Shown: in pieces, positions 1 through 64,000 of the stretch
Layout of the letters: every line of letters begins with the position of its first letter
Numbering within the stretch: the stretch's first letter is position 1
NCBI GenBank assembly: GCA_963833985.1
Contig: CAWIAD010000002.1
Location: 3,072,001 to 3,136,000, forward strand
Length of the DNA stretch: 64,000 nucleotides
Origin: an uncultured Planctomycetaceae bacterium
GTDB taxonomy: Bacteria > Planctomycetota > Planctomycetia > Isosphaerales > Isosphaeraceae
Direction of reading: 5' to 3'
Program-made: the position numbers and the translations under genes
The notes under the pieces: model-generated
Told to the model about the DNA's origin: nothing
Databases searched by the model: none
What the model saw: only the letters and a program-made list of their open reading frames with translations

Positions 1-178
1 ATTTCCATCTCGGACACGGCCAGAGCGGCGCGGGGGCCATTCGAGCCGGCGGGACGTCCTTGCAAGGGCATCCTCGCGACCCGCGGCCGGGCGTTCCGCC
101 AGCCGTTCTCGATTCCTGCCCCGCCTGGCTCGCCGCCCGATCATCGGCTGCATGCGTCCTGCATTCAACCCCGGAATC

Positions 179-212
179 CCTTCATCCATTCTTCATGTCG
201 CGTTGTTAGAAT
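179..212 (+). promoter_or_regulatory. Putative Pho box plus extended -10 promoter of the pst operon
   Basis: CCTTCAT (179-185) and TCTTCAT (190-196) repeat with an 11-bp period. TG-n-TAGAAT follows (-10 at 207-212), 10 bp after the second repeat, upstream of pstS. Confidence 0.55.
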
Positions 213-466
213 TGGATCTTCTTGTCGGGCAGCGGCTCGGACCCGGGCGAGTCGGCGACTGGTGACCGATTTCGGACCGTGGCGGGATTCCGTAAACTAG
301 GGCTCAGGATGAGCTTTCCCGCACGGCGAGGCCGTGCCGCAAGCCCTATGCGAGACCGGTGATGGAGCCTGCGAGGTTCGTTGAGCAGACGGCATCGAGC
401 GCTCTTGCCGGTCCAGCATCTTGCGCTGGACAGACAAACTCTCCTGCAAACGAGAAAGAGATCCCG

Positions 467-1513
467 ATGTTGTCGATGCCCGGAAAACTGGCGTGCGCCG
501 GTCTGGTACTGGCGGGTCTTGCGCTTGGCGGCTGCGGAGCAACCAGTGAGACGGACACGGCCGGCGGTCCCAAGGGAAGCAAGGCAGCCGCGGCTGTGGT
601 GGTGGACGGTTCCAGCACCGTCTACCGGATCAGCAAGGCCGCCCAGGAAGCGTTCGAGGCGATTAACCCGGAAATCACCGTGGTGGTCGATAATCATTCC
701 ACCGGCGGCGGGTTCAGCCGTTACCTTCAGGGCGAGGTCGATATCGTGGACGCCTCGCGCACGGCCAAGCCGGACGAGGAGTCCAAGGCCAAGGCCCAGG
801 GGATCGAGTGGACGAGATTCCTGGTCGGGTATGACGGCATCACCGTGGCGGTGAACCCCAAGAACACATTCGTCGAGTCGCTCTCGGTCGATCAGCTCAA
901 GAAGCTCTGGCAGCCCGGTTCGTCTGTCAAGACATGGAAAGACCTGGATCCCTCGTGGCCCGACCGCAAGGTCATCCTCTACTCGCCCGACAATGACTCG
1001 GGAACGTTCGAGTTCTTCACGGAGGCGATCGTCGGCAAGGCGAAGTCCCAGCGCGACGGCGTGCAGCAGAGCGCTGACGACAACACGCTGGTGAACGGCG
1101 TGGCCAATGATGACGACGGCATCGGGTACTTCGGCTACGCTTACTACGCGGCCAACAAGGAGCGGCTGAAGGCGGTCGCGGTGCAGAACGGTGCCGATGC
1201 CAGGCCCTTGCTGCCCAGCCCGGAGACGATTGCCAACAAGAGCTACGCACCGCTCTCGCGCCCGCTCTTCATTTATGTCAAGAACTCGGCCGCGCGGCGC
1301 CCGGAGGTCAAGCAGTTCCTCAGCTACTATCTCGACAACATCGAGAAGCTCGCGGTCAAGGGCGGCTATGATCCGCCGACTCCGGAAGAGGCGAAGGCCA
1401 ACGGCGAGATTCTCTCGAAGCTTTACGGCGGAGCCGGGCCCGCGGCTGCGGCGCCCGCTGGCACAGCGCATGCCGAGAGCCCGGCAACCGGCGCGCCGGC
1501 GGCTGGTAAGTGA
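467..1513 (+). CDS. pstS: Phosphate ABC transporter substrate-binding lipoprotein
   Basis: Lipobox-like LGGC; motifs VDGSSTVY, STGGGF, ASR, DSGTFEFF, GYFGYAY, YAPLSRPLFIY. Start moved to ATG 467 so that a signal peptide is N-terminal. Confidence 0.95.
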   Translation: MLSMPGKLACAGLVLAGLALGGCGATSETDTAGGPKGSKAAAAVVVDGSSTVYRISKAAQEAFEAINPEITVVVDNHSTGGGFSRYLQGEVDIVDASRTAKPDEESKAKAQGIEWTRFLVGYDGITVAVNPKNTFVESLSVDQLKKLWQPGSSVKTWKDLDPSWPDRKVILYSPDNDSGTFEFFTEAIVGKAKSQRDGVQQSADDNTLVNGVANDDDGIGYFGYAYYAANKERLKAVAVQNGADARPLLPSPETIANKSYAPLSRPLFIYVKNSAARRPEVKQFLSYYLDNIEKLAVKGGYDPPTPEEAKANGEILSKLYGGAGPAAAAPAGTAHAESPATGAPAAGK

Positions 1514-1601
1514 GCCTGCCGCATGACCACTCTCGCACACGCTGGTTCGCCGCCGCCTCGATGGGCCAGGCGGTGAGCCGATCCTCCCCGGAGAACCGCG
1601 A

Positions 1602-2594
1602 GTGACCACGCCCGATCCATCGTCCGCCCCGTCGTCCGGGGCAGTGCTCAAGCCTGATGCGCGGGCCCAGCATGACCTCTGGTCGGGACATTCGCGGTTC
1701 TCGAACTTCTCGGAGCTCGCCATCGCTCTGGGGCTGGCTTTCTGTGCCCTGGTCACGGTCTTGACCACACTGGGCATCGTCATGGTTCTCAGTGCGCAGA
1801 CCCTCGAATTCTTCGTTCAGTCTCATGTCGGCATCTTTGAATTCCTGCTGGGAACCGAGCTCAAGCCAGAGGCCGAGCCGCCCAGGTTTGGTATTCTGCC
1901 GCTGGCCTGGGGAACCTTCGCAATCGCCTTCGGCTCATCGTGCCTGGCCTTGCCGATAGGGCTCCTGAGTGCAATCTATCTCAGCGAATACGCTCCGCGC
2001 AAGCTGCGCGCGGTTCTGAAACCGGCGCTGGAGCTGCTCGCGGGCATACCGACCATTGTTTACGGCTACCTGGCCCTGCTGCTGATCACCCCGGCACTCA
2101 AGGCGATCTTCGGGCCGATGGGCATCCGGGTGCCGCAATTCAACGCGCTGTCCGCCTGTATCGTCGTCGGCGTCATGATCATTCCGCTCGTCTCGTCGCT
2201 CAGCGAGGACGTCCTTTCCGCGGTCCCCCAGGGATTGCGCGAGGCCGCCTACGGGCTGGGAGCCACCAAGTTCGAGGTCTCAACCCGGATCGTGCTTCCC
2301 GCGGGGCTCTCCGGGGTGGTTGCCTCGTTCATCCTGGCGATCAGCCGGGCCGTCGGCGAGACCATGGCCGTGGTGCTGGCCGCAGGCATGCTGCCGCAGA
2401 TCACGCTCAACCCGCTCGACTCGCTCGAGACCATGACCACGTACATCGTCCAGGTGATCAGCGGCGAAGCTTCCTACGGCACTCCCAAGTATCTTTCGCT
2501 CTTTGCCGTGGGTCTGTCGCTCTTCGTCATCACCCTGGGCCTGAACATCATCTCGGGGCTGGTGCTGCGCCGCTATCGCGAGGTCTATCAATGA
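1602..2594 (+). CDS. pstC: Phosphate ABC transporter permease PstC
   Basis: AIYLSEYA, ELLAGIPTIVYG, REAAYGLGATKFE, SRAVGETM motifs; operon position. Confidence 0.95.
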   Translation: MTTPDPSSAPSSGAVLKPDARAQHDLWSGHSRFSNFSELAIALGLAFCALVTVLTTLGIVMVLSAQTLEFFVQSHVGIFEFLLGTELKPEAEPPRFGILPLAWGTFAIAFGSSCLALPIGLLSAIYLSEYAPRKLRAVLKPALELLAGIPTIVYGYLALLLITPALKAIFGPMGIRVPQFNALSACIVVGVMIIPLVSSLSEDVLSAVPQGLREAAYGLGATKFEVSTRIVLPAGLSGVVASFILAISRAVGETMAVVLAAGMLPQITLNPLDSLETMTTYIVQVISGEASYGTPKYLSLFAVGLSLFVITLGLNIISGLVLRRYREVYQ

Positions 2595-3538
2595 GCGTGA
2601 CCGCTGCACCGCTGTTCCGGCCGCACCGCATGGTTCGCAGCCTGCTGGGTCCCGTTTTCGGCGTCGCCTGCTTGCTGGCCACGCTCACCGGAGTGGTGGT
2701 GCTGCTGGTGCTCATGGGCTCCATCCTCTTCGCCGCGCTTTCGGGGAAACCAGAAAACCCCTGGTACGCGATCACGGCGAACCTGCGTGAGCTCTGGGGT
2801 CTCCTGAGCGCCGTCGCGGTGCGACCCCCGGCGACAGATCCCCAGAACGCCGGGTTCCGGGGAGGCATCATCGGCAGTCTCTGGCTGCTTGGACTGGTGA
2901 CTGCCATGGCAATTCCCGTGGGCGTCGGGGCAGGCGTCTACCTCGAGGAATACGCGCCCCCGGGACGGCTCAGGCGCATCATCCAGACGAACATCGCGAA
3001 CCTGGCCGGAGTTCCTTCGATCGTCTATGGCATCCTCGGACTGGCCCTCTTCGTGCGCGCATTCGGCGTGAAGTCCCTGGCGCTGGGATCTTCCCTGCTG
3101 GCCGGCGCCCTGACGCTCAGCCTGCTCATCCTGCCGATCATCGTGATCACCACCCAGGAGGCGCTGCGGACGGTTCCCTCGTCGCTCCGCCAGGCGGCCC
3201 TTGCGCTGGGGGCAACCCGCTGGCAGATGATCGTCGGGCATGTGCTGCCCTCGGCACTTCCCGGCATCATGACTGGCACGATCCTCGGCTTGTCCCGTGC
3301 CATCGGCGAGACCGCACCGCTGCTCATGGTGGGCGCGGCCGGAAGTCTCTTCAAGCTGCCGAAGGGCCCCATGGATCGCTACACCGCGCTGCCGGTGGAG
3401 ATTTATAACTACGCCAAGGAGCCCGCCAGAGCGTTCCAGGTTGTCTCCGCCGGCGGCATCATCATCCTGCTCATCCTGCTGCTTTCAATGAACGCGGCCG
3501 CCATCCTCATTCGCAACCGTTTCCGGCGCTACCAGTAA
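2591..3538 (+). CDS. pstA: Phosphate ABC transporter permease PstA
   Basis: ATGA overlap with pstC stop at 2591; [29 protein letters not shown] motifs. Confidence 0.95.
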
Positions 3539-3554
3539 TTCCGGCCGCATTCCC

Positions 3555-4433
3555 ATGAGCGAAAGCGACCCTTTATTTATGAATGCCACTGAGCCTCTCA
3601 TCCAGTCCACCCCCGCGCCTTCCGGGGCCGCGGCTCCGGCCGGCGATGTCCCGTCCATGGTCCTCACCACCCGGAGCCTCTCGGTCTGGTATGGCCAGGC
3701 GCTGGCTCTGCGCGAGATCTCCATCGACATCCCGCGGAACAAGATCACCGCGCTCATCGGCCCTTCCGGCTGCGGCAAGAGTACGCTGCTGCGCTGCTTC
3801 AACCGCATGAACGACCTGATCCCCGGCACTCACATGGAAGGTGACATCCGCTTTGACGGCGACCTCATCTCCACGCCCGGCACCGACGCGGTCTCTCTGC
3901 GACGGCGCATCGGCATGGTCTTCCAGAAGCCGAACCCTTTCCCCAAGAGCATCTACAACAATATTGCCTGGGGCGCGCGGATCAACGGCTACCAGGGCGA
4001 CATGGACGAACTGGTGGAGCGATCGCTCCGCCGCGCTGCCCTCTGGGACGAGGTGAAGAACAAGCTCCATCGCTCGGGACTGGAGCTCTCCGGCGGCCAG
4101 CAGCAACGGCTCTGCATCGCTCGCACCCTGGCCGTCGAGCCCGAGGTCATCCTCATGGACGAGCCCTGTTCGGCGCTCGACCCGGTCTCCACGGCGCGCG
4201 TCGAGGACCTCATGGACGACCTCAAGGCCGACTACACCATCCTCGTGGTCACACACAACATGCAGCAGGCGCACCGCGTCAGCGACTTGACCGCCTGCCT
4301 GATGCTCGACGAGACGGTCTCCGCCGACGTTCATCGCACCGGCATCCTCGCCGAGTTCAGCCCCACCGACATCCTCTTCACCAACCCCAAGGACAAGCGC
4401 ACGGAAGCCTACATCACCGGCCGTATCGGCTGA
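3555..4433 (+). CDS. pstB: Phosphate ABC transporter ATP-binding protein
   Basis: Walker [47 protein letters not shown]-terminal YITGRIG. Confidence 0.97.
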
Positions 4434-4443
4434 GGCAATCACC

Positions 4444-6183
4444 ATGACATGGCTCCTGCGACGAAGCCGGGCTGCTTTGCGATTTTTTGCCTCTCTGACC
4501 ATCGTCCTGAACGCCGGCGGAGTCTCTTCCCGGGCGGCCGAGCCCCCTGGTCTACCTTTTCCCGAGCGCTGGGTCTATTGCAGCACCAACCTGCTGGTCG
4601 ATCAGCAGGTCGAGCGCTTGCTCGAACTGATCGAACGCGCTCGCAAGAGCGGCTACACCGCGATCATGCTGGCCGACTACAAGTTCCAGATCCTCGACCG
4701 CATGGAGGAGCGTTACTTCCGCAATGCCGAGCGGGTCAAGGCGGCCGCAGCCCGAGCGAAGATCGAGATCATCCCGGCCGTCTGTAGCATTGGCTACAGC
4801 AACGGCATCCTGGCGCACGACCCGAACCTGGCCGAAGGGATCGTGGCGCACGACATCCCGCACAGGGTCAGCCACGGCGCCGGGGTGCTCGAGGAGCTTC
4901 CCGAGGCACACATCCAGAACGGCGGCTTCGAGCAGGCCAGCGCGCACAGGTTCGCGGGCTTCGGATTTCAGGACGACCCGGGCAAGTCCACCAGCGCCGA
5001 CGCAGAAGTGGTGCACGGCGGGCGGTTCTCGTGCCGGGTCGAGCCGGGCAAGAACACACAGGGAGGAGGCAACGCGCGCCGTGACCCAGACCGTGAAGGT
5101 GCGGCCGCACGCCTGCTACCGGATCTCGTGCTGGGTGAAGTCGCGGCGCTCAGCTCGCCCGGCTCGTTCCACTTGCTGGCCCTGGGGGCCAGCGGACGCT
5201 CCCTTACCTTCCAGGAAGGCGGACTCGAGCCGACGACCGGATGGAAGAAAGTCTCCGTCGTGTTCAATACGCTCGATCAGAGCGCCGTGAACATCTATGC
5301 GGGATACTGGGGCGACGGCACGGGCACGCTCTGGCTCGACGACCTCAAGCTCGAGGAGCTGTCGCTGCTCAACGTCCTGAGGCGCAAGGGCTGTCCCTTC
5401 GAGGTCAAGTCTTCCGACGGCAAGATGATCTATCACGAGGGGCGAGACTACCTGCCCGTTGCCGATCCCAGGCTGGGGCAGGTTCCCTTCGCCGGCGAGT
5501 TCGACAACGACCACGAGAGCCCGCGCCTCGAGATGGCCCCCCGGTCGCGCATCCGGGAAGGCCAGCGCCTGCTGATGAGCTGGTACCACCCGTTCCTCAC
5601 GCTCGACTCGCAGGTGATGTGCTGCCTGAGCGACCCGCAGGTCATGGAGATCGTGCGTGACCAGGCAAGCCGGGTGAATGCCCTCTTTCACCCCCGAACC
5701 TTCTTCATGTCGCATGACGAGATCCGCTTCGCCAACTGGTGCCGCGACTGCCAGGACCGCAAGCAGACACCCGGGCAGATGCTGGCACAGAACGTTCAGG
5801 ACTGCGCGGCGATCCTCAGGAAGATCAACCCGCAAGCCCGGATCGTGGTCTGGTCAGACATGTTCGACCCGCACCACAACGCCATCGACCACTACTATCT
5901 CGTCAACGGCACGCTCAAGGGCTCGTGGGCGGGCCTGCCGCGCGACGCGATCATCGCCAACTGGAATAGCGGCAAGGCCCGCGAGAGCCTGAACTGGTTC
6001 GCCAGCCAGGGTCATCGCCAGGTCATCGCCGGCTATTACGACTCGGACGACCTGGCCGGCCTGGAAGCCTGGAAGTCCGCCGCCCGCGGCGTGGACGGCG
6101 TCTTCGGCTTCATGTACACCACCTGGGCGTCGCGTTACGGCATGCTGGAACGCTACGGCGAGGAGCTCGGGAAGAGCCGCTGA
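4444..6183 (+). CDS. Secreted putative glycoside hydrolase (GH20-like TIM barrel) with inserted CBM4/9-like module; apparent compensating frameshifts at ~5080 and ~5147
   Basis: Signal peptide; NGGFE and LWLDD jelly-roll motifs; MSHDEI and VWSDMF GH20-like motifs. The typical CBM segment TQTVKVRPHACYRISCWVK lies in another frame. Confidence 0.6.
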   Translation: MTWLLRRSRAALRFFASLTIVLNAGGVSSRAAEPPGLPFPERWVYCSTNLLVDQQVERLLELIERARKSGYTAIMLADYKFQILDRMEERYFRNAERVKAAAARAKIEIIPAVCSIGYSNGILAHDPNLAEGIVAHDIPHRVSHGAGVLEELPEAHIQNGGFEQASAHRFAGFGFQDDPGKSTSADAEVVHGGRFSCRVEPGKNTQGGGNARRDPDREGAAARLLPDLVLGEVAALSSPGSFHLLALGASGRSLTFQEGGLEPTTGWKKVSVVFNTLDQSAVNIYAGYWGDGTGTLWLDDLKLEELSLLNVLRRKGCPFEVKSSDGKMIYHEGRDYLPVADPRLGQVPFAGEFDNDHESPRLEMAPRSRIREGQRLLMSWYHPFLTLDSQVMCCLSDPQVMEIVRDQASRVNALFHPRTFFMSHDEIRFANWCRDCQDRKQTPGQMLAQNVQDCAAILRKINPQARIVVWSDMFDPHHNAIDHYYLVNGTLKGSWAGLPRDAIIANWNSGKARESLNWFASQGHRQVIAGYYDSDDLAGLEAWKSAARGVDGVFGFMYTTWASRYGMLERYGEELGKSR

Positions 6184-6198
6184 CCGGTCTACCGGGCT

Positions 6199-7321
6199 TC
6201 AGTGCTCCCCCGCATTCCCGGTACGCGTCATCCGCCGTTCTCCATCGCCCACCCGGAAGATGGCCCCGGTCACCCGCCCTTCTCGGTCCTTCTCGAATGT
6301 GAGCTGACCGTCGGTGCGAGGCATGAAAAAGAGCGTGTCGGAGACCGGATCAACCCGCACTGGGATCTCCCGGAACGGCAGCTTGATGAGCAGGTGTCCG
6401 CCCTCCGGCCGGATCGAGAACTGCAAGTCGCCCGGCTTCGCTCCGGCCGAATACTGCCCGGCATAGGCGGCCAGTGCGTCGGAAGAGAGGGTGACGATGT
6501 CCGGGCGCTTCAGGTCCTCGGCCGAGGGTGCGGGCCGCTCGGGCAGGTCGCGCACCCAGATGTTCCGGAACCGCACGCGATGGCCATGGTCCTGAAGCTC
6601 GATGGGTCCACGCTCCACCCTGGGATCGTAATCGTTCGGCTCCAGCCACGACGTCTGCCCCCAGGGCTCCTCGTTGTTCTGGACCAGGATGCCGTTCAGG
6701 AACACCGTGATTCGCGCGGGCTCGTGCAGCTTGCCGCCGGCATCGAACCGCGGCCGGCGGAACGCGATGTCGTAAGTCTGCCACCGGCCCGGCGGCCGCG
6801 CCGCGTTCGCCAGCGGCGGGTACTGACCGTAAATGGACCCCACGTACCCGTCGGCGTACGTGTCGGCATGATAGGAATCGATCACCTGGATCTCGAACTG
6901 GCCCATCAGGAAGATGCCGCTGTTGCCACGGTCCTGCCCCTTGCCGACGGGAGGATCCGGCGCGGCCCACTCGACGTGCAACTGCATATCGCCGAACTTT
7001 GTCCTGGTCTGGATGCCCCCCGCGCCGGGAACGACCTCGAAGTAGCCCTGCTTCACGGCCCAGCGCCGGCCTGCCGTCGCTGCCCTGCCAGGCGTTCAGA
7101 TTCGAGCCGTCGAAGAGCACCGTGGCATCGCCGGGTGCGGTGCCGGCGCGCGCATCCTCGCTTGCCGGTTCAACAACGGGTGGCCTGGGGCGCCGGATGT
7201 CGTGCTGCCGCCAGTGCGGGGGCGCCGGCTCGTCCGCTGCGAAGGCCGCCGTCGCGGCGATCGGCAGACTGATGCTGAAAACGAGCCAGTGAGCTACGCT
7301 TCGAGTCGGTCGCGCAGGCAT
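6199..7321 (-). CDS. DUF1080 (3-keto-disaccharide hydrolase-like) protein with C-terminal DUF3471-like domain; frameshift ~7064
   Basis: N-terminal half (signal peptide, APGDATVLFDG..L..W) is in ORF 6350..7360. C-terminal half (FGDMQLHVEW, GNSGIFL, WQTYDI, LQDHG, FRNIW) is in ORF 6199..7056. Confidence 0.85.
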
Positions 7322-7404
7322 GACATCGGTCCTCAAAGGGGTAAACGCGCGGTACCGCACGCGGGATGGGCAGACCTAAAAGCTTAGCGTCTTTCCCGGC
7401 CGAC

Positions 7405-8703
7405 TCAACGGCCTGCTCCGCCCGCCGGCTCGTCGGAGAGTGGACCGAGGTATGCCCGGCCGCGCAGCGCCTCCGGCAAGCAGGACATCTGCTCGCGGGC
7501 CTGCGGGTCATCATGAACATAGCGATATCCCTGCCCGTAGCCGACCCGTTTCATGAGCGGCGTGACGGCGTTCCGCAGGTGATGAGGAACCGGTTCGCGG
7601 CTGGTCCTGGCGGCGTCGGCCGCGGCCGCGGTATACGCCCGCAGCACGGCGTTCGACTTGGGGGCTCCGGCCAGGTAGATGGTCGCCTGCGCCAGCGGGA
7701 AGAGCCCCTCCGGCATGCCGATGAGGTGGACAATCTGGGCCGCGGCCGCGGCCTGAACCATCGCCTGCGGGTCGGCCAGGCCAATGTCCTCGGACGCCAG
7801 GATGCATAGCCGCCGGGCGATGAACAAGGGGTCAGCACCGCCCTCGATCAACCGCGCCAGCCAGTACAGCGCAGCGTTCCCGTCCGAGTTTCGCAGGCTC
7901 TTGATGAGCGCAGAGATCAGGTTGTAGTGGTCCTCGCCCTGGCGATCGTACGCATACCGCGCGTGGCCCAGCGCCTCGACCAGCGCGGACTCGGTGACCT
8001 GCCTCGTTCCGTCGGCTCCAGCAGGAGCCGCCAGCACGGCGTCCTCGAGGGTTGTCAAGGCCACGCGGGCGTCGCCCTCGGCCCAGCCGGCGAGCTGCGC
8101 CAGCAGCTCGGGGGCGATCGCCGGCCGCAGACCTGCCAGCCCGCGCGGGGCGTCGGCCAGGGCGCGGTTCAGGATGAGCACGACCTCCTCGGCGGCCAGC
8201 GGCTCCAGCACGGCGACCCGGCAGCGCGACAGGAGCGCCGCGTTGACCTCGAACGACGGGTTCTCGGTGGTGGCCCCGATGAGGTGGACCGTGCCCTGCT
8301 CGACGGCGTGCAACAGGGCGTCCTGCTGGGCCTTGTTGAAGCGGTGGATCTCGTCGATGAAGAGGATGACGCGTTTTCCCCGGCGTCGCATCGAGCCCGC
8401 CTCGTCGATCGCCGCGCGGACCTCCTTGACGCCGGCAAGCACCGCCGAAAGCGCGATCAACCGGGCGCCGCTGGCCCGCGCTACCAGCCGCGCCAGCGTG
8501 GTCTTTCCCGTCCCTGGCGGCCCCCAAAGAATCAGCGACGGCAGCTTGCCGCCGGGGCCGAGGGCACGTGCCAGCACCGAATCGCCGCCCACGAGCGCGC
8601 TCTGCCCCACGAACTCCTCGAGCGAGCGGGGCCGCATCCGCTCCGCCAGCGGCGCGTCCGCCGCGATCACCGGCTCCTCGTCAGGAAGATCGAACAGGGT
8701 CAT
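7405..8703 (-). CDS. rarA: Replication-associated recombination protein A (MgsA/RarA AAA+ ATPase)
   Basis: [69 protein letters not shown]. Confidence 0.95.
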
Positions 8704-9371
8704 CGGCTCATTCCTGGCCACGGAGCCATCCTCGGAAGGTGCAGGAAATGGAGGCCGGATCTTTACTGAGTTTGCGTACACATTATAGCGGATTGACTGC
8801 CAACGAGCCATCGTCGACAGGCGTGTCCGTCTGGCTGCCGTTTCACGGCCGCTCTTGCTTGCGCCACGGTGGTGTCGATCCATGCCCCTCGGAAATGGGT
8901 TCGTTCTCGCCGTGCTGCCATCGAAGCCATCGGACGTAACCCCTTTTGCAGATTGGTTTTCAACACGGTTTTTCGCGTTTTTGCCTGGGTTCGTTCATCG
9001 TTATTCCGCATGCCGATCCCTCGCCAGACCCTGTCAAGCCGACCTGATACCAGGCGGACCGCCGCCCGCCGGCGCGGCGCCGGACTTCCCCCCTGGCGGC
9101 GCGCCGGTCCGTGCAAACTACCGAAATGCCAAGGAGCCGGCGCGGTACGCCGTCACTATTGAGTCTACGGTGCAAACGCCGGGAATCCTGGGAACCAGCA
9201 CACGGTTTCTCTCCCTGTGCCGGCGCGGTTGGGTCCTTCCATCTCAGGTGACGCATGCGTCGGCTCGAATCGCTTGCGGCCCCGGGGTTGAATTGCGGCG
9301 CGTTCACGATGGGAATCATGGCCCCCGAACGAAAGTCCGCGCTCGTTGAGTTCAGGGCTGCGGGCTAACGA

Positions 9372-9832
9372 CGGTGCGTCGTCGCTCGGATCGACTCACC
9401 CGACGGTTTCAGCTTCCGGGCCTGGCCGATCCCGTGATCCCCGCCCGACCCCCCTCGATCGCATCGTCGCCGCGGCCCCCGACCCGAAATACGTCACGTT
9501 CATCCACCCCGCAGCCGTCCAGGGCCGTCACGGACTTCGCGCGGCTCGCCGCCAGCTTGAACCAGCGCCGCCTCGAAATCCCCTGCTGTTGCTGAAGAGC
9601 CGTGGAATCTCTGACAATTGTAGAGGGGATGGTTGCCTCGCGGAGAGATTCGCAGTGTTTCGGACGTGTCTCCGCGACGCAACCATCTTCTCCCTCGGGT
9701 TTTCGGGCAAGTTTCCTGCCCTCCGGTACACCTATATCTTAAAGAATTAATGGTCTTTCGTAAGTACCTACGGACATGCAACTTGCGGCGTCAACCATAT
9801 CAGGGCGTGTCGAGCGCAGCGACGACGCACCG
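9372..9832. repeat. Pair of oppositely oriented REP-like sequences (9372-9404 and 9802-9832)
   Basis: CGGTGCGTCGTCGCT..TCGAC at 9372 is the reverse complement of GTCGAGCGCAGCGACGACGCACCG near 9809-9832. Confidence 0.5.
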
Positions 9833-9857
9833 ATTTTGCGTTCCTGGGATCCTCCCT

Positions 9858-10127
9858 GGTCGGGCTCACGCCCGAGGTTGGAGGCTGCGCCCGTGAAAAC
9901 CACGTGCTAACGCACGTGGCCATGTGCCGCGGAGTCCATGGCGCTGACGCACGTGGCCATGTGCCGCGGACGCCAGGGCGCTCGCGCACGTGGGCATGCG
10001 CTACGAAAGCCGGGACCGGCGGACCGGCGCCGGGGCCTTGCGTGCGATGCGGCGACGTGCAGGTCGGGCTTACGCCCGAGGTTGGAGGCTGCACCCGTGA
10101 AAACCACGCGCTGACGCACGTGGTCAT
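9858..10127 (+). repeat. ~65-bp direct repeat with internal hairpin plus a 37-bp tandem repeat
   Basis: GGTCGGGCT(C/T)ACGCCCGAGGTTGGAGGCTGC(G/A)CCCGTGAAAACCACG occurs at ~9858 and ~10062. A 37-bp unit GCT.ACGCACGTGGCCATGTGCCGCGGA.. starts at 9906, 9943 and partially 9980. Confidence 0.8.
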
Positions 10128-10417
10128 CCGGCCTGGACTCCGTGGTGCTGGCGTCCGAGGTCATCCGACTTGAAAGAAAGAGAGGGCGACCGTCCGGGTA
10201 GGTATCTGTCCCTGTAGGATGAGTATGCTGTACCCGGAACCCGACGCGCAAGAGGTGAGCCGAGGGGCAACTCGCCGCTATACTCGATGGTGAGCGAGGG
10301 GCCCGAGGATGACAGGGAATGAAACGATCACGATGAGCCGGCCGGGTGAGATGAGGAACGCCCAGCGCGCGGCCGCCTGGCCTCCGCGTTGAAAAGACGG
10401 TTCTCAAGGAGCCAGTT

Positions 10418-11824
10418 ATGAGAGGTGCCCGGATTCACCGCCGCGGATTCCTCGGGGCAACCGCCGGGGTAGGCGGACTCCTGGTGAGGGTTCACGCAGG
10501 GGGAGAGACCGGCCCAGAATTGAGGGTTGGACCCATCCAACGCGTGGGAGCCTACGGAGCGAAATACTTCGAGCCGTGGATCGCTGCCAACCCGCGCGAC
10601 GCCACAAACCTGGTAGTTGTTGCTTCGCGCGATTTGAGCGCGGCGTCTCCAGCACGCTTCCACATGGAACCGGCGTCCTGGTTCAGCCTTGACGGAGGCT
10701 CCTCGTGGAACCAGGGGAAGCTCGACGGCACTGAAAACCTGGCTCGGGATCGGGCGTTTTTCGTCGATGCCTGCGCCACCTTCGCGCCCGACGGGACGGC
10801 GTTCTGTGTTTTCATGAGCAGGACCAAGGGCAGCGACAGCGATTTGTGGATCTACCGCTCCGAGGATGGCGGCCGGCGCTGGCAGGGCCCGGCGACCGTG
10901 CCCGGCTTTCTCGACTATCCTCGGCTCGCTGCTGGGCTGGACGGCGGCAAGCCCCGCCTCTTCGTCCTAGCCAACGGTTCGGGGGACGGGCCGTTCTTTG
11001 GCAAGTCAAAAAGATCGGGATACGGCTGTGTGGTGCTGAGATCGGACGATGGCGGCCGGACCTTTTCGGCCGTGAACCTGATCGCTCCAACGACGCTTCT
11101 GCACACGCCGATCGAGTCGCCTTTGATCCTCCCGGACGGCAGACTGCTGGTCGGGTTCGCGGACTTCCCGGACATGCCTGCGGAGAAGAGACCTCGGGCC
11201 CACATTGCCCACGGCCGCTACTACGCCACATCATCGCGGGACGGCGGAGCGACGTTCTCATTGCCCGCTCCGATCCGAGACTCCTCACTTCACGAAGGCT
11301 ACGGGGACGGCTTCGTGGCGATCACAGTCGATCAGTCGGAGGGCCCTCGCAAAGGGCTTGTTTACGCGCTTGCTTACAATCGGAGCGACGATCCCCCTGG
11401 GCTTCAGCTCCAGTTGAGCCAGGACGCCGTCGACTGGACGCCGCCTGTGACAGTACCCGGCCTTCGCGCAGGGCCCACCCCCTATGCGGCCATCGCCGTG
11501 TCGTCGCGGGGAGTGCTGGGCTTGTCCTGGATCCAGGGAATCCACGGGGACCTGGTGCGCTACAATGACAAGGCGTGGACTTCTCGGGAACATGTCTGGG
11601 ACCTGTACTTCACCGCCTCGGCGGACGGCGGGAAGAGCTTTGCCGCTCCGGTCCGGGTGCTCCAGACTCCGTACCGCACCGACGCGAGGTTTCCCAACTG
11701 GCCCTATCGCGCTGACTACCTCTCCATCGCCGCCTCAGCAGATGGTGCTTTCCACCCGCTGTGGGTCGACACTCGCGAGAGCAAGGGAGAGATCCAGACG
11801 ACGCGAATCGAGGTTCAGCCATAG
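10418..11824 (+). CDS. Tat-exported BNR/Asp-box (sialidase-like) beta-propeller protein
   Basis: RRGFL twin-arginine signal; repeated S.DGG..W/F Asp-boxes; EPWIAANP..P.NLV. Confidence 0.8.
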   Translation: MRGARIHRRGFLGATAGVGGLLVRVHAGGETGPELRVGPIQRVGAYGAKYFEPWIAANPRDATNLVVVASRDLSAASPARFHMEPASWFSLDGGSSWNQGKLDGTENLARDRAFFVDACATFAPDGTAFCVFMSRTKGSDSDLWIYRSEDGGRRWQGPATVPGFLDYPRLAAGLDGGKPRLFVLANGSGDGPFFGKSKRSGYGCVVLRSDDGGRTFSAVNLIAPTTLLHTPIESPLILPDGRLLVGFADFPDMPAEKRPRAHIAHGRYYATSSRDGGATFSLPAPIRDSSLHEGYGDGFVAITVDQSEGPRKGLVYALAYNRSDDPPGLQLQLSQDAVDWTPPVTVPGLRAGPTPYAAIAVSSRGVLGLSWIQGIHGDLVRYNDKAWTSREHVWDLYFTASADGGKSFAAPVRVLQTPYRTDARFPNWPYRADYLSIAASADGAFHPLWVDTRESKGEIQTTRIEVQP

Positions 11825-12300
11825 GGATGAGCAAAGATCTCGAGGCGTGGGCAGGAGAGAGGAATCCGACGGAAGAAGGAACGCAACCGGTGAAAGTACA
11901 TCCTTCCACAGTCATTCCGTCGCGCACAAGGCTGGTTGTGACCAGGCAGGAAGCCTTCCGAGAGGATGCGTCACTCAGAAGTGTCCTCATAACCCCCGGC
12001 TGCCAGTTTCTTCCAGAGTATCCCACCCTGGTCAACGAATTCACCGGACACATGAAGCGATCCAAACTCTTGCCGAGGCGCGGTGACTTGCTCGCTCAAT
12101 TCCTCGACTTGAAGCTCAAGCCGGCGTTCTTCGCTTTCGACGACTCGTGGAGTTTCTGCTCATGCGCGAGGCGTTCCTTCACGAGGCCTTCAGCGAAACT
12201 TCCTGAACTTCAAGTTTGGCCCGTCCGCGGCCGATGAATGATGAAGCCGTCACCCCATGGCCCGTGGTGGCGCGGATCCCCCTCCTGGCAAGGAATGCCC

Positions 12301-13335
12301 ATGATCTCGCGCCCCCTTCGTGCCGTCCGCGTCGATGCCCTGGAGCTCGAGGGGCGTCTGCTCCTGGCGGCCCCGGCGGTGCCAAGCACCGTTGCGTCAG
12401 CTCAGAAACCCGTCCTCGTGCAAACCCACCTATCCCTGGGATTCGCCGGCACACCGACTCCGGGCACGTCGCAGGTGACCCAGGTCGTTTACCAGCAAGA
12501 CGGCACGGCGACCGTGACGCTGTCGGAGAGCGGTTACGTGCCGATGCAGGTGGAGGTCAAGACCGACCCGTCGTCGCCGGCCGTGGGTGTGAACGTGGGG
12601 CCGGTCGACCAGATGGTCACGTTCGCAAACCAGACGAAAGCCACCCTGAGCGTGCCGATTCTCGCCGGCGCACAGAACCCGGGCGAGGTGGATGTCGCCT
12701 TGACGGTCACACCTGTCAATCCGCCGGCACCCATCACCGTTACGGGCCCCCTCGTGCTCCGCATCCTGGCGTCGAGTGCGCCGGCACCGCCAACCATCAC
12801 CGCCGAACAGGGAACCCCTCAGGGCATCGTGCTCACGTTCAGCAAGCCGATGGACCCGGCCAGAGCCTCCGACGTGAATAACTATGCGGTGCATTCGTCG
12901 TACGCTGACTCCTATCTGCTCGGCGGCTTCCTCGGTCAGCTCCTCGGCTCTCGGCTGCACACAGTCTCTTTCTTGCATTCGGTGCCGCTCCGGGCCGCCG
13001 TGTACGATCCCGCGACGAACTCGGTGACGCTCATCCCCAGGCGTAGGCTGACCTACAAGGCCCAGATCACCGTGACCCAGGGGTCCGGGTTGAACAACTC
13101 GTCACGGCCAGGACACCCGTCGGACGCCCCCCTCGGTCTCGGCGACCTGGCAGGCAATTCGATCAATGGGGACTCGACCCCAGGAAAATTCTCGGTTGTC
13201 GTCACGACCGGGAATCCGCAGCCTGTTACGACCGGGAATCCGCAGCCTGTTTCGACCGGGGATCCGCAGCCTAATACGACCGGGAATCCGCGGCCGGCCA
13301 CGACCGGGAATCCGCGGCCGTATCGGCGACTGTGA
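12301..13335 (+). CDS. Planctomycete-type secreted surface protein (LE.R.LL leader, Calx-beta/Ig-like domains, C-terminal octapeptide repeats)
   Basis: LELEGRLLLA motif; VTFANQ..ATLSVPI; IVLTFSKPMDPARASDVNNY..YDPATNSVTL. Start uncertain (12238, 12295 or 12301). Confidence 0.65.
   Translation: MISRPLRAVRVDALELEGRLLLAAPAVPSTVASAQKPVLVQTHLSLGFAGTPTPGTSQVTQVVYQQDGTATVTLSESGYVPMQVEVKTDPSSPAVGVNVGPVDQMVTFANQTKATLSVPILAGAQNPGEVDVALTVTPVNPPAPITVTGPLVLRILASSAPAPPTITAEQGTPQGIVLTFSKPMDPARASDVNNYAVHSSYADSYLLGGFLGQLLGSRLHTVSFLHSVPLRAAVYDPATNSVTLIPRRRLTYKAQITVTQGSGLNNSSRPGHPSDAPLGLGDLAGNSINGDSTPGKFSVVVTTGNPQPVTTGNPQPVSTGDPQPNTTGNPRPATTGNPRPYRRL
13204..13323 (+). repeat. Five 24-bp tandem repeats encoding (T/S)TG(N/D)P(Q/R)P-x
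   Basis: Units of ACGACCGGGAATCCGCAGCCTGTT type at 13204, 13228, 13252, 13276, 13300. Confidence 0.9.
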
Positions 13336-13985
13336 GTGTCCCTATGCATGCCTCGGGGGCACAGCAGAAACTGAACCGGCAGTCATTGAGAGCGGGCAAG
13401 ACCAGCGACACAAGTCCGATCAACACAACCGCCGCTTGACCCCGGGCCGAGCAAGGGACGGGTATCACCGGAATTGCATAGGCTGCTCAAGGAACACTCC
13501 GGGCTGACCCTGGGAACGCCCCGGGGTCGAAGCCTTCGCCTGCCAGGATGTTGCGGCAGAATGCTCGGATCCATTCAAAGTCCAATGTCCGGATCCAGGC
13601 CCGTTCGGTCCCTGGTGTAGGGAGGACTGCACGGCGGTGCTTCCGCACAGCATGCCACAGCCGCGACGACCAGGGACCAGGGACCAGGAAACCAGGACCC
13701 GTGCTGGCGAACCCGTCTTGACTGTTGCACCGACATGGCGCGGAAGGCCTGGGGATCACCACGCATCATGATCAACACTCTTAATAAATGAAAACTCAAT
13801 GTCTTGGTATAGTTTATTCACCGTTTGGATTTGACCTTCCGATACAGTAACGCGAGATGTGGGCATGAGCACATTCAGCGGGCCCTCCGCGGTAATCCCC
13901 AGCCGGCTCACGTCAGCCGATCCCGGTCTTAAAAAACCTGCGCCACGACGGTCGCGGGCGCTCAACTCCATGCCCGGAGCAAAAC

Positions 13986-16501
13986 ATGAAGTTTTCACCC
14001 GGTACTCACGGTGCTTCCACGGTGACGCGACCGACCCGGCCCGCCGGGCGCCCCTCCAGGGCCCGCCGCCCCAGCCTGGACGTCGAGCGCTGCGAGCAGC
14101 GAATTCTGCTTTCGGTCGCGCTGGTGAGCGTCAACTCCGCGGGCACCGGCAGCGCCAATAGTGGTTCGGATTTTCAATATGCCAATATCAACTCCGCAGC
14201 CAATTCTCCGGTCCCGTCGGCCCAGACCAACCTGAGCAGCGACGGGTCACGGCTTGTGTTCGACAGCGAGGCGAGCAATCTGGTTCCATCCTTGAAAGAT
14301 ACCAACCTGGCAAGCGACGTGTTCCTGCGTGACGTGAAGGCGGGCACCACCTCACTCATCAGCGCGACTCCTGGCGGCCAACCCGGCAATGGCGCCTCGT
14401 TTGACCCGACGATCAGCCCCAACGGCCGGTACGTCGCGTTCGTCAGTCAGGCCACCAACCTCACCAGCATCCCCGTCCCGTCGATAGACACCACAGGTGG
14501 CCAGGCGACCGGCTACCTCTACGTCCGCGACCTTCAGACGAATACGACGACTCTCCTTGAACAAACCCCGGCAGGACAGGCAGCGGACGGCTTGAGCACC
14601 GGTCAATTCGTCTTCAGTCCCGACAGCATGAAGCTCGCCTTCACCGACACTTCCGACAACCTGACCACGGTGGCCGTCGATCCCGGCGCGAACTCGAGCC
14701 CGGGCGGCCAGCCCGACCCCTGGAACGGCTCGTTGACCTACGTTTACGTACGGAACCTGGCGGCACGGACCACGTCGCTCGTGAGCGTCTCGACAAGCGG
14801 CCTGGCGGCCGGCGACTATCCCGGGGCCGTGCCCGGCGGAGAGCCGGGCCCGGTGTGGAGTCCGGATAGCCAGTCTCTCGCCTTCAGCAGCAGCGCGGCC
14901 GATCTGACAGCCAATGCTGCTGACAGCGTCTCTAATCCCGACCAGATCTCCGCAGGTATTCCCGGCAGCGAAAACCTCTACCTCCGCAACACCTCGGCGG
15001 GAACCACGACGCTGCTCAGCGTTACCACCAAGGGACTGATCTCGGCCGGCGAGAGTCTTGGTGCGGTCTTCAGTCCCGATGGCAAGTCGGTTGCGTTTGT
15101 CAGCAGCGCCGCCAACCTGACGGCCAGCGCCGTCGATACCACACCGCCGATCGCGGGACTTGCTGATGCAAAAACATATGAGAATGTTTATGTGAAAAGT
15201 CTGGCCTCTGGCACGACTACCCTGGTCAGCGCCACGCCCGGAGGTCTGCAGTCCAACGGAATCGCCTCCCAGCCCGTTTTCAGTCCCGATAGCCGCTCCC
15301 TGGCGTACATCACCAACGCCAACGACCTCGCCAACAAGTCGCTGGACTCCACTCCACCGCCTGGCGCCTCGTTTTTTGGGATGCCCAGCCTGCCTGCTGA
15401 CAACCTCTTCCTGACCAATCTGGCGACTGGTACCACCACGCTCGTCAGCGCGACTCCCACAGGTATCTTGTCGAGCGGCATGGTGGGTCAAATCCTCTTC
15501 AGTCCCGATGGCAAACTGCTGGCTTTCACGAGCAACGCCGGCGACTTGACGAATAACCCGGTGGAAAGCTCGCCTCCCGCGGCCCCCGGATCTTTCGCTG
15601 GCAGTCCGAGCGGCAGCCTGTTTCCTATTAGCAACGTCTTCGTCCGCGACCTGACCGCCCAAACAACGACACTTGCGTCGGTGACCGCGAGCGGCCAGCT
15701 CTCGAACAGCGTCGCCGGCGGCTTGATTTTCAGCCCTGACAGCAAGTTGCTGTTCTTCAGCAGCACTGCCGGCAACTTGACGGGCAACCTGCCGGACGCG
15801 GCTACCTCGGCAGGCCCGACCACGAATCTGTTTGTGCGCGATTTGCCGGCGGCTGCGACATCTCTGATCTCGGCCACGACGAGTGGACGGCTCTCGGACA
15901 ATTCCACCTCCGCCAGCGCGTTCCTCTCACCGGACGGGAAGACACTTTACTTTGAGAGCGGCGCCAGTTTGCTGACGGCCGGAGACTCGAATGGCTCCGT
16001 CGACATCTTCGCGGCATCGGCACCATTCACGGCTCCGAACGTCTCCCCCCCTCCCCGTGCCAGCCCACCTCCCCGGCCGCAGCCGCGCCGCAGCCTGGCC
16101 CGGCTGTCGTCGGTTTGACACCCCTGGACAGTCGGCACGGCATCACCAGCGTGGTTGTCACGTTCAATCAGGCGCTCGACCCCGCGTCAGCCCAGAACCT
16201 GGCCAACTATCAGATCACTTTGCCTGGCCGCACCGTGCATACACACCCCGGCCACCTGACCACCACCCATCCAGGCCGCTCCGTGGTCATCAAGAACGCG
16301 GGCTACAATGCAGCGACGCACCAGGTCACCTTGACTCTGCGCACGCCACTCCGGCGCGGCGCGGCGTATCAATTCCGGGTGAATGGCGCCGCAGCGAGCG
16401 GCGTGGAAAGCACGAGCGGCGCTTCGCTCAACAGCCCGGGCAAGCTGAAGCCAGGGAAGGACTATCAGGCCGTACTGGACCTGGCAACGCCGCGGTCGTG
16501 A
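13986..16501 (+). CDS. Secreted PD40/TolB-like repeat beta-propeller protein with C-terminal Ig-like domain; frameshift in C-rich tract ~16045-16060
   Basis: VERCEQRILLS leader; repeated FSPDG..AF.S.A.NL and ..RDL..GTTTLVS units. The frame of ORF 16115..16501 extends upstream as GPAVVGLTP..VVTFNQALDPASAQNLANY. Confidence 0.75.
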
Positions 16502-16756
16502 GGTTCGGAGCTCAAGCTCGCGCCACGCGCAAGTTCCAGAGAGCTCATGCTGGTCTCCGTCATAAACCTTCGGACACATGGTGCTGATGCCACCAGGTCG
16601 TGTCCGGAGGCTCGAAGAGCAAGCTCTCACTGCGCGGAAGGCCCTGAGAACGCGCTCGCGTGGTCGGTCTCGGTGTACGCGGTGGCTCCCTGGGTGCTGC
16701 GGCGATCAGTTGGCGTGAGGAGCCCATTGTCCCGAGGGCAAGGCAGGGAGCCACTG

Positions 16757-16900
16757 GGGCGGTTTTCTGTCGGGTTGAAAGAAGCTTCTGAGATCTTGGA
16801 AAGGCGGGCAGACATTCCTGTCTGCCAGGCCAGGCCTGCTCCGGCAGGCAGGAATGCCAGTCCCCCCGGTCTCAGTCCGCGATCCGAGTGAAAACCGCTC
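16757..16900. mobile_element. MITE-like element, long copy containing an internal REP-like inverted pair
   Basis: Ends GGGCGGTTTTC / GAAAACCGCTC form 11-bp inverted repeats with 1 mismatch. Internal GGCAGACATTCCTGTCTGCC ... GGCAGGCAGGAATGCC. Homologous to 23799-23876. Confidence 0.65.
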
Positions 16901-17016
16901 TCGATTTTCCTTGCCGGAGCTACAGTGGCGATGGACTCAGGACTTCACCTGCTTGACTAGGATACTGGTCGACGGCTATGATCTTTTTGGAGTGTATGTC
17001 GACGGAGACGTATGCC

Positions 17017-17337
17017 ATGACCGGGCCGAGCTATCTCATCCGCGGGCTATGCATCGCAACGGTACTGGCAATGCTGGCGACGATGGTGTTGCCCTTGCGG
17101 CTCAACCTCGCCGCCACAATCGAGCATGCTGATCGTCGATCCGCTCATCCGGTCCGCGCGCAACCCCACCATGTCAAAGCCGTCCTGATGGAAGAGAAGG
17201 TGCCGAGACCGGCCAGGCGCGTGTTCAGGTTCCGGTTCGCCCCGTACGAACGGCGGTTCCTCACATCCCTTGTTTTTCCCGATCGCGATCCGGCCACGCC
17301 CCGTCTGAGGTCGGCGCTTCCGCCGCTCCGCTGTTAG
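17017..17337 (+). CDS. Small hypothetical protein with N-terminal hydrophobic segment
   Basis: ORF with GGAG upstream, hydrophobic N-terminus, ends PPLRC; no family recognised. Confidence 0.4.
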   Translation: MTGPSYLIRGLCIATVLAMLATMVLPLRLNLAATIEHADRRSAHPVRAQPHHVKAVLMEEKVPRPARRVFRFRFAPYERRFLTSLVFPDRDPATPRLRSALPPLRC

Positions 17338-17816
17338 GTCGGCACCAGACGCCGGCGCGTAGTGGGTATGCCTGCCGATTCTGACGATACCCTGACGTCT
17401 TTCACCATAGGCGGTCTTGCGTGGCCCACACTCCCGAGGGACAAATGCTTTCGGGATGAGTGACTCGCCGATCCGCCGGGGACAAAACAGTTTTCGCCAT
17501 TCCGGTGGGCGATCCTGGTTTTCGGCTTTTGCAGCCGAAGAGTCATGATGGTCCAACCGAGCGATCCCATCGACTCCACGTTTGTCCAAAGTTCCGGACG
17601 CTTGCCGGCAGTTCAACGCATCGAACTGGTGGGGCGTGGTAGCGATTGAGGTCGATTGATCAAACAAGGTGAATCCCAAGGGGGGGCGAAGATGTCCCCC
17701 GAAACTCCAACGACAGAAGTGAACGCGCCGACCAGGTTTCCACGGACTTGTCCGTGATCGATCCGCCGAGAGCGCGGAACGACGGCCCCGCCAGGTCACG
17801 CGCGGGAGACCACTCC

Positions 17817-19088
17817 ATGAATCCCATCGGTTTCCTCAGACGGCGACCCGTCATTTCTCTCATGCTGTTCGTCGCGCTTCTCAGCGGCGGGGTCTTGTTA
17901 TTGTCGGGGATTCAGCCCGACATCTACCCGCTCAATACGCCAGGAATTCGCGCATACATGGCTCACATCGACACGCGTACCAACAATGTGAAAACGTACG
18001 TTGTCGACCAGTATGAGTCATATTCTCACACGCTCGACGAAGAACCCGGCGCGGAGAGCCAGACGATCGTCGTCAGCACGGCTCTGGTCAAGGACGTCAC
18101 CATCACCCAGCAGTATGTCTGCCAGATTCACTCGCGGCAACACATCGATGTGCGGGCCCTGGAGGACGGTTATCTCGAGCAGATCAAGGTCAAGGAGGGC
18201 CAGGCGGTGAAACAGGACGATGTGATGTTCACGATCGTGCCAACTCTTTACGAGGCAAGGCTGGACGCCGAGGTGGCCGCGAGAGACATCGCGCAACTGG
18301 AGTTGAATAACACCAAGAGGTTAGCCACCAGGAATGCTGTCTCTCCGAATGAGGTGAAGCTGTTCGAGGCCAAGCTGGCACAGACCCAGGCGAAGGCGAA
18401 CCAGCAGAAGGCGGAACTGTATTTCACCATCGTCCGGGCACCTTTCGACGGTATCATGAACCGTTTACGTGAGCAGAAAGGAAGCCTGGTCCAGAAGGGT
18501 GACGTTCTCACGACTCTGTCCGACAACAGCGTGATGTGGGTCTATTTCAACGTCCCGGAGGCTCGCTACCTCCAGTACAAGGCCCTCCAAGGTAAGCCCG
18601 ATCTGGACCATCCGGAACGACTCAAACTCGTGGATTCGCGAATCGTGCTCGTGCTCGCGGACGGAAGCACGTTCAAACAGACCGCCGGTGATGTCCTTAC
18701 CGTCGAGGGCAGTTTCGACAACCAGACCGGAAACATTTCCTTCCGCGCGGATTTTCCGAACCCGGATGGCCTGCTGCGCCATGGTCAGACCGGCGACGTG
18801 TTGATCCACCGCGCGTTGCATAATGCCATCGTCATCCCGCTCCGGGCCACGTTCGAGGTTCTCGACAAGCGCTACGTTTACGTGGTCGGCGAGGATCATG
18901 TGGTGCATCAGCGCCTGATCACCGTCGAGCACGAACTGGAGGACATCTTCGTGATCAAGAAGGGGCTTGAGGCGGAGGACAGGATCGTGCTCGAGGGGGT
19001 CCGGCAGGTCCAGGACGGCCGGAAGGTGGAATACGAGTTTCGTGCCCCGGAACTCGTGCTGGCAAACCAGAAGAATCATGCGGAATAG
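17817..19088 (+). CDS. RND efflux periplasmic adaptor (membrane fusion protein)
   Basis: GYLEQIKVKEGQAVK lipoyl half, IVRAPFDG, WVYFNVPE, FRADFPNPDGLLRHG; adjacent to RND permease. Confidence 0.92.
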   Translation: MNPIGFLRRRPVISLMLFVALLSGGVLLLSGIQPDIYPLNTPGIRAYMAHIDTRTNNVKTYVVDQYESYSHTLDEEPGAESQTIVVSTALVKDVTITQQYVCQIHSRQHIDVRALEDGYLEQIKVKEGQAVKQDDVMFTIVPTLYEARLDAEVAARDIAQLELNNTKRLATRNAVSPNEVKLFEAKLAQTQAKANQQKAELYFTIVRAPFDGIMNRLREQKGSLVQKGDVLTTLSDNSVMWVYFNVPEARYLQYKALQGKPDLDHPERLKLVDSRIVLVLADGSTFKQTAGDVLTVEGSFDNQTGNISFRADFPNPDGLLRHGQTGDVLIHRALHNAIVIPLRATFEVLDKRYVYVVGEDHVVHQRLITVEHELEDIFVIKKGLEAEDRIVLEGVRQVQDGRKVEYEFRAPELVLANQKNHAE

Positions 19089-19137
19089 CAATCACTTCGC
19101 GTCACGAAGCGGAACTTAACCTGATCGTCTCAGAACC

Positions 19138-22100
19138 ATGTTCACGAACATCCTCTATCGGCCGGCACTGGCGATCGTCATCTCGATCATCATCCTGTTC
19201 CTGGGAGGACTGGGGATCGCAACGCTGCCGACATCCCAGTTTCCCGATGTCGCACCGCCGACCGTTCAGGTTGCCATTGCTTATCCCGGTGCCAGTGCCA
19301 ATGTTCTGGTCGATTCGGTCCTGATTCCGTTGGAGCAATCCATCAACGGCGTTCAGAACATGCGTTACATGGTCTCCGACGCGACAAGTGCCGGGGAAGC
19401 AACGATCCGGATCTTCTTCGAGCCAGGCACGAACCCAGACATCAATGTGGTGAACGTGCAAAACCGGGTCAACATCATGATGAACCGTCTCCCGCCACTG
19501 GTGCAGCGCGAGGGCATCCTCGTCAGCCAGGTCGTGCCGAGCATGCTGATGTATGTGAACATCTACAGTACAGATCCAAACGCCGACCAGAAGACGCTTT
19601 ACAATTTCGCCAACGTCAACGTCATGCCCGTGCTCAAACGGATCCAGGGCATGGGTATTCCCAGGAACCTTGGCAACCGCTCCTTCGCGATGCGGATCTG
19701 GCTGAACCCCGACCGCATGCGCGCCTACTCGATATCCACCGAGGATATCATGAAGGCCGTGGCGGAACAAAGCGTGATCGGTTCACCTGGACGGCTCGGG
19801 CAGGCCACGGGCAGGACGTCGCAATCACGCGAATACGTCTTGACCTATATCGGGCGCTATAACAAGCCGGAACAGTACGCGAGCATCGTTTTGAGAGCAA
19901 ACCCCGACGGTGAGATCTTGCACCTCAAGGACGTCGCCGAGGTCGAACTGGGCTCCGAGTTCTTTGACATTTACTCGGATATCAATGGACATCCCGCGGC
20001 ATCCATCATTCTCAAGCAAAGCCCCGGCTCCAACGCAGCCGCGGTCATCGAGGAAATCAAGCGCGAACTGGAGCAGATCAAGAAGGAGTCCTTCCCCCCC
20101 GGTATGGACTACGAACTCGCCTACGACGTTTCCCGGTTTCTGGACGCCTCCATCGAAAAGGTGCTGCATACCCTGCTCGAGGCGTTCATCTTGGTGTCTC
20201 TGGTGGTTTATCTGTTCCTAGGCAATTTACGATCCACGCTCATTCCGACCCTCGCGGTCCCGGTGTCGCTGGTCGGGACCTTCTTTGTCTTGAAGTTGAT
20301 GGGTCTATCAATCAACCTGATCACGCTTTTCGCAATGGTCCTCGCGATCGGTGTCGTGGTGGACGACGCAATCGTGGTGGTCGAGGCGGTGCACGCCAAG
20401 ATGGCCGCGAAGGACCTTTCGCCCTATCGGGCGGCCATGGAAGTTCTTCGCGAGATCAGTGGCGCGATCATTGCCATCACTCTGGTGATGACGGCCGTCT
20501 TCATTCCGGTGACCTTCATTCCGGGTCCGGTGGGCCAGTTCTACCGCCAGTTCGGTATCACGATGGCCACGTCCATCGTTCTCTCCGGCCTGGTGGCCCT
20601 GACGCTGACACCCGTGCTCTGTGCGATGATTCTCAAGCCCCACACTCACACTCATAAGGGCCATGCGAAAAAGCAGTTCAAGCCAAAGGTCGTTCTACTG
20701 TATGTTCTCGGCGGGTTGCCGATCCTGGGGCTGATCACTTATCTGGCGTATTATTTGTGGGGGCCGGTCGGCTTCCTCTTCCCGCTCCTTCCCTTTGTCC
20801 AGAAAACGATTGACCGGCTCGTCGAGAAGGTCACGGGGGGTTACGCCAGGATCTTGCGGCGGATCGTCACACGCCGCACGCTGACCATGGCCGTCGTGGC
20901 GATTTTTGCCCTCGGTATCGTTTACGTCAACACGCGGCTACCGTCGGGCTTCATCCCGGGTGAGGACCAGGGCATCATCTACGCAGTCCTCCAGACGCCT
21001 CCGGGCTCGACGCTCGAGTACACCAACGCCAAGTCCGAGGAACTCAAGGAGATCGCCAAGAAGATCAACGAAGTCACCTCGGTCACCTCGTTGGCCGGTT
21101 ACGAGGTCCTGACTGAAGGCCGCGGCTCGAACGCGGGAACGTGTATCATCAACCTGAAGAACTGGTCCAACCGCCAGCGAACCGCGCGCCAGATCATTGC
21201 CGAGCTCGAGAAAAAATGCAGTCGGATGACCAACGTCAAGCTCGAGTTCTATGAGCCCCCCGCAGTCCCTGGCTTTGGCGCGGCCGGGGGCTTCTCCATG
21301 CGGCTCCTCGACAAGACGAACACGTCCGATTACCAGCGGCTCGGAGAAGTCACCGACAAGTTCATGGCTGCGTTGTCCAAGCGCAAGGAATTGAAGAACC
21401 TGTTCACATTTTATACAGCCGACTACCCGCAGTACGAGCTGATCATCAACAACGACCGGGCCATGCAGAAAGGCGTATCCATCGGCAGGGCGCTGGACAA
21501 TCTGAACATCCTCATCGGAAGTACTTACGAACAGGGCTTCATTCGCTTCAACCAGTTCTTCAAAGTTTACGTCCAGGCGTTGCCGGAGTTCCGGCGCAAC
21601 CCGGAGGACCTGGGCAACATGTTTGTCAAGAACGAGGCCGGGAACATGGTCCCCTACTCCTCGTTCATGAAGATCGAAAAGAAGCAGGGCTTGAACGAAA
21701 TCACGCGATATAACCTGTATCCGTCCGCCGCTATTCAGGGTGCTCCTGCTCCCGGATTCAGCAGCGGTCAGGCCATCAAGGCGATCAATGAGGTCGCCGC
21801 CAGGACCCTACCACACGGTTACGGCGTCGGCTGGGAAGGCCTCTCTTACGACGAGGCGAGAAAGGGCAACGAGGCCATTTATGTCTTCCTGATCGTCGTT
21901 GCGTTCGTCTATCTGGTACTGGTGGCGCAATACGAGAGCTTCCTCCTGCCGCTGGCCGTGGTCCTGTCACTGCCGGTCGGCATCTTCGGGTCCTTCCTGT
22001 TACTGCGGCTCATGGGGTTGGCCAATGACGTCTACGCCCAGATTGGTCTGGTCATGCTGATCGGTCTGCTCGGCAAGAACGCGATCTTGATCGTCGAATT

Positions 22101-22389
22101 CGCGGTCCAGCGGCGTCTGGAAGGCGCGTCTCTGATGGAGGCGGCCGTCGAAGGAGGAAAGCTGCGATTTCGGCCGATTCAAATGACCTCCTTCGCCTTC
22201 ATCGCTGGTCTCATTCCGTTGGTCTTTGCCACCGGCGCCGGGGCGATCGGCAACCGCACCATTGGCAGCACGGGGGCCGGCGGGATGCTCCTGGGCACCG
22301 TGATCGGAGTCCTCGTCATTCCCGGCCTTTATTACGTCTTCGGCCGGATGGCCGACGGGCGCGAACTTCCTCGGGGACGAGGTGGCTGA
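19138..22389 (+). CDS. RND efflux permease (HAE1/AcrB family)
   Basis: QFPDVAPPTV, AMRIWLNP, LAIGVVVDDAIVVVE, KNAILIVEFA, RFRPIQMTS; 1083 aa. The last codons may be frameshifted. Confidence 0.95.
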   Translation: MFTNILYRPALAIVISIIILFLGGLGIATLPTSQFPDVAPPTVQVAIAYPGASANVLVDSVLIPLEQSINGVQNMRYMVSDATSAGEATIRIFFEPGTNPDINVVNVQNRVNIMMNRLPPLVQREGILVSQVVPSMLMYVNIYSTDPNADQKTLYNFANVNVMPVLKRIQGMGIPRNLGNRSFAMRIWLNPDRMRAYSISTEDIMKAVAEQSVIGSPGRLGQATGRTSQSREYVLTYIGRYNKPEQYASIVLRANPDGEILHLKDVAEVELGSEFFDIYSDINGHPAASIILKQSPGSNAAAVIEEIKRELEQIKKESFPPGMDYELAYDVSRFLDASIEKVLHTLLEAFILVSLVVYLFLGNLRSTLIPTLAVPVSLVGTFFVLKLMGLSINLITLFAMVLAIGVVVDDAIVVVEAVHAKMAAKDLSPYRAAMEVLREISGAIIAITLVMTAVFIPVTFIPGPVGQFYRQFGITMATSIVLSGLVALTLTPVLCAMILKPHTHTHKGHAKKQFKPKVVLLYVLGGLPILGLITYLAYYLWGPVGFLFPLLPFVQKTIDRLVEKVTGGYARILRRIVTRRTLTMAVVAIFALGIVYVNTRLPSGFIPGEDQGIIYAVLQTPPGSTLEYTNAKSEELKEIAKKINEVTSVTSLAGYEVLTEGRGSNAGTCIINLKNWSNRQRTARQIIAELEKKCSRMTNVKLEFYEPPAVPGFGAAGGFSMRLLDKTNTSDYQRLGEVTDKFMAALSKRKELKNLFTFYTADYPQYELIINNDRAMQKGVSIGRALDNLNILIGSTYEQGFIRFNQFFKVYVQALPEFRRNPEDLGNMFVKNEAGNMVPYSSFMKIEKKQGLNEITRYNLYPSAAIQGAPAPGFSSGQAIKAINEVAARTLPHGYGVGWEGLSYDEARKGNEAIYVFLIVVAFVYLVLVAQYESFLLPLAVVLSLPVGIFGSFLLLRLMGLANDVYAQIGLVMLIGLLGKNAILIVEFAVQRRLEGASLMEAAVEGGKLRFRPIQMTSFAFIAGLIPLVFATGAGAIGNRTIGSTGAGGMLLGTVIGVLVIPGLYYVFGRMADGRELPRGRGG

Positions 22390-22557
22390 GCCTCTCAGCG
22401 AGATTCATCGCGTGAGTCGCGAGACAACAGAAGGCCGGTCCAAGGGTAATGTGGCCGATCGTGGTCGGAGAGAGCGCACCCCGTCCGGCAGGGCATCCCG
22501 CCGCGGCCCAACCAGGCCCACGCGCTCCCCCGTCCGCACGGGTCGCGTATGATGCAA

Positions 22558-22646
22558 GGGAGCGGGCATCCGCTGGCTGACGATGACGGTTCGCGGTCGG
22601 GCCCACGAATGAAGCCAAGCGGGATTGGCGGACCGTCCGCCGTGGT
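22558..22646 (-). pseudogene. Isolated diverged fragment of the comEC 3' region (metallo-beta-lactamase domain)
   Basis: Encodes HGGRSANPAWLHSWARPRTVIVSQRMPAP versus HGGRSANPPWLYSWAKPRAVVVSQRMPAP at 30039-30127 (24/29 aa identical, ungapped). Confidence 0.9.
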
Positions 22647-22838
22647 CCGGTAAGTTGGTCCCGCCAGGCCATCCAACGGTTACATGTAACAATACAATTA
22701 CAAACATCGTACCAGAGTCACCGTGAAGCGCTTCAGGGCCGCGTCCGTCCCGGCAGCGACGGTCACACCGAGATGGGCATGCTGTCCCCGGAACCCGTGC
22801 AGTCAGGCCCGCGCAGCAAAGCGGCCGCAAACATCGGC

Positions 22839-23243
22839 TCAGCCTGGTAGGAACGCCGAGGGCCGCACGCCGAAGTACCGGGCCAACACGATCACCTGCT
22901 CCTTCGTCAGTGAGCGAGTGCCGTTCATGATGGCCGAGATCGTCGACTGCGTGATTCCGACCCTGGCTTCGAGCATCTTCTGGGTCAGTCCGTTTGCCCG
23001 CATCAGTTCTTTCAGCACGTCGCCTTCGAAAACCTCGCGGGCCGGCTCGTGGACCGCCTCGTAACGCTCTACCAGGTCGGTCAGGGCGTCGAGATACAGC
23101 TCGGTCCCCTTATCCGAAGGGACCCGGAGCAGCTCATCCAGGATCGCCTGGGCTCGCTTCAAGTGCGCATCGTCTCGAATGCTGGCCAGGGGGAAACGTT
23201 CCACGAGCTTGAAGTAACTTGCCGGAGCCGTCTTTACCGCCAT
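22839..23243 (-). CDS. higA: HigA-family antitoxin (HTH-XRE)
   Basis: FPLASIRDD, LDALTDLVERYE, HTH LTQ..L...GITQSTISAIMNGTRSLT; directly downstream of higB. Confidence 0.9.
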   Translation of the reverse strand: MAVKTAPASYFKLVERFPLASIRDDAHLKRAQAILDELLRVPSDKGTELYLDALTDLVERYEAVHEPAREVFEGDVLKELMRANGLTQKMLEARVGITQSTISAIMNGTRSLTKEQVIVLARYFGVRPSAFLPG

Positions 23244-23246
23244 GGA

Positions 23247-23591
23247 TTACTTGCCTTTCTTCCGCTTCGGCGGCGGCTCGTGACACCCGCAATCGTCGAT
23301 CCAGCGCCCTTTGTCGTATTGGGCATGGTCCATCACCTTGAGCACGTACACGATGCCCCTGGCATAGTTCACGCGCCCGATCAAACGGTACCGATTGTTG
23401 CCGACATCGAACACCACGCAGTTGCCCACCGTGCCTGCCGATTGGAATGCTTGCCTGAGCACTCCGAAGTTCGGCCAATCTGCGTTTTCGGTCACCTTGC
23501 GCCAGGTCGATATGTCACGCTCCGCAATCAGCGAATCAGCGCCGCGCGACTCCCAGAACTCGCGCAACCGGCGATTGGAAATAACCCTCAC
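23247..23591 (-). CDS. higB: HigB-family mRNA interferase toxin
   Basis: GTG start with GGAG RBS; RVIS.R.LREFW, VVFDVGNNRYRLI..VNY, H..YDK motifs. Confidence 0.9.
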   Translation of the reverse strand: MRVISNRRLREFWESRGADSLIAERDISTWRKVTENADWPNFGVLRQAFQSAGTVGNCVVFDVGNNRYRLIGRVNYARGIVYVLKVMDHAQYDKGRWIDDCGCHEPPPKRKKGK

Positions 23592-23798
23592 TTCCGTGAT
23601 CTCCTTCCGCACGCCTGGCCGGGCGCGGTAGGTCCTCCGTCGACATTATCGCTGAGTGCGATATTCCAGTCAACCCGAGTATCGCACTGTGCGATCGTCA
23701 TCCGCACGGAGAAATTTGAGAGACATTGGTGTCGGAGAAATTCGTGTCAGAGAGGAATGGCACTCGGATAGTGCAAACCGATCACCCCAACAACACTC

Positions 23799-23876
23799 GG
23801 GCGGTTTTCTGACGGGTTGCAGGGAGTTTCTGAGTTTGGAAAGGGGGGCAGTCTGCGATCCGAGTGAAAACCGCTC
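23799..23876. mobile_element. MITE-like element, short copy lacking the internal REP pair
   Basis: GGGCGGTTTTCTG.CGGGTTG..TTGGAAAGG.GGGCAG|TC.GCGATCCGAGTGAAAACCGCTC aligns with 16757-16900 minus a 64-bp internal segment. Confidence 0.65.
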
Positions 23877-24017
23877 CAGGGGTTACGTTATCCGAGTGCC
23901 AGTCTGAACCGACACCGAATTCCGGACATGAACTAGAGTTTCGGTATGGGCGGTCCACCCCGATGCTGCATTGCGAAGGTGCGATGGACGGTGGCTCGTC
24001 CTTGGAGGAACTGCCCC

Positions 24018-25247
24018 ATGCCTCAGACGGATTTGCCATCTGGGCTAACGCGCCTTGGTTGCTTCTCATGGTGGGCTCGGGTCCTCGTGTTCTCCACCTC
24101 AGCCCTCATCTCGTCGGCAGCGGAGGGCAAGTCGTCTGAAACGACGTTCGCCGAGGTCATCGGCCAGCACTTCCAGGCCTGGGACCTGAATGGAGACGGT
24201 CGGCTCGAGGTCCACGAGATCGACCGCTTGACGTCCGAACCTTCGATCCGAGGCGACGCTGCCGCGGCGCTTGCAGCCATCAAGATTCACGAGCGAAAGA
24301 TTGGCGGGGCGGAGCACCGTAGGTTCGCCCCCGGACTTGACGAGCTCCAGGGCCGTATTGTGAGCGGGCCCCGTCCGATGGTCCCAGCAGGGCCGTTGAT
24401 CACCGGGCCGACCGTGCCATATTCCTATGAGCATGCGTTTCGCCGGCTAAGCGCCGAACTCGGCGCGGTGCCCTCCTTCCTCTTCGCTCACGACGTCCCT
24501 GACTTCGGTGTCCTGCGTCAGGGCTCGATCAAAGACTGCTTCTTCTTCAGCGTGATCGGAAGCATCGCGGCGCTTCGACCACGACGAATCGTCTCGATGA
24601 TCGAGCCCATGGCCGGCGGCGGTTTTGTCGTGCGATTCCCAGATGGGCCCCTGGTCCGTGTGCCACCCGTGACGCAGGCCGAGGCCCTCGTGAACAATAC
24701 GCTCTCCACGCTAGCAGATGGGCTCTGGCCCGTCGTCCTGGAGAAGGCCGTCGGTGAGATCGACCGCGAACATACCACACGCGACCGCCGGACCGCCGAG
24801 CCGACAGACTCTATCGCGCACGGCGGTTCGACCAAGAGGACGATGTGGCTCTTCACCGGTCACGCCTCATACGAGTTCATCCTGCGCCGTCCGCAATACG
24901 AAGCCCGAGACCTGGCCGAGATCCGCCGAATCCTACCGCAGACATTGGAAGCCGGCCGGCTGGCCACCGCATCGATGGGGCGGTACCCGGCCGGCCCGAA
25001 GAAGGTTCCGAAGCTGGGCTACAAGCACGGCTACGGCGTGATCGGCTTCGACCGTCGAACCGACGAGCTTGTCCTATGGAATCCGTGGGGTAACACATTC
25101 ACCCCGAACGGCCCTGAAGGCCTCGAACACGGCTTTATTACCAAACACGGCGTCTTCCGGGTCTCCCTGAAGACGTTCTACGAAAACTTCTCGACTCTCC
25201 ACGTCGAGTCAGCCGAGCTGCTGCCTTCCCGCTACAGAAAGATATGA
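24018..25247 (+). CDS. Secreted calpain-like (peptidase C2) cysteine protease with EF-hand
   Basis: QGSIKDCFF (Cys), W..LEKA, KHGY (His), WNPWG (Asn); EF-hand DLNGDGRLEVHE; GGAGG RBS before ATG 24018. Confidence 0.8.
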   Translation: MPQTDLPSGLTRLGCFSWWARVLVFSTSALISSAAEGKSSETTFAEVIGQHFQAWDLNGDGRLEVHEIDRLTSEPSIRGDAAAALAAIKIHERKIGGAEHRRFAPGLDELQGRIVSGPRPMVPAGPLITGPTVPYSYEHAFRRLSAELGAVPSFLFAHDVPDFGVLRQGSIKDCFFFSVIGSIAALRPRRIVSMIEPMAGGGFVVRFPDGPLVRVPPVTQAEALVNNTLSTLADGLWPVVLEKAVGEIDREHTTRDRRTAEPTDSIAHGGSTKRTMWLFTGHASYEFILRRPQYEARDLAEIRRILPQTLEAGRLATASMGRYPAGPKKVPKLGYKHGYGVIGFDRRTDELVLWNPWGNTFTPNGPEGLEHGFITKHGVFRVSLKTFYENFSTLHVESAELLPSRYRKI

Positions 25248-25296
25248 TGAAGGCTGCGCAAGAGCATAACGGCTGCATGGGGTCAGGGAAGGGACA

Positions 25297-25343
25297 AGGG
25301 GACTGGAGTCGATTTCCCAGTCGAAATGACTCGATTCCCCTTT
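25297..25343. repeat. REP-like inverted doublet
   Basis: AAGGGGACTGGAGTCGATTT and AAATGACTCGATTCCCCTT are imperfect inverted repeats separated by a short spacer, between convergent genes. Confidence 0.55.
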
Positions 25344-25426
25344 GAGTTCTCCGAAGTCTGGTGCGGATTCTGGAGACGGCTGTCTGTGGCTTTTCCAGGA
25401 GGACTCATGCCCTCAAGTCCTCACGG

Positions 25427-25774
25427 TCAAGAGTAGGGGAGATACTCGACCCGGTTTTGCAGATCGTCCGGGTCGAGGGTTCTGGCAATCAACTCCAGGT
25501 CGCGAACGGCCTGGCCAATGGAAATACCGAACTGGTGCGCGTACACGACGCCAGAGAAAGCCGTCCCTGTTTGCAGACGCCCGTGCGCGATGACCAGCAG
25601 ATCTTGGTCCTGACTGAAAAGCACGCGGCCAGGTGACGTGGCTCGGTCCAGGAGAGGGTCGTCGTCAAGCCTTGCTGACCCATCCTCTTGAGCGGTAAGT
25701 ACGTCCACTCCCCGGTTCCGCAATCCCGCAGTGATCGCCGCAGGCACGTGATGATCCATGTACAGCGATACCAT
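25427..25774 (-). CDS. DUF5615 PIN-like toxin (in frame with upstream DUF433 as sequenced)
   Basis: LYMDHHV....GLR.RGVDV.T, D..LL..AT..GRVL.SQD.D, H/F.GVVY motifs. Confidence 0.85.
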   Translation of the reverse strand: MVSLYMDHHVPAAITAGLRNRGVDVLTAQEDGSARLDDDPLLDRATSPGRVLFSQDQDLLVIAHGRLQTGTAFSGVVYAHQFGISIGQAVRDLELIARTLDPDDLQNRVEYLPYS

Positions 25775-26089
25775 CAGGAGGCAAGACCTTCGAGCCTTGA
25801 TCTTGGCTCGCAGAACGGATTCACTTTGATGTCCCCGGAGATGCTCGACCGCACGCAACTGTTCATCGATGGCTCGATCCATTTCCTCCTGATGGTCGTG
25901 ATAATAGGCCAGGCAACTGTGAATTTGTCCCAGCGTGAGGTGCGGGTGTTGGCGCTGAATCTCATCGGCATCCCAGTGGTGTGCCAGACGATCCAGGGCG
26001 ACCTCAAGAACTTTCGTTTGTGTCCCAATCAGCCAAACTTGACCGTCGGCGCGATTCTCGACGTGAGGGTAGTTGGTCGGAGTCGACAT
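25774..26089 (-). CDS. DUF433 antitoxin
   Basis: AGGAG RBS; I.GT.TKV, EIQRQHPHLTLGQIHSCLAYYHDHQEEMD. The expected stop (TGATG overlap at 25774-25776) is one base out of frame. Confidence 0.85.
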
Positions 26090-26338
26090 GGTTTTCAGCT
26101 CCTGTGGAGGACTCGCACGAGTCCCATGGATATCATACACAGGACGCAACGCCGGGGCATGGCTCGAATCGCAAAGGCCCCGTCTGTCGGCACAGGAGCG
26201 ACAGCGAGATCGGAGCGGCTCGGAACGGGATGCCGCCAGCAGGATTGACCGACCAAGAGTTGCGGGGACGGACACCAAACGCAATTCTTGACGGCATGCA
26301 ACTGGTCTCGGTCCATTTTTCGACGGGACGAGTTACGA

Positions 26339-26434
26339 TCAACGCTGATCGCGCTGATCCAGGAACCCTTCCGTGATGATCCCGTCCGATCGCCATTGTA
26401 AGTGGACGGCCCCGAGTTGCCAGGTGCGCAGCAG
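26339..26434 (-). pseudogene. Second diverged fragment: extreme 3' end of a comEC homologue including its own stop
   Basis: Encodes LLRTWQLGAVHLQWRSDGIITEGFLDQRDQR* versus LLRTWQRGAVHFKWRSDQIITEGFLD of resident comEC (22/26 aa identical, several synonymous changes). Confidence 0.92.
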
Positions 26435-26441
26435 GAGAGAG

Positions 26442-26917
26442 GAGAAATCAGTGTCGAGAAATCAGTGTCAGTTCATTTTTCTGAGAAATCAGTAAAAGAG
26501 AAATCAGCAGAGAGAGAAATCAGTGTCAGTTCATTTTTCTTGACGGAGCAGCAGAGAAATCAGCGTCGAGAAATCAGTGTCAGAGAGAAATCAGGAGAGA
26601 AATCAGAGAGAAATCAGTGTCAGTTCATTTTTCTTGACGGAGCAGCAGAGAAATCAGCGTCGAGAAATCAGTGTCAGAGAGAAATCAGAGAGAAATCAGG
26701 AGAGAAATCAGTGTCAGTTCATTTTTCTTGACAGAGAAATCAGTGTCAGTTCATTTTTTTTGACGGAGAAATCAGGGAGAAATCAGTGTCAGTTCATTTT
26801 TCTTGACGGAGAGAAATCAGTGTCAGTTCATTTTTCTTGACAGAGAAATCAGTGTCAGTTCATTTTTTTTGACGGAGAAATCAGGGAGAAATCAGTGTCA
26901 GTTCATTTTTCTTGACG
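26442..26917 (+). repeat. Array A: ~22 head-to-tail units starting GAGAAATCAG, 9 containing the full GTGTCAGTTCATTTTT core
   Basis: Directly readable. Unit lengths 11-40 bp; higher-order duplications 26514-26607/26608-26701 and 26702-26810/26811-26917. Confidence 0.95.
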
Positions 26918-26941
26918 TAAGCCCGCATCTCGCCGTAACAT
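26912..26941 (+). promoter_or_regulatory. Putative sigma70 promoter for a leaderless RAYT transcript
   Basis: TTGACG (26912-26917, end of last repeat unit), 18-bp spacer, TAACAT (26936-26941); ATG 7 nt later at 26949, no SD. Confidence 0.5.
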
Positions 26942-26948
26942 GGGCATC

Positions 26949-27671
26949 ATGGGACGTCTTCCTCGCGCCACCGACGACGGTCTGGTTTACCACGCGATGA
27001 ACCGCGGGAACAACCGCGCCGACGTCTTCGTCGGCGATGGCGATCATGAGGCCTTCCTCGAGTCGCTCCGGGCTGCGAAGGACCGTTATCCCTTCGCACT
27101 ATTCGGTTATTGCCTGATGAGCAACCACTTCCACCTCCTGCTCAAGCCGAGCTCAGGGCAGTCGATCAGCCGGATCCTCCAGTCGCTCAGCGTGGCCCAC
27201 ACGTGGCGATACCACAAACGGCACCGCACCTCGGGGCACGTGTGGCAGGGCCGCTTCAAGAGCCCGGTGATCCAGGACGATGACCACCTGCTGGTCGTGC
27301 TACAGTACATCGAGGCCAACCCTGTCCGCGCCGGTATGGTCGCCGACCCGAGGGCCTACCGGTGGTCGAGCTATGGCCAGCACGGACTGGGACTGGTTGA
27401 CAAGCTTTTGGACGGTTTCCCCGAGTGGGAGCATCTCGGCCCGTCCGAGGTGGAGCGTAGGCGGCGGTGGCGGGCAAAGCTGCTGTCGGCGCAGAGGCAG
27501 GACGAACTGACAGCGGTACGCGACTCGTTGCGAACCGGACGCCCGCTGGGCTCTCCCGCCTGGGTCGAGGGAGTCGCGACTCGATTGGGCATTAACCTGA
27601 CCCCGCGCCCGCGGGGCCGGCCTCGAAAGGAGGAATCGGCATCGGCCGGAAGTGCCCGAAAAATGAACTGA
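26949..27671 (+). mobile_element. REP-associated tyrosine transposase (RAYT, HUH Y1 family)
   Basis: YHAMNRGNNR..VF, YCLMSNHFHLL (HUH), GHVWQGRFKS, YIEANPVRAGMV (catalytic Tyr), YRWSSY, C-terminal RPRGRPRK. Stop codon lies inside the first right-hand repeat. Confidence 0.93.
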
Positions 27672-28092
27672 CACCGATTATCACGAAAAATGAACTGACA
27701 CCGATTATCTCCCGAAAAATGAACTGACACGCGATTATCAGCCCGAGCAGGACGAATGAAGCGTAGGACTCAACCGGACTCCGCTGGCTCTCCTGGCACT
27801 CGATTGCATCTCTTGACCCCGCGCGCGGGGCCGGCCTCGAAAGGAGCAATCGGCATCGGCCAATGAACTGACACCGATTATCACGAAAATGAACTGACAC
27901 CGATTATCTCCCGAAAAATGAACTGACACCGATTATCTCCTGACACCGATTATCTTCGCGAAAGGAGCAATGGCATCGGCCAGAAGTGCCCGAAAAATGA
28001 ACTGACACCGATTATCCCCCGAAAAATGAACTGACACCACGATTATCCCCGAAAAATGAACTGACACCGATTATCTCGACACCGATTATCTC
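27657..28092 (-). repeat. Array B: ~11 units ending GACACCGATTATC, inverted relative to array A, interspersed with partial copies of the RAYT 3' end
   Basis: Repeated GAAAAATGAACTGACACCGATTATC(TC); 27741-27861 and 27957-27990 resemble 27495-27658. Confidence 0.95.
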
Positions 28093-28196
28093 GCGGAGGA
28101 CGAGTCAGGCGGTGGAACCCTCTAGCAGCCGTGTCTGGCGGGGTTCTCAAGACGATTGATTGCGTGCAATCGGGACTTTGGTCCCAAACGTTCAGC

Positions 28197-28955
28197 TTAC
28201 GAGGCGATCTTGAACCGCTCTGCGAGCAAGTCGAACTCGTTCTCTCCCTGGATTGCCCTCCTCTTGGGAAACCGGATCGGCAGGCTTTCGAGATTCCATA
28301 TCTGGGTCACAATCTCATCCCATGGCAGCGACCCACGCGGCATGGTCGATCGCTGGTCGTTGGGGTCAACGGGTTTGACCCTTAGCACCTGGATGATCAG
28401 AGTGCCGAAGCCGATCGTCATCGCGTACGCGCGGTCGCCTGCCCCTTCTCCCCTCATCTCCAACAGCCTGGCGACGACAAAAGGTCCAGGCGATCCTTCC
28501 CATCGACATACCCACACATGCGTTTGGATAGGAATTGGACGATTCTCATACGAATAGAAGACCGTCCGCTCCTGATCGGTGAACCGCCAGACACCTGGGG
28601 GATTTCTCGTCTCGGAACACATCGCGGTCATCACAGCCCAAGAGGTCAGCAGCTTGCATTCGCAAGCATCGAAAGAGACAGACGAATTCGATAGAAGGGA
28701 CTTGATGAGCGGCTTCGCGCCTTCCTGCAAGCGGCTCATCCATCCAACATTGCAATATTGACAGACGGATCTTACGGTCAGCCTCAGATCAGTGACCCTC
28801 GTGCATAAAACGGGCGAGTTCATGTCTCCCTGGTATTCGAGCGTCCCGTGCCCCTTGAACTCCTTTCGCAGCCAATTAGGGAACACGTGTTCCTCCGAGC
28901 CAGCCTCTTTGCCACAGAAGATGCACTTCTCGGTCGTCGAGTATTTCTTGCTCAT
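28197..28955 (-). CDS. Putative HNH-like zinc-binding endonuclease-domain protein
   Basis: N-terminal CIFC...SEEHVFP.W and VC..CN.GWMS.L(E/Q) pattern typical of HNH-like zinc domains; lower GC than core genes. Confidence 0.6.
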   Translation of the reverse strand: MSKKYSTTEKCIFCGKEAGSEEHVFPNWLRKEFKGHGTLEYQGDMNSPVLCTRVTDLRLTVRSVCQYCNVGWMSRLQEGAKPLIKSLLSNSSVSFDACECKLLTSWAVMTAMCSETRNPPGVWRFTDQERTVFYSYENRPIPIQTHVWVCRWEGSPGPFVVARLLEMRGEGAGDRAYAMTIGFGTLIIQVLRVKPVDPNDQRSTMPRGSLPWDEIVTQIWNLESLPIRFPKRRAIQGENEFDLLAERFKIAS

Positions 28956-29407
28956 CACGTGACCTTGCGAACAAGCTGATCCGTCGATTGAGATTGATTG
29001 TGTGCTGGAACGTGCCGCGAGTGGAATACTTCACCCGCATCTTGAAGCAGCCGAGGTCGTGGCGCGGGAGGGGGATGCGGTCGACTGGAATACAGGGCAG
29101 GCGGCTCCGCTCGATACGCAAGTCCTAACAACTTACGGGAGCGGCATCAAGCGAGGAGGCAGAACTGCCCAACAGGTGAAGTCCGAATCGCGAAACGACG
29201 CTCGTAGGCGGGAAGCGTGGCAAGTCAGCTAAGGAATGCGATCGCGTGATGTTCGTCGCTGACAGAATTTTCATTTATTTTGAAATGTCTGAATCGCCAG
29301 AATCTTCTTGAATCCATCCACGCAGATAGTTGGAATGAATGAACGCTGGTCCAGAGCTAAGTTTGCAGCTCGTAGACTAACTGTAGGACAGTAAGAGGGG
29401 CTTCTGG

Positions 29408-29614
29408 ATGTACCGGCATTACATGCAGAGATCCATAGTTGAATTGGAGGCGATCTATCGAGGATCGTTATCTGACGAGGGAACCCTACGCCAGTTGCTT
29501 TTAGAGCTTAATCACCGCAATACCAGACGAGCAATGGTTTTACTGGATTTGGTCACCAGCAGGCTGAGTGAGATCGCGTCTGATAAGATGCTCGCCAGGA
29601 ACCCATGTCCGTGA
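29408..29614 (+). CDS. Small hypothetical helical protein or 5' remnant of a larger gene in AT-rich DNA
   Basis: GAGG RBS-like sequence upstream; amphipathic YMQRSIVELEAIY..LRQLLLELNHR..RRA; followed by degraded sequence and array C. Confidence 0.4.
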   Translation: MYRHYMQRSIVELEAIYRGSLSDEGTLRQLLLELNHRNTRRAMVLLDLVTSRLSEIASDKMLARNPCP

Positions 29615-29768
29615 ACAGGTCGATTGTGGGAAGATTGCCTGACGCGAGAGTAATCGAGTGCTCTCTTCCGAGGAAATCGCAGTCAGGCAGGACTTTACGT
29701 TCGACCTCGAAAAGCGCTTCAAGAGAGCTTTCCCTGCCGACGTGCGTAGCCTTGCCAGCCCCAGCCCA

Positions 29769-29882
29769 GGAATGCTTCGGTGTCAGTTCATTTTTCTGGC
29801 GCAGGAATGCTTCGGTGTCGGAATGCTTCGGTGTCAGTTCATTTTTCTGGCGGAATGCTTCGGTGTCAGATCATTTTTCCCG
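29769..29882 (+). repeat. Array C: 4 units starting GGAATGCTTCGGTGTC with the same core as arrays A/B
   Basis: Units at 29769, 29804 (truncated), 29820, 29852; the last overlaps the comEC stop (29871-29873). Confidence 0.95.
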
Positions 29883-32482
29883 AGGCAGGAGTTGTGGTCC
29901 AGTTTGATGCGGGTGATCCAGGAACCCCTCCGTGATGATCTGATCCGAACGCCACTTGAAGTGCACGGCCCCGCGCTGCCAGGTCCGCAGGAGTGGAATC
30001 CCGCTTCGCTCAAGGGGCATGAGGGCGTCGCTCGTCCCGGGGGCGGGCATCCTCTGGCTAACCACAACGGCTCGGGGTTTGGCCCAGGAGTAGAGCCAGG
30101 GAGGATTGGCGGACCGTCCGCCATGGTGGGGGGAGAGCATCAGGTCGATGGGCTCGGGCTGAGCCTGGGCGACCAGCTCGACGAGGCCGAGCTGGTCCAG
30201 GTCGCCGGTGAGCAGGAGGTGGTGGCCAAGGTGCTCGACGTCGAGGACCAGGCTGCGGGCGTTGTCGGGCGTTTCCGGGTGCCAGCCCCGAGGCGGATGG
30301 AGCACCGTGAAATGAACGGTGGCCTGGGTCCACTGCCGCGGCGCGGCAATGGTGCGGATCGGAATGCGCCGGGCCCGGAACTGATCCAGCAGCAAGGTCA
30401 CGCCTGGGTTTTCCTCGGTCTCGGTCACGAAGCCAGCCGGGAGGACCAGCTCGCCGACCTGGAAGCGGTCCAGCAGGTCGGGAATCCCGTTGTAGTGGTC
30501 CTGGTCGGCGTGGCTGAGGTAGATGGCGTCGATCCGAGCGATCCCGCGTGACCAGAGCGCCGGGGCGATGATCCGCCGCCCCACGCGCGGGTCGCCCATG
30601 CGCCCGCAGTCATAGAGCAGGGTCCGGCCGTCGGGCAGATGCAGCACGACCGCCAGACCGTGACCGATGGCCAGCAGATCGCCTTCGAGCGTTCCGCCCG
30701 TTCGAGCCGGTGAACCGAGCAGCCAACCGGGAAACGTGCAGGCCGGCACGGCCAGCCAGAGGAGGAACCGCCAGAATCGCCAGCGCGGAATGAGGCCCTC
30801 CAGTGCGCACGCGGCGCTGGCGACCGTCGCCAGCAGGAGCAGCAGGTAGAAGACCGCGACGGTGACCCAGGTCGGGCCGGGCACGAAGACGTATCCCCAC
30901 GGCTGGGAGGCACCCCAGCGGACGATCTGCTCCGAGAGCCGCAGCAGCAGATCGGCGGCATGCACCGGCACGCTGGCCAGCGGGCTCCAGATCGCGCCCA
31001 CGACCATGCCCCCGGCCCCCAGCAGCAGGGCCAGCGAGGTGAACGGGATGAGCGGGATGTTCAGCAGGACGCCGATCGGTGAGACGAGATGGAACCGCAG
31101 CGCGACCAGCGGCAACGCGGCCAGCCAGACGACCGCGGAGGTGAGAAGGCCCCTGCCCAGCCAGGACAGGGCCCAGTCCAGACGCCTTCGCCAGCGCGGC
31201 TGATACGTACGCTTGAGCGCTTCGATGGCGTCAGACGGACGTTTGAGCATGGTCTTGACCGTGGAGACGATCTCCCCGAGCAATCCCCGGGCCATGGGGA
31301 CCAGCCAGAAGAGCGCGGCGATGGCCAGGAAGGAAAGCTGGCAGCCAACGTCGAACAGGAAGAACGGGTCCCATGCCAGGGTGAGCAGGGCGGCCAGTGC
31401 CAGGGTGTTGGCCGGCGCGAGGACCGTTCGACAATCGCGGCCAGGCAGAAGGTGAAAGTCATGACGGCGGAACGCACCACCGAGGGAGCCAGGCCAACCA
31501 GGAGGGCGTAGCCCACGGTGCCGGCAGCCACGCCGCCGTAAACCAGCCGGCGCGGCAGGCCCAGCAGGCGCAAAAGCAGGCCGAGTGCGACGGCCAGGAT
31601 CTGGATTTGAAGGCCCGAAATCGCCAGCAGGTGGGTGGTGCCGGTGCGGGCGAAGGCGTCGTTGGTCTCCGGATCGATGTCCTCGCGCTGGCCGAGGATC
31701 AGGGCTGAGGCCAGAGGCGCGGTACGTTCGTCGAGCGGAGCGACGAGACGGTCGCGGCAGGCGGCCCGCAGGTCACCCAGCCAGCGGTGCAGGGGCCACG
31801 CCTGGCCGTCGGGATTGACCGCAATTCCCGAGCCCTGGTCGACCGTGATGCGCAGGCGAATCCCCCGCGCCCGCAGGTACGCGCGGTAATCAAACTCGCC
31901 GGGGTTGAGCGGTCCGGCGACCCTGGAGAGCTGACCGGCCAGCTCGACGGGCTGGCCCGCGTGCAGGTCGCTCCGGTCGGCCGCGACGGTCACAAGAACG
32001 CGGCAGGAGACGTGGCGCCAGCGGCTGCCGTCGCAGACCGCGGTGAGCTCGACCTCCAGGCGCGTGAGAATGCGCTCGGGGTCCCCGGGGCCATAGCCTG
32101 TTGCGCTGCGGGTGCCCAGCGTTTCGGCGATGACTCCGCGTGCCCAGACCGCCTGGCTGGCCTCGCCGACACTGCTGCTCACATCGTCATCCGGCAGGTC
32201 GTTCCAGCAGTGGTGGTGCCAGCCCGCGGCCAGGGCCAGGATGGCCGCCAGCATGCTCGCCCGCGAGCCCAGCGCGTGACGCAGGGCCAGGCAGGCGACG
32301 GTGGAGGCGGCGAGGGCCAGGCCGGCCCAGGTTTCCGTAGCCAGGGAGCCAAGATGGCGATCGATGATGATTCCGCAGGCGAACGCTGCCAGGGCCGGAG
32401 CCAGCGGTGCGATCGACACGCAGGGGCGCTGCGAATCCTGGATGGCTGCCAGCGGATCTGGAGCGCTCAGGGAACCGTGCAC
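29871..32482 (-). CDS. comEC: DNA uptake competence protein ComEC/Rec2 (DUF4131 + competence + MBL domains); frameshift ~31420
   Basis: NPGEFDYRAYL, TGTTHLLAISGL, PSVVRS in ORF 31061..32482; GCQLSF, GHGLA, YDCG, SHADQDHYNG, LTGD, PHHG in the 29871 frame. Confidence 0.93.
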
Positions 32483-32794
32483 GAGCTGTCCTCACGCGGA
32501 CACCGCGATCCACGAAGCGGGGTGTGGACGGAGCCCCGCCGTGGGCCACTCCATCGTACCTCAGGGCCGGCATCGCTCCGATCATCCACCCCGGGAACCG
32601 CGCGAAATGCTTCTGTCGAACCCGCGTGCCGCACGAGATTGTTCTGGTCGAGGGGCGAGCCGCTCATTATCCTGGAGCCATCTGATCGTGCCGGCGTCCT
32701 CGAGCGCAGCGCGATCCCCGTTTCCCATCCGCTCCGCATCGGCAGTCCATCACCGGGATTGTGGCGTCCAAGATCTCACCTGAGGTGCCGTCTC

Positions 32795-34057
32795 ATGCAT
32801 CGCGTTCATCCCTGCGGCGGAGTGAGCCGCCGCCAGCTCCTCGCCTCCATTCCCGCCTCTGCTTCAGTTCTGGGGGCCATCGCGGGCGCTTGCGCGCTGG
32901 CGGAGCAGGCTCAGGAGCAAGGCCCGGCAAGCGTCTCGCATGCGGGATCCGGCAAGGGTCCCAGGAGCAAGTTCGCGGCGCCTGGTGCTTACCCAGGCCG
33001 GGTGATCGAGGTGAAGAACGCCGCGATGATCCACCAGGGGGTCAAGAGCCACGAGGCCATCAAGGCATCGCTCGAGAAGGGGCTCATGGAGCTGACGGGC
33101 GCGCCGCACGCGGTGGACGCCTGGAAGACCTTCTTCGAGCCTGGCGACGTGGTGGGCATCAAGGTCGTGCCCAACGGCCAGCCGTACGCGCATTCCTCCT
33201 TTGAGCTGGTTCTGGAGATCATCGAGGGGCTGAAGGCGGCCGGCGTCAAGACGCAGGACATGTTCGTCTACGATCGTTACCGCGACGAATTCTTGCAAGC
33301 CGGTTATCAGAAGATCCTGCCGGCAGGCATCCGCTGGGGCGGCCTGACGGCGGAAGGAGGCGACCAGTTCCAGCTCGACTATCCCTCGTTCCGCAACGAC
33401 CCGATCGCCGGCTACGACCGCGACACGTTCGTCCGCATGGATCTCATCCCGTACGGCCACGACCCGAAAGACGAGCGGATGTACCGCTCGCACCTGGGCA
33501 AGCTGGTTTCACGAGTGGTGAACAAGATCGTCGCGGTTCCGGTGCTCAAGGACCATCACGCGGCCGGCGTGACGGGCGCGCTCAAGAACATGAGCCACGG
33601 TTCGGTGAACAACGTGGCGCGCTCGCACAGCAACAGCTTCACGGTCGTGTGCAACCAGTTCATTCCCCAGGTGGTGACGCATCCGGTCATCCGGGAGAAG
33701 TTCGTCCTGCACATCATGGACGGGATCCGCGGCGTCTTCCACAACGGTCCGTTCGCCTGGGCGAAGGATGAAGGCAAGTGGTGCTGGGAGCACAATGCGT
33801 TGCTGCTGGCGACAGACCCGGTCGCGCTGGACCACATCGAGTGGGACATCATCGACGCGGAGCGGGCGCGCCGGAAGCTGGCGCCGGTTGGGGGATCGGG
33901 CAAGCTGGCGGCCAACCCTCTCGGCGACGAGGGCTTCGACGTCCGCCAGCCGCAGTACATCGCGCTGGCCGGGGCCCTGGGCATGGGGAGCTTTGAGAAG
34001 GTCTCGTCGCCGCGCGGCCGGAGATACCTCATCCAGCACAAGGTCGTGACCGTGTGA
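32795..34057 (+). CDS. Tat-exported DUF362 domain protein
   Basis: SRRQLL signal; GDVVGIKV, VPVLKDH..AGVTGALKN, DPVALD motifs. Confidence 0.85.
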   Translation: MHRVHPCGGVSRRQLLASIPASASVLGAIAGACALAEQAQEQGPASVSHAGSGKGPRSKFAAPGAYPGRVIEVKNAAMIHQGVKSHEAIKASLEKGLMELTGAPHAVDAWKTFFEPGDVVGIKVVPNGQPYAHSSFELVLEIIEGLKAAGVKTQDMFVYDRYRDEFLQAGYQKILPAGIRWGGLTAEGGDQFQLDYPSFRNDPIAGYDRDTFVRMDLIPYGHDPKDERMYRSHLGKLVSRVVNKIVAVPVLKDHHAAGVTGALKNMSHGSVNNVARSHSNSFTVVCNQFIPQVVTHPVIREKFVLHIMDGIRGVFHNGPFAWAKDEGKWCWEHNALLLATDPVALDHIEWDIIDAERARRKLAPVGGSGKLAANPLGDEGFDVRQPQYIALAGALGMGSFEKVSSPRGRRYLIQHKVVTV

Positions 34058-34082
34058 GTGACAGGTCCGGTTCTTGCCGTCG

Positions 34083-34583
34083 TCACTGCTTGGGGACGAA
34101 GAAGATCCGCACGCTCGACATCAGCCATTTGTCCCCTTGCTTCACACGCACCTGGTAGAAGGGGATCTTGGGTGAATCGAGCTTGAGCGTGTTGGTGTCG
34201 AACGTGCCGGCGATCACCAGGATGTCGGGGGCGAGGAACTTCGCATACTCGACGGTGTTCCTGGACTTGATGGTCTCCGGCTTCTTGAACAGGTCGGCGT
34301 AGAACCGCTCGATCTCGGCGCGGCCGTCGTAGGTCTTGGTCTTCAGGCCCGAGTCGTCGCGGGTGGTCATGGAGACCTGTGCGTCTTCGAGGTAATAGTC
34401 CGCCATCTCCCTGGCATTGCAGGTATCGAAGGTCGCGGCACCCTGCTCGGTGAGCTTGAGCGCCAGGGTCATGGCCTCGTCGGCCGGAGCGTCGCTGTTG
34501 GAGCCCGCCAGACAGGCGGTGCCAGCCGCAGCCAGAACGATGGCGGCGGCCAGGAAGAGCGGAAACGCGGCTTCACGCATCAT
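34083..34583 (-). CDS. Secreted NTF2-like (SnoaL/DUF4440) protein
   Basis: AGGAG RBS, signal peptide, A.YY.EDA, GRAEIERFY, VKQGDKWLM pattern. Confidence 0.7.
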   Translation of the reverse strand: MMREAAFPLFLAAAIVLAAAGTACLAGSNSDAPADEAMTLALKLTEQGAATFDTCNAREMADYYLEDAQVSMTTRDDSGLKTKTYDGRAEIERFYADLFKKPETIKSRNTVEYAKFLAPDILVIAGTFDTNTLKLDSPKIPFYQVRVKQGDKWLMSSVRIFFVPKQ

Positions 34584-34696
34584 GGCAACTCTCCTTGCAG
34601 TGGGGTGTGAAAGTCCTCTGTCTCCTATTGCAACGGCTCGGAGGGCAGATCGCAATGCGTGAGCGGCATCGGGCCGGTGATGTTCGGGCCTGTCGA

Positions 34697-35881
34697 TCAC
34701 GGACCCGGCTGGCGAGAAGCGGCCGCAGTGGAGGGTGGCTGAGCCGGCTGCGACGCGGGCGCACCCGCCACGGGGTCGGGGTTTGTGTCGGGCTTGCGCG
34801 GTTCCAGCGTCTTGATCATGCGCAGCAGTGCGCTATCGGTCGTCAGGATGAGCCGGGTCTCTCCCTTGAACGCCTCCTTGTAGACTTCCAGCGTGCGGAC
34901 GAAGTTATAGAACTCTCCCGATTCCCGGATGGCCTTGGCGTACGCGTCGATGATGTCGGCGTCGGCCTTTCCCTTGAGCGAGTTCGCCTCCTGCTTGCCC
35001 TCGCCCTCGATCTTCTGGACCTCCGCCTGCGTCTTGTTGATGATTTCCTTCTTGCGCTGTTCTCCCTCGCTGGTGGTCTTGGTGGCGATCGCCTCCATGA
35101 GCGACACGGTGCGCTCGAAGGCGGCTTCGCGCACCTGGGGCACGAACTCGATCCGCGAGAGGCCCACATCCACCAGCTCGATGCCGCGGCCCTTGCCCGA
35201 GCCGGTCTTGTTTCCGTCCTGGGCCAGCGCGTGCTGGGCTTCTTCCTTGATCTGATCCATGAGGTGCAGCCTGCCGAGGGTCACGGACTCCCTGGCCTCG
35301 GGCGGGACGACAAAGTCGGGGACGGACTGCTGGAGGGCGCCGCGCGCCTGGTACCGGCGGCGGGGTCTCCGGTCGCGGAGACCGCGGCCCCGGCGAGAGC
35401 CTCGGGAGGCAGCCCCAGGGTGTAGGTCATTCCTCGGTTGGTGCTGCGAACGATCTCGGAGAGGTTGTGCGTGGTGATGGTGTCTTCGAGCCGTGCTGCG
35501 CACGAACTCCTTGACGCGCGACTCGGCGTTGGCCACCGTGCGCAAGGTTTGCACGAACTGGGCGGGGTCGGTGATCCGCCAGACGGCCCAGACGGTCACT
35601 TCCACCTTCTTGCCGTCGGCTGTGGGTACGTCGACCAGCTTTTCGGTCTGTCTGGTGCCGTGCCAGACCTGGAGCGTCTTGGGGAGGCGCAGGACCTCCT
35701 GGAAGAGCGGCAGCTTCATGTACAGCCCGGGCCTGGTCCGGCTGGCGACCGGCTGGCCGAACTGCAAGAGCACGGCCAGCTCACGCTCGCTCACCGTGTA
35801 GAAGAGCATCTGGCTGAGCGGTGCGGAAAGGACCAGGAGCACGCCGGCCGCCAGCGCGATCCATTGACGGCGCGTCATCAT
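34697..35881 (-). CDS. hflC: Protease modulator HflC; apparent compensating frameshifts ~35486 and ~35340
   Basis: FGQPV...PGLYMKLP, T.D.K, WRITDP..F, GIELVDV, FYNFVRTLEVY, L.TDS. The segment DTITTHNLSEIVRS is in another frame. Confidence 0.88.
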   Translation of the reverse strand: MMTRRQWIALAAGVLLVLSAPLSQMLFYTVSERELAVLLQFGQPVASRTRPGLYMKLPLFQEVLRLPKTLQVWHGTRQTEKLVDVPTADGKKVEVTVWAVWRITDPAQFVQTLRTVANAESRVKEFVRSTARRHHHHAQPLRDRSQHQPRNDLHPGAASRGSRRGRGLRDRRPRRRYQARGALQQSVPDFVVPPEARESVTLGRLHLMDQIKEEAQHALAQDGNKTGSGKGRGIELVDVGLSRIEFVPQVREAAFERTVSLMEAIATKTTSEGEQRKKEIINKTQAEVQKIEGEGKQEANSLKGKADADIIDAYAKAIRESGEFYNFVRTLEVYKEAFKGETRLILTTDSALLRMIKTLEPRKPDTNPDPVAGAPASQPAQPPSTAAASRQPGP

Positions 35882-36885
35882 CTCCGGTCTCCTTTCGAGT
35901 CGATGTTCAGGAGCGGCAAGAGCTGTTTCAGATCCGCGTCGATGATGGTCTTGTCCTTGACGCTGACGAGCAGGTCCTGCATGGCTTCAAGGTAGAGCCG
36001 CTGGCGTGTCACGTCGGGTGCCCGCTGGTAGGCGTGGTACTTGGCCAGCAGCGCCTCGATTTCACCCTGGGCCTCGGCCCGGCGCCGGGCCGCATATCCT
36101 TCGGCCTCGCGGATCAGCTTGTCGCGTGCGGCCCTCGCTTCCGGCAGCAGCTTGTTGCGCTCGGATTCGGCCTCGTTTTCCAGCTTCTGCTTCTGCTGGA
36201 TTGCCGCGTTGACCTTGTCGAACGCGGGCCGGACGCGGTCGGGCGGGATGACGCGCTGCATTTGCAGGGCGGTGATGGTGATGCCGCATTCGTAAGTATC
36301 AAGGATGCGCTGGGTGTCGGCGCGCGCCTCGTAGGCGATGTGGCTGCGCTCGGGGCCGATGACCTCGTCGAAGGAGTGATCGCCCACCAGCCGGTTCATG
36401 ACGGTGCGGGAGACGAAGGTGATCAGGTCCGAGGCGAAGTCGTCCTTCGCCTCACGAGGAAAGCGGAAGAGGTATTGCTCCGGCTCGGTGACCCGCCACT
36501 GCACGGTCCATTCCACCGAAGCGGCGTTGAGATCCCCGGTGAGCATGAGCGTCTCGTCCTCGTGTCCGGGCTCAGCGACGTTCTGGCCGCTTGACTCGGA
36601 GCCCAGGGGCAGGCGCATGCCGTGCTCCTCGACGCTGACCTTGAAGACCTGGTCAAACAGCGGGAGCTTGAAATGCAGGCCAGGCATCGTCGTCGCCTGG
36701 TACTTGCCGAACCGCAGGACGACGGCCTGCTCGTGCGGGGCCACGGTGTACGAGGAGTCAACCAGGATCATCAGCAGGAGCAGGAGACCGATGGCCCAGG
36801 GGATGAACGGGAGATAACGCTGCCAGTGCTCGCCGCGTGAACCGCGGCGCCGGACCCGGCGGGCGTATTCTTCGTAAGATTCCAT
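35878..36885 (-). CDS. hflK: FtsH protease modulator HflK
   Basis: VVLRFGKY...PGLHFKLP, MLTGDLN, V..AF..VN.A.Q, EAEGY, APDVTRQRLYLE; overlaps hflC start. Confidence 0.92.
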   Translation of the reverse strand: MESYEEYARRVRRRGSRGEHWQRYLPFIPWAIGLLLLLMILVDSSYTVAPHEQAVVLRFGKYQATTMPGLHFKLPLFDQVFKVSVEEHGMRLPLGSESSGQNVAEPGHEDETLMLTGDLNAASVEWTVQWRVTEPEQYLFRFPREAKDDFASDLITFVSRTVMNRLVGDHSFDEVIGPERSHIAYEARADTQRILDTYECGITITALQMQRVIPPDRVRPAFDKVNAAIQQKQKLENEAESERNKLLPEARAARDKLIREAEGYAARRRAEAQGEIEALLAKYHAYQRAPDVTRQRLYLEAMQDLLVSVKDKTIIDADLKQLLPLLNIDSKGDRR

Positions 36886-37066
36886 GCGCGAATGCCTTGG
36901 GATTGAGAACGTAGGGCAGAGCCATGTGGGTCTGCCGGAAACACGGGCCGTCCAGGTGTACCCGGTCCGGCCCGAGTGCGGGAATCTGCCAGGCTGCGTC
37001 GTACGGGTGTCTTCGTCGCACTGGCGAAAAACTTGGATGGCTGCCCGCCGCCGGGCGAGCCGGAAC

Positions 37067-38635
37067 TCACGCCAGACTGAGCCGATCACGGGCCTCGGCG
37101 ATACCCGGAGCGGGGCGGCCGAACTCGCTGGCGGTGACCCGGGCCAGTGCCACGAGCTGTCGCCACCGGAACGCCGGCCGGGTCGCGGCAAACTCCTCGC
37201 TGACAGTACGATAATACTTCTCGGCGTGCAGCGCGCCATCCTCGGTCACCGCGAACCGCAGCAGCAGATCGAACACTGGCCGGGCCGGCAGATCGAGCGA
37301 TCCGATCTTCTGAGTCACGGCGCAGGCGCGGGCCTGGTCCTGGCCGCGGACCGCGGTCTCGAGCTCGGCCAGCAATGCGCCGGGGTGCGTCTCCTTGATG
37401 GCGTCCAGGTCGGCGCCAATCGGCCGCGGGGACCAGTGCAGGAAGTCTCCCCCACGGTTGACCCGGTCGTCGGCCACCTGGTAAGCGCCCAGGATCAGGC
37501 AGGCGATCGTGTTGCGGCGGTTGCCAAGGTGCGCGATGTTGCGCCAGGCGTTCGCGGAATCACACGCGTGAACGCCGATCGAGTCGCCGTGGACGCTGCC
37601 GGGGGGCTTGCCGGGCTGGGCCTCGCGCGCGGTCCGGCCGGCATCGCGGAGGATGAGCTGGTTGGCGGCCAGTGCGATCGCCTCACCGATGCCGTCCGCC
37701 GCGATCCCCTCACCGAGCGCGGCCGCGACGGCCTCCGCGGCCTGTTCCGGCGTCCCCTCGAAGATGGTGCGGCTTATGCGGTTGACCCAGTCGTCGTCCG
37801 GACGACGCGAGCCCGGCGCCTGACCCAGAAGGTGATACTCGTCCAGCAGCCTGGGCAGAACGGTGCGCGGCCGATCGATCTTCGCCGTATGCTCCCATTG
37901 CCGTTCGCTCTTGACGCAGTAACGGACCGACTGGCGCAGCAGCGTGAGAGCCCGCTCCGTCCCGATCAGCGAGAGCAGATCCCAGGCGCGGTAGGGCAGG
38001 ACTGTGCGATGCACTTCCGCGTTGTCCTGGACGGCGTAAAGCAGATCGTTGAACGCCTCGTCGGCACCTCGGCCGGCCAGCGCCGCGAAGGTGCGCTCGG
38101 CGGCCTCAAGGTCCCTGGAGCGCACGGCGTCGCGGAGTAGCTCGCCTCCGGGGTGACCGGCCGGGAGGGCAGCCGGGACAACCGGATGCAGGACCTCGTG
38201 CCCGGGACCGCCGCTCTCGTGGATCCGGTTGCTATTGCGGTACAGCACCTTGATCACGGGGAGCGGCTGCTGCTCCACGGAGAGTTCACGCGCCATGTGA
38301 AACGCCGGCGCGAAGGCCATCATGGTGTGGAAGCCCACGTAATCCTCGCCGCCGAACGTCCGTGCGTTCGCCAGCGCGGCTGCCGCGACGATCTGCTTCA
38401 GCGCGGTGCCCTGCCGGAGCTGATCGACGATTACCCCGACGATCCGGGCGGGCGGCGTTTCCTCCATGAGAGTGACCAGCGGCTCGATCGGCCCGAACGT
38501 CAGTCGCTCCGGCGGATTCCCTGCTTCCACGGTTCCCAGGCCAAGGTCGGCCACGGTCGTGGAGCCAACCGTGGCGATCAGCATCCCCTTGCCCACGTCC
38601 GCAAGGAATTCCCGACGCTTGTTCCGCGTGCGCAT
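37067..38635 (-). CDS. Conserved hypothetical Tat-signal helical-repeat protein
   Basis: RREFLADVGKGM leader; His-containing motifs GFHTMMA, HRTVL, GVHACD, ALHAEKYY suggest metal binding (inference). Confidence 0.7.
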   Translation of the reverse strand: MRTRNKRREFLADVGKGMLIATVGSTTVADLGLGTVEAGNPPERLTFGPIEPLVTLMEETPPARIVGVIVDQLRQGTALKQIVAAAALANARTFGGEDYVGFHTMMAFAPAFHMARELSVEQQPLPVIKVLYRNSNRIHESGGPGHEVLHPVVPAALPAGHPGGELLRDAVRSRDLEAAERTFAALAGRGADEAFNDLLYAVQDNAEVHRTVLPYRAWDLLSLIGTERALTLLRQSVRYCVKSERQWEHTAKIDRPRTVLPRLLDEYHLLGQAPGSRRPDDDWVNRISRTIFEGTPEQAAEAVAAALGEGIAADGIGEAIALAANQLILRDAGRTAREAQPGKPPGSVHGDSIGVHACDSANAWRNIAHLGNRRNTIACLILGAYQVADDRVNRGGDFLHWSPRPIGADLDAIKETHPGALLAELETAVRGQDQARACAVTQKIGSLDLPARPVFDLLLRFAVTEDGALHAEKYYRTVSEEFAATRPAFRWRQLVALARVTASEFGRPAPGIAEARDRLSLA

Positions 38636-38921
38636 CGAAGTCTCCTTTCTCGAGGCAGAACGCCTCTCGACTTGATTGCCAGCCCGCGCTGGAAAGGAAA
38701 TCGAGGCAGCCGTCATTGTTGATGCGGGAGCGCCGCGGCGACAAGCGGCCTCCCGGGAACGGCGCCCCTGGCGGCCATGGGCCACGCACGCGATGGCACG
38801 GCTTGCACCGGCAAGGAACAATGGCTAGGCTACCGGTCGCATCCGTTGCATGTCCCGGATTGGTCTGTCGGATTGGTCCCGGACGGGTCGAGGTCCGTGT
38901 CACGATCGAGAGTCACACGCC

Positions 38922-40442
38922 ATGAGCCGACAACGCGTCTTCGCTTGCCTCGCGACCGCCCTCTTGGTTCTTCTGCTCGCGGTGAAGGGATCGATCCTGT
39001 CGGCCCGGCAGGACGCACCCAAATCTCTCGTGCAGCCGCCGGCCAGGGCGGAGCAGCCCAAGGCAAAGGTCACGCCTCCGCCAGTGGGCGGAGTGAACCA
39101 CGAGCGTGCCGACATGGAAGCCGCGTTCCGCAAGACGGAAGCGGCCATCGAGAAGATGTTTGCCGCGCACGATCTGCGGCCCCACGGCCTGCCTGCCATT
39201 CCCGATGACCCGCCACCGCACGAGGGGGCCATGATCGCGTATCCGGAAGTCATTGAACCACCCGACCTGCTTCTGGTGGAAGTCCTGGAGTCGCTTCCCG
39301 GCCGGCCGATCTCGGGCGAGCGGCTGGTCCGCTCCGACGGCACGATCAGCCTGGGCTTCTATGGCGAGGTCCACGTGGCCGGCCTCACTCCTTCGCAGGC
39401 GAAGGTGAGGATCATCCAGCACCTGAGACGATATCTGAACGACGAGCTGCTGGGCTTGTATCAGGTGAATTACGAGGAAGAAGAGATGGTACCTCAGGCG
39501 CCTGCCGATCCGGCCGGAGACCCGTTCCAGGCACCGAAGAAGGAAGAGCGCAGGCAAGAAGCCACCAAGGCGCGTACCGTCCCATCTGCGTCCAGGGTCG
39601 CGCCGGTCAGGCCGCGGCTGGTGCCCGGGCGCAGTGCCCGGAGCACTCCGCATCATGGAAGGGTGCGGCCGGTGGCGCGCCGCCAGGAGGTGGAGAAGAA
39701 GCCCGAGGAAGCGAGGAAGACCGTCCGGATCCCCCTTGAAGCTGGCGGGCAGGCCACCATCACCGTCGAGGTTCACCCAGGCGGCCAGGCCGCCGAGCCG
39801 GCCATGCAGCCCGAGGAGATCGCGGGGTTGTTCTGGGAAGGCCTGCCCCTGCCGCCCGGCCCTGTGATCCCTCCGGAAGACTCCGACCGGGTCTTCGTCG
39901 ACATCACTGCGTATAACTCGAAGACCTATTATCTTGAAGGAGATTTCACATCGCCCGGCCGCCTGCCGTTCACCGGACACGAGACCGTGATGGACGCCAT
40001 CGCCTTTGGGGGCGGCCTGCTGCCCACGGCGGACCCGAAAGACATCCGCCTGGTGCGCCCGGCGCGCGGAGGCAAGCTGGCGAAGGTCTACAAGGTGGAC
40101 CTGGAAGCGATCCGCGACAAGGGAGAGCAGAACTTGAACTACCAGGTGTTTCCCGGCGACCGGCTCATCGCGGGCCGCAACGACGTGGTGAAGAAGACCG
40201 TGCAGATCGATCGCCTTGCGGCCGCTATCCAGGCGGTCACCAGCTCCATCTCGCAGGAGTCGTCGCTCTTGCGCTCGCTCCAGACCGCCAGTCCTGCGCA
40301 CCACGACGCAATCCTCGAGGACCTGGTCGAGTTCTGGATCCAGCAGATGAAGCGGACCGATGACATGACGCTCGACGACCAGACATTGCGTGACGCACTC
40401 ATCCGGCGACTGAGACCAAGGCCAATGGAGAAGCGGAAGTAA
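38922..40442 (+). CDS. Polysaccharide biosynthesis/export family protein (Poly_export + SLBB)
   Basis: IEPPDLLLVEV, LVRSDGTISLGFYGEVHVAGLT, YNSK.YY..G...PGRLP.TG.ETV.DAI, NYQVFPGDRL. Confidence 0.85.
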   Translation: MSRQRVFACLATALLVLLLAVKGSILSARQDAPKSLVQPPARAEQPKAKVTPPPVGGVNHERADMEAAFRKTEAAIEKMFAAHDLRPHGLPAIPDDPPPHEGAMIAYPEVIEPPDLLLVEVLESLPGRPISGERLVRSDGTISLGFYGEVHVAGLTPSQAKVRIIQHLRRYLNDELLGLYQVNYEEEEMVPQAPADPAGDPFQAPKKEERRQEATKARTVPSASRVAPVRPRLVPGRSARSTPHHGRVRPVARRQEVEKKPEEARKTVRIPLEAGGQATITVEVHPGGQAAEPAMQPEEIAGLFWEGLPLPPGPVIPPEDSDRVFVDITAYNSKTYYLEGDFTSPGRLPFTGHETVMDAIAFGGGLLPTADPKDIRLVRPARGGKLAKVYKVDLEAIRDKGEQNLNYQVFPGDRLIAGRNDVVKKTVQIDRLAAAIQAVTSSISQESSLLRSLQTASPAHHDAILEDLVEFWIQQMKRTDDMTLDDQTLRDALIRRLRPRPMEKRK

Positions 40443-40475
40443 AGATCCGGCCGGGGTGAACCTTGCGGGGTATTA

Positions 40476-41888
40476 TCACTCCGGCAGCGGCTGCCCGCGC
40501 GTCTCCACTGCGAAGGGGAGGGCCAGCAGGCCGAGGAAGAAGACCGAGCACATGGCCACACCGGCGTAACGCATCGGCTCGTCGTAGCCATGAAAGACCT
40601 GGCTGGTCAGGAGGCCCAGGACTGACGGGCCCGCAGCGGCGACCAGCCGGCCCACGTTGTAGCAGAACGAGGTTCCCGTGCTCCGCAGCCGGGTGGGAAA
40701 GAGCTCCGGGAAGTAAATCGCGTAACCGCCGAAGAGCGAGAGCTGGCAAAACCCCATGATGGGTATGAACACAAAAATCTGCCAGAACGCGTCGAGAAAC
40801 CAGAACGTGAAGGCCGTGGAGACCGCGGCCAGCACGAACGCGATGGCGAATGCCGGCCTGCGGCCGAGCCGGTGCGTCACCTGGGCGAACGCCTGGATGC
40901 CGAAGAACGAGCCGGCGTTCTGGACCAGAGAGGTGATCCCCGCCCACAACGTCAGCTTGCCGGCAATGGTCTGAGGGTCGAGCCCCTGCGCCTCGAAGTG
41001 CTTGCGAAAGACGGCACGCATGAGGTCGAAGCTGAAGAAGCCGATCCCCCACAGGCCGACCACGCCGGCGAAGGCCAGCACCATGCCGACGATCGTGTTG
41101 CGCCGCCACCGCGGGTCGCCGAACAGCTCGGCGATCGAGCCCAGCTTGTGGGCATGTTTCGGATCGCCGGCCAGCTCCGCCTCTTCCTCCTGTACCGCGG
41201 CCTTCCAGCGCTCCGGTTCCTTGAGGCGGGCAAAGATAGGGATGGCCAGCAGGGCAGGGGCCAGGCCAACCAGGAACATCACGCGCCAGGCGCTGGCGAT
41301 TGCTCCCGATTGCTCCAGAGTCCCCAGACCGATGCCCACGCAAGCCGCCAGCATGTTGCCCACCGCAGACAATGCCTGGAGCCACCCCAGCGCGAAGGGC
41401 CGGGCGCGGTCGGACATCACCTCGGCCACCAGGGCCACGCCCACGGCGAACTGACCGCCGACGCCCAGGCCGGTGAGCAACCGGTACAGGGCGAAGTCCC
41501 AGACGCCGGTCGAGATCGCACTCAGTCCGGTGAACGCCGAGTAGCAGAGCACGGTCAGGAGCATGGTCCTCGCCCGGCCGATCTTGTCGCCAAGGACGCC
41601 GAAAAGGATACCCCCGAGTGCCCAGCCGATCATGAAGATGCTCGTGGCGTAGCCGCCGTACTCGTCGACAAGCCCAGCAGATTTCGGGTCACCCGGAACG
41701 ACGTGCAGGAGGCTGGTCACCGCCGGTTTTCGCGCCATGGCGAAGAGCTGCTGGTCCATGGTGTCGAACAGCCAGCCCAGCGATGCGACGGCGAAGACGA
41801 ACCACTGGTAGCGCGTGACATCGCGCCACCACGAAGCGCCGGACTGGCCGGAGGGCGGCTTGCCCGAGTGGTTGCCGTTGCTCAGCAT
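40476..41888 (-). CDS. MFS transporter
   Basis: GWLFDTMD, G.LGDKIGR, R.LTGLGVGG.F, PELFPTRLRSTG, ETRG. Confidence 0.92.
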   Translation of the reverse strand: MLSNGNHSGKPPSGQSGASWWRDVTRYQWFVFAVASLGWLFDTMDQQLFAMARKPAVTSLLHVVPGDPKSAGLVDEYGGYATSIFMIGWALGGILFGVLGDKIGRARTMLLTVLCYSAFTGLSAISTGVWDFALYRLLTGLGVGGQFAVGVALVAEVMSDRARPFALGWLQALSAVGNMLAACVGIGLGTLEQSGAIASAWRVMFLVGLAPALLAIPIFARLKEPERWKAAVQEEEAELAGDPKHAHKLGSIAELFGDPRWRRNTIVGMVLAFAGVVGLWGIGFFSFDLMRAVFRKHFEAQGLDPQTIAGKLTLWAGITSLVQNAGSFFGIQAFAQVTHRLGRRPAFAIAFVLAAVSTAFTFWFLDAFWQIFVFIPIMGFCQLSLFGGYAIYFPELFPTRLRSTGTSFCYNVGRLVAAAGPSVLGLLTSQVFHGYDEPMRYAGVAMCSVFFLGLLALPFAVETRGQPLPE

Positions 41889-42027
41889 CGCGAGAATCCT
41901 CCAGGAGGTGGCCTTTCGATCCGAATCACGATCAGACCATGCAGACGGGGCGTTCGCAACCGCCCTGGACGTTGAGTCGCCCGAAACTCCCTCGCGGCCG
42001 CGCGGGCGAGCCGATAAGATCGGCGGC

Positions 42028-43524
42028 ATGAAGACGAAGCTGCGGCTCATTCTGGCGGTGCAGGCCGTCCTGGTCGTCTTGCTCACCACGGCCATCGCCA
42101 GCAAGCGGATACCCCTGGGGATTCCCGGCGAATGGGAATGGCTGAGGGTCCATTCCGTCCCTCAGGCCGCGTGGCTGGCCTTCGCGGCAATCGCCGTGGG
42201 CGTGTACGCCGGCCTGGCCGCGCTGGGCTTCCGCTCGCTGTCCCGCCGCCCAGTACTCTCACGCTGGCGGGAGATATTCTGGGTCGCTCTTCTCTTCCTG
42301 GCTTCAATCGTGATCCAGGTGTTGATCCCGGCGGGCGCCGCGGACGAGTATGACCTGACTCGATGGGCCTACGTGAACTACCTCGGTGCCTCGACCGGCT
42401 ACTACCAGGTCGCCCGCACTCAGGCCGCAGTCAACCCCTGGCGGTTCCTGGCAGACTACCCGGTGTGGATCCAGCGCCAGGACTCACTGCACATCGGTAC
42501 GCATCCTCCCGGACTGATCGTCACCCAGTGCCTGTTGCTGCGGGCGATGGCGCGGAGCCCGGGCGCCGCCGATGCGCTGCTGCGAAGCATGCCGGCATCG
42601 ACCGCGGAAGGGTTCCGGCAGCTCGAGCTGCTGGACGGCAAGCCAATCCCGCGAGCCGACCGCGCCGCGCTCTATCTCAGCAGCCTCATCACGCTGATTG
42701 CGAGCGCGGGGACCGTGCTGCCGCTCTACCTGCTGGCACGTTCGGCCTTGCCGCCCCCTGCCGCCTGGGCGGCCGCGGCGCTCTGGCCGCTGGTGCCCGC
42801 GGCGAACCTGTTCCAGCCCGACGCGGACACGGCTTACCCCTTGCTCTCGTCCGCGGCACTCGCCCTTGCGGCCTGGTCCACGCGGAGCGCAGTGGCCGGG
42901 CGTTATGGCTTCGGGCAAGCCGTGCTGGGCGCAGGCTCGGGCATCGTGCTGGCGTTTGGCACGTTCTTCACCCTCGCGTTCCTGCCCGTGGGCCTGATCG
43001 TGGGGCTCCTGATCGCGCTGGCACCGGGGCTGGCGATCCGGCACAAGGCCGGCGCGGTCGTCGTGGTCGGGGCCGGCTTCTTGCTGCTCACGGCCCTGGG
43101 GTGGGCGATCACGGGCGCGGATCCCATCACCGTGTGGACCTGGAACCTGAAGAATCACGCCCGTTTCTATGTGGAGTATCCACGCACGTACCTGGCGTGG
43201 CTGGTGCTCAACCCGGTCGAGCTGGCGATCGCGCTGGGGCTGCCGGCGGTCACCTGGTGTCTGCTGGGTCTGGGAGGTCTGCGCACCGTGCCGCGAGTCT
43301 CCGTGGTCGCGTTCGCCGTGCTTTGTCTGCTGGACGTGATCGGCCGCAACATGGGTGAGGTCGCCCGGCTCTGGATTCTCTACCTGCCCGCGCTCCTCCC
43401 CGCGGCCGGTACCGGGTTCGTTCGTGCCGGAGGCACGCCGCGCACGCTGGCGGTTTCGGCCGGGTTGCTCGGTTTGCAGACGCTGGCCTTGCAGTCGTTG
43501 ATCCAGGTGGTCTATCCGGTGTGA
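42028..43524 (+). CDS. Multi-pass membrane protein, probable GT-C fold glycosyltransferase
   Basis: Many TM segments; H..THPPG periplasmic motif, PLY.LAR, GEVARLW. Confidence 0.6.
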   Translation: MKTKLRLILAVQAVLVVLLTTAIASKRIPLGIPGEWEWLRVHSVPQAAWLAFAAIAVGVYAGLAALGFRSLSRRPVLSRWREIFWVALLFLASIVIQVLIPAGAADEYDLTRWAYVNYLGASTGYYQVARTQAAVNPWRFLADYPVWIQRQDSLHIGTHPPGLIVTQCLLLRAMARSPGAADALLRSMPASTAEGFRQLELLDGKPIPRADRAALYLSSLITLIASAGTVLPLYLLARSALPPPAAWAAAALWPLVPAANLFQPDADTAYPLLSSAALALAAWSTRSAVAGRYGFGQAVLGAGSGIVLAFGTFFTLAFLPVGLIVGLLIALAPGLAIRHKAGAVVVVGAGFLLLTALGWAITGADPITVWTWNLKNHARFYVEYPRTYLAWLVLNPVELAIALGLPAVTWCLLGLGGLRTVPRVSVVAFAVLCLLDVIGRNMGEVARLWILYLPALLPAAGTGFVRAGGTPRTLAVSAGLLGLQTLALQSLIQVVYPV

Positions 43525-43529
43525 CCGGG

Positions 43530-44849
43530 TCAGAGGAAGACGTTCGTCACCCGGACACCCAGCTCCGTGTCGATGAGCACCAGCTCTCCCCGTGCGACCA
43601 GGCGGCCGCTGGAGGTCAGCTCGACTGGCTCGCGGCTGTGCCGGCCGAGCTCGACCACGTCGCCGGGCTTGAGGTCAGCCAGGCGGCTCAGGGTCAGGTT
43701 CACGCGCCCCAGCTCCACGGTGAGGGTGACCGGGACGTCCAGGGGCGTGGGGGCCGGCGCGGCAGCGGACGAGGGGCCGGCGCCGGGACTGGGGTTGGCG
43801 GCGGGGGAGGGGCCGGAACTCATGGCTTGATTGGTTCCCGGGGTCAGGGGTTCACGGGGTTCGATGTGGCACGTGAGTGGACCGGTGATCTTCAACTGCC
43901 GGCCCGCCGCGTCCTCGACCGGCTCGGCGGTGATCTCGAAGCGTTCGCCCGAAGCGCCCGGGCCGCACTCCAGCGTGATTGGCCCGCTCGGACTCCTGGG
44001 TGTTCCCCTGAGCCGCGAGTCGATGAGGGGAAGGACGCCCCCCCTGCGCAGCCGCTTGAGCCCGTCGGGCATGGCCACGAAGCCGGCCACGGCGCGCCAG
44101 TGCGACGAAAGGGCGCCGGCCTTCGAGGTTCCTGGGGCCGGCGTGCTCTTGCTGGTCGGCCGCTCCCAGGCGCTCAGGGCGCCCAGGGCGGACTCGGGAA
44201 TCCATAGCCAGGCCGTGCCCTTGGTCGTCCCCACCCGCACGAGCACGCGCACGGTGACAATGGCCCCCAGGTCCGCCGGATCGAACGGGTCGGGACCAAC
44301 GCGATCCAGCAGCAGCTCCGAGGAACCGGTCCGAGGCGGAGCGCCTGCGCGTGCTCGCGCGCCGCCGTACTTCAGGTCGAGCGTTTCCAGGGCGCGGAGC
44401 AGGAGATACGTCCAGACGCCCCATTCGACGGGTGTCAGTTGCAGCCGGCTCTCGGCGAATGGCCGGTTGTGCCCGAGGAGGCGGTCAACGATGGCGTGCG
44501 CGACGGCCACTTCCACGCCCACGGCCAGACGGGTGTGCAGGGCTGTCGCTCGGAGCTGGGCGATCAGGCCGGGCCTGCGCAGGCCCGAGGCGCGCCAGAG
44601 GATCTCCGGCCGGCCCAGCTCCAGGTCCTCGTCCAGGGATTCCAGGTTCCAGCCCAGCCAGTCGAGCGCACGGCCCGCGCCGGTCCAGCAGGCCAGCGAG
44701 GCCTCCAGCCGGACCTGCCGTGAAGCGAGGCGGGGCAGCCAGGACCAGAGCTCGGCGGGGGGGCTGCCGGCAAGATCCCGCAGGTCCGGCGCGCCGGGGC
44801 CGGAGTCGGCGTCCGGGGTCTCGAGGGCGGGGCCGTGTTCAAGGGGCAT
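43530..44849 (-). CDS. FliM/FliN-family (SctQ/YscQ-like) C-ring protein
   Basis: C-terminal SPOA domain DVPVTLTVELGR..LTL..L..LKPGDVVEL...ARGELV.ID.ELGVRVT; LT.VE.G motif in middle domain. Confidence 0.8.
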   Translation of the reverse strand: MPLEHGPALETPDADSGPGAPDLRDLAGSPPAELWSWLPRLASRQVRLEASLACWTGAGRALDWLGWNLESLDEDLELGRPEILWRASGLRRPGLIAQLRATALHTRLAVGVEVAVAHAIVDRLLGHNRPFAESRLQLTPVEWGVWTYLLLRALETLDLKYGGARARAGAPPRTGSSELLLDRVGPDPFDPADLGAIVTVRVLVRVGTTKGTAWLWIPESALGALSAWERPTSKSTPAPGTSKAGALSSHWRAVAGFVAMPDGLKRLRRGGVLPLIDSRLRGTPRSPSGPITLECGPGASGERFEITAEPVEDAAGRQLKITGPLTCHIEPREPLTPGTNQAMSSGPSPAANPSPGAGPSSAAAPAPTPLDVPVTLTVELGRVNLTLSRLADLKPGDVVELGRHSREPVELTSSGRLVARGELVLIDTELGVRVTNVFL

Positions 44850-45858
44850 GGTGCGGTCTCGCGGGCTCTGGCGGTGGCATGACCGGGATCCGGCCTTCCC
44901 CCGCAAGCCGTTCCCAGGCGGATTCCAGGACGGCCTGCTCCTGCCCGCGGAGCGACGGGCCGATCCGCGGCGCGGCCGCCATCGTCGACCGAATCCGCTT
45001 GGCGATGGCGTAAGGCACATGCTGGAGTACCCAGCGCACCCGGTAAGGCTCGCAGGCGGAAAGCAGCCGCGCGAGCGTGTTCAGCCCGAGTGCGGCAAGC
45101 CGGCGCCGCTTGCCCCCGCCCGGTGCCGGCCTGGTCATCTGCAAATCGCGTGCGGCCCAGGCGCGCAGGGCGGCCGGTTCGGTGCCGGACCGATCCATCG
45201 GGCGGGCGGCAAACCACTCCGCTCGCTGCCGGTCACGCGCGCGTCCGGAAACCAGTGCTTCCGGATCGCCGGCCAGCACCGCCTTGGCCTGGCCGGCGGC
45301 ATGACAGAGCGCGTAAAGCTCTCGCGGAGCGAGCATCGCAAGGGCAACGATCGCCGGCGGTTCGTCGGGCTGAGCAGCCTCTCCGCCGACGAGGCGCTCG
45401 GTCCAGAGCGAGAGCACCCATTCAGCGGCCTGCGCATCCGGAGGCCGCAACCCGGAGGTGTCGATCATGTCGCCGGACTGCTGCCGCACAGCGGCTCGCA
45501 CCTCTGGCGGGCCCAACCGCGCAACCAGGCTCTGCACGGCGGGAGACTCCCCCTGGAGCGCGCGCGACCACCAGCTCGGGTGAATCTCCGCGGGGTTCGC
45601 GTGGCACTGGTCCGCGTGCGCGCGGCGGAGCAAGCTCAGGGCGTGCTCCGGGCGGCGAGGCTCATGACCGCTCGTGGCATCGTCGAGACGCTGCCGCCAG
45701 TCACCGGCCAGCCAGCGCCGGCACGATGCGGAGGCGGCTCCCTGAACAGCGGGGCCCCAGGCGGCAAGGCAGCACACCAGCGCCAGATCGGCGTTGAGCA
45801 CGGGGCGCGGCATCTCTGCGGAGACGAGATCCGCCGGTGGCTGCGAAAGTCGCTGCAC
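44839..45858 (-). CDS. Hypothetical Ala/Arg-rich protein overlapping the SctQ-like gene
   Basis: Long ORF with IHPSWW motif; start uncertain (GTG 45858). Confidence 0.6.
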   Translation of the reverse strand: MQRLSQPPADLVSAEMPRPVLNADLALVCCLAAWGPAVQGAASASCRRWLAGDWRQRLDDATSGHEPRRPEHALSLLRRAHADQCHANPAEIHPSWWSRALQGESPAVQSLVARLGPPEVRAAVRQQSGDMIDTSGLRPPDAQAAEWVLSLWTERLVGGEAAQPDEPPAIVALAMLAPRELYALCHAAGQAKAVLAGDPEALVSGRARDRQRAEWFAARPMDRSGTEPAALRAWAARDLQMTRPAPGGGKRRRLAALGLNTLARLLSACEPYRVRWVLQHVPYAIAKRIRSTMAAAPRIGPSLRGQEQAVLESAWERLAGEGRIPVMPPPEPARPHHAP

Positions 45859-45895
45859 GTGGTCGGTTCCTGGTCGAGTTGTATCGTCAGGCGCG

Positions 45896-46663
45896 TCAGG
45901 TTGACGGAAAGTTCTTGATGAAACAGACCGAGCGGTCGGAAGTCTCAAGGGAAACGTGGTCGAACCCCGCGGCGCTCACCTCGGTGCTGGAGTCCTGGAC
46001 GAGAACGGGGATCCTGTCCATCCAGCCAGTGGCGTCGCGGAATTCCAGCACCAATTTCTCCGCGGTGAACGTGTAGGTCAAGGTGGTGATATGAACGCCC
46101 GGCTCACCCTGGGCCCATTCGTCGGCGACGCACCAGACCTCCTTGATGGCCCGGCCGATCTGGGCGACGGCCTCCTGTGAGAGGGCGGTGCGGGCGAAGA
46201 CGAGGCTGCGCAACTGACCCAGCCGGCGGAGGACCTCGCCGTCGTCGTCATCGTTGAACGAGACGCTGGCCTGAATCTGGCCAGCGCGGGTCTGGTCGGA
46301 CCAGCGTACGGCCTGTTCCAGGGCCTGAAAGATGCGGTCCGGCGTGTAGGGCTTGGCGATGTAGTCGTCGGCACCAATACAAAAACTCTCGATGCGGTTC
46401 TCGGCGGCGATCCGCGCCGTGATGATCACCAGGGGGATGAGGCTGGTTCCCCGGGAGGACTTGAGGATCTTGCAGATCTCATAGCCGTTGAGGTCCGGCA
46501 GCATCAGGTCCAGGAAGATGATATCGGGCTGAGCCCGGGCCACCAGGTTGAGTGCTTCCTTGCCCGTGAAGGCTGATTCGGTGCGGTAGCCACGGAGGCG
46601 CAGCAGCATTCCCAGCAGCTTGTTGGCTTCGGGCTCGTCTTCGACGATCAGCGCGGTGGGCAT
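45896..46663 (-). CDS. Response regulator (REC plus degenerate HATPase/anti-sigma-like C-terminal domain)
   Basis: LIVEDE, DIIFLDLMLP, GADDYIAKP. Confidence 0.88.
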   Translation of the reverse strand: MPTALIVEDEPEANKLLGMLLRLRGYRTESAFTGKEALNLVARAQPDIIFLDLMLPDLNGYEICKILKSSRGTSLIPLVIITARIAAENRIESFCIGADDYIAKPYTPDRIFQALEQAVRWSDQTRAGQIQASVSFNDDDDGEVLRRLGQLRSLVFARTALSQEAVAQIGRAIKEVWCVADEWAQGEPGVHITTLTYTFTAEKLVLEFRDATGWMDRIPVLVQDSSTEVSAAGFDHVSLETSDRSVCFIKNFPST

Positions 46664-46743
46664 CTGACGTCCTCAAAAGAAACGAGAGGCCGGATCACCA
46701 GGCCAGCGGCGCGTCACCGGCACCCGCACTGGCGACCCTGCGA

Positions 46744-47980
46744 CTAGGTCGAAGCCTCCTGGTAGGGTGCCAGAGAGGGTGAAGGAGGGGACGCGTCCTC
46801 GCTGGCCCCCGCGGCGCGGCGAGGCAGGCGTACCGTGATTCGCGTGCCGCCTTCGGCCACGCTTTCCGCTTCGATCGTCCCCCGATGCATCTCGACGAAC
46901 TGCTTGCAAATGCTCAGGCCAAGCCCGAGCCCGCGCTTGCAGAACCCGAAGTCCCCCGAGGAATGCCGGCTGGGATCGAACTGCGTGAAGAACGGCTGGA
47001 ACAGGTGCTTGAGCGCCTGCGGCTCAAGCCCGACGCCATGGTCGGTCACGCAGATCCGGGCCTCGTCGTCATCCTCGAGCTCGGCGGACAGCTCGATCAG
47101 GCCATGGTCGGGCGTGAACTTGATGGCGTTGGTGAGCAAGTTAACGAGCACCGCGCTGATCTTGTCGGCATCGACCTCGAAAGTCCCCAGGTCATCCGCC
47201 ACAGCGAGCCGAATTTCTAGCTGTCGCGCGTGCACAAACGGTAGAACCTGCTCGGCGACGCCGTGAATGAAGGTGCTCAGCTCGACCGGACTGCGCTGAA
47301 GAGTTCTCCGGAAATCATCCGCACGCAGCAGCGTGAGCATGCTCGTGACCAGCCGGGCGAGCTGCTTGCCGCTGGCGGTGATCTGGCGAAGAATGTCGCG
47401 CTCGTCGTCCGCGGGATCGGGATTGGCCATCTTCAGCAGTTCCGTGAGCCCAAGTACGAGCGTGATCGGCGTGTTGAATTCATGGCTGGCCACTTCAATG
47501 AACGCCGTCTTCAGTTGACCGGCCCGAGCCAGCTCTTCATTGGCAAGCACAAGCTGGGTGTTGGCCGCTTGCAGCTCCGCGATCAGCCGTTTCCTCTCGG
47601 CCAGCAAATCGTACTGCTCGGCGGCCTGCCGGATGATTCCCTCGAACTCCACCGTGTCCCACGGCTTCAGGATATAACGAAAGATGTGCCCCTCGTTGAC
47701 GGCGTTGATCACGGCCTGGATGTCCGCGTAGCCGGTGAACAGCATGCGGATGGCGTCGGGCTGGAGCCGGCGCCTGGCTCAGGAACGCATCGCCCTGCAT
47801 GCCGGGCATGCGCTGGTCCGAGAGGATCAGTTGCACCTGGTTCTCGCTCAGCAGCGAGATCGCCTGACTGCCAGACCCGGCGGTCAGGACCTTGTACGTA
47901 CGGTGAAACTGGTGCCGCAGGCTCTCCAGGACGTCCACTTCGTCATCGACAATCAGTAACGTGTGCCGCCTCTGCTCCAT
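46744..47980 (-). CDS. Hybrid REC-histidine kinase; frameshift ~47770
   Basis: LLIVDDE..SDQRMPGM in one frame; MLFTGYAD..KPW, ASHEFNTP, NLLTNAIKFT, GLGLGL in the next. Confidence 0.88.
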
Positions 47981-48304
47981 CCGATACGCTCCGCCCCCCC
48001 CACGCAAGGCCGCCTGGGCCGGCTTGTTCCACGCCGGACGCCGGCTCATTTCATCGCGGTCGATACATTGCTTGCTTGCAGGTTTGCACCGCTTCGGGAA
48101 CCTCGGGCAGACTCCCGACCGGGGCATCGGCACTTCCAGCATCCCTCGCCGCCATTCCTCATTACGCTTTCATCATACAGGTTTGGCCATCATTATAGTG
48201 GAGAAATATAGTGGAGAAATGCGGTCGGAAAATGGCGCTGTCGGGTAACTGCCATCCCCTGCATTCTGAACGGATGGTCATATCTCCTGGCTCCGTGTCA
48301 CGCA

Positions 48305-48835
48305 CTAATGCGGCAATTCCGGTGCCTCGCCGTCCTGCGGCGAGGATCCGGGAAGTACATGCAGCCGGTGTACAGCCGCCTCGATCGCGGAGAGCCGGTT
48401 CTTCAAACCGTCGATCTCGTCGAGCAGTAGCTCCCGGTCGCGAGCCATCATCTCCAGCCGGTCATACTCGGCGGCCGCTTGCTGCACGGCCATCTGGAGC
48501 TCCTCGGGTTGCCAGGGCTTACGCACGAACTGGAACACGTGCCCCTGGTTGATGGCCGAGATCACTGATTCGAGGTCGGCGAAACCCGTGAACAGCATGC
48601 GAATGGCCTGCGGATAGCGCGCCTTGACCTTGGTGAGCAGTTCTACGCCGGAAATTTGCGGCATGCGCTGGTCGGACATGACGATGTGCACTTCCTCCTG
48701 TTGCATGAGCCGGTAGCCTTCCTCGGCGCTGTGTGCCTTGAGAACCCGGAAGTCGCGGCGAAGCAGGTCGTGCACCGAGTCGCAAACGTTCGGTTCGTCG
48801 TCCACGATGAGGAGGCAATGCTTGTTCTTGGCCAT
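48305..48835 (-). CDS. Single-domain response regulator with coiled-coil tail
   Basis: LLIVDDE, SDQRMP, LFTGFAD, KPW. Confidence 0.9.
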   Translation of the reverse strand: MAKNKHCLLIVDDEPNVCDSVHDLLRRDFRVLKAHSAEEGYRLMQQEEVHIVMSDQRMPQISGVELLTKVKARYPQAIRMLFTGFADLESVISAINQGHVFQFVRKPWQPEELQMAVQQAAAEYDRLEMMARDRELLLDEIDGLKNRLSAIEAAVHRLHVLPGSSPQDGEAPELPH

Positions 48836-49047
48836 GGCGTTCGTCAGACCCTCCTCGGGCGAAGCTCCTTTCGACCGGAACCAGGATGCGGTACGCAACC
48901 CGCCGATCGTCACGGACGGAAGACGCAAAGAACCGAGATTTGCAGGAGCGACGAGGGCCGATCGGGAGCCTGGGGGATGGCAATCCGCGGGACTGATCCG
49001 CCGTTCGTGTCGCGTCTCTGTCATTCTATCACGCGCCGGCTCACCGG

Positions 49048-51630
49048 TCATACGGGTGGTGGCGGAAGAATCGGCGGCCTTGCCAGCGCCCGTGCAGCCG
49101 GAGCGGGGCGCTGCGGCAGCAGGATGCGGAAGTTGCTCCCCTCGCCCTTGCGGCTTTCGACCTCGATGCGTCCGCCATGGCCGGAGATGATGCCGTGGCT
49201 GATGGCCAAACCCAGTCCGGTTCCCTCGCCCACCGGCTTGGTCGTGAAGAACGGATCAAAGATCCGCTGGCGATGGTCCGGCTCGATGCCCGGACCGTTA
49301 TCGCTCACGCTGATGGCGACCCAGGGTCCCATCAGGCGGCCCTCCACCGTGATCCGTCCGCCATCGTGCCGGCCCGCGCCCTCGATCGCCTGAAGCGCGT
49401 TGATGAGCAGGTTGAGCAGTACCTGGCCGATCTGGTCGGCCACACCCTCGACCGGGGGCAGATCGTCGATTTTCACCACCACCTCAACGTGTTCCCGCTG
49501 GAGGCGGCCATGCATCATCTCCAGCGTGTTCTCCACCAGCTCCACCAGCGAGAACGGCTCCCACTGCGGTGGCGATGTCCGGGCGAGCCCGCGCATCTTC
49601 TCGACAATTCCGGCCACTCGTTTCACGCCCACCCGCGTTCGCTCGATCATCGGGCCCAGGTTTTCGCGAATATAGGGCCAATCGATGTCGACGGCGAACT
49701 CATCGAGCGGCTCGAACTCCAGCCGGGCGGCCGGATCAAGACGCTCCCGCGCCTGCTCGTAAAGCTGAACCATGCGGAGCAGGAAGCCCAGCTCCCGTTG
49801 CAGCACCACCAGGTTATTCAGCACGTAGGCCAGCGGGTTATTGATCTCGTGAGCGACCCCCGCGCTCAGGAGCCCGATCGACGCCAGCTTGTCGGTGTGC
49901 GCCAGCATTGCGTGCATCCGCTGCCGCTCGGTCTGGTCGCGGATCGAAGCGATGTACTGGGGCTGGCCATCGTGCACCACCGCGCTCAGCGATAGCTCCA
50001 GCGGGAACTCGGTGCCGTCCTGCTTGCGGCCGGAGAGCTCCTCTGTCTTGCCCACCAGCGGCGAGAGCTGAGGTGCACGAGCGTCCTCGCGGTCCCCGTC
50101 GCGCGGCTCGCCTGCGCTCTGGCCGTCTGCTCCGTACGGCTCCCATGCGGGGAAGACACCCGGGATCAGCAGCTCCAAGGGCTGTCCGAGAACCTGGCGC
50201 GGTTCGTAACCAAAAATCTTCTCGGCCGCCGGGTTGAACAGGCTGATCCGGCCTTCAGCGTCGGCCGCGATGATGGCGTCGAGGCTCCCCTCGGCAAGCT
50301 GGCGATACCTGGCCTCGGATTCGGACAGCGCCCGGTTCTTCAGCTCCATCTCCTGGGCGTTGCGCATCTGGGCCTCGGCAAACTCGCGGCGCGTTCGCTC
50401 CAGCGCCTTGCGCTCGGTGATGTCCCGGAGGATCGCCAGCACGGCAATCTGGCGATCGAAATGGATTGTCGAGGTGGTCACCTCCACGGGGATGATCCGC
50501 CCGCTCTTGGTCCGGTGCAGGCCCTCGCAGCGCAACGTGCCCTGCTGGAGCTGGTAATGCAGCCGTTCCTGGAAGCCGGCGGCGAACTCCGGAGCGTCGA
50601 TCTGGCTGGTGGACATGCCCACGAGCTCCTCACGCGTGTAGCCGAGCTGGCGGCAGGCCGCGGCGTTGGCGTCGAGGATTCGTCCCTCCTGGTCATGCAC
50701 GAATACCGCATCGTGGATCCCGTCGAAGAGCGCGCGGGCGCGGCGCTCGGACTCGACCAGGGCAGCTTCAGCCTGGCTGCGCTTCGATACGTCTTGAAGC
50801 ACGCTCCGCAACCCCGAGATCCGGCCATCGGCATCGCGGCGTTCCCGCTCCTGAATCTCCACGACCAGGTCGCGGCCATCGCGCGTCACCAGAACTTGCT
50901 GGTACACCTCCAGGGGCAAGCTGCCGGCCAGCTTGGACTTCAGCCTTTGACCGGCCAGCGCGCGTTCGGCCGGCCTGATCAGATCCAGCACCGACCGGCC
51001 CAGCAGTTCTTCCTTGTCGTACCCCAGCAACTCGCAGGCGGTCCGATTGATGCTCACGATCCGCGCCTCCAGATCGATCGCATGGTAACCCACAGGCGCC
51101 TCGTCGTAGAGCGCGCGATAGCGCTGTTCCGACTTCCGCAGGGCCTCCTCCGCGCACATGCGCTCCGAGATGTCGGTCACGAACGCGTACACGCCGCGGG
51201 GGACGCCCTGCTCGTCACGAAACGCGTCGAGGATCAGCTCGACCGGCACCAGCGTCCCATCCTTGCGGCGATAGAACTTGACGGCACGCTCGTTCTTGCC
51301 CGTCGCCAGCACCTCCAGATGGTATTTCCGCGTCAACTCCCGCGATTCCGGCGCGGTGACATCCATGATCGACATCGAGAGCAGCTCGTCGCGCGTGTAG
51401 CCGACCAGGCGGCAGAATGCGTCATTGATCTGAACGATGCGCTGCTCCAGGTCGGCAACCGCGAACGGCTGCGGCCCTTCCTCGAGGAGACGGTAGAGCC
51501 AGCGCCCGCGCACGCCGCGGGAGTCCTGCGGATCGTTGAGCAATTGCCGGAGATCCTCGGCATTGCCCTGCACCGCGGCCTCGGTCGCAGACGCGGGTAT
51601 CGGCTCCTCTGGCTTGGCGATGGAATTCAC
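49048..51630 (-). CDS. Cytoplasmic multi-PAS (4) histidine kinase
   Basis: Four PAS S-box repeats (N.A....GY...EL, D.T/SERK), AHEINNP, NLLINA, DNGPGI, FFTTKP.GEGTGLGL. Start uncertain (51630 or 51714). Confidence 0.92.
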   Translation of the reverse strand: MNSIAKPEEPIPASATEAAVQGNAEDLRQLLNDPQDSRGVRGRWLYRLLEEGPQPFAVADLEQRIVQINDAFCRLVGYTRDELLSMSIMDVTAPESRELTRKYHLEVLATGKNERAVKFYRRKDGTLVPVELILDAFRDEQGVPRGVYAFVTDISERMCAEEALRKSEQRYRALYDEAPVGYHAIDLEARIVSINRTACELLGYDKEELLGRSVLDLIRPAERALAGQRLKSKLAGSLPLEVYQQVLVTRDGRDLVVEIQERERRDADGRISGLRSVLQDVSKRSQAEAALVESERRARALFDGIHDAVFVHDQEGRILDANAAACRQLGYTREELVGMSTSQIDAPEFAAGFQERLHYQLQQGTLRCEGLHRTKSGRIIPVEVTTSTIHFDRQIAVLAILRDITERKALERTRREFAEAQMRNAQEMELKNRALSESEARYRQLAEGSLDAIIAADAEGRISLFNPAAEKIFGYEPRQVLGQPLELLIPGVFPAWEPYGADGQSAGEPRDGDREDARAPQLSPLVGKTEELSGRKQDGTEFPLELSLSAVVHDGQPQYIASIRDQTERQRMHAMLAHTDKLASIGLLSAGVAHEINNPLAYVLNNLVVLQRELGFLLRMVQLYEQARERLDPAARLEFEPLDEFAVDIDWPYIRENLGPMIERTRVGVKRVAGIVEKMRGLARTSPPQWEPFSLVELVENTLEMMHGRLQREHVEVVVKIDDLPPVEGVADQIGQVLLNLLINALQAIEGAGRHDGGRITVEGRLMGPWVAISVSDNGPGIEPDHRQRIFDPFFTTKPVGEGTGLGLAISHGIISGHGGRIEVESRKGEGSNFRILLPQRPAPAARALARPPILPPPPV

Positions 51631-51819
51631 GGCAACACTCGTGAGACGTGCGGACAGTCGTGCCCGTATCTGCACCAGTATAACGACAGAACGGAAGCGG
51701 ATCGAAGGCTCCATGACCCCGATGTGCGGGAAATCACGGAGTTCGGGCGCCCATCCGGACCGGACTGAGCGTGCGGAAAGATCGCAGAACCGTGCGCTCC
51801 CACAGCCCAGAAGCCGCTC

Positions 51820-52821
51820 TCAGAAGCCCAGCCAGGCGCCGATGCGGCGCAGGAATCCCTGCTTCTGAGGCTGCGCCGTCCGGTCGGCCATCACCTCGGC
51901 GGGATGGGTCCATGGTCCAGGAGCGCTTTCCTGGAACCGGATGAGACCGTCCTGGTGGGAAGGGGGCTCGGTTTTCCTCGCCAGCGATTGCGACTGGAGT
52001 GCCTCGAGGTGAGCCAGCAGCGTCCTGGCGGTCGTGCCGCGCGCGGCCAGAAGCTGGGAGAGTGGCCTGGGACGGGCGCCGCCGCGTCCCTGGGCCAGGT
52101 ACTCCAGCAACAGCGGCTTGCCGCGTTGCGGATCGGCGAGCATCATATGCACCCACGCCCAGGACTCCCGGTAGTCGCGCGGAGTCATGTCGTGGATGTC
52201 GGTGAGCGACTCCAGCCGGGCCAGGTCCGGTGCCCAGCCCTTCTTGAGGTCATCCGGTATCCTGGACAGATGCTCATCCTGAGCGTCGATCGTGTCGGTT
52301 CTGGTCTCGAAGTACTCGGCCAGCCCCTCGTCGAGCCAGAGCGGCAGATCGCCGTAGCAGCCGCGGACTAGGGCGTGCGTCGCCTCGTGCCGCAGGTCCT
52401 CCTCGAGCCGGTCGCTCAGGTAGGTGTAGACGACGCGCCGCGGCCCCTGGGCCAGAAAGAAGGCGCGCCGCGTGGGGAGTTCGGGAAAATAGAATTTGAG
52501 GAAGTGCGCGTACGCGTTGCGACTGTCCAGCACATAGATCTCGACGGGTTCGTCGTCGGTTCCGGAGCGGTAGTCGAGCCGGCTGCTCAGGTCCGTCTCC
52601 AGCGCGTGCAGGCAGCGGATCGACGGCGAATCGGCCGGCAGCGGCGTGCTGGAATAGACCAAAAAGGGGCCAGTACGGATCTGGTACCGAGTAGGGACCA
52701 GGGCCCGAGCTTCTCCATGCTCGCCCAGTGTGGCGCAGCCGGCCACGAGCACGAGCGGGACCAGTGCAACCCAGGGCCGGGATGTCTTGCCGTAAAGACG
52801 GATCCGGGTTGGTTCGCTCAT
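51820..52821 (-). CDS. DUF1570 zincin-like lipoprotein
   Basis: Lipobox VAGC; HEATH, PLWLDEGLAEYFE, Y..SWAWVH. Confidence 0.8.
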   Translation of the reverse strand: MSEPTRIRLYGKTSRPWVALVPLVLVAGCATLGEHGEARALVPTRYQIRTGPFLVYSSTPLPADSPSIRCLHALETDLSSRLDYRSGTDDEPVEIYVLDSRNAYAHFLKFYFPELPTRRAFFLAQGPRRVVYTYLSDRLEEDLRHEATHALVRGCYGDLPLWLDEGLAEYFETRTDTIDAQDEHLSRIPDDLKKGWAPDLARLESLTDIHDMTPRDYRESWAWVHMMLADPQRGKPLLLEYLAQGRGGARPRPLSQLLAARGTTARTLLAHLEALQSQSLARKTEPPSHQDGLIRFQESAPGPWTHPAEVMADRTAQPQKQGFLRRIGAWLGF

Positions 52822-52844
52822 GCATGGGCTCCCGAGTTCCGGAT

Positions 52845-54633
52845 TCAGGAGAGGGGCCGTCCGCGCCGCTGGTTCCGCGCCCGCTTGGCCAGAACGGCAC
52901 GTTCCGTGCTCTTCCAGACGCTCTTCCAGTCGGAGAGCGGAGACAGGCCCCAGGGCAGGTAGGCGCGGAGGAAGCGGAGCGCTTCGGTGCGAGTTCGCCC
53001 CACGGCGCCCGCCAGGCTGACGCTCAGCCGAGCCAGGTTCTTGATGCGTCGTCGCTGCGGAACCGGATGCATCAGGCGGACGCCCACCAGGTCGATCAGG
53101 CTCAGGAAATCGCCGGAATCCAGGCGGTCCAGATGGACCAGGATATTGGTCGCTTTCAAGTCGCGGTGCGATAGCGAGCGCTCGTGGAGGTTGCGAATCA
53201 GGTGGGCCAGCGCCAGGTTGAGGTGGCGCACCCGGTGGCGGCGCGACGGCTCATCGAGCGCGGGGAGGAGCTTGCGCCACGTACTCCGCGAGCGTCGTGA
53301 CATGGTCGTGCTTGATCGTCGCCAGGTAGGTCTCGTGCGGCAGAAACCAGCAGAGTGGGCTGGACCCGAACGGCCGCTTGCGTGCCAGAAAGAGCAGGTT
53401 TCGCGGCGTGGAGATGCCTCGGCTGACCAGGTGCTGCCCGGCCTGCCAGGACCGCCAGGCGCACGACGGCCGCACCAGATTCAGCCAGGGATCGATCCAT
53501 TTCTTCCGGTTGAACCGCTTGTAGATCACGCGGGCGGGCCGGCCATCGACGCTCATGGTGACCTCGGCGACCGTCGAGGTGCGCGAGTTCTTGAGCACAA
53601 TCGTCCCCGGCGCGGAGAACGGCGCGTCCGGATCGGCCAGCAACAACTCCACCTCCGAGCCGTCCAGTTCACGTGCGGCGATGGACCAGGCATGCGGGCC
53701 CTGAAAAAGCTGAAAGTACTTGTTGCTGGAACAGCAACGGCGGCCCCAGCGCCGCCAGAGCCGCTCGGCCCAGGCGCGCGTCGAGCTTTCGATGCCCGCG
53801 GCGAACCGCCGCGGATCGGCGATCGTCTCCGTCCGGTTTTCCATGTAAGTCCGGAAGAACCGCAGGCAGTCGGACCGGCTGCACCGCAGCCAGAAATAAT
53901 GATGCAGCAGGGCCAGGTTCTGCTGCGCCGCGGTCCAGCTCATGCGCCCCTTCTTGTTGCTGCGCAGGGCATCAAGATCAATCATCGTCAGGACGGGCAT
54001 CTGCTCCACGTTCAGGTGAACCAGGACATTTCCGGGATGAAAATCGATGTGCGCCATGCCAGCGTTGTGCAGCCGCGCGGTGAGCACCGCCAGGGCCCTC
54101 GCCAGGCGATGGCGGATCTGCGAGCGCAGGGGCTCGGCGTAGCCGTCCAGCCGCTCCTCGATGAACTCGTCGAGCGCCACGGTTCCCGGGATCTCCCAGG
54201 TGACGAGATAGTTCTCGAAGAGGAACTTGCGGTGCCTTTGCTCGCCCAGCGCAATGGGATGGATGGTCGGGATGCCGATCGCCGCGAGCACTTCCGATCG
54301 TTTTCCCTCATTTCGTCCCTTGCCGCGACGCACCCACTGCCGGACCATGGCTCGGTAGTCGGGCACGAGATAGTGCTTGATGTAGATGGCGCCCTCGGGA
54401 AGGTCGACCCGGTAGACGACCCGGTGCGGGCCCGACTTGACGGTTCGCAACCGTCCCTCGTCGCGCCACTGGGCAAGCCGCAGCCCGTCCGGCCCAAGCA
54501 GCATCTCCTCCCAGGGCCCGCGCAGCCACCAGCCCACCGGGCCGGTCTGCACCCACCGCCAGTCGGGGGGCTGAAACATCCGTTGCAGGCCCGTCGTGGT
54601 CGTATCCTCGTCTGCCTTGACGTTGATCAGCAT
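52845..54633 (-). CDS. Lipopolysaccharide kinase (Kdo/WaaP/InaA family), two tandem kinase domains; frameshift ~53270
   Basis: H.DFHPGNVL..IDL in domain 1 and HRDLKATNIL..LIDL in domain 2; each followed by NLA.L and R.D/E.LRF...Y. Confidence 0.85.
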
Positions 54634-54675
54634 ATACGATGGCTACAGTAGCAGCCGAGTGCCGGCTTGGTCCTC

Positions 54676-55830
54676 TCAGGTGTCATCGCGTTCGCCTCCG
54701 GACCAGGCGCGAGACACGACACGGTGAAAGCCGCCAGAACGTCGGGAGCGCAGGAAGAACGGATCGGGAATCGCCCTCGAGGCCGCGCGGCCCAGTGGCG
54801 CTGGCTCCTGTGGAACCGCTGGCTCGACAGCGCTTACCGAGTCCACAAAGGCGCTTGCCCACGCCTCCGTGGAGTATCCGGCCTGCACCCGGCTCCGCGC
54901 CGTCTGCCCCATGGCTTGCCTCAATGCGGGATCGCCACAGAGCGTGCGTATCGCCTCAATCCAGTCATCAACCGCCCGCGGTAGGAAGCCCGTTTGGCCG
55001 GGTTCCACCAGCTCCACATGCATGCCGAAGGGATTGGCGACCACGGGCAGCCCGGCCGCCTGGTACTGGAGCACCTTGAGCCCGCACTTTCCCTGACTCC
55101 ACGAGTCCTCGGGCAGCCAGCTCACGCCGATCTGACCGGCCGCCAGGTCGCGCGCTTCCCACGCTTGCGACCAGGGCACAGGCACAATCGGCAGCGCTCC
55201 GAAATCGGGGAAGCGGTCACAAATCACTCGCAACCTCAAGCCCGGGATCTCCCGGCCCAGCCGGTCCCAGAGCGAGTGCTGCTGCTCGAGGCCCCGGAGC
55301 GTGCTCGAAGAGCCGATCCAGACCAGGTCGCACCCGCGCGACGCACCGCGCGGCCGCTCGGCCACGGCACGCTGCGGATAAAGCTCGGGGTCCACACAGG
55401 TCGGGATCATCCGGACGCGCGCCGCGGGCGCTCCGGACCGCAGCGCACAGTCGGCCAGGAAGTCATTCCCCGCAATCACCACGTCGGCGGCTTGCACGGT
55501 GGACTCGAACCGCTTCTGCCGGACCCGCGACTCAGTGCCCCGGCGGGCAAACGAGTCGCGGAACAGGACCGCGTCGTCGAAGTCGAACACCAGGTGCCGC
55601 GCGTGCTTGCGGAGGATCGCAAGCTGCCACCCCGGCAACAACCGGCGCTGCATGATCACCGCATCGTACGAGGAAACCGAGGAGAGCTGGGCAACGCGTG
55701 CAAGCAGCGAACGTTTCCACGGCCAGCAGTCGAGAGACCAGCCGGCGCGAGTGAGCGCCGGCGCGAATGCCCGGATACGATATCGGCAGCAGACGTGGTC
55801 CGGTGCGTCGACCAGGGCAAGAAGTCTCAT
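54676..55830 (-). CDS. Glycosyltransferase family 4
   Basis: RYRI, FDFDDA, AGN.FL, WIGS, GKCGLKVLQY.AAGLPVVA.P.G. Confidence 0.9.
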   Translation of the reverse strand: MRLLALVDAPDHVCCRYRIRAFAPALTRAGWSLDCWPWKRSLLARVAQLSSVSSYDAVIMQRRLLPGWQLAILRKHARHLVFDFDDAVLFRDSFARRGTESRVRQKRFESTVQAADVVIAGNDFLADCALRSGAPAARVRMIPTCVDPELYPQRAVAERPRGASRGCDLVWIGSSSTLRGLEQQHSLWDRLGREIPGLRLRVICDRFPDFGALPIVPVPWSQAWEARDLAAGQIGVSWLPEDSWSQGKCGLKVLQYQAAGLPVVANPFGMHVELVEPGQTGFLPRAVDDWIEAIRTLCGDPALRQAMGQTARSRVQAGYSTEAWASAFVDSVSAVEPAVPQEPAPLGRAASRAIPDPFFLRSRRSGGFHRVVSRAWSGGERDDT

Positions 55831-56145
55831 ACCGTCCTCCGTGACGGCGGGGCGGCCTGGAAGCTGCGGCGCAAAAAGCCCGATCCCTCACGCCGAAGCG
55901 ATCTTAGTCATCCCCTATAAAAAAGCAAGGCGGAATGAAGGATCCGGGCAAGGTAAGCTGCAAGGCTTGGCTCTGCCGCGGGGGGGGCCGGCGAGAGACG
56001 GGTAAATGGCAGCCAGCGACCAACTCGGATTGCTGAGGCGGGGCTTTCCTGGTAGGGATACGGCCGCTCGATGGTCGGAGCTCGCCCTGACGCTCCGAGC
56101 ATGCACGGAAGCTTGTCGGGCGACCTCACGGCGACGTTGTTGCAC

Positions 56146-58389
56146 ATGAAGAACTTCGTTCGGCTGGTACGCTTTGCCTGGCCACATCGCTACCGTTTCC
56201 TGATCTCCGTCGCGTGTGCCGCGATGGTGGCCCTCTTCTTCTTCACCGAGCTGGCGGCGGTGCTGCCGCTTCTGAACATCCTGTTCAAGAGTGAGAACCC
56301 CCAGCGCTGGGTTTCCAGCAAGATCGATGCGGTGGGCGAGCGCATCATTCTTCTTGATGCGCAGGCCGAGGAAGCTCGGAAGTTCCTCAGGGCCGGGGAG
56401 GCCGGAGATCTTCAGGCACCGGAGATCGCGCGTGAGTACCGTGAGCTGGACGACCAGGCTGCCGAGATGCGCAGCAAGCTCAATGAACACCAGCGCGCCG
56501 TGGACATGCCCGATCTGAAAGGGTTCTCGCCGCAGTTTGTCAAGAAAGAGCTGGCCGAGATCGAGGTCCTGCAAAAACGACTCGACATCGTCGACGGCCG
56601 CCTCGCCGAGCTGCGCCGGGGTAGTAACTGGCTCAAGGCCGGCGATCTGGCGTCGATCCGATATCGTCTGGTACAGCTCAAGCAAGAGACAGGAGACGAG
56701 CAAAAATGGCTGGGGAGGTATCAGCGGCTGAAGCCGCTGGTATTCCGCTATCTCCCCTCCGACGCGTTTCGCAACCTGCTGCTCCTGATCGGCCTGGTGA
56801 TCCTTGGCGTGGCCGTCAAGGGGTTCTTCATGTTCCTCCAGGAGGTGCTGGTCGCGGACGTCATGCAGCGCACGCAGTTTGACATCCGCAACCTGTTCTT
56901 CCGCCGCACGATCAACCTGGACCCGGGAAGCTTCTCCGACCAGGGGTCCGCCGAGCTGATGGCCCGGTTCACCAACGACATGGACTCCTTTGGCCAGGGC
57001 CTTGTCACGTTGCTCAGCAAGCTGATCCGCGAGCCGATGCGCGTGGTCTTTTGTCTGAGCGGAGCGCTTTATCTCAACTGGCGGCTCACCTGCCTGACGC
57101 TCGTGGTCGTTCCCATCTCCGCGCTCACCACCGTGCGCGTCGGCCGGATCATGAAGCGCGCGATGAGGCGGTCGCTGGAGAGCATGTCGTCGATCTACAA
57201 GATCCTCCAGGAAAGCTTCCAGGGGATCCGTGTGGTCAAGGCCTTCGCCATGGAGCGGGTCGAGCGCAGGCGGTTCTTCATCGAGACCAAGAATTTCTAC
57301 CGCAAGGCGATCCGGGTGGCGATGATCGACGCCATGTCGGACCCGGTCCTGGAGATGCTCACCCTGGTCACTGTGGCCATCGCGCTGCTCGCGGGATCGT
57401 ACCTCGTGCTCAAGAAGACCATCTTCCTGAGCGTCGGCCCTTTTCACATTCAGCTTGCCTCCCAGGTCATGGCCATCGAGGAACTCTTGACCCTGTACGC
57501 CGTGCTGGCCGGCGCCTCCGACCCGATCCGCAAGCTGTCCAACGTGCATTCCAAGATCCAGCGCGCGGCCGCGGCCGCCGACCGGATCTGTGCCATGATG
57601 GATCGCGAACCGAAGGTCGTGGAGCGTCCCGACGCGATCGAACTGCCAAAACCCCCCCGAATCCTCGAGTTCCAGGACGTTCATTTCAGCTACCCCGGCC
57701 GTCCGCCCGTGCTGCAAGGCATATCGCTGGTGGTTCACCACGGCGAAACGGTTGCCCTGGTTGGCCCCAACGGCTGCGGCAAGACCACGCTCATGAACCT
57801 GCTGCCCCGGTTCTGGGACGTCGATTCCGGGTCCATCACGATTGATGGACACAACATCCGTGACCTGCGTATCCGCAATTTCCGCCGCCAGATCGGCATC
57901 GTCCCGCAAGAGACGATCCTGTTCCAGGATACCATCGCCCACAACATTGCCTACGGGGACCCGACCGCCAGCCGCGACCGTATCATCGAGGCCGCCCAGC
58001 GCGCCTACGCGCACCAGTTCATCACGACCCTTCCCGACGGCTACGACACGCTCATCGGCGAGCGCGGGCACGGCCTCTCCGGAGGCCAGCGTCAGCGCAT
58101 CGCCCTGGCACGCGCCATGCTTCGCGACCCCTCGATCCTGATCCTCGACGAGGCCACCAGCGCTGTGGATATCCAGGACGAGGCCCTGATCCGCAAGGCG
58201 ATCGAGGAGTTCTCGAAGGGCCGCACCACGTTCTTGATCTCGCACAGCCTGGGCACGATCCAGTTCGCCGACCGGATCATCCTCATCGACGACGGCCGCA
58301 TCGTCGCCTCGGGCACCGATCACGAGCTGCGCCGCAACTCGCCCTTGTACCGCCGGCTCTACGAGATCCATTACCAGCGGGGAGCCTGA
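56146..58389 (+). CDS. MsbA-like ABC exporter (fused permease + ATPase) with long periplasmic insertion
   Basis: RFTND, GIRVVKAF, GPNGCGKTT, LSGGQRQRIALARA, DEATSA. Confidence 0.92.
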   Translation: MKNFVRLVRFAWPHRYRFLISVACAAMVALFFFTELAAVLPLLNILFKSENPQRWVSSKIDAVGERIILLDAQAEEARKFLRAGEAGDLQAPEIAREYRELDDQAAEMRSKLNEHQRAVDMPDLKGFSPQFVKKELAEIEVLQKRLDIVDGRLAELRRGSNWLKAGDLASIRYRLVQLKQETGDEQKWLGRYQRLKPLVFRYLPSDAFRNLLLLIGLVILGVAVKGFFMFLQEVLVADVMQRTQFDIRNLFFRRTINLDPGSFSDQGSAELMARFTNDMDSFGQGLVTLLSKLIREPMRVVFCLSGALYLNWRLTCLTLVVVPISALTTVRVGRIMKRAMRRSLESMSSIYKILQESFQGIRVVKAFAMERVERRRFFIETKNFYRKAIRVAMIDAMSDPVLEMLTLVTVAIALLAGSYLVLKKTIFLSVGPFHIQLASQVMAIEELLTLYAVLAGASDPIRKLSNVHSKIQRAAAAADRICAMMDREPKVVERPDAIELPKPPRILEFQDVHFSYPGRPPVLQGISLVVHHGETVALVGPNGCGKTTLMNLLPRFWDVDSGSITIDGHNIRDLRIRNFRRQIGIVPQETILFQDTIAHNIAYGDPTASRDRIIEAAQRAYAHQFITTLPDGYDTLIGERGHGLSGGQRQRIALARAMLRDPSILILDEATSAVDIQDEALIRKAIEEFSKGRTTFLISHSLGTIQFADRIILIDDGRIVASGTDHELRRNSPLYRRLYEIHYQRGA

Positions 58390-58562
58390 GAAAGGGCGCG
58401 GCGCTCGCCAGTGGGCAATCGCGACGGTTGGTTCCACGAGATCGCACGGCCGCCGGTCGCGACAAAGTTCAGGAGCCGCGTCGAAGCAGTCAAGCCGCGC
58501 GCATTCATCGACCGATAGGTTCTCTGGTGACGGCTACGCTGCTCGCGCTTCACGATCATGAA

Positions 58563-58618
58563 GGGTGATGGAGTTCGCCCGACGTTGAACCGCTCCCCCG
58601 GGGGCTGATGACTCCTAC
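58563..58618 (+). ncRNA. Fluoride riboswitch (crcB motif) aptamer
   Basis: GGGTGATGGAGTTCGCCC ... AACCGC-hairpin-GCTGATGACTCCTAC matches the crcB-motif consensus (P1 GGGYGA/TCGCCC, GGAGT/ACTCC pseudoknot). Confidence 0.9.
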
Positions 58619-58655
58619 TGAAAGGCCGCTGGCCTGACGGTAGGCGTTTTTTTTT
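58614..58655 (+). terminator. Intrinsic terminator forming the riboswitch expression platform
   Basis: Stem CCTACTG..AGGCC-GCT-GGCCT..CGGTAGG followed by T9 (58647-58655); 5' arm overlaps the aptamer 3' end. Confidence 0.85.
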
Positions 58656-58718
58656 GCGCCACGTGCCAGCGGTTCAAGGGGTGTTTTCTTGGACCGACTC
58701 CTGCACAGTCCCTGGCGC

Positions 58719-59732
58719 ATGGGGATGCCGGCTCTGGCGGCCGTGCTGATCGTCCTGGGTGGCAGCGTCGTTGCCCAGGAAGGCCCTGCGCCCGATCCCG
58801 CGCAGCCGGGGGAGGCCAGACGCCTGTCCTTCTGGGAAGTTGCAGGCGAGTCGCTCGCCGGCGAGGCCTCCGTCGACCTCTGGACTCCGCTCTCCTGGCG
58901 CGGTCTCTTCACCGAAGGCTGGAACACTCCGTTTGTCTTCTCACCTCCCAGTGACTCAGGCGCTCTACGGCAGGAGTGGATCAACGCAGCCAACGGAGTA
59001 TTCTATCGCCAGTGGGTCCTCGATTACGCCTACCACAACCACGTTGGATCACACGGCGATCAACACATCGGCTCCTGGTTCATCTTCGCGCCGCTCAGCC
59101 GCCGCCTGGAAATCCTCTTCACCGTGCCGTTCGTCGATTACAGCCAGGCGGGCGCCGGCAGGAGCCCGAGTACACCGGGCAGCGGTCGCTCCGGCTCTGT
59201 AAATGGGGGAGGAGTCGGACGCTCCGGTAACGATCAGGGCGACATCGGCGATCTCAGCATCACGCCCCAGGTGCTGGTCCACGAGACGCGCAACACATCA
59301 ATCATGTCCATCATGACCATCCGTACGCCCACCGGAAGCCTCGCGCAGGACAATGGCCATACCTCGCTTGGACCGCAGATCCAGTTCTGGCAAGGCCTGC
59401 CCCGCCGCTGGGTGGTCCGGGGCGGTTGCGGCCCCACGATCCCGCTTGGCGATACGGGCCTGCGAACGACTTTCGACAGCAACTTGACCCTGGGCAAGTT
59501 TCTCACCATCGACGAATACCGCTACTTCAAGGAGTTCACGGTCTACCTCGCCGCCAACGCCTCCAGCTCGGTCGATCATCGCGGGCCGAACGCGACCACG
59601 CTCACCCTGCTGCCCGGGCTGCGGTTCCGGGTCACGCCGAATTACTGGCTTCTCTATGGGGTCGAGACCTCCCTGGTAGGCCCGGGCCATGAGGATTACG
59701 GCATGTATTTCCGCCTCGTGCGACGGTTTTGA
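58719..59732 (+). CDS. Secreted hypothetical protein, probable outer-membrane beta-barrel
   Basis: Signal peptide; alternating aromatic/hydrophobic strands; G.GDL..., RTPTG motifs; C-terminal Phe (YFRLVRRF). Confidence 0.7.
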   Translation: MGMPALAAVLIVLGGSVVAQEGPAPDPAQPGEARRLSFWEVAGESLAGEASVDLWTPLSWRGLFTEGWNTPFVFSPPSDSGALRQEWINAANGVFYRQWVLDYAYHNHVGSHGDQHIGSWFIFAPLSRRLEILFTVPFVDYSQAGAGRSPSTPGSGRSGSVNGGGVGRSGNDQGDIGDLSITPQVLVHETRNTSIMSIMTIRTPTGSLAQDNGHTSLGPQIQFWQGLPRRWVVRGGCGPTIPLGDTGLRTTFDSNLTLGKFLTIDEYRYFKEFTVYLAANASSSVDHRGPNATTLTLLPGLRFRVTPNYWLLYGVETSLVGPGHEDYGMYFRLVRRF

Positions 59733-59949
59733 GCCATCCTGGGGCCGCTTGCTTTCGGCGTGCTCACCGGGCGCCCGCAGCCGTCTGGCGCGGGACGATC
59801 CTGGTAACGCAGCGTCCCGTTGTCGATCTCAAGACGTGCTCGCCGCGCACAAAGCCTGAAGGGCAGGCAGGCAGGGAAGAGGAAAGCATTTCCCGGGTCT
59901 GCCAGCACTCTCCAGGCAAGGTGCCCGGCGCGATTGCGGATCCTGGTCA

Positions 59950-61239
59950 TCAGAGCGCGGCAACGCCTTGCGGACGAACCAGATTCGGGACGGGCAAGAC
60001 CGTTGGCGAGGACGGTACCTCCATCAACGTGCCGTCCGCACCCACGCTGAAGACGTGCAAGGCGTTGGCCTCGGGCGTGGACATGGCGGAGAACTGCTGG
60101 GTGACGACGTGCAGGAAGCTCTCCGTCGGGTCCAGAGCGAACTGGTATCCGCCGGGGTTGCTTCCCGGCGCCACATCAAGATCAATCTTCTGAATCTCGA
60201 CGGGCTGGGACGGGTCGGTCGCGATGTCAAACACCGAGATGCTGGGGTCACCGGTATTGCTGGCGTAAAGTCGCGTGCCTGCCTTGTTCACCAGCAGCCA
60301 GCAGACGCCGTTACCCGAATCGGCAACCGAGCGCAGAAAGTGCAGGCCGCCGATCGGAGTGTACCGGTACACTCCCACCCGGTTGATCGTGACGAAGCCG
60401 ACGTAGAGGAAAGGGCGATGCGGGTGCACCGCCAGGCCCAGCGGCAAGGGCGGCGCGCCCGAGGCCGCGAACTCCATGGGCGGTAACGCCAGGGCGGCTT
60501 GCGGCGCGAGGCGGCCCTTTTCCCCGATCGAGAGGGTACGCAGCAAGCCGCCCAGAAAGTCCGCCCCGAAGAGGAGCCGGCCCGACGGCGAGATGAGCGC
60601 CTGCGAGGGGTTGGATCCCAGATCGTCATAGAGCGTCGAGTTGGGAACCGGACGGAGCTGACCCTTCGGGGACACCTTGAACGAGGTGTAGTTTGGCAGT
60701 GTCTTGCCGGGATGATTCGGGTCATCGTCCTTGTTCACGACGCACAGAATGTCTCCCGCGAGCCCCAGGCTCACGGGGTTCGACCCGCCAGAGGAAAACG
60801 GCGAGCCTGGAACCGGGGTGAGAGATCCGTCGCCCTGGATCGAGAACACGGCGATCGTGTCGGAGCCTCCGTTGACGGCAAACAAGAGCGTGTGCGAGGG
60901 GTTGACGATGATCTCCTGATCCGAGTCGTATGGTCCCAGGTCGAACGTCGGCGTCACGCCCAACCCGGCGGTCGAAAATGGCGAGCCCGGCAGCGGGGAC
61001 AGGCTTCCATCGGCCCCTCTCGTGTATGCCAGGATGGCATTGCCGCCGGGATCGTTGCTCTCCACATAGACGAGGTTCCTTGGTCCCTGAGCCTGGGCCG
61101 TGGCCAACTGGCCAGACGTAACCAGCAGCGCAACAGCAAGCGACGCTAGCAAACACGAGCTGCGCAAGCGAACCACGACCGATGAAACCGGTTGCGGTCG
61201 TTCTGTGACCCGGGCGCTTCTCCTGAAGTTGAACAGCAC
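59950..61239 (-). CDS. Secreted lactonase-family beta-propeller protein
   Basis: VYVESN, L.P.PGSPF.T/SGG, LFAVNGGSDTIAVF, NPSQALISP; GTG start with GGGAG RBS. Confidence 0.8.
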   Translation of the reverse strand: MLFNFRRSARVTERPQPVSSVVVRLRSSCLLASLAVALLVTSGQLATAQAQGPRNLVYVESNDPGGNAILAYTRGADGSLSPLPGSPFSTAGLGVTPTFDLGPYDSDQEIIVNPSHTLLFAVNGGSDTIAVFSIQGDGSLTPVPGSPFSSGGSNPVSLGLAGDILCVVNKDDDPNHPGKTLPNYTSFKVSPKGQLRPVPNSTLYDDLGSNPSQALISPSGRLLFGADFLGGLLRTLSIGEKGRLAPQAALALPPMEFAASGAPPLPLGLAVHPHRPFLYVGFVTINRVGVYRYTPIGGLHFLRSVADSGNGVCWLLVNKAGTRLYASNTGDPSISVFDIATDPSQPVEIQKIDLDVAPGSNPGGYQFALDPTESFLHVVTQQFSAMSTPEANALHVFSVGADGTLMEVPSSPTVLPVPNLVRPQGVAAL

Positions 61240-61436
61240 GGTCGATTCTCCCTCGATTGGAATGATGCGAGATTCCTGGCGAGGCCGGCCCACCAGATGC
61301 CTGGGCGCGGTCAGCGAGCCCGACCACGGGTGGACGCGATTGGTCCGCCGGTGGATGACAGATCAGGGCCGCCGGGAATGAGTCGACCGGCGTGCGGATT
61401 CCTGACAGCGTTCGTGTCGAAATGGCGGCGAAAGGC

Positions 61437-61730
61437 TCACTCGCCATCGAGCGCGCGGTGGATCCGTGCGCGCGCGTCGGCCGGCAAGCCAGGGCCTGGC
61501 AAGGGCAGGGGAAGGTCCGTGTCCAGACGACTGGCCAGCAGTCGCAAGGAGCGGCTCAAGAGTGCAATTTGCCTCGAGTACCGGCGGCAGGCCGCGCAAT
61601 ATAGAAAGTGGCTTCGAAGGGCGAAACGCTCCGTCGGCGACAGCTCGCGGTCGAGCGACTCGCAGGCCAGGCGAGACATTCCCTCGCAGGGAAGGTTCAT
61701 CAGATGCCAGATCCGGCCGAGAGCGCTCAT
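61437..61730 (-). CDS. Zinc-binding anti-sigma factor (zf-HC2/ZAS)
   Basis: C.....L....DREL...ER..L..H...C..C; ATGA overlap with sigma gene. Confidence 0.9.
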   Translation of the reverse strand: MSALGRIWHLMNLPCEGMSRLACESLDRELSPTERFALRSHFLYCAACRRYSRQIALLSRSLRLLASRLDTDLPLPLPGPGLPADARARIHRALDGE

Positions 61731-62377
61731 GCGCGCAGTACGCCTTTCACGGCAGATGGTTTCCGTTTCGAATGGCCGAACCAGTTCGACTCCAGGCATT
61801 GACGAAGCAGTGAGCGTGCCCGATGAAGGCGCTTCCAGAAGTTCGAGGGCGTGATGGCCAGGATCTCCTGGACCTGCTCGGCGTCAAGTCCATCCACCTC
61901 GCGCAGGAAGAACGAGTCGGCGATTCCCCGTGGTAAGTTCTCCAGGCACCGGCCAAAGACCTCCCAGAACTCGCGTGTCTCGATCTCTGCGACCGGATCA
62001 CCCCTCCAGGCGGCCGGACCGGCACGCCAGAGGCCGCGACGGTCGAAGGGAGACTCGCGCGCGGCCCCACCTTCATGCCCCATGACCGCGACCGGGCCCC
62101 GACTCGCCTTGCGCAAGCGGTCGATGACCTTGTGCTTGAGAATGCCCACCAGCCAGGTGCGCTCGCTGGAACGACCCGCGAAGGAGTCCTGGACGCGGAG
62201 TGCCTCCAGGAAGGTGTCCTGAACCACGTCCGCGGCCTGATCGGGTGAACGGAGGCGCAACAGCGCATAACGGTAGAGCACATCTCCGTGCCTCTCTACC
62301 CAGAGGTGCGGGTCCAGCGGCGCGTCGTGACTCTCGGGCCGACAACCCGCCGATCGTTGACCGGTCTGCAAGCTCAT
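61727..62377 (-). CDS. ECF sigma-70 factor
   Basis: LYRYA..RL, A.DVVQDTFL.A, F.GRSS.RTWL.GILKHK.ID, F.LREVDG, LHRAR..LR.CLE.NW. Confidence 0.92.
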   Translation of the reverse strand: MSLQTGQRSAGCRPESHDAPLDPHLWVERHGDVLYRYALLRLRSPDQAADVVQDTFLEALRVQDSFAGRSSERTWLVGILKHKVIDRLRKASRGPVAVMGHEGGAARESPFDRRGLWRAGPAAWRGDPVAEIETREFWEVFGRCLENLPRGIADSFFLREVDGLDAEQVQEILAITPSNFWKRLHRARSLLRQCLESNWFGHSKRKPSAVKGVLRA

Positions 62378-62466
62378 GATGGTGAGTCGTCCAGACCCTG
62401 CAATTCCTGACAAAGTTTTTTTCTTACCGGCCCGGCGCCCTGGCATGACACTCAGACCGCTTGCGG

Positions 62467-64000
62467 TCAATCTCCTGGTCGGTGGGCGGGAACCGGCTCG
62501 AGCACGCCCAGACGAACACCGGGGACTTCACCCCGAGGGTAAGCACCCAGGGCAATGGCGGGGCTGTCGCGCGGGACCCTGAAGTCGAGCGTCAGGTCAT
62601 CTTCCAGACGGAACGGAGCGACGCGGCTCCCTTGCTCGAGATTCAGTTGCTGGCGGACCTCGTCGAGCGAGGCGTACGCCTTGTGTGTTTTCCACTCCAC
62701 ACCCCAGTGGAAGGGAGCCTCACCGGCGGGTGGGTCATACAGATTGTTCACAAAGGTCATGTGAAGCGCTTCCAGCGAGGGCCCCTTGTGGCGGGCCTGT
62801 GTGTGCTCGGGGGATGCCGCTGGCCAGTGACGGCCGTCATCGTTGTCGAACCAGCCCCACACCTGCGCCGAGCGGTTCGCGGCGAAGACGTTGTGGCGAA
62901 TCACCTCATCGTGATTCCAGACCGGCTCCTCACGGGCGCCCCTTCGGCCGTCGATCCGCGGGGTCGTCCGGTCCTGCTCGCGGAAGCAGAACCCTTCCTG
63001 GTTGGCCAGAATGAGGTTCCGCTCGATCACGCAGTCGGGCGACGACGACACACAGATGCCCCCCGATGCGCCCGAGCGCCCGGGGTATCCGCCCGGCCGT
63101 TACCGAAGATCACATTGTCGGTCGCGTGCAGGCCAAAACTGATCTCGTAGAAGATGCCGGCATCCTGGTTCCCCGCGATCAGGCAGTTCTTCACCGTGCA
63201 ATCCTCGTTGCCGATATCGAACCAGACGCCCGTGCCGTAGTTCTCTTCGAACCGGCTGTGCGCGATGACGACTCCCCGGCTCTGGCAGATCTTGTCGCCG
63301 CCGGCCTCCCAGCCGCGATCGAAGTTCTTGGTGTTATTGCGGCGGGTGACGCAGTCGGTCATGAGCAGACGGTGGGCCCGGTTCGCACCCCAGCCAAGCT
63401 GGCCGTTGTCCTGGAACGTGCACCGCCGGACCACCTGGCCTGGCCCCAGGAACACGGCACCGCTGGAGTTAGTTTGCTCGAAGACGCAATCCTCAATCAC
63501 GTCGCCACGGCCGTGGAACTGCGCCGCGCCCTGCTGTGCGGCGTTCGCGGCGTGCCGGAAACGCATACCCCTCACAGACACATGATCGCCCCGTCCATCC
63601 CACGACACGGAGCGCACGGACGCCTCGACGCGCAGCGTGTTCAGGTCTTCGTTGCCCGCACCCCAGGCAAAGAGCCGCCCGGCCTGCTCGTCCACGAAGA
63701 AGGTCCCGCGTTCCATGCGTTCGCGCTGGAGCACCTGGCGGAGGGGGAAGTCCTGCACGAAGACCTGCTCGGCCCGGCCGATCAAAAGGTGATGGTCGTC
63801 ATCCGGATGCGTCCTCGTCTTCGACCAGCCGAGGAACTGGTGCGTCCAGGGCACGCTGAAGATCCGCTCTCCCCGCTCCTTTTCCGCCCGCCATCCCGTG
63901 ATCGCATCGGCACCATCAATGATCACGCGGGCCAGGGGCGCAGCCACGAAACGGACAGGCCGTTCCGCCGTGCCGCTTCGGGTCACCACCACGGACTCGC
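62467..64000 (-). CDS. Right-handed parallel beta-helix repeat protein (5' end outside window); frameshift ~63070
   Basis: GTAERPV, WEAGGDK, GVWFDIGN, GIFYEIS repeats; continues in ORF 62467..63051. Confidence 0.8.

What the first reader, a model, noticed from the sequence alone, without database searches (positions are those of the whole stretch)
26339..26445. A second comEC 3' end, cut exactly at the outer edge of the RAYT repeat array
Seen: the last ~31 codons plus stop of a comEC homologue (22/26 aa identical; 7 synonymous codon differences over the aligned part) begin within 7 bp of the first GAGAAATCAG unit. The resident comEC has its own tail ending in array C. Inference: the RAYT terminus was joined into a comEC gene. 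The 3.5-kb block 26435-29990 looks like an insertion that replaced the comEC tail, reminiscent of att-site gene reconstitution but with no integrase.
Basis: partly seen in the sequence, partly recalled or inferred. Interest (0 to 1): 0.8.

Follow-up and report, generated by a model that had tools for sequence, protein, structure and literature searches.

The report
Stacked comEC tails from serial insertions
The extra gene end is one of four leftover ends of the DNA-uptake gene comEC in this stretch, and related bacteria stack ten or more of them, which likely marks an insertion site where small gene cassettes enter again and again and rebuild the gene's end, while the neighbouring jumping gene probably only trimmed this copy.

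Summary
Observation confirmed: 26434→26339 is a second comEC end (22/26 aa, 7 silent changes) abutting the RAYT array. It is not unique. The window holds four comEC ends, and 9 of 14 same-genus genomes have several. Of 51 extra copies, 29 start at the SPHHGG codon, 20 of them behind a conserved ~50-bp non-coding arm; 3 start at a second motif; 16 are 5'-trimmed. The cassette behind this fragment is 90% identical to one in G002, which keeps the full tail and arm and has no RAYT beside it. Neither window tail is ancestral: ComEC was likely fused to a hydrolase, now left at array ends. So att-like gene rebuilding is supported, but the RAYT (multicopy, TIRtron-like) most likely trimmed an already displaced tail. 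No recombinase was found in the arrays; the enzyme is unknown. Closest known: tandem accretion of integrase-less elements at a gene end. This scan noted similar comEC fragments (e1-4462731) and stacked gene tails (e1-9575725) in other genomes.

The parts
29871..32482 (-). Resident comEC (DUF4131, Competence, metallo-beta-lactamase domains), split into two ORFs by a 1-bp deletion near 31430 (real or assembly error)
30124..30131 (-). Main junction core (CCCCACCA, Pro-His codons of SPHHGG), where most extra tails in relatives begin
30490..30514 (-). Second junction position (SHADQDH motif), used by 3 extra tails in relatives with a different arm; not used in this window
29871..30131 (-). Current (likely replacement) comEC tail, 87 codons, ending inside a transposase terminal repeat
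29769..29884 (+). Array C: stuttered copies of the terminal repeat; the innermost overlaps the comEC stop codon
28197..28958 (-). Cargo ORF, 253 aa, low G+C; no Pfam, NCBIfam or PADLOC hit; nearest Atlas cluster auto-named HNH endonuclease (lead only)
27654..28096 (-). Array B: right-hand repeat array of the RAYT
26940..27671 (+). RAYT / TIRYT-like Y1 transposase, 243 aa; second copy (94% aa) elsewhere in the genome, not at comEC
26436..26916 (+). Array A: left-hand repeat array; its outer edge is joined to tail 2
26289..26435 (-). Tail 2 (the finding): 5'-trimmed displaced comEC end plus its decayed terminal repeat (26304-26321)
25352..26288 (-). DUF433 + DUF5615 cassette; with tail 2 it is 90% identical over 1085 bp to a cassette in the G002 array that keeps the full tail and arm
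23946..25247 (+). Calpain-like peptidase cargo; decayed terminal-repeat copies at 23706-23758
22839..23612 (-). HigB-HigA-like toxin-antitoxin pair (cargo)
22643..22701 (-). Decayed conserved arm (long form), the only arm match in window 1-40000
22558..22650 (-). Tail 3: displaced comEC piece starting at the main junction, 3'-trimmed (aa 389-419)
17748..22389 (+). RND efflux genes; an 82-83% identical RND gene lies next to a comEC tail in G007 (opposite relative orientation)
13501..16508 (+). PD40/Big_5 cassette, 84-89% identical to a cassette between two tails in the G010 array
11875..11970 (-). Tail 4: decayed last part of a comEC tail (E 5e-7)

Best explanation
The fragment is a 5'-trimmed comEC end within an array of such ends, likely left behind when small cassettes inserted one after another at the SPHHGG codons of comEC, each bringing a replacement end, and the RAYT's left end probably deleted its first ~137 bp and the arm later. 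Shown: a fixed junction, a conserved arm in front of displaced tails, the hydrolase-fused end at the far end of arrays, and cassettes shared between species. Inferred: each unit is [tail + terminal repeat + cargo + arm], circularises or transfers as such, and recombines at the CACCA core through a site-specific recombinase supplied in trans or since lost, which I did not find. Also inferred: TIRtron-type transposases join their repeat's outer edge to new DNA and so trim tails and change cargo.
For: Fixed junction: of 51 extra copies in the genome loci fetched, 29 start at window-equivalent 30120-30144, 20 of them behind the arm; 3 start at 30514/30515; 16 are 5'-trimmed; 3 other (starts). Independent check of the arm: a pattern holding the arm plus only CCNCACCA gave 26 metagenome contigs; 12 look like true arms and 7 continue into a comEC tail, 14 look like chance. 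Polarity: ComEC runs on 390-455 aa past this motif in G004 and in 6 of 10 other-genus family loci, same-genus residents end after 61-104 aa, and the hydrolase part follows the last displaced tail in G005, G006, G008, G009, G011, G013, G131 and three metagenome contigs. Near-identical copies (94-96%) carry either intact comEC or the arm upstream of the same base, and the Pro codon follows the arm, so the crossover is in or just after CACCA. Tail 2 plus its cassette match G002:C29 at 90% over 1085 bp, and G002 keeps the full tail and arm. Cassettes are 84-90% identical between species whose flanking core genes are 67-78% identical. The RAYT is a passenger: 6 copies at 92-94% in G009 (2 in comEC arrays), 2 in G000, none found in G010, with unrelated left flanks in the 5 G009 copies printed; in G009 the same end abuts a tail cut at a different point. 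Tails end in the terminal repeat in 24 of 59 cases (at most 4 mismatches of 19) against 0 of 3000 random windows.
Against: No tyrosine or serine recombinase lies in any array examined; the nearest is a broken integrase fragment 3 kb from one arm. No free attP form, phage or plasmid carrying the tail or arm was found. The bases 5' of the core differ between arm and comEC, so the usual 7-bp overlap identity must lie within CACCANGG, which varies at one base. No arm remnant survives in 26435-29990, so its deletion is inferred, not seen. A linkage test between the two halves of the tails was inconclusive. No reads span the locus. Two other-genus loci (G015, G016) have short ComEC ends without known arrays and two more look frameshifted. 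The arm models were built from the same loci they score, and the tails are kin, so the counts are not independent events.
Confidence: 0.68

Rival explanations
1. For this junction only, the RAYT's left end attacked a comEC gene at codon ~441 in a donor, released a circle (tail + array C + cargo + RAYT), and the circle entered the recipient comEC by homologous recombination in the shared tail.
For: The joint is flush with the array edge, with a few bases of microhomology. Tail 2 has an open frame and mostly silent changes, so it was functional until recently. No arm lies in the block. An unchecked note reports a similar RAYT-type circle event elsewhere in this genome (e1-8385654).
Against: The two tails are only 84% alike over at most ~135 bp, a poor substrate for homologous entry. 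5'-trimmed tails are common (16 of 51), most without this RAYT. In G009 the same RAYT end is joined to a tail variant with an early stop, which cannot have been the working gene end. It does not explain the genus-wide fixed junction.
Confidence: 0.14
2. One or a few founder insertions made the arm-tail junction long ago; since then arrays grow, shrink and move between strains only by RecA recombination between tail copies (for example after natural transformation), with TIRtron ends swapping cargo. No dedicated recombinase acts today.
For: No recombinase found in arrays. 270-bp direct repeats next to the DNA-uptake gene are ready recombination substrates. Many arms and tails are decayed.
Against: The arm is conserved in boxes (mostly 0.8-0.9 pairwise identity in the upstream box) with a variable 11-bp middle, against 0.52 at third codon positions of the tails, and has two exact spacings, 7 and 16 bp; this looks like selection on a binding site. 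Three different junctions exist (codons 261, 389 and ~394 in another genus), so insertion has recurred.
Confidence: 0.12
3. An HUH (Y1) enzyme recognises the arm as a single-stranded hairpin and transfers it to the CACCA core, so the whole system is HUH-driven and could use single-stranded DNA imported by ComEC.
For: TGGTG/CACCA inverted repeat at the arm's end; Y1 genes and their repeats are frequent in the arrays; a few arms join non-comEC DNA just after CACCA.
Against: The stem is only 5 bp with a 14-nt loop and shows no compensatory change (0 pairs). The RAYT's own ends show no target preference, which does not fit a single-gene target.
Confidence: 0.04
4. The duplicate is an assembly artefact at a repeat array.
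For: The comEC frameshift hints at long-read indel errors; no spanning reads are available.
Against: The copies differ by 16%, mostly silently, and tail 2 is continuous with a cassette found in another species.
Confidence: 0.02

Closest known systems
Integrative elements whose attP carries a replacement gene end (icd-site prophages, tRNA-gene islands; PMC10111431, passages read; e14/icdC name recalled)
   Same: Insertion inside a gene, a replacement end of up to ~250 bp keeps the gene whole, and the old end is displaced to the far side.
   Different: No integrase in the units; up to ten or more stacked units; target is comEC; replacement ends are 70-85% alike, come from other species and end in a transposase terminal repeat; the first insertion cut off a fused hydrolase domain.
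CIMEs and tandem accretion (PMC5704250, passages); Dehalococcoides ssrA islands, 15 without integration module (PMC3146451, passages)
   Same: Tandem units bounded by direct repeats of the target gene's end, many without integration genes, likely moved in trans or in cis.
   Different: There, integrase-bearing relatives at the same site are known; here none was found. The repeats are 270 or 650 bp of coding DNA, not ~20 bp of an RNA gene.
Elements that target comEC or comM (review PMC12378983 and CAST paper PMC9881144, passages)
   Same: A competence gene is the repeated target.
   Different: Those disrupt the gene; these rebuild its nuclease domain, which matters for transformation (PMC8579336, passages).
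TIRtron / TIRYT, TnpA-Y1 subclass 2.1 (PMC3733652 passages; PMC6006769 passages and section 17)
   Same: Y1 transposase of 243 aa with NHFH, WQ and YIEANP motifs, flanked by terminal inverted repeats close to GGGGWSAS.
   Different: High-identity multicopy behaviour, stuttered ends, and its repeat built into the comEC stop codon are not described in the passages read.
C-terminal displacement arrays of rhs / cdiA / mafB genes (recalled; also named in e1-7110534)
   Same: Orphan 3' gene ends stack downstream of one full gene and start at a conserved motif.
   Different: There the tail is the variable payload; here the tail is conserved and the payload is unrelated cargo, with a non-coding arm at each junction.

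Membership tests
Integrative element with replacement gene end / CIME accretion array | Direct repeats of the target gene's 3' end that begin at a fixed base | tested here: met
   29 of 51 extra copies start at codon 389, 3 at codon 261
Integrative element with replacement gene end / CIME accretion array | Target gene stays in frame; ancestral end displaced distally | tested here: met
   this window's comEC has a separate 1-bp frameshift upstream
Integrative element with replacement gene end / CIME accretion array | Conserved element-side att arm | tested here: met
Integrative element with replacement gene end / CIME accretion array | Cognate integrase in the unit or in a related element at the same site | tested here: not met
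   none in arrays of 5-6 genomes searched by family, nor among ORFs scanned; my ORF picker may miss genes and the assemblies are broken
Integrative element with replacement gene end / CIME accretion array | Excision to a circle, empty site | not testable with these tools
   no run of this organism with spanning reads
TIRtron / TIRYT (TnpA-Y1 subclass 2.1) | Y1 HUH transposase with class-2 motifs and about 238 aa | tested here: met
   PF01797, NF047646 just over cut-off; motifs compared with Table 1
TIRtron / TIRYT (TnpA-Y1 subclass 2.1) | Flanked by terminal inverted repeats, not REP hairpins | tested here: met
   inverted arrays A and B; core GGTGTCAG is 7/8 to GGGGWSAS
TIRtron / TIRYT (TnpA-Y1 subclass 2.1) | C-terminal helix-turn-helix domain; placement in the subclass tree | tested here: inconclusive
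   no HTH hit at E 0.01; no tree built
Integron / CALIN | attC hairpins and an IntI integrase | tested here: not met
   no tyrosine recombinase in arrays; arm stem shows no covariation; attC models themselves were not run

The most novel reading that the evidence does not exclude
This is an active, integron-like gene-capture platform built on the end of comEC: a host- or helper-encoded recombinase not yet recognised stacks cassettes at metal-binding-motif codons of the DNA-uptake nuclease while always rebuilding it, TIRtron transposases load new cargo at the repeat that forms the comEC stop codon, and the cassettes spread between species by the very transformation machinery they preserve.
Probability: 0.2. 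Interest if true: 0.85.

Novelty: new variant of a known kind. Interest (0 to 1): 0.62.

Why it matters
Known mobile elements that hit competence genes break them. Here insertions at comEC repeatedly rebuild the nuclease domain, stack to ten or more units without an integrase in sight, and carry cassettes that have moved between species. It gives a sharply defined recombination site (arm + CACCA core) whose enzyme can be hunted, a natural truncation of a ComEC-hydrolase fusion, and many natural junctions for the untested TIRYT enzymes. The single junction in the finding is a minor, eroded member of this system. My searches found no paper on comEC tail arrays, but the library lacks most subscription papers and I read no supplements.

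Tried and rejected
Recombinase hunt: Pfam scans of 145 + 64 + 42 picked ORFs, family searches PF00589, PF07508, PF00239 in five genomes each, and a search for gene relics upstream of 32 arms found none tied to arrays; the G002:C52 integrase is a fragment; the best arm-like hit near a G000 integrase lies inside a coding gene and is chance. No tail or arm in viral contigs or plasmids. Arm not found in 141 genomes sampled across the class, a search with no strong positive control. Arm as a single-strand hairpin: no covariation. Arm as a sigma-70 promoter: no fit by eye, not scanned. RAYT inserted cleanly into tail 2: the missing 5' part is not on the far side of the RAYT. Tails 2 and 3 as two halves of one opened circle: tail 3 is nearest the G002 cassette's tail (83% against at most 81%), too small a margin. 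Linkage test of tail halves: inconclusive. Reads: one run with 5% of words, no spanning contig. tRNA-Cys as the ancestral neighbour (seen in G002, G007): rejected in favour of the hydrolase. Defence-island reading: 3 of 38 cargo proteins hit PADLOC. Paper searches gave nothing useful.

Full report
Observation. The fragment is real. Minus-strand 26434→26339 matches the last codons of the resident comEC at 84% over 80 nt, with 22 of 26 identical residues and 7 silent changes. It starts 7 bp from the first GAGAAATCAG unit. Homology continues past its stop into a decayed copy of the repeat that also overlaps the resident stop codon. The same searches show a third comEC piece at 22650→22558 and a fourth at 11970→11875.

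A genus-wide array. Searching 41 relatives with the ComEC C-terminal half showed many short extra matches downstream of comEC. With the 87-aa tail, 9 of 14 same-genus genomes give two or more matches, up to 17, some of them frameshift halves; G005 and G013 add one decayed copy each. Of 107 other family genomes, 6 give two matches: three are adjacent frameshift halves, one (G088) I did not examine, and G020 and G131 are true second copies. G010 has 10 extra tails within 35 kb of one contig. I fetched most but not all of these loci. Of 51 extra copies in genomes, 29 start at the Pro-His codons of SPHHGG (window-equivalent 30120-30144), 3 start at SHADQDH (30514/30515), 16 are 5'-trimmed, and 3 are other cases; 5 metagenome copies were left out of this count because they were found through the arm.

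The arm. Twenty of the 29 sit behind a non-coding arm: a 10-bp box, a spacer of 7 or 16 bp, TTGGTG, 11 variable bases, then CCNCACCA. The box columns are mostly 0.8-0.9 in pairwise identity, against 0.52 at third codon positions in the tails. A pattern search of metagenomes gave 26 contigs; 12 look like true arms, 7 continue into a comEC tail that the pattern did not ask for, and 14 look like chance. Copies 94-96% identical to each other carry either intact comEC or the arm upstream of the same base, and the third base of the Pro codon goes with the arm, so the crossover is in or just after CACCA. The three codon-261 copies share a different arm, and G131, another genus, has a single 3.4-kb insert with a third junction near codon 394. 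In the genus the arm model finds arms almost only at these arrays. The window's own arm at 22701→22643 is decayed.

Which tail is ancestral. Neither. ComEC continues 390-455 aa past this motif in G004 and in 6 of 10 other-genus family loci; two are short and two look frameshifted. The continuation is an alpha/beta-hydrolase. Same-genus residents stop after 61-104 aa, and the hydrolase follows the last displaced tail in several arrays. This is the order expected if new units enter at the comEC end and push the old end away. In G000 the hydrolase, TPR and trpS genes lie about 168 kb away on the same strand, without a tail, with core genes in between, so the array was broken by rearrangement.

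The finding's cassette. Window 26435→25352 (tail 2 plus DUF433/DUF5615) is 90% identical over 1085 bp to G002:C29, where the tail is whole and has an arm, and where the only match to this RAYT is on another contig. The window copy therefore lacks about 137 bp of tail and the arm. A second window cassette (13501-16508) is 84-89% identical to one in the G010 array. Flanking core genes are 75-78% (DUF362) and 67-70% (comEC 5' part) identical to those three genomes, so cassettes have likely moved between species.

The RAYT. It is a Y1 transposase with motifs and length of TnpA-Y1 subclass 2.1, which probably equals TIRYT (PMC6006769, passages and section 17; PMC3733652, passages). It is multicopy: two in G000, six in G009 of which two lie in comEC arrays, none found in G010. 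Left flanks of the five G009 copies printed are unrelated. In G009 its left end abuts a tail cut at another point, a variant with an early stop. Among 18 trimmed tails, 4 have a repeat just upstream against 3% background and 5 have a repeat or terminal-repeat motif, one of them a plain short tandem. Its terminal repeat forms the stop codon of many tails: 24 of 59 within 4 mismatches, 0 of 3000 random windows, and absent from hydrolase-fused tails; tails are kin, so this is one old event amplified, not 24. Array C shows that this repeat at the resident comEC end has been re-copied. I infer that the enzyme joins repeat ends to nearby DNA and so trims tails and changes cargo; its chemistry is untested.

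The missing enzyme. No tyrosine or serine recombinase lies in the arrays, no relic is evident upstream of arms, and no phage or plasmid form was found. The inverted repeat in the arm shows no covariation, which fits a double-strand binding site better than a hairpin. Cargo is mixed (TPR, kinases, LRR, hydrolases, toxin-antitoxin pairs, IS elements, group II introns), with few defence hits (3 of 38). No reads span the locus, and a linkage test could not separate the arm route from a RAYT-made circle for this junction.

Comparison. Replacement ends of up to ~250 bp are known at icd and tRNA genes (PMC10111431, passages), and tandem accretion of integrase-less elements is known (PMC5704250 and PMC3146451, passages). 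comEC is a known target, but of elements that disrupt it (PMC12378983, PMC9881144, passages). The C-terminal domain is a nuclease important for transformation (PMC8579336, passages); SHADQDH fits its motif II, and that HHGG holds a metal ligand is recalled. It works like a CIME accretion array, but the cognate integrase test failed, so I do not file it as a member. Searches (listings only) found no description of comEC tail arrays; no supplements were read. This scan has unchecked notes of comEC fragments in a cassette array (e1-4462731) and of stacked gene tails in a methanogen (e1-9575725), both on other DNA.

Verdict. Observation confirmed, interpretation partly supported. Best reading 0.68; RAYT-circle 0.14; relic plus homologous recombination 0.12; HUH at the arm 0.04; artefact 0.02. 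New variant of a known kind, interest 0.62.

Noticed in passing
window ~31430: comEC has a 1-bp deletion against six relatives; the hflC-like ORF at 34697-35881 also looks frameshifted. Real or long-read error is open.
   Followed up: partly
L075:~5568; L058 (right end of RAYT); L042:~3515: A group II intron is inserted at the same base of the terminal repeat (after ...AACTGACA or its variant) at a comEC end and at a RAYT end; related introns (88-90%) recur in the arrays of G008, G009 and G010.
   Followed up: no
L006, L008, L011, L012, L014, L015, L018: ComEC fused in frame to a membrane segment and an alpha/beta-hydrolase in many family members.
   Followed up: partly
L104:5080-8900 (G131): Independent single insertion in comEC in another genus, tails ~92% alike, junction near codon 394, LRR cargo and an IS1595-like element, no integrase.
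   Followed up: partly
L078, L079, L055, L120, L121, L050:11614-11683: Arms joined to non-comEC DNA just after the core: possible secondary sites.
   Followed up: no
L091, L093, L036:~17480, L032:~18230, L042:~230: A ~55-bp insert with a CTAG palindrome and a G-run right after HHGG defines a dead tail variant found in several genomes.
   Followed up: no
G000:C2:4723685-4724372: Three stacked 5' fragments of the RAYT with repeat arrays.
   Followed up: no
G000:C2:3674595-3679871: Small element with a ParB-like gene, an ATPase and a 244-aa tyrosine recombinase lacking an N-terminal domain; similar-scoring recombinases in G002 and G010.
   Followed up: no
L049:13082-13300; L039:6250-6420: In G002 and G007 a last tail abuts a tRNA gene (Cys anticodon by eye) on the opposite strand.
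   Followed up: partly
L035:5867 and 15532: Two tails in G002 share 700 bp of 98%-identical upstream DNA without the arm: a recent duplication or another joining route.
   Followed up: no

Follow-up and report, generated by a model that had tools for sequence, protein, structure and literature searches.

Introduction

HUH enzymes cleave DNA to leave a 5'-phosphotyrosine link and a 3'-OH that is able to prime synthesis or to attack that link (PMC8266576). The model drawn for BIMEs in Escherichia coli proceeds from a nick through extension of the 3'-OH and attack on the tyrosine-5'-phosphate to the addition of a unit (PMC3333891, Fig. 7B). TIRtrons/TIRYTs, named in 2013, are RAYT-like genes flanked by terminal inverted repeats (TIRs) that have no relation to REPs; their TIRs occur as singles, dimers or clusters and some contain a GGGGWSAS motif (PMC3733652). 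TIRYTs were later tentatively equated with TnpA-Y1 subclass 2.1 (PMC6006769), which corresponds to RAYT group 1 (PMC5581495). Subclass 2.1/group 1 is the largest RAYT group, occurs in about 15% of sampled species (PMC6006769) and has the highest duplication rate among RAYTs, 6.2% (PMC5581495).

Here we analyzed a RAYT-like gene enclosed by two inward-facing repeat arrays in a 64,000-nt stretch of DNA (the window) from an uncultured Planctomycetaceae bacterium. A preliminary description of the locus had proposed a candidate undescribed element type; the type was in fact already described in 2013 (PMC3733652) and, judged from its sequence, the element is a TIRtron/TIRYT and thus of a known kind. 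The pattern of start points in the arrays likely marks where the enzyme nicks and rejoins DNA.

A minimal element of about 800 bp between amplified ends

The features of the locus are as follows, in window coordinates.

26316-26434, minus strand: displaced 3' tail of comEC, 75% identical to the present tail and cut off where array A begins
26441-26916, plus strand: array A, with 22 nested left-end re-copies that each begin at the outer 10-mer
Just 5' of about 26884-26885, plus strand: predicted nick, at the start of the left TIR and the contig divergence
26885-26911, plus strand: innermost left TIR, composed of the outer 10 nt (26885-26894) and the 17-bp core (26895-26911)
26912-26941, plus strand: sigma70-like promoter match (consensus match only), -35 at 26912-26917 and -10 at 26936-26941 with an 18-nt spacer
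26949-27671, plus strand: 240-aa HUH Y1 transposase (PF01797, NF047646) with TIRYT/RAYT group 1/subclass 2.1 motifs
27658-27685, minus strand: innermost right TIR, core 27658-27674 over the stop codon, outer segment to about 27685
27658-28093, minus strand: array B, 11 re-copies of the right end with the same inward polarity as in A
29769-29884, plus strand: array C, a solo array of four units with its own outer segment

The anatomy first read from the letters was confirmed. Arrays A and B flank the gene with seven exact copies each of a 17-bp core in opposite orientation, identical at 17/17 positions on both sides. The innermost A unit supplies the -35 match, and the innermost B unit contains the stop codon (27669-27671). 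Each repeat of about 27 bp, a 10-nt outer segment followed by the core, forms a stem of at most 4 bp and folds no better than shuffled sequences. The array units have no GTAG foot; the single GTAG sits in a degenerate copy of the gene.

Between copies, homology ends about 10 nt outside the core, and contigs assembled from sequencing runs X2 and X4, each of a different study, part ways at 26884-26887. In its basic form the element is thus a minimal unit of about 800 bp (26885-27685) with imperfect TIRs of about 27 bp. The same genome harbors a second full copy, 96.4% identical in nucleotides, with the same inverted arrays and different flanks, as well as solo arrays, a 3' fragment and a copy that is truncated at its 5' end and carries an array. 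Five copies with 95.8-98% identity lie at different sites in genome G009, and copies with 92-98% identity occupy unrelated sites. Homologues are present in all 13 other genomes of the genus, and the close relatives belong to Isosphaeraceae and other Planctomycetota. A search of phages gave no match. Plasmids gave 12 records, all under 60% identity; in Skermanella the gene is kept at one site in three species, on complete plasmids, with a single left TIR in one species and arrays in two. Sequencing runs with matches contained small shares only, and no RNA run was listed.

The inverted-array layout expected of homologues was found in part. Counting homologues of at least 52% identity with enough flank, our own copies included and very short stutters uncounted, left ends carry one repeat in 18/40 cases, two in 7 and three or more in 10, with none found in 5. 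Right ends carry one repeat in 16/32, two in 1, three or more in 7 and none found in 8. Since many homologues end in single TIRs, an array is a condition that the ends may be in and does not define the type.

The repeat does co-vary with the protein, as the preliminary description had anticipated. A motif-anchored TIR pair was recovered in 52/94 elements, and the 17-bp core tracks the transposase (Mantel r 0.35, p 0.001), with 16.4 of 17 core positions shared at 70-85% protein identity and 8.2 below 35%. The outer 10-mer is loosely kept, with 5.2/10 positions in common between both ends of an element. The GGGGWSAS motif is matched with one mismatch in the right TIR and two in the left; 41/52 homologous left TIRs are within one mismatch. 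The 10.16-Mb genome contains the exact 17-mer core 36 times, confined to 6 clusters; a relaxed setting gives 11 repeat clusters. An 18-mer was found in 18/100 other genomes of the family, while its reversed control pattern was found in 0/101 genomes.

Two further observations concern these repeats. In several genomes (L026, L009, L120, L285, L276 and, in our own genome, C2:4727520, L299) a repeated element resembling a group II intron interrupts the TIR core at one and the same position, and at the last of these sites a reverse transcriptase gene adjoins it. From its end features we take this insertion to be a group II intron. Similar short duplications also lie at the end motifs of other, more distant Y1 families of the genome (C1:3168200, C2:2547556-2547730, C2:2585562-2585947, C2:3035151 and C2:2426842), including a multi-copy family whose protein is about 24% identical to this transposase.

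The transposase

The transposase matches PF01797 (E 6e-16) and, barely above the cut-off of 80, NF047646 (80.9 bits). Its predicted catalytic residues, H60-F-H62 and Y120, are intact; both histidines are present in 130/130 aligned proteins and the tyrosine in 129/130. The motifs read NHFH59, WQ99, YIEANP120 and WSS139, with a distance of 60 from HuH to Tyr. Because a single-sequence fold reached a pLDDT of 43 it was discarded in favor of a model based on alignment A1 (pLDDT 90). The closest structure to this model is E. coli TnpA-REP (4ER8; Foldseek E 1.4e-8; Z 16.1, rmsd 3.1 over 157 aligned residues), followed by the TnpAs of ISDra2 and IS608. The C-terminal part is composed of three helices and a GRP-containing tail that is present in 59/61 close homologues. 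This tail is AT-hook-like near residues 219-228, with an AT_hook match below the Pfam cut-off. No Pfam HTH matched the protein even at E 5, and none of the structural matches listed was specific to the C-terminal domain, the Atlas giving only unnamed clusters.

Array units are inward copies that start at a fixed distance from the core

In arrays A, B and C, each unit repeats a prefix of the end of the element itself, read in the inward direction, and the same holds for arrays from other genomes. The units are thus nested prefixes, not repeats of equal length. In array A, nine units span the 17-bp core, seven of them exactly, and higher-order blocks of 94 nt and 109 nt are found within the array. 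Two units of array B extend into the 3' end of the gene, 27955-28016 and 27740-27882. The latter copies the last ~200 bp of the gene with 17 small deletions and only 4 mismatches, an error pattern that resembles poor consensus more than decay; the precise number of units in array B may therefore depend on the assembly. The innermost unit of array C overlaps the comEC stop codon.

To place the copies, we collected exact tandem duplications of 8-259 nt that touch a core from loci L001-L239 and three stretches of our own genome. Of 122 listed, 11 were set aside (ten with 8 or more nt of an extra partial copy, one on an opposite-strand core). The remaining 111 come from 45 loci; the start lies 8-14 nt 5' of the core in 105, most often at 10-11, and elsewhere in 6. 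These events are not independent, given kin genomes and block copies, and the loci were chosen through the core motif. The preference persists when duplications from other genomes only are counted (84/90), when one event is taken per array (27/29 vs 6.1 expected) and when duplications of at least 30 nt are considered (28/28 in -14 to -8 vs 4.9 expected), the uniform-start null being rough for short units. Where the junction has zero overlap, 46/60 start at -12 to -10. The offset is fixed across unrelated outer 10-mers, and polarity is inward at both ends.

The other boundary of the copies behaves differently. The duplications are 8-255 nt long and run inward; their ends are not fully random, with clusters at +1 and +5/+6, and zero-overlap cases spread to +129. 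Mean overlap at the junctions is 0.70 nt (n=92) vs 0.63 in simulations without homology, and lies below the 2.18 nt of 91 non-TIR duplications of our own genome (p=1e-8). Across 58 junctions, all four bases were seen both at the 3' end of the copy and 5' of the start. A copy at C2:4723795 that is truncated at its 5' end has been re-copied through its truncation into unrelated DNA, in units of 189 and 255 nt, showing that copying follows whatever lies inward, in place. Contigs of runs X7 and X2 link points lying 427 and ~500 nt within the gene to a TIR start; these joints, one contig each at 85% likeness, hint at re-copies of 427 nt and ~500 nt.

The same offset recurs where the element meets foreign DNA. 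We examined 162 flanks, setting aside false core matches (L001_-, L034, L262, L273), with L229 ambiguous. Nine flanks with an uninterrupted counterpart break off, by eye, about 9-14 nt outside a core, and element boundaries and flank junctions thus share the start offset of the duplications. Around homologues below 52% identity, complete Skermanella plasmids included, 33/73 duplications lie at this offset; the other 40 are not anchored in this offset range, many of them because the search pattern missed their end motifs or because they are chains, and some being unrelated.

A model for array growth

A fixed 5' start combined with variable 3' ends made without homology is what HUH cleavage, polymerase extension and ligation would be expected to produce. 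We estimate a probability of about 0.7 that the TIRtron transposase builds the arrays in this way, by a nick 10-11 nt outside the core, polymerase extension inward and rejoining of the 5' end. The HUH transposase would nick about one helical turn outside the TIR core, on the strand that reads from outer segment to core. A host polymerase would then extend the free 3'-OH of the flank inward, and the displaced, enzyme-bound 5' end would be ligated to the newly made 3' end. As there is neither a hairpin nor a base rule, the position of the cut would be set by its distance from the bound core and not by sequence. The core would be recognized without a hairpin, probably as duplex DNA and with help from the AT-hook-like tail. 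Each cycle would add one unit of whatever length had been copied, later cycles copying several units, and the short copies that end at +1 to +6 may reflect a bound enzyme that blocks the polymerase.

Joining of the same end to foreign 3' ends would give junctions free of target site duplications, solo arrays and new insertion sites, and would explain the unrelated flanks and the missing target duplications. On this model, the arrays are likely what abortive or one-ended transposition has left behind, and solo repeats can probably be acted on in trans by the enzyme. The earlier proposal of a RAYT subfamily that acts on TIR-like, re-copied ends thus gains support, by inference, from repeat/protein co-variation, fixed start and inward polarity.

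Collinear flanks were found at 0/46 paired ends and no empty site was found among them, a weak test since most flanks lack an uninterrupted counterpart, and some pairs were mis-paired. One 9-nt direct repeat (L264) among the 46 is within chance for that number of tries. Homology-assisted, one-ended insertion was considered as a general route; direct repeats across the element were found at 9/101 loci vs 6/300 random windows. A clear displaced gene tail at a junction was found in this window and at L293 only, so we reject the general route and keep homology-assisted insertion as an anecdote. At L293, on an Iodobacter plasmid, the 3' region of hipA is present as a 95%-identical direct-repeat copy into which the right TIR is joined, in a layout that matches that of array A and the comEC tail.

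Alternative explanations for the arrays

The same fixed cut might also operate while the units come from exchange between molecules, be it with sister chromatids, at the replication fork or with an incoming element that becomes joined into a resident end. Inner repeats with a sequence unlike that of the outer one were seen at one syntenic Skermanella site, which suggests that some units derive from another copy and not from local re-copying. Sub-variants inside single arrays (e.g. L218, L225 and L233), the head-to-tail stacking of different TIR families behind comEC tails and the described ties of related Y1 enzymes to replication forks point in the same direction. Nevertheless, we consider exchange an unlikely source of most units, as opposite ends are both amplified at one locus, unlike what a leading/lagging-strand rule implies (a rule that is itself ruled out on this ground), and most arrays are homogeneous, each copying its own inward neighbor even past a truncation. 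Ordinary replication slippage or unequal recombination at the purine-rich ends, with the enzyme uninvolved, has far less to recommend it: it would suit the low complexity of the outer segments and the higher-order blocks of array A, but not the strict polarity, a start offset that holds across unrelated outer 10-mers, or junction overlaps that are at chance and below those of the genome's other duplications.

Very improbable, too, is that a domesticated, single-copy RAYT keeps and spreads the arrays as REP/BIME-like repeats for a host function. In its favor, these genomes contain dispersed solo arrays and TIR dimers, the gene is retained at a single site in three Skermanella species and group 1 is described as mostly single-copy (PMC5581495). 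Against this stand repeats that lack a hairpin or GTAG and form no more than 11 clusters in the genome even at the relaxed setting, and a gene that is present twice here and five times in G009 with different flanks, broken copies besides. Least credible of all is an origin of the arrays in misassembly of collapsed or noisy reads. The deletion-only error pattern of one B unit and the frameshift that splits comEC in the window show where such errors may lie, yet the pattern is also found in complete plasmid records, JGI metagenome contigs and Logan contigs, and a 105-nt contig of run X1, which may be the source sample and not independent, matches array A without differences. Assembly could account for single units, not for the phenomenon. 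Re-copying in place by the transposase remains our preferred reading.

Displaced comEC tails and neighboring genes

Array A is joined into the displaced comEC tail listed above, which ends about 13 nt outside a core; a worn TIR lies at 26301-26319. Within the window, sites with comEC tails are found at 22558-22794, 26301-26434 and 29769-29990, and a TIR of a second family (22777-22794) faces the third tail. Stacks of this type were seen elsewhere in the genus as well (G010:C3 24-63 kb, L270-L272; G002:C29/C19/C6; G012:C9; G007:C95; G009:C49/C14). In these stacks displaced tails are separated by 1.5-10 kb of variable cargo. We counted 2-15 comEC-tail matches in 8/13 other genomes of the genus; outside it, 6/107 genomes had 2 matches, several of which are split genes.

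Prophages are reported to integrate in comEC (PMC4260502). In our set, 23/37 tails start at PHHGG codons behind a conserved in-frame hydrophobic arm, and this fixed start argues for att-site integration. The stacks are best fitted by att-site integration through a recombinase acting in trans. No PF00589 or PF00239 integrase was found inside the stacks of five genomes, the exception being fragments ~3 kb from a lone tail at G002:C52. Reading the conserved arm upstream of the tails as a sigma54 or dif site was dropped after comparison with the consensus by eye. The TIR core follows 16/41 comEC ends vs 0.13% of random windows, and TIRs of other Y1 families often follow comEC ends too. A role for the TIR enzyme in adding cargo to the stacks is possible. 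At L031 (G009:C49, ~3553-3722) a gene piece of ~140 bp is bounded on both sides by outer TIR ends, with junctions about 11-14 nt outside the core each, and looks like a captured fragment.

A bolder reading would make TIRYTs a distinct HUH chemistry, with duplex binding of a hairpin-free repeat, a sequence-independent cut one turn away, ligation to any 3' end, re-copying of their own tips, movement that leaves no target duplication, stitching of foreign DNA onto resident repeats and cassette stacks built free of integrases, the comEC tails stacked around this element among them. We consider the full set unlikely. If true, the stitching of foreign DNA by TIRYTs would be an undescribed route of gene capture.

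The surroundings of the repeats show further features. The comEC gene of the window (29871-32482) is split into two overlapping frames that divide the Competence domain, either as a pseudogene or through a sequencing frameshift. Toxin-antitoxin or Fic genes lie within ~750 bp of 5/7 TIR sites examined in our own genome (raw count): HigBA and DUF433/DUF5615 in the window (22839-23612 and 25427-26100, counted as one site), and DUF433/DUF5615, PIN, Phd and Fic at other sites (L296, L298, L299). Such genes are found directly upstream of the transposase in 5/5 plasmid loci (L290-L294), three of which are orthologous. A worn TIR stutter (23700-23753) adjoins higB. The cargo between the repeats includes a 433-aa calpain-family peptidase (23946-25247, plus strand) and a 253-aa ORF (28197-28958, minus strand) with CxxC motifs and no Pfam or NCBIfam match, which by eye is presumably HNH-like.

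Comparison with known systems

The element resembles TIRtrons in its RAYT-like gene between non-REP TIRs that may overlap the ends of the gene, in its GGGGWSAS-type motif and in having single, dimeric and clustered copies of the TIR elsewhere in the genome. The accessible text on TIRtrons (PMC3733652) mentions neither re-copies that are nested and polar nor a fixed offset, a site of cutting or mobility of the whole unit. With subclass 2.1, whose published motifs are NH[YF]H, W[EQ]/FQ, YIELNP-like and SS, it shares the NHFH, WQ, YIxxNP and SS motifs, a length of 240 aa (~238 aa in the class), the spacing of 60 between HuH and Tyr and the absence of REPs (PMC6006769); assignment to subclass 2.1/group 1 rests on these motifs and the length. 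An HTH domain is present in the 20 TIRYTs assigned to 2.1 (PMC6006769); none was found here by Pfam and the protein ends in the AT-hook-like tail instead, so that subgroup 2.1.1 is more likely than 2.1.2, which has a C-terminal HTH (Bac_DnaA_C, HTH_23, HTH_28). Group 1 is mostly single-copy in the published survey (PMC5581495), whereas several genomes carry multiple, IS-like copies of this clade.

The fold closest to the modeled transposase is that of the REPtron enzyme TnpA-REP (4ER8). REPtrons appear immobile (PMC3333891), and a test of the element as a REPtron (RAYT groups 2/3) found no high-copy, GTAG-footed palindromic REPs in its flanks. The BIME model needs a hairpin with a GTAG foot, C|T sites and a second cleavage that yields whole units (PMC3333891); the element studied here lacks both the hairpin and a base rule, and its copies have a distance-fixed start and ragged ends. 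With the TnpAs of IS200/IS605 (IS608, ISDra2) it shares the Y1 HUH fold, and no consistent target duplication was seen. Members of that family have asymmetric subterminal hairpins, cut sites selected by guides and a Y---Q motif (PMC8266576, PMC6006769), unlike the symmetric inverted repeats and the Y---NP motif of this element.

Our literature searches, which covered sources other than subscription papers, found no account of polar arrays or of the biochemistry of TIRYTs or group 1, and neither the anatomy of the arrays nor the inferred cut site appears to have been published. The arrays would serve as a natural map of the cut site: a hairpin-free substrate of 27 bp, cut 10-11 nt 5' of the core with no base rule. 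As they predict substrate, position and indifference to base, the activity is directly testable. Overall, a small Y1 enzyme with its cut placed at a set distance and with any 3'-OH as a joining partner would be unlike both IS608 and TnpA-REP, and cutting set by distance would account for the ragged arrays in the Planctomycetota genomes examined.

Follow-up and report, generated by a model that had tools for sequence, protein, structure and literature searches.

Partial tandem copies of the TIRs of a Y1 HUH transposon share a fixed start and have variable ends

What process multiplies the end of a transposon into an array of pieces that all begin at the same point and stop at different ones? 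The locus that raises this question lies in a 64,000-nt stretch of DNA from an uncultured Planctomycetaceae bacterium (the window, to whose positions coordinates refer unless a contig or locus is named). A 16-nt core is matched 20 times within the window, compared with no match in 100 shuffles. The features of the locus are as follows.

23708 to 23750, plus strand: mini array of three decayed units, of the same TIR family as arrays A to C
26289 to 26434, minus strand: displaced remnant of the comEC 3' end with a degenerate TIR, ending where array A starts
26442 to 26917, plus strand: array A, the left TIR in 22 copies with fixed start and variable end (unit splitting, template parse)
26886 to 26911, plus strand: innermost left TIR, 26 nt (inverted pairing with the right TIR)
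26940 to 27671, plus strand: Y1 HUH transposase of the TIRYT type, 243 aa (PF01797, NF047646, alignment, fold)
27658 to 27684, minus strand: innermost right TIR, overlapping the transposase stop codon (unit splitting)
27685 to 28092, minus strand: array B, ten outer copies of the right TIR; 27742 to 27884 is probably mis-polished
28093 to 29768, no strand: segment of lower GC (0.53 to 0.56) that separates arrays B and C, whose starts stand back to back
28197 to 28958, minus strand: HNH-like ORF within the lower-GC segment (feature score 0.98, recognition below threshold; a lead only)
29769 to 29879, plus strand: array C, a lone TIR overlapping the stop codon of comEC, multiplied to four units
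29871 to 32482, minus strand: comEC, as two ORFs overlapping at 31061 to 31295 (a true frameshift or a consensus error)

The product of the gene at 26940 to 27671 matches PF01797 and reaches 80.9 bits against NF047646, for which the cut-off is 80. H63-F64-H65 and Y123 are intact, and H63, H65 and Y123 are invariant in 22 aligned sequences. The predicted model (mean pLDDT 88.8) is closest in fold to TnpA-REP 4er8 (Z 16.8, rmsd 2.5, 159 aligned); a search by sequence returned no solved structure, and the nearest relatives are Planctomycetaceae and Isosphaeraceae records. As regards a C-terminal helix-turn-helix-like domain, which marks subclass 2.1, the model has helices at 170-182, 187-199 and 206-216, and no Pfam HTH was found in the 22 members, many of whose sequences end where the match ends. 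The subclass motifs NH[YF]H, W[EQ], Y---NP and SS read here NHFH, WQ, YIEANP and WSS, and the length of 243 aa compares with near 238 aa in subclass 2.1. This gene is flanked by an inverted pair of 26-27 nt at 26886 and 27684, in which a GGGGWSAS-like motif is approximated at 7 of 8 positions on the right and 6 of 8 on the left, and the left TIR alone is not a hairpin (-1.1 kcal/mol, z +1.3). Judged by motifs, TIRs and length, the element appears to fit the TIRtron/TIRYT type of TnpA-Y1 subclass 2.1.

Neighbouring classes fit less well. No GTAG tag, as in REPtron/REP-BIME, lies beside the gene at this locus, and the IS200/IS605 (subclass 1.1) marks DH[VI]H, Y---Q and subterminal hairpins are absent, with NHFH, YIEANP and inverted repeats instead. 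One-ended rolling-circle transposition of the IS91 family resembles the present case in having one fixed, HUH-defined end and one variable end, and differs, in the accessible part of its description, in having distinct ori and ter, no TIRs and a target tetranucleotide (PMC13181058); here both ends carry the same inverted core with arrays, both act as origins facing each other, and the copies remain in place. According to the parts available of the papers that describe them, TIRtrons/TIRYTs have a Y1 HUH gene between TIRs, a GGGGWSAS-like motif and TIRs in dimers or clusters (PMC3733652; PMC6006769); subclass 2.1 is the second largest Y1 HUH group, present in 14.9% of strains (PMC6006769), and group 1 has the most duplicates among true RAYTs (PMC5581495, likewise in part). 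The present element agrees with them in the Y1 HUH gene between TIRs, in the absence of a REP hairpin and in short TIR dimers elsewhere in the genome (PMC3733652). Unlike here, where the boundary of the units falls some 10 nt outside the conserved motif, these descriptions, within the same parts, give no polarity, fixed start, cut site or mechanism (PMC3733652; PMC6006769). A second Y1 family like subclass 2.3, treated below, behaves likewise.

Arrays A and B are the left and right TIRs of the TIRYT-type Y1 gene, multiplied outward. All 22 units of array A begin GAGAAATCAG; the 21 outer ones are 11-40 nt long, as a preliminary description of this DNA had noted, and the 22nd continues into the gene. 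They comprise 13 distinct junction types and include exact multi-unit duplications of 84 nt and 109 nt. The common starts described for the other two arrays are also found: array B has 11 minus-strand units starting xxGATAATCG, two of them with insertions of 1-2 nt, and the 4 units of array C start GGAATGCTTCG. Array C is grown on a lone TIR at the comEC stop, for which no inverted partner was found within 3 kb inward. Each array had been said to possess its own leader, and all 22 A units indeed bear the leader of this locus, not those of the genome's three other left-type arrays. Units 1 and 3 of array C, and the mixed leaders of an array at C1:2430803, do not match the present inner template. 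GCAGCA, which had been taken as the end of some A units, is present at 26548 and 26642 as one event, duplicated, with CAGCAG at 26505; these are better read as the start of the next unit, which would have been cut a few bases farther out in the flank.

The length of over 100 nt ascribed to B units probably does not hold. A B unit of 143 nt is identical to the native gene end at 138 of 142 aligned bases and is interrupted by 17 separate deletions. A contig of a near-identical sequencing run, X1, has a clean join from 27955 to 27598, and this junction reappears garbled at window positions 27803-27822. Given the deletions and the clean join, the 143-nt unit is probably a consensus error over a true unit of about 86 nt. 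Run X1, which has no library on record and a depth of 2 and is possibly from the same sample, gave no cover of array A; one unit junction was matched in it exactly. A search of sequencing runs found at most 0.09 of the words in any one run; every match was a contig, and no RNA run was listed. Clean long units of 169, 189 and 557 nt occur elsewhere in this genome. An origin of the B units in trans, from the paralog, was considered and is not needed, since the degenerate unit differs from the native end by only 4 mismatches and from the paralog by 11.

To describe the junctions, positions were counted from the T of TGTC in the TGTCA core (0), with negative numbers upstream, on the leader side. 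When 11 arrays of this genome were parsed with no splitting on the leader, 84 of 104 template segments started at -12 to -9 and one in the flank. The tandem pattern, which requires two leader-bearing units, was matched in 27 of 121 family genomes and never with the reversed control; the genomes were chosen by this pattern, and kin among them are not independent. The parse set consisted of 25 of 30 pattern loci, 39 of 40 further stretches and the 11 own arrays, the rest being duplicates, and not all matches were fetched; it totals 103 arrays in 27 genomes with 288 distinct junction types, flank included. After 36 types with more than 10 unparsed bases had been set aside, 252 clean types remained. 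Their starts fall at -14 to -9 in 220 cases, with the mode at -12, whatever bases stand there, and their ends range from 0 to 179, peaking at 0 (28), 4 (46), 5 (14), 6 (29) and 14-22. The alignment of arrays that had been recommended as a check thus bears out the 5'-fixed, 3'-variable polarity. The parse needs a seed at -7 to -1, and internal starts were therefore checked separately: among 181 outer units with a core, 6 were flagged as lacking a leader, and on inspection the leader was present in all 6.

Only six junction types start beyond -16. The two at loci L130 and L148 are units from the opposite TIR, those at L095 and L145 are single outliers at -23 and -19, and the remaining two, both at L089, are a true exception that restarts at -32. 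The L089 array (L089:1379-1900), the clearest departure from the -12 rule, has a GC-rich palindrome in its units.

With one junction of at least 25 nt taken per array, 58 of 67 arrays fall in the start window against 15.2 expected from random breakpoints, the maximum of 200,000 simulations being 31; with unparsed junctions included, the count is 126 of 153 against 30.8. These figures bear on one rival explanation, that the arrays arose by ordinary slippage or as an assembly artefact, unconnected with the transposase. Part of array B does look mis-polished, and the whole-block duplications could be slippage between existing units. The polarity test, however, agrees with the earlier statement that slippage of a fixed unit does not account for the arrays, and a control on other multi-copy inverted-end elements was flagged at only 8 of 252 ends, 5 of them on Y1-type cores. 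Arrays also stand in finished isolate plasmids (3 of 8 fetched loci; 34 records matched) and in a genome of three contigs (G001), so that the assembly artefact named beforehand as a refuting case was not borne out, and a unit junction recurs exactly in run X1. Polarity test, control and finished plasmids already largely refute this explanation, which we regard as hardly credible.

A core-bearing TIR pair was found in 46 of 78 related loci, with arrays at 22 of 90 TIR ends, and 40 of 44 junction types start at -14 to -9; this set may overlap the parse set in a few loci. Array-bearing related loci come from records titled Planctomycetota, Acidobacteriota, Deltaproteobacteria or Geobacter, and Verrucomicrobia, and two calls in Sulfurovum are weak. 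In this genome a second Y1 family, with a length of 351 aa and the motifs NHLH and YIDLNP, resembles subclass 2.3. Arrays stand at 25 of its 37 ends, and of its 66 junction types 62 parse cleanly; all 62 start at -13 to -8, and their ends reach +545. Among the matches listed, flank homology in this family ends at -9 to -13 in 6 of 8 testable ends, two of them cis units, and at -22 and -28 in the other two. The polarity is tied to Y1-type TIR cores and is rare at other inverted-repeat elements.

What sets the start can be read from the junctions themselves. The 138 without extra bases comprise 72 blunt joins and 66 with an overlap of 1-5 nt. Blunt starts begin with G in 42 cases, A in 16, C in 11 and T in 3, and 30 of the 72 lie exactly at -12; on the leader strand, these joins show 13 different junction steps, and a C|T rule is not seen on that strand. 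The remaining 114 of the 252 junctions have 1-9 unassigned G-rich bases, which are partly parse noise; reading such bases as ultra-short leader prefixes was rejected, with 3 of 30 cases against 3.2 expected. Leaders vary by locus, being purine-rich to -13 in planctomycetes and T-rich in a Pseudoalteromonas plasmid (L215), and flank composition beyond -14 is that of the background. The start is set by distance from the core and not by leader sequence.

A cut on the opposite strand yields identical products. A fixed 3'-OH at the outer TIR edge would then be transferred to a loose second cut farther inside the sister copy, as a one-ended strand transfer. As the planctomycete leader is purine-rich, the opposite strand is rich in CT steps; it is pyrimidine-rich at -8 to -13, matching the cuts of the characterised TnpA-REP, which, in the accessible text, cleaves single-stranded DNA at C|T and also C|A and needs the 3' C for rejoining (PMC8266576). 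On the leader strand, moreover, first bases and overlaps are most often G. Yet 30 of the 72 blunt junctions lack an initial G, the commonest end (+4, 46 of 252) corresponds to a T|G step on that strand, the leader of L215 is T-rich, and two cuts are needed, one of them at arbitrary sites up to 545 nt away. We consider this route unlikely.

The origin of the copied DNA is apparent from units that run past the element. At G000 C2:4723798 units pass a truncated gene and continue into host DNA; at L148 and L130 a unit that starts from one TIR runs on through the dimer and the opposite array into the far flank; and a read-through in the second Y1 family gives one unit of 557 nt. Since units read into locus-specific host DNA, copying occurs in cis. 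This bears on a further possibility, that single-stranded pieces or circles initiated at the terminus are cut out and then ligated into nick sites at TIRs, in trans as well, as drawn in the part available of PMC3333891 (Fig. 7A). It would account for units unlike the present inner template, such as those of array C, B units with paralog bases and the group II intron end in paralog units. Against it, the leader of all 22 A units is that of their own locus, read-through leads into the flank at the same locus, the degenerate B unit resembles the native end more closely than the paralog, and units of 9-12 nt would be difficult to circularise. We regard such excision and ligation as very improbable, and the first two observations also run counter to the serial ligation suggested in the preliminary description, as far as free pieces from elsewhere are meant.

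Growth is not confined to the tip of an array, since the 84- and 109-nt blocks of array A begin at internal units and since two orthologous Skermanella plasmid loci share their outermost, most diverged unit and differ inside it. The comparison with telomere-like growth made beforehand is thereby not upheld. CRISPR arrays and telomeres are known for iterative, polarised growth of short repeats. Here there are neither unique spacers nor a constant repeat length, and growth takes place internally instead of at the end of a chromosome; in 252 of the 288 junction types the units form nested prefixes of a single template, with 0-9 extra bases. Neither target-site duplications nor empty alleles were found among 42 two-ended loci compared with this genome and the fetched loci, the one flag being a self-match.

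We propose that the arrays, tandem partial TIR copies of a TIR-flanked Y1 HUH transposon, are probably made by a nick about 12 nt outside TGTCA, inward extension by a host polymerase, and rejoining. Iterative nick-primed synthesis, already suggested from this window, fits the sequence data best, provided that it acts in cis, with the enzyme as its likely agent. The transposase would bind the core and, at a fixed distance from it, cut the leader strand so as to leave a 5'-phosphotyrosine, although sequence alone cannot fix the strand that is cut. The free 3'-OH would be extended inward by displacement synthesis over a variable distance, stopping mostly at 0, 4-6 and 14-22, where the bound enzyme may act as a block or a second cut may be made. 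The new 3'-OH would then attack the enzyme-held 5' end prematurely, adding one unit per cycle, and rejoining would leave a looped strand that replication fixes. Any core-bearing unit could presumably be nicked again, and such repeat nicking would give rise to the multi-unit blocks. A held 5' end that meets a foreign 3'-OH would produce the insertions and adjacent deletions observed at these ends.

The chemistry is that of HUH enzymes in general, which leave a 3'-OH and a 5'-phosphotyrosine, a link that 3'-OH attack resolves in vitro (PMC8266576, in the part available). In favour of the proposal, microhomology is not needed, as 72 of 138 junctions without extra bases are blunt. Several findings weigh against it. 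The C|T cutting and 3' C requirement of TnpA-REP, as given in the accessible part of PMC8266576, differ from the suggested distance rule; 66 of 138 junctions overlap, 114 of 252 hold unassigned bases and 36 of 288 were not cleanly parsed. L089, L095 and L145, the flanks ending at -22 and -28, and the ill-matched leaders of array C units 1 and 3 and C1:2430803 are exceptions.

The overlaps, the G-rich extra bases and the occasional flank bases at junctions would also suit a lesser role of the transposase, in which it does no more than nick or block at the edge of the TIR, and the duplication is made and sealed by host repair (through flap equilibration, realignment of the primer or end-joining). 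Duplications driven by flaps are known from other systems. Blunt joins at a sharp -12 are common, however (30 of 72 exactly there), and a protein-linked 5' end would most simply be sealed by the enzyme itself (PMC8266576, available in part); host repair as the maker of the arrays thus seems rather improbable.

Nicking, extension and rejoining by the transposase has a precedent as a scheme. In the available part of PMC3333891 (Fig. 7B), a nick, extension of the 3'-OH and attack on the 5'-phosphotyrosine, with a second cut at CT, are proposed for the growth of BIMEs by TnpA-REP, a cycle that likewise adds one unit (see also PMC8266576). BIME amplification as described there differs in that REPs, which are hairpins with a GTAG tag, are cut at C|T and that entire units are added (PMC3333891; PMC8266576), whereas the present units have no hairpin or GTAG, start by distance and are truncated anywhere, from 9 to 557 nt. 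Tandem REPIN clusters are also repeats of a Y1-associated element with flanking DNA; unlike the present arrays they consist of near-identical whole hairpin doublets, and the part available of their description mentions no fixed-start, variable-end polarity (PMC3116915). The type of element is thus known, and for a sister family the reaction scheme has already been put forward; the fixed-start, variable-end footprint of TIR-type Y1 enzymes is new to the literature searched, in which neither such arrays nor a distance-set cut for these enzymes was found (subscription papers, figures and supplements, such as PMC3733652 Fig. 9, lay outside its scope). The searchable papers likewise yielded no biochemical study, substrate rule, cut site or product for subclass 2.1.

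The arrays would represent an in vivo footprint of nick, extension and rejoining, hitherto only proposed for REP/BIME growth, and they predict a nick about 12 nt 5' of the G[GT]G[AT]CA core, on the leader strand and set by distance. How these repeats multiply thereby becomes directly testable. More tentatively, TIR-type Y1 enzymes (subclasses 2.1 and 2.3) might form a distinct kind of HUH enzyme, which reads a non-hairpin, probably duplex repeat, cuts one helical turn outside it whatever the sequence, uses both ends as inward-facing rolling-circle origins without a terminator and joins the held 5' end to any 3'-OH. If so, one reaction would yield arrays, adjacent deletions and foreign DNA captured at hot spots such as the end of comEC, and the arrays would be an ordered log of it within the genome.

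Several further observations concern the surroundings of these elements. A repeated 1.5-kb element with GAATGCC ends (G000 C2:1901072-1902567, 3541189-3542683, 1543841 and 677985) is bracketed by inward-facing GGGGAC cores with polar arrays; it is either a composite or an IS that lies within a TIR dimer. Exactly at TIR position 0, a group II intron (449-aa RT, YADD) is inserted (G000 C2:4725515-4727520). Its junction pattern occurs at 47 places in 32 of 121 genomes (control 3), with a TIR next to an intron start in only 4 of 10 fetched loci; loci noted are the paralog array at C2:2428030-2428360 and L199, L202, L204, L208, L110 and L012, and remnants of an intron 3' end lie inside units of the paralog array.

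Members of the genus carry serial comEC 3'-end fragments with cargo between them (window 22555-22650 and 26289-26434; L179-L195), with 14 matches in G013 and 18 in G010. Many fragments end at PHHG codons, as at an att site, many are capped by TIR-like sequence at the comEC stop, and TIR elements stand behind them in at least two genomes. That the fragments are giant array units was rejected for most, many stopping at one PHHG point and continuing in shared sequence as at an integrase att site. Downstream of comEC in the window lie toxin-antitoxin-type cargo, HigB with an HTH_3 partner and DUF433 with DUF5615 (22839-23612, 25427-26100), and a calpain-like peptidase (23946-25247). Of the 8 plasmid TIRYT loci, 4 likewise have toxin-antitoxin genes beside them. 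A 24-nt tandem repeat of 4.8 copies at window 13204-13319 is unrelated to the TIR core, and a remnant of the second Y1 family is present at window 9770-10130, with a GGACATGCAAC core and palindromic repeats downstream.
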